Positions 1-64,000 of a DNA stretch of 64,000 nt are shown one piece after another (position 1 is the first letter of the stretch; every line of letters begins with the position of its first letter). The position numbers and the translations under genes are program-made. This DNA is from Macrostomum lignano (taxonomy: Eukaryota), in NCBI GenBank assembly GCA_002269645.1, contig NIVC01001211.1, forward strand, positions 62,001-126,000, read 5' to 3'. The notes beneath the pieces were generated by a model. That model was not told the origin of the DNA. It ran no database searches and saw only the letters and a program-made list of their open reading frames with translations.

Positions 1-329
1 CCCCCCCAGCCGGGAGCGGCGGCGCGGATCGGCATGCGGGAGGGCGGGGCCGCAGCGGCTGAATGAAATCGCCGCTCTCGGCTGCGAGGCCCCGCCCTCC
101 GCTCCGCTTGGCCGCTGAGAGCCCCGAATTGCCGGGGAGCCGCCACCTGCAGGAGCGAATTGAACTGCAGCTCTCAGCACTGCCTGATCCACCACACTCC
201 ATCATTAGCGGTTTATTAATGCGCTCATAATATGATAAGGGCCGGCTGTCTGTGCTGACGGATTCATGCCCTGACGCTGCTGCTGCCTTTTATAGGCATT
301 GCTGATTCCAGATTGAGCTGCGTGTCATG

Positions 330-1160
330 ACCCTGCACAGATTGCCTGCACAGACCCTGCACAGATTGCCTGCACAGACCCTGCACAGATTGCCTGCACA
401 GACCCTGCACAGATTGCCTGCACAGACCCTGCACAGATTGCCTGCACAGACCCTGCACAGATTCCCTGCACAACTTCCCTGCACAGATTCCCTGCACAAC
501 TTCCCTGCACAACTTCCCTGCACAACTTCCCTGCACAACTTCCCTGCACAGATTCCCTGCGCAGATTCCCTGCACAGATTCCCTGCACAGATTCCCTGCA
601 CAGATTCCCTGCACAGATTCCCTGCACAACTTCCCTGCACAGCTTCCCTGCACAAATTCCCTGCACAGCTTCCCTGCACAGCTTCCCTGCACAACTTCCC
701 TGCACAACTTCCCTGCACAGCTTCCCTGCGCAGATTCCCTGCACAGATTCCATGCACAGCTTCCCTGCGCAGATTCCCTGCACAGATTCCCTGCACAGAT
801 TCCCTGCGCAAATTCCCTGCACAGATTCCCTGCACAACTTCCCTGCACAACTTCCCTGCACAGATTCCCTGCACAAATTCCCTGCACAGCTTCCCTGCAC
901 AGCTTCCCTGCACAGATTCCCTGCACAGATTCCCTGCACAGATTCCCTGCACAGATTCCCTGCACGGATTCCCTGCACAGATTCCCTGCACAGATTCCCT
1001 GCACGGATTCCCTGCACAGATTCCCTGCACAGATTCCCTACACAACTTCCCTGCACAGATTCCCTGCACGGATTCCCTGCACAGATTCCCTGCACAGATT
1101 CCCTGCACAGATTCCCTGCACAGATTCCCTGCACGGATTCCCTGCACGGATTGCCTGCAG
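330..1160. repeat. Tandem array, ~13-bp unit (ccctgcacagatt)n
   Basis: Directly visible; explains the long repetitive ORFs in all six frames. Confidence 0.95.
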
Positions 1161-1483
1161 GCTGGGAATCGCAGTGGTTCCATGGGGATGCCAGGCGCAG
1201 GGACGCACAGGGGCAGCTGCATTCTGCTGCTGCCCAGAATTGGTCACTCGCAGAACTCAAGCTCGGCAGTAGCGGTGTTTTGCCCCTCTCGGACCGCGGG
1301 CTCGGGGGCTCTTCGCGGTCCAGCTGGGGCCGCGCCGCTCTCAGCTCCGCACGGCTATCGGATTTCCCGGCCGTCTCCGCGCCCGCAGTGCAGCTGCCGC
1401 GCCCGGCGATCGATGGCCGCCCCTGCTGAGCTGCCACAGCTGCCCGACACGTCTGCTTTCTACTGCTGCCTGCATTGGATAAC

Positions 1484-1990
1484 CTCTCATCTCACTGCAT
1501 CTCATGCTCTCATCTCACTGCATCTCATGCTCTCATCTCACTGCATCTCAAGCTCTCATCTCACTGCATCTCAAGCTCTCATCTCACTGCATCTCAAGCT
1601 CTCATCTCACTTCATCTCATGCTCTCATCTCACTGCATCTCATGCTCTCATCCCACTGCATCTCATGCTCTCATCTCACTGCATCTCATGCTTTCATCTC
1701 ACTGCATCTCATGCTCTCATCTCACTGCATCTCAAGCTCTCATCTCACTTCATCTCATGCTCTCATCTCACTGCATCTCATGCTCTCATCCCACTGCATC
1801 TCATGCTCTCATCTCACTGCATCTCATGCTCTCATCTCACTTCATCTCATGCTCTCATCTCACTTCATCTCATGCTCTCATCTCACTGCATCTCATGCTC
1901 TCATCCCACTGCATCTCATGCTCTCATCTCACTGCATCTCATGCTCTCATCTCACTGCATCTCATCTCACTTGCATCTAATGCTCTAATC
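1484..1990. repeat. Tandem array, 23-bp unit (ctctcatctcactgcatctcatg)n
   Basis: Directly visible; the ORF translation recurs every 23 aa (three units). Confidence 0.95.
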
Positions 1991-2679
1991 TCAATGCATC
2001 TCACACTCATTCTGTAGGCTTTCATTATAGAATTATGAGGCATATAAGAGACAATTTATTGACCCCCATTCCTCTGCCCCAGCCAGTTTTTACAAGCCCT
2101 CATTGCGATTTTTTAATTTTGTCTCCATAAAGCTGCATAGCAAACCGCGTGACTGACAGGCAGTTGGCACAAAAGATCAAAAAAGCTCGGCCTGCCAGTC
2201 ACAGCGGGCCGCCGCTGGGAGACTGCAGCAACACAGCCAGCCAGCTACAGTTGCGCAATAAAGCCCAGTCTGCCAACTAAAAAATCTCCCAGGAGTCCCT
2301 GCAGTCACTGAGTGAGCGGCAAGCCAAGAACGGAAATGCAGCGGTGCCAAACTGGCTTCCGAGTTGGCACCGAGACCAAGGGAGCGGAGTCACCTGCGGC
2401 CCTGTTCCCGCGTGAATTATTAATTAACCTGGCAAGCCGCTGGCAAGGTCGCAGCCTCTGGGGAAAGAGGTGCGTGAGAGACATGTCCACTCGCTCCTCT
2501 GCTCACTTCCTTCAGACTCCATTAGGGTCGTTTCACAAACCCTAATTTTCACAACGTCGAAAATAAGCAATGCAGCAGATTTCACAAGACCTAAATTTCA
2601 TAACACCTAAAAAGCTCCACTCGCTCCTCTGCTCACTTCCTTCAGACTCCATTCACTCACTCTCCATTAATCACCTACT

Positions 2680-3300
2680 ATTCACTCACTCTCAATCCCA
2701 TTCGCTCACTCAGTCACATTCACCACTCTCAATCCCATTCGCTCACTCAGTCACATTCACGCACTCTCAATCCCATTCGCTCACTCTCAATCCCATTCAC
2801 CCACTCTAAATCTTATACATTCGTTCTCGATTTCATTCACTCACTCGACACTCTCGCTCCTTATTCACTCTTAATCTCATTCACGCACTCTCAATCTCAT
2901 TCGCTCACTCAGTCACATTCACGCACTCTCAATCCCATTCGCTCACTCAGTCACATTCACCACTCTCAATCCCATTCGCTCACTCAGTCACATTCACCAC
3001 TCTCAATCCCATTCGCTCACTCAGTCACATTCACCACTCTCAATCCCATTTGCTCACTCATTCACATTCACCACTCTCAATCCCATTCGCTCACTCAGTC
3101 ACATTCACCACTCTCAATCCCATTCGCTCACTCAGTCACATTCACCACTCTCAATCCCATTCGCTCACTCAGTCACATTCACCACTCTCAATCCCATTCG
3201 CTCACTCAGTCACATTCACCACTCTCAATCCCATTCGCTCACTCAGTCACATTCACCACTCTCAATCCCATTCGCTCACTCATTCACATTCACCACTATC
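2680..3300. repeat. Tandem array, 37-bp unit (ccactctcaatcccattcgctcactcagtcacattca)n
   Basis: Directly visible. Confidence 0.9.
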
Positions 3301-3304
3301 ATTT

Positions 3305-3520
3305 CCACGAGACCAATTAGCGAATGGGCGGCTGGCGCGACGGGCCATCATCCGAAGCAGCTCCCGCCACTCCACTCAGCTGCCTGTCACCCCAGGCTGG
3401 CCACGTGGCAGCGGCTGGGGCCTCCGATTGGTCGCGACGGCGCAGGCAGAGGCCTGAGAGCGGCGGCCATTGGCCCAGAGCCCCTCCATGAGCTCGGCGG
3501 CCCCGGCAGCCTGTTTTAAA
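3305..3520. promoter_or_regulatory. GC-rich promoter-like segment (CCAAT/ATTGG boxes, GGGCGG, CACGTG and CAGCTG E-boxes)
   Basis: Motifs are visible in unique sequence ~1.4 kb upstream of the bHLH ATG; promoter function is inference. Confidence 0.35.
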
Positions 3521-3624
3521 AAATAAAAAAGAAAAGCGGACAACCCTCCACACCCAGCGCTTGTGAGCAGCCCGAGACCAGGCAATCTCAGCACAGTTAT
3601 ATCGATCTGCGCCGCGCGAGTCGC

Positions 3625-4795
3625 ACAAGGGGAGAATTATCCCACCCATCAAGCTTAACTCAGGTGAGCAAAGGGGAGAATTATCCCACCCATCAAGCTT
3701 AACTCAGGTGAGCAAAGGGGAGAATTATCCCACCCATCCAGCTTAATTAACTCAGGTGAGCAAAGGGAGAATTATCCCACCCATCCAGCTTAACTCAGGT
3801 GAGCAAGGGGAGAATTATCCCACCCATCAAGCTTAATGAACTCAGGTGAGCAAAGGGGAGAATTATCCCACCCATCCAGCTTAACTCAGGTGAGCAAGGG
3901 GAGAATTATCCCACCCATCAAGCTTAATGAACTCAGGTGAGCAAAGGGGAGAATTATCCCACCCATCCAGCTTAATGAACTCAGGTGAGCAAAGGGGAGA
4001 ATTATCCCACCCATCCAGCTTAACTCAGGTGAGCAAAGGGGAGAATTATCCCACCCATCCAGCTTAATTAACTCAGGTGAGCAAGGGGAGAATTATCCCA
4101 CCCATCAAGCTTAACTCAGGTAAGCAAGGGGAGAATTATCCCACCCATCAAGCTTAATGAACTCAGGTGAGCAAAGGGGAGAATTATCCCACCCATCCAG
4201 CTTAACTCAGGTGAGCAAAGGGGAGAATTATCCCACCCATCAAGCTTAACTCAGGTGAGCAAAGGGGAGAATTATCCCACCCATCCAGCTTAACTCAGGT
4301 GAGCAAGGGGAGAATTATCCCACCCATCAAGCTTAATGAACTCAGGTGAGCAAAGGGGAGAATTATCCCACCCATCAAGCTTAATGAACTCAGGTGAGCA
4401 AAGGGGAGAATTATCCCACCCATCCAGCTTAACTCAGGTGAGCAAAGGGGAGAATTATCCCACCCATCCAGCTTAATTAACTCAGGTGAGCAAGGGGAGA
4501 ATTATCCCACCCATCAAGCTTAACTCAGGTAAGCAAGGGGAGAATTATCCCACCCATCAAGCTTAATGAACTCAGGTGAGCAAAGGGGAGAATTATCCCA
4601 CCCATCCAGCTTAACTCAGGTGAGCAAAGGGGAGAATTATCCCACCCATCCAGCTTAATTAACTCAGGTGAGCAAGGGGAGAATTATCCCACCCATCAAG
4701 CTTAACTCAGGTGAGCAAGGGGAGAATTATCCCACCCATCCAGCTTAACTCAGGTGAGCAAGGGCAGAATTATCCCACCCATCAAGCTTGACTCA
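3625..4795. repeat. Tandem array, 43-48-bp unit (caggtgagcaaaggggagaattatcccacccatc[a/c]agcttaa(tgaa)ct)n, ~25 copies
   Basis: Directly visible; ends ~55 bp before the bHLH ATG. Confidence 0.95.
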
Positions 4796-4848
4796 GATAC
4801 TGCAACGCCGGTCCCAAAAGCAGGTGCACCAACCAGCCTCCCACCGAC

Positions 4849-5454
4849 ATGTCAGCGGAGCCTCCTCGCCAGCCGGCCTACCCAGCGCTGTTCTACCCCG
4901 CTGCCGCCGCGGCCGCCTGGGACTTCCGGAGCGGAGGCACTGGCGGCGGCGCCGGCGGCTCGGCGACCTCAGCTGCGGCCGCTGCGGCTGCGGCGGCTCT
5001 GCTGGACTCGCGGCAGCCTCATCAGCACCACGGACACCCGCAGCACCCGGCGCTGCACCCGCAGCACCATCACCCGCGGCCGGCAGCGATCAGCCGCAAC
5101 CCGTTCGACCCGCAGAGCCGCATCCCGCTGCCGCACCCGTTCGGCGAGTTCCACTTCGGCTGCGAGAGCTCCTTCATCCGCCGCCGCAACGAGCGCGAGC
5201 GCGAGCGGGTCCGCTTCGTGAACGAGGGCTACGAGCGGCTGAAGGAGACGCTGCCCTTCGAGAACAAGGACAAGCGCATCAGCAAGGTCGAGATCCTCAA
5301 GACGGCCATCCGCTACATCCAGCACATGGAGAGCCTCCTGCGGGCGGCCGACCAGCAGCAGCAGGCGGAGCCGCGCAGCTCCGGCCTGAAGCGGCGCCCC
5401 CTCGGCCCCGAGCTGCAGGCCGAGCCGCAAGAGAAGCGGCTGCGGCCGGCTTGA
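4849..5454 (+). CDS. Achaete-scute-family bHLH transcription factor (ASCL3/4/5, ASC-b-like), 201 aa, single exon
   Basis: The bHLH SSFIRRRNERERERVRFVNEGYERLKETLPFENKDKRISKVEILKTAIRYIQHMESLL matches the ASC RNERER..V..VN.GY..L...LP......SKVE.L..AI.YI pattern. The xFIRRRNERER lead-in resembles the ASCL3/4/5 class. AATAAA at ~5748. Confidence 0.9.
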   Translation: MSAEPPRQPAYPALFYPAAAAAAWDFRSGGTGGGAGGSATSAAAAAAAAALLDSRQPHQHHGHPQHPALHPQHHHPRPAAISRNPFDPQSRIPLPHPFGEFHFGCESSFIRRRNERERERVRFVNEGYERLKETLPFENKDKRISKVEILKTAIRYIQHMESLLRAADQQQQAEPRSSGLKRRPLGPELQAEPQEKRLRPA

Positions 5455-5934
5455 CTGGCGAAGGAGCGGCCGCCCCCGGACACAAGGGGCTAATGGCCAT
5501 CGCTTGTACGGCCACGCGACTCCCGTGGGGACAGCGCCCCCCCCCCCAACTTTCTCCCATACATTTGCGTGTTTGATGTTTCTGTGCACCTGCAGGGCCT
5601 CAGCAGCTGCGGTGTTAAGCCTCTTAATTAGATTTATTTACATATTTGTGCGAGTCCGCCCGCAGTCTGCACTGTAGATAATCGCAAAGCCGTCACCGCC
5701 TGCTCATTCACTCATTTATTCACTCATGTGCGTTAAACAAGGAGGCTAAATAAACTGTACAGCTGGCGGTGGCCGCAGCCGCTTCCGCGTTTAGAGAAAA
5801 ACAGCGATTCGAGTTTCAGAGGCTTCATTTCCGCTCTGGTCTGGGAACTCAAACTGGACAGTCGAAAACGGGGAGACTTTATGAGAACGCATTGGCTTGA
5901 AGACAACAGAAATGAAAAGAGAAATTAACAGAAG

Positions 5935-6480
5935 AGACGGATGAAAGGAGGCAGATGAAGGGAGGCAGATGAAGGGAGGCAGATGAAGGGAGGCAGATGA
6001 AGCGAGGCAGATGAAGGGAGGAGGCAGATGAAGGGAGAAGACAGATGAAAGGAGGCAGATGAAGCGAGAAGACAGATGAAGGGGAGGCAGATGGAGGGAG
6101 AAGACAGATGAAAGGAGGCAGATGAAGCGAGAAGACAGATGAAGGGGAGGCAGATGGAGGGAGAAGACAGATGAAGGGGAAGTAGATGAAGGGAGAAGAC
6201 AGATGAAAGGAGGCAGATGAAGGGAGAAGACAGATGAAGGGAGGAGGCAGATGAAGGGAGAAGACAGATGAAAGGAGGAGGCAGATGAAGGGAGAAGACA
6301 GATAAGGGAGGAGACGATGAAAGGAGGCAGATGAAGGGAGAAGACAGATGAAAGGAGGCAGATGAAGGGAGAAGACAGATGAAAGGAGGCAGATGAAGGG
6401 AGAAGACAGATGAAAGGAGGCAGATGAAGGGAGAAGACAGATGAAGGGGAGGCAGACGAAGAGAAAGATGAAGGAAGGAG
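5935..6480. repeat. Purine-rich tandem array (gaggcagatgaagg / gagaagacagatgaa)n
   Basis: Directly visible. Confidence 0.9.
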
Positions 6481-6974
6481 GCAGGTGAGAGCAGCAAAGC
6501 TAGCGCAGAGACAGGCAGGGATGGGGGGTTCAGCAGTCGCAGATACCGTCAGCAAATGGAGCGGCAATGGAAAACAAACAGGCAGGCAGGAGACAAAGCA
6601 GTCCCGGCGGGAAGTTAAACAGCACGAGAGCGAATGAGCCGATAAAAATTGCGGGCCTTCCGCTGAGCAACCGGTGTCGCAGGGATCTTCAGCACCGCAG
6701 AGCAGGGCAAACAGGACAACAAAGAGTGACAGAGCAGGGCCGGTGTTTGCCGAGAAGGCAGGTATGGGACTCAATTAATTAGACTGGAGCCTCGCCGCTG
6801 TCTCCGCTGAGCTCTCACTACTTGAGTCAATTGTGAGTTGCCCGCCCCGGCTGTGGGAATTCCAGGCCTGCCGACAGACTGCCACCGGAGACAGCAGAAA
6901 AAAGCAGAGCGCCCCAACCCCCATTGTGGCTGGTGGGGAGCGCCCGCCTGTTGGGGTCGGCGGGTAGCGAGCGC

Positions 6975-7318
6975 GAGTGCCGGGTGCGAATACGAGTGCA
7001 GGGTGCGAATACGAGTGCAGGGTGCGAATACGAGTGCAGGAGTGCGAATACGAGTGCCGGGTGCGAATACGAGTGCAGGGTGCGAATACGAGTGCAGGGT
7101 GCGAATACGAGTGCAGGGTGCGAATACGAGTGCAGGGTGCGAATACGAGTGCAGGGTGCGAATACGAGTGCAGGGTGCGAATACGAGTGCAGGGTGCGAA
7201 TACGAGTGCAGGGTGCGAATACGAGTGCAGGGTGCGAATACGAGTGCAGGGTGCGAATACGAGTGCAGGGTGCGAATACGAGTGCAGGGTGCGAATACGA
7301 GTGCAGGAGTGCGAATAC
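6975..7318. repeat. Tandem array, 19-bp unit (gggtgcgaatacgagtgca)n
   Basis: Directly visible. Confidence 0.95.
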
Positions 7319-7335
7319 AAGATAGTATGAGTCGC

Positions 7336-7825
7336 GGAGTGACAGTGGGAGCAGCAGAGTAACATTGGGAGCAGCAGAGTGACAGTGGGAGTGGCAGAGT
7401 GACAGTGGGAGCAGCAGAGTGACAGTGGGAGCAGTAGCGTGACAGTGGCAGTGGCAGAGTGACATTGGGAGCAGCAGAGTGACAGTGGGAGCAGTAGCGT
7501 GACAGTGGCAGTGGCAGAGTGACAGTGGGAGCAGTAGCGTGACAGTGGCAGTGGCAGAGTGACATTGGGAGCAGCAGAGTGACAGTGGGAGCAGTAGCGT
7601 GACAGTGGCAGTGGCAGAGTGACATTGGGAGCAGCAGAGTGACAGTGGGAGCAGCAGAGTAACATTGGGAGCAGCAGAGTGACAGTGGGAGCATTAAAGT
7701 GACAGTGGGAGCAGCAGAGTGACAGTGGGAGAGGCAGAGTGACAGTGGGAGCAGCAGAGTGACATTAGGAGCAGCAGAGTGACAGTGGGAGAGGCAGAGT
7801 GACAGTGGGAGAGGCAGAGTGACAT
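7336..7825. repeat. Tandem array, 20-bp unit (gtgacagtgggagcagcaga)n
   Basis: Directly visible. Confidence 0.95.
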
Positions 7826-8234
7826 GTGGATTGTGGAGTAGCAGAGCAGCAGTTGAAATGATATTTAGTGTTGAATAGTGACAGAGAAGGCGTCAGAGGT
7901 GAGGAGGGGTCGCCCCAGAGCAAAGAACAGAATTCCAGAACACACTGCTGAGGCGCGAAGGATTTGGCTGTTAAAGAATCCGCTACAGCCGTTGCGCAGC
8001 GGTGGCAATATAAATAATTTAGTTCATGTGTATTTGCGGGCAGGCAGTATTGAAACAAAGAAGCAAAACCGAGTCAGTGAAGTCTCCGCAGCCCAAACAG
8101 AAAGGTTCAACAAACATCAGATACTGCTTACTGCTAGGGAAACGAGAGGGCCAACTGAGAAATAAGCGAATTTTGCAGGCAAAACCTTTGCAATCTACAG
8201 CCACCTAATAGACTAATAACTAGCTAGTGCCAGT

Positions 8235-9230
8235 CAGTGCCTGACACTGACAGCAGACCTGACAGCTAGTGCCTGACACTGCCCGCAGACCTCACAGCTA
8301 GTGCCTGACACTGACAGCAGACCTGACAGCTAGTGCCTGACACTGACAGCAGACCTGGCAGCTAGTGCCTGACACTGCCCGCAGACCTGACAGCTAGTGC
8401 CTGACACTGACAGCAGACCTGACAGCTAGTGCCTGACACTGACAGCAGACCTGGCAGCTAGTGCCTGACACTGCCCGCAGACCTGACAGCTAGTGCCTGA
8501 CACTGACAGCAGACCTGACAGCTAGTGCCTGACACTGCCCGCAGACCTGACAGCTAGTGCCTGACACTGACAGCAGACCTGACAGCTAGTGCCTGACACT
8601 GACAGCAGACCTGACAGCTAGTGCCTGACACTGACAGCAGACCTGACAGCTAGTGCCTGACACTGACAGCAGACCTGACAGCTAGTGCCTGACACTGACA
8701 GCAGACCTGACAGCTAGTGCCTGACACTGACAGCAGACCTGACAGCTAGTGCCTGACACTGACAGCAGACCTGACAGCTAGTGCCTGACACTGACAGCAG
8801 ACCTGACAGCTAGTGCCTGACACTGACAGCAGACCTGACAGCTAGTGCCTGACACTGACAGCAGACCTGACAGCTAGTGCCTGACACTGACAGCAGACCT
8901 GACAGCTAGTGCCTGACACTGACAGCAGACCTGACAGCTAGTGCCTGACACTGACAGCAGACCTGACAGCTAGTGCCTGACACTGACAGCAGACCTGACA
9001 GCTAGTGCCTGACACTGACAGCAGACCTGACAGCTAGTGCCTGACACTGCCCGCAGACCTGACAGCTAGTGCCTGACACTGACAGCAGACCTGACAGCTA
9101 GTGCCTGACACTGCCCGCAGACCTGACAGCTAGTGCCTGACACTGACAGCAGACCTGACAGCTAGTGCCTGACACTGACAGCAGACCTGACAGCTAGTGC
9201 CTGACACTGACAGCAGACCTGACAGCTACT
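8235..9230. repeat. Tandem array, 32-bp unit (gctagtgcctgacactgacagcagacctgaca)n
   Basis: Directly visible and highly homogeneous. Confidence 0.95.
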
Positions 9231-9400
9231 GGCTGCCAGGTGACAGAGGAAGAGAATAAAACAGACAATAAAACTCAAAAGGTCTCCACCAGCTAATGTG
9301 AGGCAGGATATGCAATGTACACAGGATGGGGCAGAGTTGGCACGGCAGGGGCAGTGATGAGTTTCTCAGAGAGTTCGCAGCAGCCCCGGCAGGCGAGCCC

Positions 9401-12400
9401 TCAGTCCATCTTGATGTTGGTGTAGATGTAGCGCACGAACTGCATGGAGGCAGCGAAGGACACGGTGCCGAGCGTGAGGAAGAACACGTAGCACAGCAGG
9501 ATGGAGTAGCCGAAGAACTCCACCGCCTGCAGCAGGCCGCTCATGTTGCTGCGAAAGTAGAAGAAGAAGGCCGAGTACAGCAGCACGAAGAAGGCGCTGG
9601 AGCCGCCGCTGAACACGGAGCGCCACCACCAGCGGTAGTCCTCGGCGGACAGCTGGAAGTAGGTCAGCGCCACCGCCACGCAGGCCGTCACGGACAGCAG
9701 GATGATGTACACCACGGCCAGGATGCCGTACAGGGTGTAGTGCTGCCGGCCCCACACTGTGGCGTAGATGTAGTACAGCTCCACCTGCGGGCGGGGCTAG
9801 TAATGATGCTGAGTGCGCCTTGGCTGCCTCCTGCATCTGGCCAATCATGGCATTCAGCTGCGATACGGCATTGGTTTCACACATCCCCCACTGGGCTGGC
9901 AATTTGAGGTCACAGCAGTAAGAATCTGAGGTCACAGCAGTGAGAATCTGAGGTCACAGCAGTGAGAATCTGAGGTCACAGCAGTGAGAATCTGAGGTCA
10001 CAGCAGTGAGAATCTGAGGTCACAGCAGTGAGAATCTGAGGTCACAGCAGTGAGAATCTGAGGTCACAGCAGTGAGAATCTGAGGTCACAGCAGTGAGAA
10101 TCTGAGGTCACAGCAGTGAGAATCTGAGGTCACAGCAGTGAGAATCTGAGTTCACAGCAGTGAGAATCTGAGGTCACAGCAGTGAGAATCTGAGGTCGGT
10201 CACAGCAGTGAGAATCTGAGGTCACAGCAGTGAGAATCTGAGGTCACAGCAGTGAGAATCTGAGGTCACAGCAGTGAGAATCTGAGGTCACAGCAGTGAG
10301 AATCTGAGGTCACAGAAGTGAGAATCTGAGGTCACAGCAGTGAGAATTGAGGTCACAGCAGTAAGAATCTGAGGTCACAGCAGTGAGAATCTGAGGTCAC
10401 AGCAGTGAGAATCTGAGGTCACAGCAGTGAGAATCTGAGGTCACAGCAGTGAGAATCTGAGGTCACAGCAGTGAGAATCTGAGGTCACAGCAGTAAGAAT
10501 CTGAGGTCACAGCAGTGAGAATCTGAGGTCACAGCAGTGAGAATCTGAGGTCACAGCAGTGAGAATCTGAGGTCACAGCAGTGAGAATCTGAGGTCACAG
10601 CAGTGAGAATCTGAGGTCACAGCAGTGAGAATCTGAGGTCACAGCAGTGAGAATCTGAGGTCACAGCAGTGAGAATCTGAGGTCACAGCAGTGAGAATCT
10701 GAGGTCACAGCAGTGAGAATCTGAGTTCACAGCAGTGAGAATCTGAGGTCACAGCAGTGAGAATCTGAGGTCGGTCACAGCAGTGAGAATCTGAGGTCAC
10801 AGCAGTGAGAATCTGAGGTCACAGCAGTGAGAATCTGAGGTCACAGCAGTGAGAATCTGAGGTCACAGCAGTGAGAATTGAGGTCACAGCAGTAAGAATC
10901 TGAGGTCACAGCAGTGAGAATCTGAGGTCACAGCAGTGAGAATCTGAGGTCACAGCAGTGAGAATCTGTCGCAGCCACTCACCGACACGGCGCTGAAGCT
11001 GAGGAAGCCGCCGATGAGGCAGTGCACGGGCCAGGTCTTGTAGCAGGGCACGGCGGGGATCTCCCTGGGGATGTTCTTTGTGCGACAGGGAGCGTCCAGG
11101 CCGGGCGGCGCGTTCTTGCCGGCCATGCCGCCCAGGATGGTGAGCGGGAAGCCGAGGAACAGCCACAGGCACAGCAGCAGCAGCACGGTGGACCAGGGCA
11201 GCGCCTGGGTGGTGCCGTAGGCCCAGGCCACCGAGTTCACCACGGCCCACACCATGAACAGCGGGAAGGCGAACAGGAAGGAGGTCAGCAGCACGTTGCG
11301 GGCCCAGCGCTCGCCGCCCAGCCGGCGGAACATTCGACAGGACACGAAGCCGGCGATGCCAGAGGTGAAGGCGTACAGCACGATGCCGGCGGAGTTGATG
11401 TTGCCGTGGTGGTGCACGTTGAACAGGCCGAGCAGCGCCATGACGAACAGGCCGGTGATGATGGCCAGGAACTGCGCGCCCACCCCGATGGTGGCGGAGA
11501 AGAAGCACTTGTGCTTGGGCGGCCTGAACACATCGTTGTGCACCGTCTTCCAGCCGTTGTCCGAGTCTTCGTCCGCCTCCTCGTCCTCCAGGTTGTACCT
11601 GAGGGTGGCGGCGACCGGTTCGTTCACTGCGTGCTTTGCCAGTGCGGATGCAGCTCAGCTGATGCAGCTGGAGAAACACTAGGGGTCATGACCCCAAGGA
11701 AGCAGAACACCTCCTCCTTACTCAAGTCACCAGTATGCTCACGCTGCTAAGGCAGACCAAAATTTTACAGCAGTCTGGCTGGTGCACTCTGGCATGCCCG
11801 GGTAGAATTCCCACTCCCCTTGTCTTCCTTCAAACGTGTGAGCAGCGGAGGGTCCAAGTGGGTCAGTGGTGCCAGCGGACCCAAGGATCAGGTCCTGGAT
11901 TCGCCACTTTTTAAGTTTTAACATTCGAGATACAGGCGCTTGGTGGTATGAAGCGGAACCAACTGTGTTTTGTACTATGCAACTGTGTTTTCTTCTATTT
12001 AACTTGATGTATTCTTGTTTAAAGTCAAAAACGTAATTGGCGGGCAATGATCGGCAGGGAAAAGTCGGCAGGGAAAGGTCGGCAGGGAAGGTCGGCAGGG
12101 AAAAGTCGGCAGGGAAGGGTCGGCAGGGAAAGGTCGGCAGGGAAAGGTCGGCAGGGAAAGGTCGGCAGGGAAAGGTCGGCAGGGAAAAGTCGGCAGGGAA
12201 AGGTCGGCAGGGAAAAGTCGGCAGGGAAGGTCGGCAGGGAAGGGTCGGCAGGGAAGGGTCGGCAGGGAAAGGTCGGCAGGGAAAGGTCGGCAGGGAAAGG
12301 TCGGCAGGGAAGGGTCGGCAGGGAAGGGTCGGCAGGGAAGGGTCGGCAGGGAAAGGTCGGCAGGGAAAGGTCGGCAGGGAAGGGTCGGCAGGGAATGTTC

Positions 12401-13475
12401 GGCAGGGAAAGGTCGGCAGGGAAAGGTCGGCAGGGGAGGGTCGGCAGGGAAAGGTCGGCAGGGAAGGGTCGGCAGGGAAGGGTCGGCAGGGAAGGGTCGG
12501 CAGGGAAAGGTCGGCAGGGAAAGGTCGGCAGGGAAGGGTCGGCAGGGAAAGGTCGGCAGGGAAGGGTCGGCAGGGAAAGGTCGGCAGGGAAGGGTCGGCA
12601 GGGAATGTTCGGCAGGGAAAGGTCGGCAGGGAAAGGTCGGCAGGGGAGGGTCGGCAGGGAAAGGTCGGCAGGGCAAAGAAGCGCTGCAAGCCGCACCTGG
12701 CGAAGTCTTTCTTGAGAATGCGGAACAGGATCACGGTGACAAAGCCGATGAGGAGCAGCACGAGGATCAGCGAGTTGATCACCGACAGCCAGTGGATCTC
12801 CAGGGTCTTGGGGAAGAAGGATGTGTCCTTGATGAGCTTGGCCCGGTCCTCGAACTTGACGTCAGACTTGACCCAGGCCACCGAGTAGGTGAAGGCGACC
12901 TGACTGCCCGGCTGCAGCTTGGCGAGGTCCACGGGCGCCTTCTCCTGCGTGACCACCTTGACGAAGACGATGCGCTGGCCGCTGAAGTAGAACCTGAACG
13001 AGAAGTGCGTCCACAGGAACACCTTGTGCGAGTGCGGCACGAAGCCCGTCTCCTCCAGGTGGCCAACGAAGCCGCGCACAGGAATGTCGTCCACCACGAA
13101 CTCGAAGTAGTACAGGTCCTCCACGGCCGTGCGCAGCTGCTCCAGGTCCGCCGCAGACAGCTGCTTGCTGCACAGCACCTTGTCGGCGGCGTCCTGGCCG
13201 AACCGGATGTCGAACATGGACTGCGCCATGCGGTCTCCGTCCAGCAGCTCGCCGAGGCTCATTGACTTGTGCACAATGGTGGCCGGCCGGCACACGGGCA
13301 GCTGGTAGTAGTGGTAGGTCTCGTGCGGGTTGAAGTACGGGCCGACCTTGTTCACGTACACCTGCACCGGGCCGCCCTGCTTGTACAGCTCGGCGCCGCC
13401 GGCCGCGCGGAGCAGCGCCGCGGCGCAGCACAGCAGTAGGAGGCTGTGGAACGGCTTCATCGCGACCTGGGTCAT
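9401..13475 (-). CDS. TM9SF1: Transmembrane 9 superfamily member 1 (nonaspanin), 3 exons, 592 aa
   Basis: Exons 13475-12697, 11598-10983 and 9784-9401 have GT-AG boundaries and total 1779 nt (593 codons). The protein has a signal peptide, [35 protein letters not shown] and [13 protein letters not shown], and ends [11 protein letters not shown]...YRWWWRS...YIYTNIKMD*, which is typical of TM9SF1. Confidence 0.95.
9905..10970. repeat. Intronic tandem array, 22-bp unit (gaggtcacagcagtgagaatct)n
   Basis: Fills TM9SF1 intron 2. Confidence 0.95.
12050..12675. repeat. Intronic tandem array, 14-bp unit (ggtcggcagggaa[a/g])n
   Basis: Lies in TM9SF1 intron 1. Confidence 0.95.
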
Positions 13476-13549
13476 TGCGGCCTGAAGGAGTGAGGGCGCT
13501 GCAATTCCAGGCGCGGTGCGGACTTTGACAGCACTGCGGACAGCTGGGA

Positions 13550-13555
13550 AACAGG

Positions 13556-13615
<60 letters not shown>

Positions 13616-13688
13616 GACACACACACACACAGACAGACAGACAGACAGATAGACAAACATACAGATAGACAGACAAACAAACACAGAC

Positions 13689-13759
<71 letters not shown>

Positions 13760-13930
13760 CAGGCAGACAGACAAACAGACAGACAGACAAACAGACAGAC
13801 AGACGGAAAGACAGACAGACAGACAGACGGAAAGACAGGCAGACAGACAGACGGAAAGACAGGCAGACAGACAAACAGACAGACAGACGGAAAGACAGAC
13901 ATACAGATAGACAGACAAACAAACACAGAC

Positions 13931-13997
<67 letters not shown>

Positions 13998-14180
13998 CAG
14001 GCAGACAGACAAACAGACAGACAGACAAACAGACAGACAGACGGAAAGACAGACAGACAGACAGACGGAAAGACAGGCAGACAGACAGACGGAAAGACAG
14101 GCAGACAGACAAACAGACAGACAGACGGAAAGACAGACACAGACAGAAAGACATACAGACAGACAAACAGACAGACGGAC
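13550..14180. repeat. (ACAG)n microsatellite
   Basis: Directly visible between the EPT1-like gene and TM9SF1. Confidence 0.95.
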
Positions 14181-14760
14181 GGTGCCCCAAATAAAGAGAC
14201 ATGAGAGCGGTGTCAGTAATAAGCGGATCAGACGGTCACCCAGCAGCCACCTCTATATTTGCTGAAGCAATTCCAAAGCAGGAGACTCCGTGTGGAGACA
14301 AAAATTGCGCGGAAAAAGAACAAAAAACTTGCCCTATTTGGGGATGACAAAATGATGAATCAAGCCGAAAGGCCTCTTGTGATTTCCTGTGGGTGGCAGA
14401 AAGCAGAAGGCGGAGGCATTGCACGGGTCTGACTAGGAGATCGGGGCGGGCGGGCGCGGGCCTGCAAAATCAGAACTCCGAAATGACACAGAAAAGCCGA
14501 ATTCGAGAGGAGCCGCGAACGAGTGTTAAATTCGGGCAGTTTGGAAGAGTATCGCAGATAATTACTAATAGCTAAGAAATCAAAGCGTCGGCGAACACCC
14601 GAGCGAACTGTGACGCCAAACTGTGTATGTATGCTAAAATAAGCTAAAAATTTGCGCTGCTCTACTGCCGCGCTGGCGAGTAGCAAAGTTGGCGTGCGGC
14701 GTTTAAAATTGAAATAAAAACTGTCGGCTACGGCCAGAGCTCGGAGCTCCGCTGCCCGAA

Positions 14761-17700
14761 TTACTTGGACTTCTTCTGCGGCGACTCGATGACGAATGCG
14801 CGCAGCTTGAAGTGGTCCAGCATCTGGTTCACCTGCGGGCCGGCCGGGCGGGTAGGTCGGTAGATGGATACAGGAGTACGCAGACAGGCAGACGCGTGCA
14901 GACACAGAGGTAGAGGGAGGCAGAAGCAGATTCAGAAAGACACACGAAGAGGCAGAGGGAGATATAGGCAGACACAGACAGACACAGAGGCTAAGGGAGA
15001 CACAGGCAGAGAAAGGCAGACATAGACGGAGGCAAAGGAAGGCACAAGCAGAGACAAAGGCATAGGCAGAGGCAGAGGCAAAGGAAGGCACAAGCAGAGA
15101 CAAAGGCATAGGCAGAGGCAGAGGCAAAGGAAGGCACAAGCAGAGACAAAGGCATAGGCAGAGGCAGAGGCAAAGGAAGGCACAAGCAGAGACAAAGGCA
15201 TAGGCAGAGGCAGAGGCAAAGGAAGGCACAAGCAGAGACAAAGGCATAGGCAGATGCAGAGGCAAAGGAAGGCACAAGCAGAGACAAAGGCAGGCACAGG
15301 CAGACACAAGCAGAGAGATAAACAGGCACAGGCAGACACAGGAGAGAGATAAACAGGCACAGGCAGACACAAGCAGAGAGATAAACAGGCACAGGCAGAC
15401 ACAAGCAGAGAGATAAACAGGCACAGGCAAATACAAGCAGAGAGATAAACAGGCACAGGCAGACACAAGCAGAGAGATAAACAGGCACAGGCAAATACAA
15501 GCAGAGAGATAAACAGGCACAGGCAAACACAAGCAGAGAGATAAACAGGCACAGGCAGACACAAGCAGAGAGATAAACAGGCACAGGCAGACACAGCAGA
15601 GAGATAAACAGGCACAGGCAAACACAAGCAGAGAGATAAACAGGCACAGGCAGACACAGCAGAGAGATAAACAGGCACAGGCAGACACAGCAGAGAGATA
15701 AACAGGCACAGGCAGACACAAGCAGAGAGATAAACAGGCACAGGCAGATACAAGCAGAGAGATAAACAGGCACAGGCACTCACCACATTGCAGCCGTAGT
15801 GCACATGCAGCAGAACGCACACAGCCAGCAAGCCGATCAGCACCGCCAGCTCCTGCTGGAACGTCGGGCTCAGCAAGAAGACGGCCAGGGAAACGGCAGA
15901 GTAGATGGCGGTGAGCAGGTTGAAGGCCTGGCACTTGGTGCTGCTCATCTGGCTCACGATCAGCCGGCACTGCAAGCGGAGTTGTGGGCTCGAGCACACT
16001 AGTAAGAGACTCAGTGCTTTGCATAAAACGAAGCTGTGAAATTAGGCCGTGAGCACTTCAGTGTCAGCGAAGCAGCACTCTGTGCTGGCACACAGTATTC
16101 GCGTCAGTACATCTGCATTACCCGTGCAAAAGTACTTGAGCACTCCAGCGTCAACGACTCAACGTGAGTACCCAAGCATCATTCTGAGTACACAAGCATC
16201 ATTCTAAGTACACAAGCATCACTCTGAGTACCCAAGCATCACTCTGAGTATCCAAGCATCACTCTGCGTACACAAGCATCACTCTGAGTATCCAAGCATC
16301 ACTCTGCGTACACAAGCATCACTCTGAGTACCCAAGCATCACTCTGCGTACACAAGCATCACTCTGTGTACACAAGCATCACTCGGAGTACCCAAACATC
16401 ACTCCGAGTACACAAGCATCACTCGGAGTACCCAAGCATCACTCCGAGTACACAAGCATCACTCTGAGTACCCAAGCATCACTCTGAGTACCCAAGCATC
16501 ACTCTGAGTACACAAGCATTACTCTGAGTATCCAAGCATTACTCTGAGTACACAAGCATCACTATGAGTACCCAAGCATCACTCCGAGTACACAAGCATC
16601 ACTCGGAGTACCCAAACATCACTCTGCGTACACAAGCATCACTCGGAGTACCCAAGCATCACTCCGAGTACACAAGCATTTTCTGAGTACACAAGCATCA
16701 CTCGGAGTACCCAAGCATCACTCTGCGTACACAAGCATCACTCTGAGTACCCAAACATCACTCTGTGTACACAAGCATCACTAGGAGTATCCAAACATCA
16801 CTCTGTGTACACAAGCATTACTCTGAGTACACAAGCATCACTCTGAGTACACAAGCATTACTCTGTGTACACAAGCATCACTCGGAGTACACAAGCATCA
16901 CTCAACATACCAGCATTACTGTGAGCATCAAGGCTTCACCCTGAGCACCCCAGCCAATAAACAGGTAATCGCAGCTCACAGTAATGTTGCTGAAGACGGT
17001 GCCAAAGGCAGCATAGAAGAGCCTCGGGTAGTGAAAGATGATCTGGTTAGGCGAGAAGTGAACCCACAACGCCGAGAAAACCAGCAGGATGGCCGGAGAC
17101 AGCAGCGGCGTCATGGCGGCTGACAGGGTATTGTGGCGGCCGGTCTTGTTGGCGTAGGCGGAGTACACGTTGTAAAGCGTCAGCGGCACGCACAGGATCC
17201 AGAAGCCGACTGCGGGACCGGGGAGTCGGCATCGAGTTCAAGCTTGCGGTAACAGGAAGCCGCGACCGATGCAGCGGCACCCCATTCTAGGGCCAATGCA
17301 GCAGCAGCCCACCCTGACTGTGCCAGCCCACCCTGACTGTGCCAGCCCACCCTGACTGTGCCAGCCCACCCTGACTGTGCCAGCTTACCCTGACTGTGCC
17401 AGCCCACTCTGACTGTGCCAGCCCACCCTGACTGTGCCAGCCCACCCTGACTGTGCCAGCCCACCCTGACTGTGCCAGCCCACTCTGACTGTGCCAGCTT
17501 ACCCTGACTGTGCCAGCCCACCCTGACTGTGCCAGCCCACCCTGACTGTGCCAACCCACTCTGACTGTGCCAGCCCACCCGATGACCAATGCAGCGACAC
17601 CCATGACTCACTGTAGCAGCTGAGGATGACCAGATCAGTGTAGGTCCAGGTGCCAAAGGCAAAAGTCTGCCAGAAGCTGTCGCCCACGGCGAAGGTGAAG

Positions 17701-19446
17701 GCGTACACGGACACGAGGCTCACCTGGCTGAGGTCGTAGGCCCAGGGCAGGAAGAACATGCCAGTGACGTACTTCTCCCAGTGGGACAGCACGAACTGGC
17801 CCATGATGGCCAGGTACAGGTAGTACACCCGCACTTCGTGCCCGCCGTAGACGCCCCTGCCGAAGACGGAGTAGACGCACATGGGGAAGAACAGGGTGGC
17901 CCAGGAGTCCAGGCCGTGGTCGAACATCTCGCCAACTGGAGAGCTCGTGCCGGTGCGCCTGGCCTGCTTGCCGTCCATGCCGTCTGTGGGGGTGTCGGGT
18001 GGGCTTGCAAGATTGAATTTCACTGCTGGCAGGGTTTGAAGCTCGCAGGATTCACTGCTTCGAATTGGATGCGGGAATCATTAGAAATTCTTCCGAGGGT
18101 CCTGGGTTCGAGTCTGCGCTGAGGATTGGAGACTCCATATGTATTTGAGTCAGAAATATAAAGGACAAGGTGCACTTACTATTTGAAGTCTAAGGGAGGT
18201 CCAAGGCTTTTTCCAGATGCTTTTACATCGTGGCGTATTAAAAACCCAGTATGTATAAACAAAAAAAACTAAATGGTTGTGCCCGGCCAAGGCAGAGGCA
18301 GCAGCAGCGCCTGACTCACCGAGCGTGTGCGAGGCGAAGTTGAGCAGGGCGCTGACAAGCCACATGGCCCTGGGCACTGCCGGGTACTCCGGGAAGTCGG
18401 CTGATGAGGCGCGCAGGTCCGGGTCGAAGTAGGCCAGCAGCAGGCAGTTCAGCACCAGGCACAGGAAGCCGGACAGAGTCATCAGGTTGGGCGCCAGCTT
18501 GCGGGGCAGGAACTGCGGGCAGGTGGGAGCGGGTGAGCAGCTGAGCTGCCACCGTGCAGAGCTTGGAGGGCCAACCCGCCCTTTGGTGGTCACAGGCCTG
18601 AGGGTCACCCTGCCTTTGCTGGTCTAAGGCCTGAGGGTCACCCTGCCTTTGCTGGTCTAAGGCCTGAGGGTCACCCTGCCTTTGCTGGTCACAGGCCTGA
18701 GGGTCACTTGCCCTTTGCTGGTCACAGGCCTGAGGGTCACCCTGCCCTTGGTGGTCACAGGCCTGAGGGTCACCCTACCCTTGGTGGTCACAGGCCTGAG
18801 GGTCACCCCGCCCTTGCTGGTCACAGGCCTGAGGGTCACCCTACCCTTGGTGGTCACAGGCCTGAGGGTCACCCCGCCCTTGCTGGTCACAGGCCTGAGG
18901 GTCACCCGCCCTTTGCTGGTCACAGGCCTGAGGGTCACCCTGCCCTTGGTGGTCACAGGCCTGAGGGTCACCCTGCCCTTGGTGGTCACAGGCCTGAGGG
19001 TCACCCTGCCCTTGGTGTTCACAGGCCTGAGGGTCACCCCGCCCTTGCTGGTCACAGGCCTGAGGGTCACCCGCCCTTTGCTGGTCACAGGCCTGAGGGT
19101 CACCCTGCCCTTGGTGGTCACAGGCCTGAGGGTCACCCTGCCCTTGGTGTTCACAGGCCTGAGGGTCACCCCGCCCTTGCTGGTCACAGGCCTGAGGGTC
19201 ACCCGCCCTTTGCTGGTCACAGGCCTGAGGGTCACCCTGCCTTTGCTGGTCACAGGCCTGAGGGTCACCCTGCCTTTGCTGGTCACAGGCCTGAGGGGCC
19301 GTCCCACTCCCGCACTGGGTTGGTGCCAGTGTCCTGTAAATTTAGCATGAAGCAGGGCTGCTGCAGCAGGTGCAAACCTTGACAAGCCAGTTCCAGAATG
19401 GGTGCATCACATAGTTGGCGAACGGGCTGGTGTCCTGCGAGGAGTA
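14761..19446 (-). CDS. EPT1: Ethanolaminephosphotransferase 1 / SELENOI-like CDP-alcohol phosphatidyltransferase (5' exon not found)
   Basis: Exons 19446-19378 (YSSQDTSPFANYVMHPFWNWLVK), 18512-18320 (LAPNLMTLSGF...FDPD), 17983-17612 (CDP-alcohol phosphotransferase motif DGMDGKQARRTGTSSPVGEMFDHGLD; SHWEKY.TG..FLPW.YD.SQV), 17209-16980, 15969-15784 and 14832-14761 (TAA). All are GT-AG and phase-compatible. About 19 N-terminal codons are missing. Confidence 0.9.
14940..15780. repeat. Two adjacent intronic arrays (~40-46-bp gcagaggcaaaggaaggcacaagcagagacaaaggcatag and 32-bp gcacaggcagacacaagcagagagataaacag)
   Basis: Directly visible in the last EPT1 intron. Confidence 0.9.
16180..16910. repeat. 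Intronic tandem array, 20-bp unit (actctgagtacacaagcatc)n
   Basis: Directly visible. Confidence 0.95.
17310..17580. repeat. Intronic tandem array, 19-bp unit (ccctgactgtgccagccca)n
   Basis: Directly visible. Confidence 0.95.
18590..19295. repeat. Intronic tandem array, 33-bp unit (ggtcacaggcctgagggtcaccctgcccttggt)n
   Basis: Directly visible; gives an 11-aa periodic ORF. Confidence 0.95.
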
Positions 19447-19633
19447 CTGAAATGGAGTTGCAGCAGACCAATGAGGATTCTGGGGTCGACGCAGACCTCA
19501 ATTTTAAATATGTCATTTCTGAGATGCCATGGATCTCAGATGCATGGACCTGCTGAGATTCCAAGGCTCAAACAGGATACTGATATCTTAGGCTAGACAG
19601 CTGGCTGGATTGATGCACTTTTACAAGTGTAAT

Positions 19634-19634
<1 letters not shown>

Positions 19635-19680
<46 letters not shown>

Positions 19681-19682
19681 TG
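19635..19682. repeat. (AAT)n microsatellite
   Basis: Directly visible. Confidence 0.95.
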
Positions 19683-20064
19683 ATTACACCTGCCCTGATG
19701 GGCACATGTGCAACTGACAGCTCAGCATGTGTATCCATTGCATTGTGCATCTGAAGGCTGTATATTTTTTTATTAGAGGCAGAGGGTTGTGTGCACCCTG
19801 GCGCACTTAAGCGACATACATGTAGGCACACAACCGGCGAGAGGCATTACTGCCCATTCCGCCGACTCCCCTGAGCAGGCATACAAGCGCGCGGATTTGT
19901 ACACAGGCACACACTCACACAGGAGTGTACAGCGGCCCTAACTTTATATTATCGTTAGGCATGTACACTTCACTGCGCCTTGGGGGTTGGCTCTCAAGGC
20001 TGTTAATTGCACGAGCAGAGCCAAGCAGAGATTCCAATTCAGTCCCAAATTAATGTGACTGCAC

Positions 20065-20128
20065 TTGGAATCGAGCCTGGGTCGCTGGCACACCAGAGCC
20101 TGCGCTACCGCTGGGCTACAGCCCCCTG
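20065..20128 (-). mobile_element. Degenerate tRNA-derived SINE head or tRNA pseudogene
   Basis: The reverse strand reads ggggctgTAGCCCAGCGGtagcgc...ccaGGCTCGATTCCaa, i.e. A-box-like and B-box-like motifs. No clean anticodon arm. Confidence 0.4.
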
Positions 20129-21109
20129 AAGGCTATATATGGCTGTCTAGTCTAAGGACTGGGGGTTGCCACACACCTCCAATACCCCAGCTAATGCTGG
20201 CACTCATTTTACAGCTCGATGAACTGAAACAAAGAGTAATTAACCATCTTTATCGTTGAAGAACTAACGATAGTGACTGGGCTTTGGCACTTTGGAAGGT
20301 AAAACCAGTATAGTTAGAGTATAAAGTAGACTTGTAATAGTATTCCCTCTGATAGGAGCCATTCCAATTCTAGCTAGTGTCATAGTGGACCCACCCTATA
20401 CTCAGCAGAGTCCGAACCCAGGGCTGAACTATACTAGCATTAGCTAAAAACCACATTTAACAATGGGGATCAATTCTACTATAGGTAGTCATAGTAGGAT
20501 ACTTCTAAATTATCATATTCTACAATTGCAAGAAGTTTTTGTAGCAATATTATATTAAGATAAACTGGGTTTGTAAATCTGTAAGACTAGATTTTAGTAG
20601 AATTGATTCAAAACAAAAGTTCACGAATATATTACAATATAATTCCTTCTTTTCTCATTTTTTATGACCAACCTATACTTTCAGTATGAACTTTATAAAA
20701 TGAAATGCAAGTATTGGAGTTTGGCTTCATTAATATAAAAGTATATTTATGAATTTTTATACTTGCATATAACTGCATACTTGCATTAGATGCTTAAATG
20801 AGATCAATCAATCAATATTAGGCAAAAAATCAAGCCTTTGCTTTAAGTTGCCAATTGCTCATTGACTCATTTGACTATTCATTGAACAATTTTAAACATT
20901 TTGGTACTAGATCATACATGCGCAACTGCTGGCCGACCTGGCCGATCCGGCCACCGTAAATCGTGGCTGACCAGGGGTAAGTCGCAAAATTGAGTCAACC
21001 AAAAACAAAAAAACACAAGAACCAAGAAAGGCAAGAGGAAAGCAAAAGAAAGAGCAGTTCAGGGAAAATGGTGAAGCAAAAGAAAAACAATTCGCAAAAG
21101 AAGCAAACT

Positions 21110-21700
21110 AAGTCGCAAAAAGGATCAGGTAAGTCGCAAAAGGATTAGGTAAGTCGCAAAAGGATTAGGTAAGTCGCAAAAGGGTTAGGTAAGTCGCAAA
21201 AGGATCAGCTAAGTCGCAAAAGGATTAGGTAAGTCGCAAAAGGATTAGGTAAGTCGCAAAAGGATTAGGTAAGTCGCAAAAGGGTTAGGTAAGTCGCAAA
21301 AGGATTAGGTAAGTCGCAAAAGGGTTAGGTAAGTCGCAAAAGGATTAGGTAAGTCGCAAAAGGATCAGCTAAGTCGCAAAAGGATTAGGTAAGTCGCAAA
21401 AGGGTTAGGTAAGTCGCAAAAAGGATCAGCTAAGTCGCAAAAGGATTAGGTAAGTCGCAAAAGGATCAGCTAAGTCGCAAAAGGATTAGGTAAGTCGCAA
21501 AAGGGTTAGGTAAGTCGCAAAAGGATTAGGTAAGTCGCAAAAGGATCAGCTAAGTCGCAAAAGGGTTAGGTAAGTCGCAAAAAGGATTAGGTAAGTCGCA
21601 AAAAGGATTAGGTAAGTCGCAAAAGGATTATGTAAGTTGCAAAAAGGATTAGGTAAGTCGCAAAAAGGATTAGGTAAGTCGCAAAAAGAAGCAACTAAGT
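21110..21700. repeat. Tandem array, 20-bp unit (aggtaagtcgcaaaaggatt)n
   Basis: Directly visible inside the element above. Confidence 0.95.
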
Positions 21701-21863
21701 TGCAATAAGAGGGAAGTAAGTCACAATCAGAGGCAATCAGGGGGTAGTAGGTGCAAGTGTGGCAGGAGAGCAAAAACAGAATAGAAGCCTTCAACCACAG
21801 ACAAGATCTTTGAAATCAGAAGCCCGCGTCAACAGTTTCCCATTGATTTCTTAAACTCTGGAG

Positions 21864-21910
21864 CAGGGGTTGGCAAACTCCGGCTCGCGAAGCCCCTCTA
21901 TCTGGCCCTC
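21864..21910 (+). mobile_element. Solitary hAT-Charlie/MER58-like terminal sequence
   Basis: CAGGGGTTGGCAAACT preceded by ctctggag; the partner TIR was not found. Confidence 0.4.
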
Positions 21911-23962
21911 GCCCCTCGGGTTCTTTGAAACTTCCTAACTACGAGTAGCAAGGTTGGTGTCTCTTCAACTCTCATCTCTCTCTTCTTCTCTACCTTGCCT
22001 CCCCTCTTCTCTCTCTCCCCCCTTTTCCCTCTTCTCTCTCCTCTCATTTTTACTCTCCTCTCTTCTCCCCTTTCTCTCTACCCTTTCTCCTCAATGCCCT
22101 CTTCTCTCCTCTTATCTTCAGCAAAAATATGTGCATATTTTCTTACTTCAAAGTAGAGGGAATAGAAGATTAGAGATAAGCAAACAGAGGGGAGGCGAGC
22201 GATGCGATGGGAGAAAAGATAGAAGAGGAGAGAAAAGCTGAGGGAGGAAAAAGAGATGAGAGAGAAGAGGAGATTAGAGGAAAGAGGAAAGAAAAGATGA
22301 TGGATGAGATCAGAAGAGAGGAAAGAGGAAAGAGGAGAGAGTAGATGAGAGAAGAGAGGATAAAGAGGAGATGAGAGGAGAGTGAAGAGAGGAGAGTGAA
22401 GAGAGGAGAGATGAGAGAGTAGAAAAGAGAGGAGAGATAAGATGAGAGAGTAGAGTGGAGAGAGACGAGAGGGAAGATAAGATGAGAGAGTAGAGTGGAA
22501 TGGAGAGACGAGAGGAGAGAGGAGAGGAAAGAGAGAAGGGATAAGGGATGAGAGAGAAAAGAAAAAGAGGATGAGAAGATTGAGGAATGGAGAGAATTTG
22601 CAAAGGCCTCAAATCTTAGTTTAACATGCATTACTCCCATCTTTGCCTTTTTCCTAACTGTTAACAAGTTTTTGTTTGAGCATGACTTCAAATTTAGAAT
22701 CTATGCAAAAATAGTTCCGGGAATTAGAATTCAGTGGCTTAAAAATCTGTGGGTTTTCACAGCTTGTATCTCTACTGGATTCGTATTCTGCATCTGATGA
22801 GCCATCTGAATCAGGGCTCTCATCTTCCATGCCAAATCGTCTAGCAAATCGTTCTTGAGCTATAGGTCACACTGTATTCACTTCACTTACTTCTGGACAT
22901 TCATGAATCATGACTTTTGTAGTATGCTCACTACACTGTACTGACAATTTACTAATTGCTTCATGCTGCCACTAGATGACATACTGATTAGCTGTTATAA
23001 AAAACGCGGAATCTGCACGCAGCACTAATTAGCTGGCGAGGCATTTAGCTTTAAAAATATGGTCATAGTTACTCCTGCCGTTTACCTAAAGTTTTTGCTT
23101 GGCTCTTTCATAGGTAAGTCGCATTTTTTATCGAAAACTAAGTCGCACGGCCAGCGTAATTTCAGAAGTTGCGCATGTATGTACTAGATTATAGCACATT
23201 TAGCAAGTATAATAGCAAGTATAACAAGATAATAACCCTAAGCATATCAGTAAATCTACTTAGGCATGGTTTAAGAATAAGAAACTAAAGCTAAGAAACT
23301 AGCTAAGTCAAGGCTAAGAAGATTATTGAAAAATCTTTGGTTTAATTTAAAGAAAACTATTCATGCTTACAGACTTAGAAATCTAGATAGAGGGACTTGG
23401 AATATACCATTGGTATACAACTTGGTATATAGAGAGGCCTATATAGAGGATCTATTGGTATGTAGAAAGACTTCTTCAAGTTTATATTGATAAATCAGTT
23501 GCAGTTTTGATAGGATGATAATTTTATCTCTATAAAGGTTTTTGATAATGTTGATTTCAAATTTGAGCTTTGTTTTGAAAAGCCAACAACAGGGCATGGG
23601 GAATGGGAGGTTTTTTGGTAGGGAGATTCTTAATAAAGATGGTTCTATCAATGTAAACTAAACGAGGCATGAAGACCTATTCAAGATTATATTGATAAAT
23701 TCTAGTCTTAGAAGAGGGTCAACCATACCAAAAAAAGGATCAATGACCAACCACTGGGGTGTGGGAAATAAGGGGTTTTAGGATGAGGAGATTCTTTATG
23801 AGGATTGATTTTATCAGTGTAAAGTTGAATAGAGGCATGGAGACCTATTCAAAAGGTCTTCCTAAAACATGTATTGCACTACCTCACAGTGCTACACATT
23901 AAAACAAATTGGACTATAACTAAAGACATTTCAAAATGAATTGTCTATTTAAGCTTCAAGTT

Positions 23963-24115
23963 CATGCTTGGGCACAACCTTGGAATTTACTTGGCCAACC
24001 TTGTAAGTCGCTGTTGGCTGAAAGTAGTCATGTGACTACTATTCTGTCCAATAGCAATTTACATATGTGTTGCCAATAGAAATGGCCAAGTGATTCCCAA
24101 GGTTGCACATGTGTG
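23963..24115. mobile_element. MITE related to the CATACATG family, 153 bp
   Basis: Imperfect ~30-bp TIRs; perfect TSD ttcaagtt (23955-23962 and 24116-24123). Confidence 0.7.
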
Positions 24116-24590
24116 TTCAAGTTTTTATTCAATTTATTTTTTTACTTTAAATTTAATCCTTAGTATGAAAATCAAGCTATCAAAGACTTTCTTTTCATTT
24201 TCTATGGCCCAAAAGAAGGGTCTATGGAGCAACCATAGACAAACATTTCATTAGACAAACATGGATATAGCAGACAAAATTTAGTGAGCAGAGCAGTGAT
24301 AAAAGTTTTGCTATAGCCCAAGATGCAGTGGATGAGCAGAATCCTGCAGGGCAAGAACCCTATCACAAGATAAGCAACGAAAAGTGCAACCTGATTGTTG
24401 CTACCATTGAGAGAGGTGATAGTGCTGAGCACATTTTGCAATGGCTGGATGTAAAGAGAAAAAAGTGCATTCTAGCAGTTGTCGCTATGAAATAACAGGC
24501 CTGTTTTGATTGGTTTCTCTGAAATCAAAGTGTTAATGTTAATCATTTTTTGCAGATATTATTTCAGTGAAGTTATTTGTAAAGGATATA

Positions 24591-25570
24591 CACTCAGCAA
24601 CATTGAAAAGTTTCTACCCTCACGCTAGACGTGTATATTTAGAGTTTCAAAACTGGTTTTTGTTGCCAGACTTGTGCCATAGACAAATGATGATTTTGTC
24701 AACACGCACTTGGGCCATAGACAAAAACTTGGGGCATAGATGCCAGACAAGTTGAAAGAAACAGTCACATGGAACAGATAGCAGCAGCTTACAGGAGTCT
24801 AAAATCCATGTTTGCAACTGGATGCAATGGTTTGCCAAATGACTGACCTGAAATGAGCGCGCCATTGGCATGCTAGACACTGGGATGTCTATCCAAGCTG
24901 TTGCTCACCAAATTGGATAGTCATACATAGCAATCCGCAAACTGCAGATCAAGTACAGAGAAATGGGCAGCGTGGCACATGCTACGCGTGGCTAGCAGCT
25001 CAATATGTGCAGTACAACTAGGAGGGCAGACATCTGCAATTGTTGCAAATGGTAAAGGGAAGCCCCACCATACATGTGCAATAGTCAGCTGAGTCGGCCA
25101 ATCTGGCCAACCAATTTGGTGGCCAACCAAAGGTAAGTTGCAAAAATGCCCATCCAAATTAATACTAAAGTAGTACTAAGTAGATGATGAGGCATTTTGC
25201 CTTAATAAGACAGTCTTAGTTACTTCTGCCGATTACCCAAAGTTATACTAACCTTGCTTTAGGGCTTCTTTTACATGCAAGTCACATTTTTGGCCAAAAA
25301 CTATATCACATTTTTGTTAAAACTAAGTCGCACGGCCAACCGAATTTTGGAGTTTACACATGTATGAGCCCCACGTTGCCAGCCACCTTGCTACAGCTAA
25401 TGTGGGCTAAAAGAAGCAGGCGAGGGAATATCCTAAGTGCCCAAACCATCCAACAACAATTGCAAGAGTCGAGGCTGCAACTGTCTATGGCTCAAACCAT
25501 GAATATCTCTACCTACCAAAATGTTGACCTTTTGCGTGCTAGGGTAGAAACTTTTCAATGTTGCTGAGTG
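24591..25570 (+). mobile_element. Internally deleted Tc1/mariner element with transposase remnants
   Basis: 30-bp perfect TIR cactcagcaacattgaaaagtttctaccct with a TA TSD on both sides. Remnant ERAIGMLDTGMSIQAVAHQIG*SYIAIRKLQIKYREMGSV (~24860-24980) and ILSAQTIQQQLQESRL (~25430) match the Tc1 N-terminal HTH domains; stop codons are present. Confidence 0.85.
25069..25366. mobile_element. CATACATG-family MITE, 298 bp, inserted in the Tc1 remnant
   Basis: Ends catacatgtgcaa / tttacacatgtatg; perfect TSD agccccac. Confidence 0.85.
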
Positions 25571-26704
25571 TATGAGCACTATGAAAAGAATTCTCAGATT
25601 GGTTGCTCCATAGACCTTTTTTGGGCCATAGACAATCAAAAACCAGTCTTCAATAGCTTGATTTTCCCACTAAGGATTAAATTGCTTGCTCCTAAGCTTA
25701 ATTGGCTTGGAAAATGCTATAATAAAATAATAATAACAATGAAAACAAGAATAAGAAAAATAATAATAATATTTAATATACTAATTAAAGGTATTTATTC
25801 TGTTTATCTTACAACAAATAGTTTTTTTCTATAATCAAATACTGCAATCTACATTAACAAAGAAATTTATAATATGTAACATTGCAAGGCAGTGTGGTAC
25901 ACATTTTAGGGAGACCCCTATTTAAGATTATATTGATAAATTCTAGTCTTAGAAGGGGGGAGGTGACTATGTCAAAAAGATCAATGACCAATTATTATAG
26001 CATGGGAAATAGGTTGTTTTAGGGTGGGGAGATTCTTCATAGAGATTGATTGTATCAATATAAACTTGAATAGAGGCATTAAGACCTATTCAAGGTTGTA
26101 TTGATAAAATCTATCTTGAAAAGGATATCCTATTGCAATGAAGCTTAAATTGAAAGTCAGTACATAATAGGGCCTAGTCCTATATTGCAAAAGAAAGGGT
26201 GTACACCAGAATTTTCTGGCATACACTTGAGTTCTATGGCGTACACTTGAGTTCTATGGCGTACACTAGCATACATTTCTTGGCTATGTACAATGTGGCA
26301 TACAGTGTGGCATACATAACTGGCATACAAATTAATATAAAGAATTTTTCGTGCATTTTTCTATGTCAAGTTATTTCAAAAACCTTTTTTCTGCTACTAT
26401 TTTCTCATTTACTAATCATTTTAATTACTAGAATTGTCACCACAATCATCATGTCATTATCAATTTTTTGTAGTTTAAATTTAAATTTAAATATTCATCG
26501 ATTTTTTTTACCATTAAACTGTTTTTAATTGTAATATACTGTTCTGGTTCTGACTTCTGGTTATGTTGGCATACATTAAGAAATTTGGCATACATTTAAA
26601 ATTTGTTGGCATATGATTGAAAATTCAATGAAAATGTGTACGGCGTACACAGAAAACCTTCCACAATTTGGGCTTAGTCATAGGCCTAAACTTATTAATA
26701 TAGA

Positions 26705-26983
26705 CATACATGTGCAACCTCTGAAATTCAGTTGGCCATGCAACTTAGTTTTAACAAAAATGCAATGTACTTTTTGGCCAAAAATGTGACTTACATGTAA
26801 AAAAACCTAAATAAACATTAACGCAACTTTGGGTAAATGGCAAGAGTCCTATTAAGCCAAAATGCCATGTCAGCTACTTAGTACTACTACTTGGTTATTT
26901 TTTTGGGTGGGCATTTTTGCAACTTCCTTGGTTGGCTGCCAAATTGGTCGGCCAATCACTTGGCCAGCTGTTGTGCATGTATG
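26705..26983. mobile_element. CATACATG-family MITE, 279 bp, opposite orientation
   Basis: Ends catacatgtgcaac / gttgtgcatgtatg; TSD aatataga / aataaaga (1 mismatch). Confidence 0.75.
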
Positions 26984-29923
26984 AATAAAGAAAAAAAATA
27001 TTTTTCAATCTTTCTTTCAAAATGACAATAATTCTTTTTTCTAATCTCTCTTTTTTTAATTTTCTCTGCTCTCATTTTTGTTAACCATCTCTATCCCTCA
27101 CAAGATAACATGACATGAAATATTAAGGGTTATCTTAATGGCAGTTGTTATTTGTCTGGTTAAATTGTTAACACAAGTATCTTATTTGTTTTGTGATGAA
27201 TATTCTAGATTTTTAAGACCTTTTCTCATATACTGATTAATATTTTCTTATATACAAGTAGTATGAAGATGCACACGTCTTTTTGCCACCAGTGAATGGG
27301 CTTCTTTTTAGACGTGGGTCTTCATACTACTTGATAAACCTAGTTTTGTACTGATGAAAAAGAACTTTTAGAAGCTCAATAAAAATGTAAATCTCTACTT
27401 CTCCCATTTTCTCTCTTTGTCTGTTCTGTTTCTCTCTACTCTCTCTAGTCTCCCCTCTCCTCTCCTCTCACCTCTAGCTCTCGTCTTATCTCCTATCTTC
27501 TCTTTAGTCTTATCTCTTCTCTATTCCCTTTCTCTCTCATCTGACCTGCAGCCATGAGCTGGAATCGAGTCTTCTATAATAGGCTCTAGAAGGCCCTGAT
27601 ATAAAAAAAATTCTAATGACTAAAGTCTACAGAGCATAGCAGGGTTATATACCACCTCATTAAGCTGGTTGTTTTGGCGCATGCTCCTCTTAGCATCAGC
27701 TTAAATGCTTGGAAAGTCAGGCCAGTTTTGTGGGACATAAACATAAACCTCGTACTCTCAACTCAATCAGATAGTACACTTAAGTTATCCTAAGGCTCTT
27801 CATTCTTCAACAGAGTTGCAAAGAAAGCTATAAATAAAGTCTTTCCAAAACACTGTACATACCTACTTCAGAAGCCATATTGCCTGACTTTTTAGTTGGG
27901 GGGGGGAGGATTGTACATGTAGTGACTTGGATCTTGCGCCCAACAAACTTTGTACTGGGCTTGCAATTCAAATGTGCAGTTAAAGAGCTAAATTTAATAC
28001 GAAATTTTAATCACGTGACGCCCATTTATTGATCTAATTTCCCTTGGTCTGTGCGCGAGTCAAACGAAGCTCTATTATACGCCCTCCAAACCAAGCCACC
28101 AAGCTCTCTCACATTGCCACAACCCCACTTGGAAGGGATGGGTGTGTATATTGTATGTACGATTATTCCTTCCTTTCTTTTCCTTTCCTTTCCTTTCTAA
28201 CCAGCTTAACTCAGCCCAATGCCAAAGCCATGCAAGCAATTGCATGCAAATGCAGATTATGCAAAGCAGTATGCAGCTTAATGTGATGAATTTCGATGCA
28301 AAAAAGGTATTTTTTATATGAAAAAACATCCAATGGTTATGAAATTCAAGAAATTTGTTAAATTAACTATATGGAACACTGTGCATTGGTTTCAGTGCAA
28401 AATTCGTACCATTTCCAGTTTAAATAGCCCCAGAACTAACATAAAAATAAAAAGTCAAGTTTTCAGTTTTTTTATCAATAATTTTTTACCCAATGAACTA
28501 AATCTCTAGAAATTGCACACAAATATGCCTCATTATGTGGGAAATCAGGCGTCATTAAAATATTGCCGTCCTATTGTGTTTTTTGCCTGATTTCAAGCAA
28601 AATATTAAAAAATCACTACTTTGATTGATTATCAATCATTTTTGACACATGAGCACTTGTTGCAGACACTCGAAAACTTAGTCAATTTTAGCGAGACCTT
28701 AGTACAACTTGTTGCAGTATCCGCATTTGATCTACCATTCTTTTAAAAATGTAATCACCCATTTTTCTGGCACCCAATCAGCCAAAAATCATAAATTATC
28801 AATTTCTGATCAATTTTTCAACCCAAAAGCAGCAAAATCAGACGGCGGCAATTTAAACCAATATAGTATAGCAACTATGCTATAGAAATTTGAAATTGAC
28901 TTATTTGCACCATGTTCTCAAAATTATAATAAGCAATAATGCGAAAGTCATGTGATTTTTTGAAAAATCAATTCTTGTTGATTTTTTCAACACTGCAGAA
29001 TTGTAGGGAAACAAAACTTTAGATACTTGTAGATTTTTGCATTGTGCATCCAGCACTGCTTTGAAGCCCAAACTTAAAAAGCTTCATAGGAAAAATTGGT
29101 GAAATAATAAAATGAAGGTTTTACCCAAAAAACCGACCAAAATTGCATAAAGATGCCAAAAGAAAATTAAAGTACCATATACCATTTTGTAGGAAATTTA
29201 GTTTGACAACTTTGATCCCCAGATGTCGAAGCCATATCTTGTAAGGTGTGCTAGAATTTTGAGATCTCCCAGAAGCACTTAATACCTTACTCAACTCAAT
29301 TGGTACAGTGGTTGCAAAACAAGAGCATTTTTATCAAAAAAATGTGAAATTTCAAAATGCATGGGAGTCTAACTTATTTACTCGTAAATACTTTCTAGCC
29401 CATGTTGGCTTTCGGCCAACAAAAAATAACAAAATGTCTATTTGTCCAGTATTAACCAGATGAATAAGAAAGCATGGTCAGGATCTAGTAACCAGACAAA
29501 TAACCACAATGCTATTCGTCCGGTCACCAAACAAATAAGTTATAACAACTACCTATCTTAATTGCCCTAAAATTCTCATTAGTCTTATTCATATAAGCAA
29601 TTCTAATAGTACTATATATCCTTATAGCACTAGTTTGTAGGGCCTAAGCATACAACAATGCCTGCCAAACAAAAGATTAGGTCATAAAGTTCCTGGGTTC
29701 TTTTCTTGCCAGAGACAAGGTGCGAAATTGCACCATGGCCATGCCCAATTATAGGGTGCAACTTTAAGTCTTGAAGTGCAAATTGTCTTATTAAATGATG
29801 CTTCAGAAGGAAAAAATAGGTTGTGAGACTGCACCTAAACTGCACCCACTTTTCAATTTCAGGGTGCATGTAATTTCAAAATTTAGGGTGCATAATGTAT
29901 ATGCATACTCTAGTACTCTACAC

Positions 29924-30121
29924 CAGGCGCTGCAGAACAGGGGGGCAGGGGGGGAAGCTGCCCCCCGACATTGAGTTGGGGGGACATTGCCCCCCCCTCA
30001 AATACCGTTCAACAGCATAATTTTGCTCAAATTTTTGGTCACTGTCCAAGACAGGGTCTGGGCTTGAGTTTCGGAAACTTGGTCCTGCCCCCCTTGGCAA
30101 AAACTCATTCCACAGCGCCTG
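29924..30121. mobile_element. hAT-like MITE, 198 bp
   Basis: TIR caggcgctg / cagcgcctg; perfect TSD ctctacac; G/C-run-rich interior. Confidence 0.8.
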
Positions 30122-30688
30122 CTCTACACACAAAAAATGCAGATCATAATCATATGACATAACCCAAATATTATAATGATGTGAACGTATTCAATAACTA
30201 GTACTCAAGAGGTTCTATTATGCATATAGTATAATATTTAGTACATTTAGATAGGTAATGGAAACACTTAATTGACTTACCTTGTAAGAATCAAAACCGC
30301 GAATCACATTATCTGGCAAATAGTAGTAACAAAAAATACCCATTTTTAGTTTTTAATGCTTTTTATTTTGATGCGGTGGGAGTCGTTTATTCAGGTAAAA
30401 AATACGATATCGCTCTGATTATTATTAAATCGGAGATACACTACTGTCCTGAGAAATCAAAGAATGCAGAATGCAGAAAGCCATTACACAGTCTAAGAAC
30501 AGAATTTTAGAGTTCATATAAAAAAGGAAAATTCTATTTGCCGCTACCTTTCCGCTTTATCTAACAAGAAGCAATTTTTACATTAAAATTCTAAAAACCT
30601 CATTTTAAAAATTTTAAGAGGTTGCTAAAGTAGAAAAAGTTTTGTTTAAAATTTTCAACCTAATTGTGCTAACTCTGATAAATAATCG

Positions 30689-32380
30689 CACCCGAGTGGC
30701 ATCGATCTTATCGGGAGTAGATGTACCATTTTTTACCGATGTTATCGGGTTGAAAACATGGCGGGAATGTCGGCAACATGTCATCATCCCGATATAATCG
30801 GGGCATAATGCTTTTAAATTGAGCATGTTTTGCGTTTATTTGAATTTCACGTTGCTAAATGTATAGAACTGGCCTAGCGTATTCATTTGCATAAAATATA
30901 TATTATGCTTGTGCTTCATGTGTTTGAAACTTTACTCGAGGTCAAGGCTCCCCTCAGTGTGGAGAGTTTTTGTATACAGGCTACAGGTTTTTATAACTAT
31001 GACAAATATTAATTAATGCTTTTACTTGGGTGCTTTTACAAATTCATCACCATTTACTCTAACCAATAAAATATTAATATTATTAATGTTACCTAAGAGT
31101 GACAAACTGCAAAACTTCTTCAAGTTAGGCCTACCTAAAAATTGTTTGAAACCTTTAGACCAAAATAGGAAGAATTGATTTTAATTTATTGTCTATATAT
31201 TTGATTATTTCTGCAAAATTCTTAAATTCTTAAATTCTTCTAGACCTTATAGAAGACTTCTTTCCTTAATTTATATTAGGAAAACTTTTGAAATATTAAT
31301 ATGGTCATGGATTAACTTAACTATAGCTAAAAACTTTGAAAAGGAAGACAGAATAGGAGTCTAGACTATAGTCCTAGAAGGGGACAGATAGGGTATATCT
31401 ATATTATATTGTCCTTTTATTGTCTATACTACCAATATATTCCTTATCCTTATGCTAGGCTCCTACTCTCTATATCCCTATATCCTCCTTGCCTTCCTTG
31501 CCTTCCTACTAGCCCCCTAACCTCTCCTAACCTCCTAAGGATTCCCATATCCTTATTGCTCTCCTACTAGGCTTTTATCCTCTATACCTTCTATATATTT
31601 TTCCTTACCCTATTGCTAGGTTCTAATCCACCAAACACTATGCCCTCATTATCCTCTATATCCTCCTTTCCCATCTACTGGGTCTTACCTTCTATAATAT
31701 ATATCCTCTTGACCTCTTATCCTCTTGCTGGCTCCTATCCTCCATATCCTCAATATCCTTCTCTTTTTACTAGGCTCCTACCCTCTATAGTCTATACCCT
31801 CCTTACCCTCCTTCCCCACCTGCTGGCTCCTACCTTCCATATCTTCTTATTCTCTTGCTAGGCTCCTACCCTCCATGCCTTCCATACCCTCTATGTCTCC
31901 TCCTAGGCTCCTTTCCTCTATGCCTTCCATGTCCTCCATGTCTCTACTCTCCTAGGCTCCTACCCTCCATGTCCTTCTTACCCTCCATACCCTCCATGCC
32001 CTCCATACCCTCCATGCCTCATAGGTTCTTACCCTCCATGCCCTCCATACCCTCTATGCCTCCTAGGCTCCTACCCTCCATGCCCTCTATACCCTCCATG
32101 CCTCCTAGTCTCCTACCATCCATGCCCTCCATACCCTCCATGCCCTCTATACCCTCCATACCCTCCTTGTCCTCCTACCCTCTATACCCTCTTATCCTCC
32201 TGCTAGGCTCTTACCCTCCATGCCCTCCATACCCTCATCCTCCTGCTAGGCTCTTACCCTCCATGCCCTCCATACCCTCCATGCCTCCTCCTAGGCTCCT
32301 ACCCTCCATGCCGTTCTTACCCTCCATACCCTCCATGCCTCCTAGGTTCTTACCCTCCATGCCCTCTATACCCTCCATGC
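30689..32380 (+). repeat. Left long TIR (near-identical part); a related CT-rich minisatellite continues to ~32880
   Basis: Reverse complement of ~43770-45466; the ORF track gives identical peptides for 31613+/44542- and for 31855+/44300-. Confidence 0.9.
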
Positions 32381-32895
32381 CCTCCATACCCTCCATGCCC
32401 TTCTTACCCTCCATACCCTCTTACCCCCTCCTAGGCTCCTACCCTCCATGCCCTCCATACCCTCCATGCCTCCTCCTTGGCTCCTACCCTCCATACCCTC
32501 CATGCCTCCTCCTAGGCTCCTACCCTCCATGCCCTCCATACCCTCCATACCCTCTTACCACCCTGCTAGACTCCTACCCTCCATGCCCTCCATACCCTCC
32601 ATGCCTCCTCTTAGGCTCCTACCCTCCATGCCCTCAATACCCTCCATACCCTCCTTGCCTCCTCCTAGAGTCCTAGGCTCCTACCCTCCATGCCCTCCAT
32701 ACCCTCCTTTCCCTCCTTGCCCTCCTTGCCCTCCTACCCTCCTTGCCCTCCTTACTCTCCTGCTAGCCTCCTACCCTCTATGCCTCTATCCTCCTTGCAC
32801 CTGCCTTTCCCCCTACCCTCCATACCCCCCTCCATCTCCCCCGGCCCCAACCCCATATCCTTCATAGCCTCCTTGCCGCAGCTCTTTTATCTTAC

Positions 32896-35800
32896 ATGCT
32901 TCTATCCTATTTGTTCCTGGGTCGTCCGAGCAAGCGACTTAAAGTGTGCATTAATGGGCGCACTGTATATCTGCAGAGCATCAGAAAGCAATCTATAATT
33001 AGCGCCCTACCTCTTGCGCAGTCGCAACTCTCTGTTCCTAATGCTACACGTGATGGTCCTTCCAGTCAGTCTGAATTTAGTCAGGATCCGACTTCTGAAA
33101 TCCGTGAAGACTGCGACTGGGAGGCTCTGAATCCGAATTCAGAGCCAGACGTATTGGCGGCATTTATGCACTTCTTTAAGGATGGACGTGGACGGTGTGC
33201 TGAATGTTCGCAGGATGCCAACGTATACTGCCCACAGTGTGCGGATTATTTCTGCTCTGTTTGTGTTGACACTCGTCATCTTGGCCTTGTGCACACCATT
33301 CTTAAAGTAAGCCTTAATTTATGTTAAACGCTCTGACCACTTATAGGAACGAGGGATGCAGAATGCGGAAAAATATACTTCTTATTTAGTGGCACATATC
33401 AGTTTTATCGTCAAGCTAATTACAATTCATCTACGGGCTATGCATAAAAGTAAGCAGGGTCTTATCCTTTAATGTCTATTTAAGGATGGAACTCCTCTAA
33501 ATCAAGCTGTGACCCTAGCGTGCGGCTGCTCCGATGAAGCGGTGTTTGGAGACGTTCAGATTGTCGACGCCTATGGAGGTGAGATTGTAAAATCTATTTA
33601 TACTTTTGTTATTACATTTTTGTTAGACCGAGCTCAAATCAATGAACCAGTCACCTCTTAATTAATACAATTTAGGGTACCATACAGCCTGCTTGAAGTC
33701 TTGCACACTGCAGCACTATCGATCATTCCTTGTCAGCCGTGGTTTCTTTCCTGCTGCACCTACTAGTGCTACATTCATATCTTGTGAACTGCTACTTAAC
33801 TTGGATTCTATTATGATAAATGGGATCACATCTTTGGACAAAGCTTGTGCGACTATACAAAATCGCCGATTAGCTTTTGGGCAGCATCCGCAGGTATGCT
33901 TGTGCAGTACTTATTGGTAATTGAAAGTAGTGAGTTTTATTTATGTTCTCTGCAGTATAATCCGTTATTGTATATACTTAAGGTGTTAGGTTCCCATTAT
34001 TTGAGATATCATCAGCGTCAATCCGAATTTTTCAGCGAGATCTCTATTACGATTTGAAACGCTATAACACTATTGGCTACTTTCGACAGTTCATGTCGTC
34101 CATTGTAAAGTTTCCAACAAGCTGCGCAATGTGTACGACGGGCGATTTGGTGAGAGCTTATTCAGATTTTGCAATGTGTGCTATGCTACTTAACTATTTT
34201 TAGTATCCTTGAGGTTAATTTTTAATATTTCAACTATCTCAAACTATGTGCATAATTGTTTTTCCTTTTCAGGGCCCAATCCTGCACGGAGATGCCCTGA
34301 TGGGCTGGAAACATCGAGCCTCAGTTGCACCTGGCTTGGCCTCTGTGCCTATTGGTGATCTTCCTTTTCCGTTTGCGCATGTCGATGTCGCATCTGAAAA
34401 TATTGCGCCTGCGAGCGGTGCGTGTCCAAACTGGACAGCAGGCGAAACGTCTCGCATTACTACGAGTTCTAGGAAGCTGGACGTAACAGGCTTTTTCATC
34501 GTAGCCTGTCGCCACGGTTTCATTTGGGCCTGCTCTGATGTGCGCACTCCCGGAGAGCAGTAAGACTTTTTATTCGACTCATGCATTTATTTTTCATTTT
34601 TGCTCCGTTGTCCTTATTTAAAAATGAAACTTGGCAACACATCTTTAGGCTTGTCTACCCTGTCAAGCTCCTTAAAGCCGCTGTGCAGCGCATCGGTGTA
34701 CCAGAAGAAGCTGTGACATTTGTCTATGATGTCGCATGCAAACTCGGCAACAAAGTCACTTCGAAGTTGGCCGTACCAGTTTTTCATGCATACGGTCACG
34801 AGTCTAAGTGTCGCGTGAGTCTTTACCATTTTACTCATAGCATTTTGTGGGCATTATTTTGTGTTCATAGCTTTAATCAGCCCCAAATAATTTAAAAGAG
34901 CTTTTCATGTTAGTCGGTGTTGTCATTTTGCGGGCTTCTCAGTTTAGTTCTGAATAAATTTTTAATAAATTTTTTCCTCTCAGCTCAACAACTCCATCCG
35001 CGTCGTGTCTGGCACTGGTATCACAGACGGAGAAATCTGCGAGCGCATATTCTCCTTTCTGCGTCCTTTCGGGCGAATCTTGAAAGAAATGCGCATTGAC
35101 CGTCGTACACGGCTTGTCTCACACATTATTAACATGTATCATCTGCGTCTTAACCCGGGTGCGCATCAAGCTTTCAGTCAAAATAAGAATAGCTGATTTT
35201 TCATAAGGTTTTAAGTTTCTAGCTAACATTCACATTTTATTACTGTAGATGCATGGATAAAGTCACGACAGAAGCTTCTGGAGAAGAAGGATCAGCTCGT
35301 CATTCAACATGTTAATGAAATAAATCGACTTCAGCCCCGGCACGGTAAGTGATTTTTCTTTCAATATCCTCCCATCAGCATACTCGAAAATTCAGTTTTT
35401 TCTACCTACGTTTTTTGCATTACAGAGCTTAGTCTTCAACAATTAATTTCACTGGGAGAAAAATGGCTTTGCGAAGATGCAATCGCTTCCGCTCTGCGGT
35501 CAGGAGATTGGCTCCAAAGCATGCGTCGAATGGTGGTCGAAGAACGGAAAGTTCTCAAAGAGCTTCATCGAACAATTGGTGTGTAAGCTCCTATTGGAAC
35601 ATAAACATCTTCCTTTGAAAGGAAAGAAATTAAATTTGAATACAAAGAGATAGTATAATAGTCCTTTATTGAAGATAAAGGATAGTATTCTTGCTATCCT
35701 ATTTGAAATCCCCTCAATGACCCACATGACCCCCCTCCCAGCTGGCGTGACCCTCCAGACCAAAATCTTGCTACGCCACTGACAGGTATGAGATATGAAG

Positions 35801-36253
35801 TAGCAAAGTAAGAAAACAGTTAATAAAATCACTTGCTCGATTGCCCGATAACGTATCAGCTATCTTCACAAGTAGGCCACATTATTTCCATTGCATTTAC
35901 CAGGCATCCATCAGTATCGACTGCTGTTGCGCAAGGCCAAGAAGCTGGCACTGGAGATGAATCAACTTCGGTCTCTCAACGGAAACCAGTATTCAATAGC
36001 AACGCTTCGAGACACGACTTCGGAAGCATACTCACGATTGGACCGCCACGTCAGCCGCCGGTTTCCAATTCCTGTCCAGCTTTTGGTCATTGAGGTTTAC
36101 ATCCTTTCCATTCGTTCTACCGAGGAGCGCCGTCGAGTCAATGCTGAGCAGAGCAGCCTGATGACCAAAACCGAAAGCGTTTGTGACTTCCCAGAATACT
36201 TCAGTGAAAGCTCCTCTAGCTTCTCTGGTGTATCCGATTCCGAAGACGAGTAG
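32896..36253 (+). CDS. KDZ transposase with N-terminal Zn-binding (B-box-like and CxC) clusters, ~690 aa, 10 exons
   Basis: Exons 32896-33306, 33485-33578, 33676-33893, ~34006-34149, 34273-34559, 34649-34814, 34984-35158, 35249-35344, 35426-35578 and 35904-36253 are phase-compatible with no stops; the start codon and the 34006 acceptor are uncertain. Motifs: CAEC..CPQC..FC..C...H, CGC...VDAYG.YH..C...RGFFPAAP, C..C...LHGDA, GFFIVACRHG, YDVAC, PVFHAYGH..KC, GTGITDGEICER, RSTEERRRVNAE. Confidence 0.85.
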
Positions 36254-37260
36254 GATTTTTCCGATTGTAGCCATGAACTGTGGCAAATGAGAAACTCAAT
36301 GCAATGACTTTATGAAGTCTAAATTGTTCTAAATTATTTGTATGCTCTTGAAGTAAAGTACATGTAATACTAGCGTATGCTTTGTTGTAAATGCAAAGCA
36401 AATGCCGTTTTCTGTACCTTAATGCGTGTGTGATTGTACTGCCACTCATGCATATTTAGTTAAAGTTAGCCTTAGTCCTAGTACTTGTATTTCCTGTAAC
36501 TTCTGTATTTGAAGTTACATTACTTATATTAGCTTCTGCTTCGCAAGCAAGTCATACAAATGTATACAAATTTGCGAGTGTGTATAATGTATTTGCTTAA
36601 AATTTGATATAGAAGTGTGTTTTGTCAAATACAAATTGTACATGTGCGTCACTCTAAATTGATTGGTTTAAGGTTGTACATTAAGCGAGAAAGTTAAATC
36701 CTGCTTATTTTTTGCTTGCTTCTTTACTTCGCAATGCTGTTTCAGGTGAGTAGCTAAATTTTGGGGCTTGAATCGAAACAATCACTCACAGAATTATGGA
36801 ATCAATCCTGGAATCGATGGAATGTACACCAGCTGCCAGAGACAGCAAGAAGCGATGCAAGAGATAAGAGTTGAGCCGATTCAATTGCCTGGGTGGCTCG
36901 TCCCGTAACTACGAATGAGTTAAGTTGCCTGCAGTCCGGTGCAAGGAAAGTGGAAAGAATTGAAGAAATGATTGGCGGAGAGGTGGCTGGGGTTGTGCAG
37001 ATTGGGCCGGGTCTTTTGGAGGATTAGTGTGGATTTCCGTGAGGGGTATAAGGGCAAGTTTGCAAAGCTGCCGCTTCGGCGCTATGCGCGCCATTCTGCC
37101 GCCGCTTGCGTCGGCTGATAGGGCAATAGTTGAAGTGTCATTTGGCGCTTGCGGCGCGCTGATAGCTGCATCCGTTATGTTGGACCAGCATGCCAAGTCA
37201 AACGTAATAATCGCCTCACTCCATTCAAAGCGATCTATTTTGTGTTTCAGACTCGGACTT

Positions 37261-38076
37261 TAATGGACATGGCTTCCACATTATCCCAGAGTGCGGGACG
37301 TCAAATCCCGCCAAGATCTGTCCGGATTAAGGGGCATTCAGAAATCACTTTTGCACCTGGTGGTGCTCCAAATATGCAAGTCTATATAGACAGGCTTAGT
37401 TTAGTCCAACTTTGTCAGGCTGCCATTGAAGAACCGCTTGGCCTAGACAGGTGCGACTTGCGCACTCACTGGTGCACTATATAGTCCAGATTGTCCCGGT
37501 TTTAATCTTCAGGTACAGCTTAGTCTTGCATCCTGTAATTTCCAGCTGTCAATCTACATGTATATGTACATCTACACCTCTTACCCGCCGAAGACGCGTC
37601 CACGAAGTCTACCCACAGGGGGTCCCGTGCACACCGGCAACCAGCCCACCCTACACCCCCCCGATCGGTCTTGCGAAATGAGTGGTACCGTTGTGGACGT
37701 CAGTGCCTTCGCTAAGGTAACTGAGCGCGGTCTGCATGGCTAGCAATAGCAGTGGTACATCCTGGCCAAGGACTTCATCACCGACTCCTCTGGTCGTGCA
37801 AGCAATAGGCTCCGGTTGAGCCTTGTCTGCCTTCGACTGCAACGACTCCGACTGCGACTCACCTCCGGTCTCGCGCCCGCAACCGGCGCTTCCGGCCTCG
37901 CCCGCCAGTTTTCTGCGCACTTGGCATCGCCCTCCAAACGGCCTCTTGCGCTAGCCTGCAACCTCGCGCACCATGTATTTCTGACTGTGCTGTCGCACCC
38001 GCCAATGCCTGGCCAATCTACACACCTGCCAGTGATACCCCGGGCATCGAGGCTGCGGTTGGCCAACGCGCTTTAA
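37261..38076 (+). other. Possible unidentified spliced ORF inside the KDZ element
   Basis: GC-richer, codon-like segments (MDMASTLSQSAGRQIPPRSVRIKGH...PLGLDR followed by GT; acceptor-like cttcag at ~37512). No recognisable domain. Confidence 0.3.
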
Positions 38077-40476
38077 AATCTAGATTTAAGATTGAGGTTT
38101 GCAGATGAGGTTTGATTTCTAGATCTAGAAATCCTAATTTACTGTATCCACATTCTTCCTACTGGGGATCACAAAATCGTAGAGAGATGGGATTTTTGAT
38201 GACTCTACACTCGTTGCCCGTGAAGTGACTGAAAATGACAATGATTTTCTATCAATGCGATATCCAACAATGCGTCCCGTATTATGCATCTCAAGCAACA
38301 TTTTATCCTCTGGCATTATTGGAAGGTTGACTGGAATGCATGATTTAACTTTTCAATAGGATAGGCTTGCATTATTCGTTGGGACGCTGGGTCTAATGGG
38401 ATGCGTTCTTTATGTTTTAAAAGGAGTTTTCGGACTGGAAGTGACCTGCCCCCTCCTTTTCCTTCGCTTTTGCCCTCTTGTACCACTTTTGCCTTCTGCC
38501 TATTACACTTAGGAAAGTTTTAATTACCCTTTGAACATTCTTTCCCTGAGATCAAGGACAACCCAAGTCTGAGACATCTACCCAGTCTACCGTGAGTATC
38601 TAAGTCCATCGTAACTGTTTGTCAGTTACTCCTTAGCACTACAAGGTTCACATACCAGTCCTAAAATATCTTGGGACTACAAGGGTTTTAGTTAACATCT
38701 TACACCGCATTATCTTACACCGCTTGTTAGACCATCACGTGTTTGCATTATTAAATAAATTGTAAGCTTGACACCATCAAGAGATTGACACCATCAGGAA
38801 CGAAGGTCGTACCCTTTTCTAGATTCATTTGTGCCCATAGGATTAGGGGCACTGGTCAATAGGTGCCCAGTCGAGATACGGCACAGACCATAAAATGTAT
38901 ATTTCAGTGATTTCACCCGTCCAAATCACGCTTAAGCTCACATCCTTCACATTCTTACTCTTACAACCCGGTTGGTGAACTGGATGACTGGAGTCTCTTT
39001 GTGACGGAGCAATATCCGCAGAATTGAACTCCTTACAATAATAGAATCATTATAAAAAGCCAACCCCACCCATCAATAGCAACTTCATGCCCTGTAACAA
39101 TAACTTTGCATTTCAACAAAATTATGTTACGTGTATTATAGCAACTTCTGAGGAAATATCGTTTGATCAAGCCTTATATCGAACTACTCGTACTTTAAAT
39201 TTTCAAATAGAGCTGCACCGGTTAATTTTTCAGAATCTTTTTCAACGGCATAATTAATTTTCTTGCAGCTCAAATTAAATACATTTATCAGGGGCACAAA
39301 TTGACCGGAAATTTACATGATTTTACTTTGCACTTTGCCTGTCCCTAGCCCGATGCGCAATTGTGAGTTAAATCAGGCTCAATATCATTCTTGCTGAAAC
39401 ATCAACAGACAGGCTCACAGTATTGGACCGAACTGAAAAAGCACTATCCGGCCTTTTTCGCCGTACAAACAAGAATTTTTATGCTCTAAAGTACGAGTAG
39501 ATTACTATTACCAGTCCCATCGGGCAAATGACACGCGCAGTTCCTTCAGTGCCCAACTGTGAGGACAGGCGCGAACTCGGCTCTTCGTTGACTGACTGCA
39601 GGCGGCGCGGCCTTCACCCGTGACCATGCAGGTCTCAAGGCATGCCCCGAGATGCTGCACCAAGGACCTTGACAACTTGCTTTTCTATTCTGTTAAGACT
39701 GCAGTTCATTTGGAGAAGTGGACACTTAACACCCAGTGCATCTGTGCACACGTGGACATGCAGACTATGCATGTTTGATATGGTATGGTACATGTATAGC
39801 TCAACAAACGTTGATTTTTAACTTGTCTTATAAAGTGTCTTCTAAAAGAGAATTTAACCTCTTTTTCGTTTCTCCCAATTTTTTTATTTCCATATACGAA
39901 TATCCAAGCTGCCGGATCGAGTGAAAAGAAGTGGAAAACAAAAATATCTGAAATAAAGTGAACACATTCTCAAAAGATGGAACAACCGGCCATAAGGAGT
40001 AAAATTGCATATCTTGACCTAGAAATGAACTAACAGATTTTATTTAATAACAATTTGGTGCAGGAAATTGGGGCGCAAGTATAAAGTGCAACACGCACTA
40101 TAACTACATGCGTCTTGAAAAAATAGCTGCCAAAATGATTGCAAAATTCCAGGCACAAAAATAACTGCAGGGATAATTTGCTGTCTTTTGCTGTTTTGCA
40201 CAAGCGTCTTCAAAATCGACAATCTGAAATTAACAACTGACAACCAACGTTCTATCGGGTGTGGGGTGTCCAAGAAGGGCCACACTTTGTGCGCAAACTC
40301 TGGTCTTAAAAATGATTACTTTCTGCAATTTTTTCAGAATTCATTAAACTGTCTTCTCCAATACGGGATAACATTTGAAACCTGCTCAATGTGATGTTCC
40401 GATCCTGACACCTGGCTTTTAAGATTTATTTAACTGGAACTAAATAAATCAAACAAAATAAGCATCAGAAAACCAC

Positions 40477-42624
40477 TTCGACGTCGTCGGTGCTGAACCC
40501 AGCCTTTGTACTGGACGTCGAAACAGTGATGGTCGGAATGCCGACAGATGGCGTCACAGTGGCCGGTTTCGCTCGCAAAGCGGCTCGATTTGCCCGCACA
40601 GCAGTCGGCGGATTCGGCACGATCGGCGGATTCGGCACGGTACGCGGATTCAGCACGGTCGGCGGATTCGGCACGGTCGGCGGATTCGGCACGGTCGGCG
40701 GATTCGGCACGGTCGGCGGATTCGGCACGGTACGCGGATTCAGCACGGTCGGCGGATTCGGCACGATCGGCGGATTCGGCACGGTCGGCGGATTCAGCAC
40801 GGTCGGCGGATTCGGCACGGTCGGCGGATTCGGCACGGTCGGCGGATTCGGCACGGTCGGCGGATTCGGCACGGTCGGCGGATTCAGCACGGTCGGCGGA
40901 TTCGGCACAGAAAAATCGAGTGTCATGGATTCACTCTCGTCCTGAGCGTGTTCTGCTGTGCCGCCAGAAGCCTGCACATTGTGATCATTGTCTTCCTGAC
41001 CATTTTCATGCCCTGGAAGGAACACTAGGTCGAGGCGTGTGTCGTATGCTCGACGCAAAGCTAGTCCTTTTAGCTTTGATGGGTTGCTTAGATGAGGTCG
41101 AAATACCCCCTGAAGTTGGCGATAATTTACTTTCGCACCCATTCCGGCCTTCACTAAAACGGGGCAGGGAGTAAGGAGAAAGTGTTTTAATTGAATTGTA
41201 CTTTGCATAAAAGTTTAACATAATTTTTTGCATAAAACTTTAGCTATTAAGAACATTACGAACTTTGCCATAATTTCAGGATTCGTAATCATGCTGTTTG
41301 ATCCAGGTACTAAAAATTCATTTTCATTAATTTTCAAAAAATTAAACTAACTGTATGCGGCTCTTGCTTCAGCTCGGACTTCTTTTCGCATTTCGTCAAC
41401 AGTAGGCTTCCTGGTAGACACGCCATTGCCAGAAGGCTCTTGGGATGAGAGCAGTTCAAACTGCTGCAAGGAAAGGCGTAGAAAATAATTCAGGGTAATT
41501 TTACCAAAATTGTACTCTGTAATTCAATACAAAAAACCAAGATTTTATAATAAATATTATGTAATTTAAGGCATCTTACCTGGAGAAGGCCATTCGCGTC
41601 GTTAGAGTGCAGTAATGGCAGCACTTCGGGTGATGCGCATGATTTTGTGTTCCTGCCATTACGTCGCTTCACAATAAGCAGCACATGGTGGTCCTTGAAG
41701 AGAGACCGAGCCTAAAAATAAAGTTAACATGCTACACGTAAGAAGTCATCGTCCCTCTAGAAATCAGCGGAAGCCTTCAAAGAAGGAGAAGCCAGGGGAA
41801 ACACATGGGCGTAGCCAGGATTTCTGATTGGGGGGGACGCACGGAAGAGGCGACAATGGGGCGCTAAAATAGCGCCAACTGGGCGCTAAAATAGCGCCAA
41901 ATAGGCGCTAAAGGGCGTCAAATCGGCGCCAAAGGGCACTAAATGGGTTCAAAATGAGCACTTAAGCTGCTCCCCAGGGGCGCGGCCCCCCTTAGCTGCC
42001 TTGCCCACCCTCCCGGGCCCCCCTCAGCGGCCCCACCCCCCAGGCGATTGGGGGCCGCGGCCCCCGCCCCCTGGCTACGCCACTGGGGGAACATGGGGTG
42101 GGAAATTTGACACGCGCCCGCTCCCACTACGACAAGCAACAAATGATCAATGATTTTCAGTGCAGTGTATGCAGTTTGATTCATTTTTACTGGCTAAAAA
42201 GAAGAAATTTATATGACACTGCAATTTATAACAAACCATTCGATCCAGATCTGCGACAGACGGACCGCTCCTCTGTTCGTTGGCAATACTTGCGTAATTA
42301 GCTTTTTCCTCATCAGTAAGACCATTGTAGTAAGCTTTTAGCCGATTTATGTGTTCCGCTGAGAAATTGCCTAAAGTAACGAAAGGAATGATATTAATAA
42401 GTTTTACTACGTAGACGTAGATTACGTATCTAATGTTCACTCTCTCACACACGCACGATGTACATTTAATTTGCGTGACAAATGCAATGCAACATTTTCC
42501 TGACACAGGCACGCTTATCCTATAGGAAAGCCAAAAAGAGAGAAGGAACCTTACGTGTGCCATGTATCTTATACACCCCAGACCAGGCGCTGACCTTACG
42601 CTGCTGGAACACCTTCTTCGTCAT
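40477..42624 (-). CDS. KDZ cargo gene (5' part): HMG-box-like domain, GTF2I-repeat-like segment and (VPNPPT)n tract; probably continues 3' toward ~40.1 kb or beyond
   Basis: Exons 42624-42555, 42370-42237, 41711-41580, 41463-41352 and 41153-40477 are GT-AG and phase-compatible. RKVSAWSGVYKIHGTRNFSAEHINRLKAYYNGLTDEEKANYASIANEQR fits an HMG box. The GTF2I-like call is by eye only. Confidence 0.65.
40600..40910. repeat. Coding 18-bp tandem repeat (ggcggattcggcacggtc)n encoding (VPNPPT)n
   Basis: In frame within ORF 40465-41208 on the minus strand. Confidence 0.9.
41804..42085. mobile_element. hAT-like MITE in an intron of the KDZ cargo gene
   Basis: TIR catgggcgtagccagg / cctggctacgccactg; TSD gggaaaca / ggggaaca (1 mismatch); internal short repeats ggcgctaaaatagcgcc. 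Confidence 0.75.
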
Positions 42625-43769
42625 CTGAAATTGTTTGCAAATATGCTACCAATTTCTAAATAGAGCCGATGGAGTACCATCACATAGAGGGTACAAGGTG
42701 GGGAAATATAGCATTTTGCAGTCAAGTTTGAACAACAGGCAGTCAAGTTAGACGCTAGTGAAGCCGACCGAGTTAAAAAAGCAAAAACTACCTATGGTCA
42801 CAGAAAAAAATCACATTAACTGGCAATCAAGTTAGACAGAAAGCACTCAATCCAGACACCAATTGCTTGTTGAAACCTAATACACGGATGACTTTGAACA
42901 TTCAACAACCTAGCAATTTCAGACACAAGATCACCACGCGGACAAGCCAAGCTTGTACGATTATAGCAAGTATAGCAAGAAGGGTACAGAGGGTATGGTA
43001 GGTAGAAGCCTACCAGCATGGAAGGACGAAATAGAGAGTAGGATCCTAGCAGGCAAGTAAAAGGGTATTGAAGGTATGGAGGGTACAGCGAGTAGGAGCC
43101 TAGCAGGCGGGGAAAGAGGGTACAAAGAGTGGGAGCCACGGGCTTCGAGCCAGCAGGAGGGCAAGGAGGGAATGGGAGATAGAAACCTAGCAGGCGGGGA
43201 AGGGGTGTAAGGAGGGTAAGGATGGCACGTAGTGTAGGAGCCTAGTAGGAGGGCAAGGAGGGTATGGAGGGTTGGAGGTAGGAGGACAAGGAGGGTATGG
43301 AGGGTTGGAGGTAGAGGACAAGGAGGGTATGGAGGGTTGGAGGTAGGAGGACAAGGAGGATATGGAGGGTAGGAGGACAAGGAGGGTATGGAGGGCATGG
43401 AGGATAGGAGCCTAGGAGGAGGGTAAGAGGGTATGGAGGGCATGGAGGGTAGGAGTCTAGCAAGTCTAGCAGGGAGGTAAGAGAATATGGAGGGTAGGAG
43501 GGCAAATAGGGTACGGAGGGTAGGAGGGCTAAGAGGGTATGGAGGGTAGGAGGGCAAGGAGGGTATGGAGGGTATGGAGGGCATGGAGGGTAGGAGCCTA
43601 GGAGGAGGCATGGAGGGTATGGAGGGTAGGAGCCTAGGAGGGGGTAAGAGAGTATGGAGGGTAGGAGGACTAGGAGGGTATGGAGGGTAGGAGGGCAAGG
43701 AGGGTATGGAGGGCATGGAGGGTAGGAGCCTAGGAGGAGGCATGGAGGGTATGGAGGGCATGGAGGGTA

Positions 43770-45466
43770 AGAGCCTAGCAGGAAGATAAGAGGGCATGGA
43801 GGGTAAGAACCTAGGAGGCATGGAGGGTATGGAGGGTAAAACGGCATGGAGGGTAGGAGCCTAGGAGGAGGCATGGAGGGTATGGAGGGCATGGAGGGTA
43901 AGAGCCTAGCAGGAGGATGAGGGTATGGAGGGCATGGAGGGTAAGAGCCTAGCAGGAGGATAAGAGGGTATAGAGGGTAGGAGGACAAGGAGGGTATGGA
44001 GGGTATAGAGGGCATGGAGGGTATGGAGGGCATGGATGGTAGGAGACTAGGAGGCATGGAGGGTATAGAGGGCATGGAGGGTAGGAGCCTAGGAGGCATA
44101 GAGGGTATGGAGGGCATGGAGGGTAAGAACCTATGAGGCATGGAGGGTATGGAGGGCATGGAGGGTATGGAGGGTAAGAAGGACATGGAGGGTAGGAGCC
44201 TAGGAGAGTAGAGACATGGAGGACATGGAAGGCATAGAGGAAAGGAGCCTAGGAGGAGACATAGAGGGTATGGAAGGCATGGAGGGTAGGAGCCTAGCAA
44301 GAGAATAAGAAGATATGGAAGGTAGGAGCCAGCAGGTGGGGAAGGAGGGTAAGGAGGGTATAGACTATAGAGGGTAGGAGCCTAGTAAAAAGAGAAGGAT
44401 ATTGAGGATATGGAGGATAGGAGCCAGCAAGAGGATAAGAGGTCAAGAGGATATATATTATAGAAGGTAAGACCCAGTAGATGGGAAAGGAGGATATAGA
44501 GGATAATGAGGGCATAGTGTTTGGTGGATTAGAACCTAGCAATAGGGTAAGGAAAAATATATAGAAGGTATAGAGGATAAAAGCCTAGTAGGAGAGCAAT
44601 AAGGATATGGGAATCCTTAGGAGGTTAGGAGAGGTTAGGGGGCTAGTAGGAAGGCAAGGAAGGCAAGGAGGATATAGGGATATAGAGAGTAGGAGCCTAG
44701 CATAAGGATAAGGAATATATTGGTAGTATAGACAATAAAAGGACAATATAATATAGATATACCCTATCTGTCCCCTTCTAGGACTATAGTCTAGACTCCT
44801 ATTCTGTCTTCCTTTTCAAAGTTTTTAGCTATAGTTAAGTTAATCCATGACCATATTAATATTTCAAAAGTTTTCCTAATATAAATTAAGGAAAGAAGTC
44901 TTCTATAAGGTCTAGAAGAATTTAAGAATTTAAGAATTTTGCAGAAATAATCAAATATATAGACAATAAATTAAAATCAATTCTTCCTATTTTGGTCTAA
45001 AGGTTTCAAACAATTTTTAGGTAGGCCTAACTTGAAGAAGTTTTGCAGTTTGTCACTCTTAGGTAACATTAATAATATTAATATTTTATTGGTTAGAGTA
45101 AATGGTGATGAATTTGTAAAAGCACCCAAGTAAAAGCATTAATTAATATTTGTCATAGTTATAAAAACCTGTAGCCTGTATACAAAAACTCTCCACACTG
45201 AGGGGAGCCTTGACCTCGAGTAAAGTTTCAAACACATGAAGCACAAGCATAATATATATTTTATGCAAATGAATACGCTAGGCCAGTTCTATACATTTAG
45301 CAACGTGAAATTCAAATAAACGCAAAACATGCTCAATTTAAAAGCATTATGCCCCGATTATATCGGGATGATGACATGTTGCCGACATTCCCGCCATGTT
45401 TTCAACCCGATAACATCGGTAAAAAATGGTACATCTACTCCCGATAAGATCGATGCCACTCGGGTG
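43770..45466 (-). repeat. Right long TIR (near-identical part); the minisatellite extends inward to ~43150
   Basis: Mirror of 30689-~32380. Confidence 0.9.
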
Positions 45467-48009
45467 AATAATCGAAGGAAAGTTTCCTTTCTTCCTTATA
45501 GGTTGGATTTTTGTAGCAGTTGGAGATAAAGGCCAAATCCGATTGACTACTGCTCTTTTTCAAAAGCATTTGTTGCCAGTTCTTGAATCATATTTACAGT
45601 TTTTGTCGGTTTTTCACAGACTTCTGAAGTGTTGTCGGGATAAAGCCGAAAAGGTGTTTATGAAATTTGGCCTGCATTTTTGTTTTATAAATATTAATTT
45701 ATATTAATTGCTCCTGCCTGCTTTCTTCTCTGTGCTTATAGAATTACAACCTAATTGCAAGTATATTTGTTAAATCGGGTTAATATTATATTTCTAATGA
45801 CGCAATGGCTTTAAAGTCATTCGGCGTGACAAGTATATAAGTGTCGACAGTAGACTCGACAGTACTGTAGACTCACAAATCTTCTCTTCTTTACTACTTG
45901 CAAAACGGACTGAACGCACGAAATTTGAGCTTGACCTGAATGTCTACATCATAGATATATGTTTTTAGCTATTTTGGGATGGGATCTCAAAGTTCGCCAA
46001 TAAGTTCGTCACCAAGTTATTGGCTTGACTTGCATACAATAACAGATACATACAGATACAGTTCAGGACGAACATCTTTAGCTTCTTTCCTGTGGCTGTA
46101 ACACCAACGGCGCACCGCTGTAACTTTTTGGTAAGTGCTTTCGACTTTGAGTATATTTTTAAAGAAGTATTTTGTTTTTGTACTTAAAAAATTATCCATT
46201 TAGCTAATATAGTCATGGATAAGCAATTTCTGTTTTATTTCATTTTAGCCAGAGAGGCGAGAGGGTCCTTAAAAACTTATAAATTAAGGATCAATTAAGC
46301 AAGTCTTAAATTTTGTTAAGATTTAGATTGTTCAATAATGCAGAATATATTTTAAATATTTTTATATTGAATTACATTGATTGTAATTGTAAATAGCTTT
46401 ATGTTTTCAATTTTCCTTAAATTGACTATAAAAGATGTAAAAGTAAAAGAAAATAAATCTGGTGTTTTGTAATATACAAATTTTAGTAGCATAGGCAGGA
46501 GACCATGGGGTGCCTGTCCCACCTGTGATATTTGATATTTGCATACTTTGTGTTAGCCAGAGCTGACATTAACATAGTTATATTTGATCCTGGGAAAATA
46601 TTCAATTTAGAATTTTGATTATCCATTCTAAGTAAGTTTTACTATGCTATTTGTAGTAGCTTAACTTAGGCTTTGTGTTTAATATATAGGTACAAGGATA
46701 AACAAATTATTCATACATAAAAATTTGCAACGATGTTTTAAAGTATAGAAGACAATTTAAGGTGTTGAAGTGTGAAGAAGTGTGTTTTACCCAAAAATTA
46801 TTATGAGCATTGAAAAGTTGAGAGTTATATTTCAATTTATGTATAATGCAAGGCATTCTGTGATATATGTATGTTATCTATGTCCATAATACCTAATTAT
46901 CTTTCAATTTTATCAAGTTTTCAATTGTTAAATTTTTCCCACTTATTTTGTTTAGCTAACCTATGTATGTAGCTAGGTGTATATTCTTTATTTTATGAAT
47001 TATTTTCATGATTTGGTTTTTCTTTTACATGTCTAGCAGATCTAGACATTATCATTGGAGCATTGGAGCTAAGTAAATATTTGGAATATCTACCAAAAAT
47101 GAATAGTGGCATTGTTGATTTAGACAAAATGGAATGCCACATGGCATTGAGTTGTGGTATTGCATAATAGAGGATTTCCAGGTATAGTTTGAAACTGCAA
47201 AGATGTTTCATTGGAAGCAGCAACAAAGAATGTCATAGCTGATTGACTCAGAGTATGGAAATGCAGTTTAGGGGAGGGGGGCTAAATCAATACGATTTGG
47301 GCAGAGTTCGGTAGCTATAATATATGACTCACTTCAAGCCACAACCCTGCAACTTATGATGCAACTTGTGCCGCGACATCAGCTATGAAAAATGAAACCT
47401 ATGCCCTCGCTAGGGTGTTTGTGGTTTCCCCCTCTTATCTCAACTTTAGCCTATGCACAGTGGCGCAGGTTGCGTCACTTGTGGCTTGAAGCGACTGAGA
47501 GATAAGAAGAAGTTGCGACTTTTGACTGGTGCTATACATTCAAGAAAATTGTTAGGCACATTGGTTGTATCATGTGCTTTCACACTAATACAGATGAACT
47601 GGTTAGCTTCTTTCTTATATGTTCAACAGCATTAAAAAGTCGCCACCTTTGAGCAGTAGATTCTAGCTCATAAGCTCAGTATTGACTCAGTAGTGATGCT
47701 CAGTAGTGACGCAACTTGCGCCAGAGTTGGGCTGGTTGAGGGGGATTGGGAATGGTGGAGGGCAAATGGATTGATTAAAGCTTCCATCCGGTTTTCATTT
47801 TTTAAAGCATCAAAATGGTTGGCCAGGTGATGGACCCTGGTCGAAAGACACTGCTCACTGGGGGCAAAGGGTTGGCGACTTCTAGAATCTCTGCATACAT
47901 TCTTAAATCTGAAGTCATACTCAAACAAAAAATTGTTACTAGTTAGGAAAGCGGTAAATAAAAATTGCAGTAAATTCGTGAGAAATTAGGATTTTAAGCT
48001 TTGAAGATT

Positions 48010-48600
48010 CTCACCTCTCTCCTCCCTCCTCTCTTCTCTCTTTTCACGTCTATTTTCTCCTACTTTTTTCTCGCTCCTATCTGCTCTCTCTCTTCTTTCT
48101 CAAGTCTAATCTCAAAAATTAAATCTCTATTCTATGCTTCTATGCTCTCCTCTCCTCTCTCTTGTTTCCTCTGTTTCCTCTCTCCTTTTTTCATCTCACC
48201 CCTCTCTCCCCTCTCTCCCCTCTCCCCTCTCTCCTCTCCCCCCCTCTCTCCCCTTTCTCCCCTTTCTCCCCTTTCTCCCCTCTCTCCCCTTTTTCCCTCT
48301 CTCCCCTCTCTCCCCTCTCTCCCCCTCTCTCTCCCTTCTCCCCTTTCTCCCCTTTCTCCCCTTTCTCCCCTCTCTCGCCTTTCTCCCCTCTCTCCCCTCT
48401 CTCTCCTCTCTCCCCCTCTCTCCCCCCTCTCTCGCCTCTCTTTTCTCTCTTCTCTTCTATCTCTTTTCTCTCTCTCTCCTTACTCCTTTCTCCTCTCTCT
48501 CTCTTCTCTCTCCTTCTCTCCTCCTCTCTTTACTCCTCTTATTTATTCTCTCTCTTCTTTACTCTTTTCCATTTAACCTTCTCATAAGTTTTCTCTTAGT
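48010..48600. repeat. CT-rich low-complexity tract
   Basis: Directly visible. Confidence 0.85.

Positions 48601-64000: not shown

Follow-up and report, generated by a model that had tools for sequence, protein, structure and literature searches.

A two-gene KDZ transposon of Macrostomum lignano with a predicted DNA-binding helper carrying a GTF2I-like domain

The KDZ transposon described here holds two spliced genes, one for its transposase and one whose product is predicted, with a probability of about 0.6, to be a DNA-binding helper, likely dimeric, which would bind the repeat arrays at the ends of the element and promote transposition. The element was identified in a 64,000-nt stretch from Macrostomum lignano (assembly GCA_002269645.1, contig NIVC01001211.1, positions 62,001 to 126,000 of the forward strand), hereafter the window, to which all coordinates refer. 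KDZ stands for Kyakuja-Dileera-Zisupton, with PF18758 as the transposase domain (Kojima 2025, PMC12730594).

The KDZ element and its two convergent genes

The element occupies 14.8 kb (30689-45466) and is a cut-and-paste DNA transposon with two convergent spliced genes, terminal inverted repeats (TIRs) of ~2.1 kb and target duplications, whereby the 8-bp duplication AATAATCG was found in identical copies on the left (30681-30688) and on the right (45467-45474). Its ends are defined by CACCC and GGGTG: the left TIR (30689-32831, plus strand) begins with the former and contains a subterminal array of CCCTCC-containing repeats, and the right TIR (43321-45466, minus strand) ends with the latter, its subterminal array reaching inward to ~42960. 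Both arms are 100% complementary over the outer 1627 nt and 94% complementary over 2178 nt. CCCTCC occurs 53 times in the left arm versus 5 times in the 10.1-kb interior; as the M. lignano genome is full of minisatellites, these arrays need not be binding sites. The KDZ core, the CA..TG termini, the multi-exon transposase and the presence of an additional gene inside the element all resemble published KDZ elements, for which target duplications of 7 bp (Kyakuja) or 8 bp (Zisupton and Dileera) were reported (PMC12730594). Within the group, the termini fit Kyakuja, and the five insertions analysed here possess duplications of 7 bp (three; C42, C1176 and C1651) or 8 bp (two; the window element and C38); however, Kyakuja is described without TIRs in PMC12730594, whereas the window element has TIRs of 2.1 kb and the KDZ elements compared here TIRs of 1.9-3.4 kb.

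The transposase gene (32920-36253, plus strand) comprises 10 exons, established from RNA joints, which form an open frame of 679 codons with a B-box, a Cys cluster and the KDZ core; its 5' end receives a spliced leader, seen as a loose end of the RNA contigs. Pfam KDZ was matched on three exons (E 7e-7, 2e-5 and 9e-8), two of which score above the PF18758 cut-off (29.6 and 32.5 versus 26.6 bits), and zf-B_box was matched at E 2e-5. Two of the Cys-rich exons were scanned separately and gave no match to a CxC family. Transposase identity amounts to 87-96% within the three near families scored and to 32-43% against five far ones. Between the two genes (36254-40464), where RNA cover is patchy in three of four runs, no third gene emerged when the interval was compared, in six frames and as DNA, with 12 stretches from other families; one chance row (E 0.41) was returned.

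Convergent with the transposase gene, a cargo gene of five exons encodes 378 amino acids on the minus strand. Its exons form a single open frame containing the peptides named in a preliminary description of this DNA, and all four introns are GT-AG and are skipped by contigs in four of four runs, coming from four studies; the RNA status of these runs was guessed, none being recorded as RNA, and it is the spliced joints and not the labels that show RNA. Both the five phase-compatible exons and the idea of an accessory gene supplied by the transposon, as put forward in that description, hold. The coding part of exon 1 (42624-42555), starting with the ATG at 42624, is predicted to encode helix 1 of an HMG-like box, exon 2 (42370-42237) its helices 2 and 3 together with the first helix of a middle domain, exon 3 (41711-41580) the beta-hairpin and helix of this weakly MADS-like domain, exon 4 (41463-41352) its end, a linker and the first helix of a GTF2I-like domain, and exon 5 (41153-40465) the second half of the latter (41153 to ~41014), a linker, a repeat tail and the stop codon (40467-40465). 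These assignments rest on RNA joints and frame, for exon 2 also on PDB profiles and for exons 3, 4 and 5 on the structural model of a relative described below. Upstream, exon 1 continues as 5'UTR to ~43283, where the repeat array of the right end has its inner edge; the records of X1, X6 and X7 extend ~293 letters beyond 42990. Intron 2 contains a MITE-like insertion (41804-42085) with inverted ends, one of which recurs at 34 further genomic sites.

The Pro/Thr tract noted earlier, (VPNPPT)n, is encoded by an in-frame 18-bp tandem repeat of 16.9 copies (40604-40908, minus strand), and is one among many unrelated in-frame repeat tails of the cargo families, whereby tail length varies among copies and the repeat unit among families; the last exon comprises 228 codons in the window, 450 in C42 and 168 in C1176. 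In the families of the window, C277 and C438 the protein ends in a hydrophobic/acidic stretch that looks SUMO-interacting-like, which is absent in C1651 and C1450 and on which no claim is based.

Predicted domain architecture of the cargo protein

The predicted architecture of the cargo protein, as derived from models, consists of an HMG-like box, a weakly MADS-like middle domain, a GTF2I-like domain and a tandem-repeat tail, which is predicted to be disordered. The HMG-like N-terminus, already suspected in the preliminary description, found support: 12 of 12 PDB profile matches obtained with relatives were HMG-box proteins (weak, E 0.13-1.6), two multi-HMG proteins were matched at E 1e-7 and 1e-3, and a relative's model fits many HMG boxes with fold Z of 3.3-5.3 (about 4-5 overall). 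The three-helix L-shaped fold and the motif pattern predicted on relatives are weak but consistent, and the Pfam HMG_box cut-off (22-25 bits) was not reached by the relatives P0002 and P0003 (13-15 bits), nor did the window exons yield a match.

Fold evidence was taken from the predicted model of a relative, P0001, which is 48% identical to the window protein over 187 positions; an earlier fold from three sequences was unusable (pLDDT 43). In this model the middle domain has the topology helix, two strands, helix, and residues 63-123 compare weakly with SRF, MCM1, MEF2 and SEP3 (Z 2.3-3.1); the exon-3 profile found no MADS sequences. NRF1, which joins a MADS-like dimerisation domain to a separate DNA-binding domain (PMC10810270), provides a precedent for such a combination in the cargo protein.

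The third domain is predicted to fold like an I-repeat of TFII-I; two predicted models of P0001 were used in four comparisons, and in each of these the I-repeat came out as the best match. Over residues 131-200 the first model has a pLDDT of 83-96. Foldseek placed GTF2I domains on ranks 1-4 (probability 0.92-0.97, no E-value below 0.2), and a fold search against 48,161 chains gave Z of at least 5 for two chains only, both GTF2I (2eje: Z 7.7, rmsd 4.8, 74 aligned; 2d99: Z 6.8, rmsd 2.7, 66 aligned), the next row being at Z 4.7. GTF2I filled ranks 1-8 of a further fold comparison, and an independent Atlas model gave a TM of 0.70 over 71 of 73 residues to GTF2I, a match which Atlas itself marks as below its bar. 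Fold support is moderate, as the I-repeat Z of 6.3-7.7 lies below 8, where a score can reflect a common arrangement. Of the GTF2I-repeat-like module proposed in the preliminary description, the fold part is supported, being the top match by Foldseek and the other comparisons of P0001, but no match was obtained at the sequence level: neither Pfam scans nor PDB profiles found GTF2I (far-family domains being scanned in halves), and PF02946 gave 0 candidates in the genome.

The likeness to GTF2I may instead be an analogy or a very remote superfamily kinship, meaning that a small helical DNA-binding fold would be silent on TFII-I ancestry. We regard this as rather unlikely, although identity to GTF2I domains is 12-23% with no profile match, a Basidiomycota cluster equals the TM of 0.70 and one far exon touches PF11001 (E 0.05). 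On this reading the fold would also be shared with fungal proteins and with the NRF1 DNA-binding region (8k4l), whose residues 192-273 can be superposed on residues 124-192 of the model (Z 3.8, rmsd 2.8, 64 aligned). Against it speak that GTF2I lies 2 Z units above unrelated rows with the whole domain covered, and that two independent models agree. NRF1 and its relatives EWG and P3A2 (PF10491) possess a MADS-like dimerisation domain, a flexible linker and a separate DNA-binding domain (PMC10810270), an arrangement which the cargo protein would match at a weak score; PF10491 found host genes and no cargo locus in the genome, and sequence kinship with two host NRF1-like frames was not significant, as 23, 208, 222 and 421 of 1000 shuffles equalled the scores of the cargo profiles.

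A predicted common fold of 65-77 residues is what the cargo domain would share with the TFII-I family (GTF2I, GTF2IRD1 and GTF2IRD2; PF02946; PDB 2eje, 2d99, 2dzq, 2dn4, 2dn5 and 1q60). In the cargo protein the predicted I-repeat is preceded by a candidate dimerisation domain, which may resemble the N-terminal leucine-zipper region of TFII-I. In TFII-I the repeats come after that region, and I-repeats were called unique to three vertebrate proteins (PMC3493543). Unlike TFII-I, the cargo chain is invertebrate and transposon-borne, begins with an HMG-like box and contains a single repeat, not several, followed by the low-complexity tail and the stop.

Proposed function

The cargo protein is likely a dimeric DNA-binding helper. 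By analogy with SRF and NRF1, its middle domain would pair two chains, so that two GTF2I-like domains could read paired motifs of the subterminal arrays as candidate sites, and the HMG box may bend the DNA. The helper would thereby assemble the transposase with both ends of the element, and an additional influence on the inward-facing promoters located there is conceivable.

Such a division of labour resembles that of MuDR (mudrA/mudrB), En/Spm with TnpA and Harbinger with its Myb/SANT protein, where the second gene serves the transposase; transposase group and folds are unrelated, so that these systems are alike in design only. In maize MuDR, convergent genes are read inward from the TIRs, and TnpA of En/Spm is a DNA-binding partner for subterminal repeats. 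The partner protein of Harbinger is of the Myb/SANT type (PMC12730594).

Alternatively, the cargo protein might act mainly as a transcription or anti-silencing factor, which activates the two inward promoters, or keeps them open, via the end arrays and remains outside the cutting complex. All three folds are known from transcription factors, the two transcripts seem to begin at the end arrays or close to them, and low-complexity tails are common among activators. We nevertheless consider this unlikely, as neither an enzyme domain nor a conserved motif in the tail was identified and the tails are unrelated between families.

Distribution and selection

Nine KDZ families of the genome carry the cargo gene in convergent orientation (the window family, C1651/C105, C38/C211, C277, C1309, C438, C1659, C262 and C227), and these families span a deep transposase split which is mirrored by that of the cargo families. 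Near and far cargo families were identified to be homologous (hhalign 88%, E 2.8e-6, 70 columns), whereby the score was reached by 0 of 500 shuffles for four of four near domains, and their sequences break at matching intron positions. The far families retain a W-P motif, which is among six residues missing from the window family. Alignment A9 was built without exon-1/exon-2 fragments, far exon-3/exon-4 fragments and two far exon-5 fragments, and two fragments in A4 remain partly misplaced. Purifying selection on the cargo gene is indicated among the five closest cargo families, where pN is 0.17-0.43 versus pS of 0.55-0.93 in 10 of 10 family pairs.

That the gene is a captured host gene, travelling as a passenger without a role for the element, is very improbable given this selection and the identical side and orientation in nine families. 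Genome searches found no single-copy host parent, and beyond the records of this species only generic HMG proteins were found at E<1e-3: word-based protein searches returned 1, 3 and 3 proteins, all of the same species, and a scan of 1.84 billion sequences returned six relatives, namely four same-species gene models and two generic HMG proteins. Atlas feature matches to Basidiomycota clusters (0.75-0.85) serve as leads only. In favour of a passenger, no cargo gene was seen within 10 kb downstream of 19 of the 23 other KDZ loci compared, several cargo families have no transposase within the 10-20 kb examined, and the C1176 copy of the window family is broken by insertions. The cargo gene is not obligatory for KDZ elements.

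The 3' end of the cargo gene

The cargo 3'UTR (39986-40464, minus strand) is covered without any joint by RNA contigs spanning 40600-39986 in four of four runs, contains poly(A)-signal-like hexamers at 40430 and 40048, and ends where three contigs end (39985-39989). Within it lie the two fragments (40419-40306 and 40229-40107) which the preliminary description took for pieces of an Ulp1-type (C48) protease; they follow the stop codon, do not share a reading frame and are both closed by stops. This reading was rejected on account of the stop codon, the unspliced 3'UTR, the missing Pfam family and the missing conservation, and with the protease the suggested deSUMOylation role falls as well. The fragments have no counterpart in the 12 other stretches with cargo copies, all 32 Peptidase_C48 (PF02902) matches of the genome lie off this contig, with none in the element, and none of the minus-strand frames of this stretch contains His-Trp or Asp-Cys-Gly. 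Ulp1 domains are carried by fish Zisupton transposases. That a further splice could nonetheless join such a domain to the gene is barely credible, since exon 5 holds no strong donor pattern and an in-frame stop precedes the fragments, even though the contigs used drop rare isoforms and none bridges the tandem repeat (~40634-40878), which leaves room for such a splice, and though a loosened Q..N..C[GS] pattern, fitted post hoc, recurs in only 45 of 2000 shuffles.

Implications

Iyer et al. reportedly described in 2014 that a gene with an HMG domain accompanies KDZ elements of fungi. The additional gene of the window element is not of the TET/JBP type and encodes no Ulp1 domain. No published description of a KDZ element paired with a GTF2I-like gene was found in the literature searched, which includes the main text of PMC12730594, where 'GTF2I' does not occur; the supplements of Kojima 2025 may list such ORFs for elements of fungi.

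The predicted I-repeat fold in a transposon gene hints that TFII-I may derive from a transposon helper gene. At somewhat less than even odds, and thus tentatively, the vertebrate TFII-I family (GTF2I, GTF2IRD1 and GTF2IRD2) could be a domesticated KDZ helper, whose dimerisation region and I-repeat would have been retained whereas the HMG box was lost and the repeat multiplied; the DNA-binding region of NRF1 and unnamed basidiomycete proteins would then belong to the same transposon-spread superfamily. As a compact, expressed relative with one repeat in intact transposons of a laboratory flatworm, the cargo protein is a candidate ancestor of TFII-I, the Williams-syndrome factor of vertebrates, and offers a simple test system for what a single I-repeat binds. 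For the KDZ group itself, the finding means that elements of animals can consist of two genes, of which the second is conserved and encodes a probable helper; this is relevant to end recognition in this poorly studied group.

Structure and expression of the cargo gene

The cargo gene is real and expressed, and probably serves the KDZ transposon as a helper. In contigs from four of the 24 runs listed (one per study, four studies), four introns, all GT-AG on the minus strand, were skipped identically in each run, and joining the exons by coordinate gave 378 codons from the ATG at 42624 to the stop at 40467-40465, which bears out the five-exon frame proposed in the preliminary description. Exon 1 extends upstream to about 43283, which places the apparent transcript start within the inward portion of the repeat array at the right end. 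Downstream of the stop, contigs of all four runs span 40600-39986 without a joint; three of them stop at 39985-39989, some 60 nt past a poly(A)-signal-like hexamer, and the fourth continues into the 3' end of the transposase gene. The tandem repeat at ~40634-40878 is bridged by no RNA contig of the four runs. Intron 2 holds a MITE-like insertion (41804-42085), and the last transposase intron contains a short remnant (35735-35782) whose end resembles that of the insertion.

The transposon and its transposase gene

The cargo gene lies within a DNA transposon (30689-45466) bounded by terminal inverted repeats (TIRs) of ~2.1 kb that match at 94% over 2178 nt, with perfect complementarity across the outer 1627 nt; they begin with CACCC and are flanked by an 8-bp duplication. 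Near-identical copies at loci C42 and C1176 possess flanks differing from those of the window copy, and the copy at C4148 has the flanks of the window copy; database records matching the window exons carry the label Macrostomum lignano. In related families the TIRs measure 1.9 kb (C1651) and 3.4 kb (C38). The target duplication spans 7 bp at C42, C1176 and C1651; the window copy and C38 have 8 bp. The TIR arms contain dense CCCTCC arrays, with 53 and 65 occurrences as compared to 5 in the 10.1-kb interior. According to Kojima 2025 (PMC12730594), Kyakuja elements lack TIRs, have CA..TG termini and generate 7-bp duplications, those of Zisupton and Dileera being 8 bp long; measured against these descriptions the window element mixes the traits and was therefore assigned to KDZ only.

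The transposase gene (32920-36253, plus strand) comprises ten exons with an open frame of 679 codons, including a B-box and three exons matching KDZ in Pfam. Its mRNA is trans-spliced: a 23-letter loose end at 32918 (32917-32920; two of four runs) is the spliced leader, identified by the sequence published in PMC8629364. A leader RNA gene is located within the window (51543-51586), its exon ending in an ATG followed by a GT donor, and translation from this ATG would enter the 679-codon transposase frame. The acceptor reads CTG in the window copy and C4148 and CAG in C42 and C1176, hence the window copy is likely unable to use the acceptor at 32918. A second joint (34815-35248) skips, in all four runs, a 175-nt exon encoding the final catalytic-type motif of the KDZ core, which would shift the frame and yield a truncated, possibly regulatory transposase.

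In the region 50900-64000, leader RNA genes (matches at 51562 and 62816) lie in a repeated block flanking an rDNA unit with 18S (53655-55467), 5.8S (56139-56292) and 28S (56610-60367) genes, this region also harbouring a TTAGGG-type array (60986-61144) and a U1 snRNA gene (62157-62318). Two further genes, picked by eye from the ORF list, are presumably host genes: an achaete-scute-like bHLH gene (4792-5454, plus strand) and a TM9SF/endomembrane-70-like gene (9300-13300, minus strand), the introns of the latter being filled with minisatellites.

Cargo families and their pairing with KDZ

Searching with the cargo revealed three related proteins (P0001-P0003) and loci belonging to six families, with identities of 31-64%. 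In four of the six (the window family, C1651/C105, C38/C211 and C277) cargo and KDZ gene are convergently arranged; for the C1450 and C2757 groups, the 10-20 kb inspected showed no transposase. Searching from the transposase identified distant cargo in 4 of 23 downstream 10-kb stretches (C1309, C438, C1659, C262), with no reversed-decoy row under E 0.1. A search with a single far exon further brought up C227, whose cargo faces a convergent KDZ gene at a distance of 8.9 kb, and four other groups in whose inspected stretches no KDZ was seen. Homology between the third domains of the near families (the window's group) and the far families was shown by hhalign (88%, E 2.8e-6), and an intron interrupts both at a matching place; the W-x-x-W-P motif is kept in the far families and was lost together with six residues in the window's group. 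The split of the cargo parallels that of the transposase (segment obtained from 13 of 19 loci, none from C277), which argues that the pairing is older than the near and far lineages. Among the five closest families pN was 0.17-0.43 in all ten pairs, with synonymous sites close to saturation. The two convergent, spliced genes between the long TIRs were shown to be maintained together under selection.

The cargo tails consist of in-frame repeats, variable in length and unrelated to each other. Most families possess their own tandem-repeat tail with a unit divisible by three (stretches L058/L059, L062/L063, L073, L134, L190, L192), the units measured being 18, 30 and 48 bp and of unrelated sequence; the tails of C438 and C1309 are short and repeat-free. 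The C1176 cargo (G000:C1176:187272-205107) is interrupted twice, by an insertion of ~16 kb within exon 2 and by one of ~1.7 kb where exon 1 ends, and that of C262 is apparently interrupted upstream of exon 5 by an element of mariner-type appearance (by eye; L134:1200-2390). A genome scan with PF18758 gave 92 KDZ matches of several lineages, some being long open frames with many near-identical copies (e.g., C191, C2504, C103), and no cargo gene was seen within 10 kb downstream of the KDZ frames in C2504 and C103.

Predicted domains and putative function

Fold assignments rest on P0001, which is 48% identical to the window protein over 187 positions and of which a model from 18 rows predicts the first and third domains with confidence. 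Residues 1-63 are HMG-like by all 12 PDB profile hits (E 0.13-1.6), the fold being in agreement; this region scores under the Pfam cut-off. Residues 63-123 form a helix, two strands and a helix with weak similarity to SRF, MCM1, MEF2 and SEP3 (Z 2.3-3.1), and automatic annotation names one gene model from this window's family 'MADS-box'. For residues 128-198, GTF2I domains occupy Foldseek ranks 1-4 (probability 0.92-0.97, E 0.2-0.5), constitute the only two of 48,161 chains at Z of at least 5 and hold the first eight places after re-alignment of 692 chains (Z 6.3-7.3, 12-23% identity). With the Atlas's own model, a chordate GTF2I cluster and an unnamed Basidiomycota cluster both scored TM 0.70, the remaining eight rows being at 0.48-0.55. 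The third domain is probably an I-repeat fold; of the modules proposed in the preliminary description, the HMG-like one holds at the level of profile and fold of relatives and the GTF2I-like one at the level of fold. Pfam, genome and PDB profile searches gave no link of the third domain to PF02946. The NRF1 DNA-binding domain also aligns with the P0001 model (Z 3.8), and comparison at the sequence level with host NRF1-like frames gave no convincing match.

The cargo protein is predicted from the model to comprise three transcription-factor-type folds and no enzyme. In PMC10810270, NRF1 is described to dimerise via a MADS-like domain, with a linked domain reading two half-sites, a layout the cargo protein shares and extends by an HMG box. 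This layout and the dense arrays in the TIRs point, by analogy, to an end-binding role as most likely, whereby the protein would bind the CCCTCC arrays as a dimer and bend the end DNA. TnpA helps the transposase to pair the ends in En/Spm, and the cargo protein would aid its transposase likewise. The main alternative to such end pairing is a role confined to transcription or anti-silencing. That the gene ends in a Ulp1/C48 protease, as considered earlier, was rejected: although a relaxed version of the motif, tailored to the actual sequence, was found in only 45 of 2000 shuffles and rare isoforms may escape RNA contigs, the two fragments (37 and 41 codons stop-to-stop, different frames) lie in the jointless, non-coding 3'UTR and matched nothing in Pfam at E<=5, the intergenic DNA between both genes showed nothing conserved against 12 stretches with other cargo copies (single row, E 0.41), and none of 32 PF02902 places in the genome is on the window's contig.

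A possible transposon origin of TFII-I repeats

Iyer et al. (2014) reportedly described an HMG gene next to KDZ elements of fungi. I-repeats are called unique to the three vertebrate proteins in PMC3493543, and excerpts of PMC9297572, PMC12062965, PMC12428995, PMC6431247 and PMC8700633 contain no I-repeat-KDZ link. No paper pairing both was among the matches listed, a scope outside of which subscription journals, Repbase and supplements lie, and GTF2I or PF02946 occurred in none of the best 20 of 27 papers from one literature query. That TFII-I was domesticated from a KDZ helper gene is suggested tentatively, at somewhat less than even odds.
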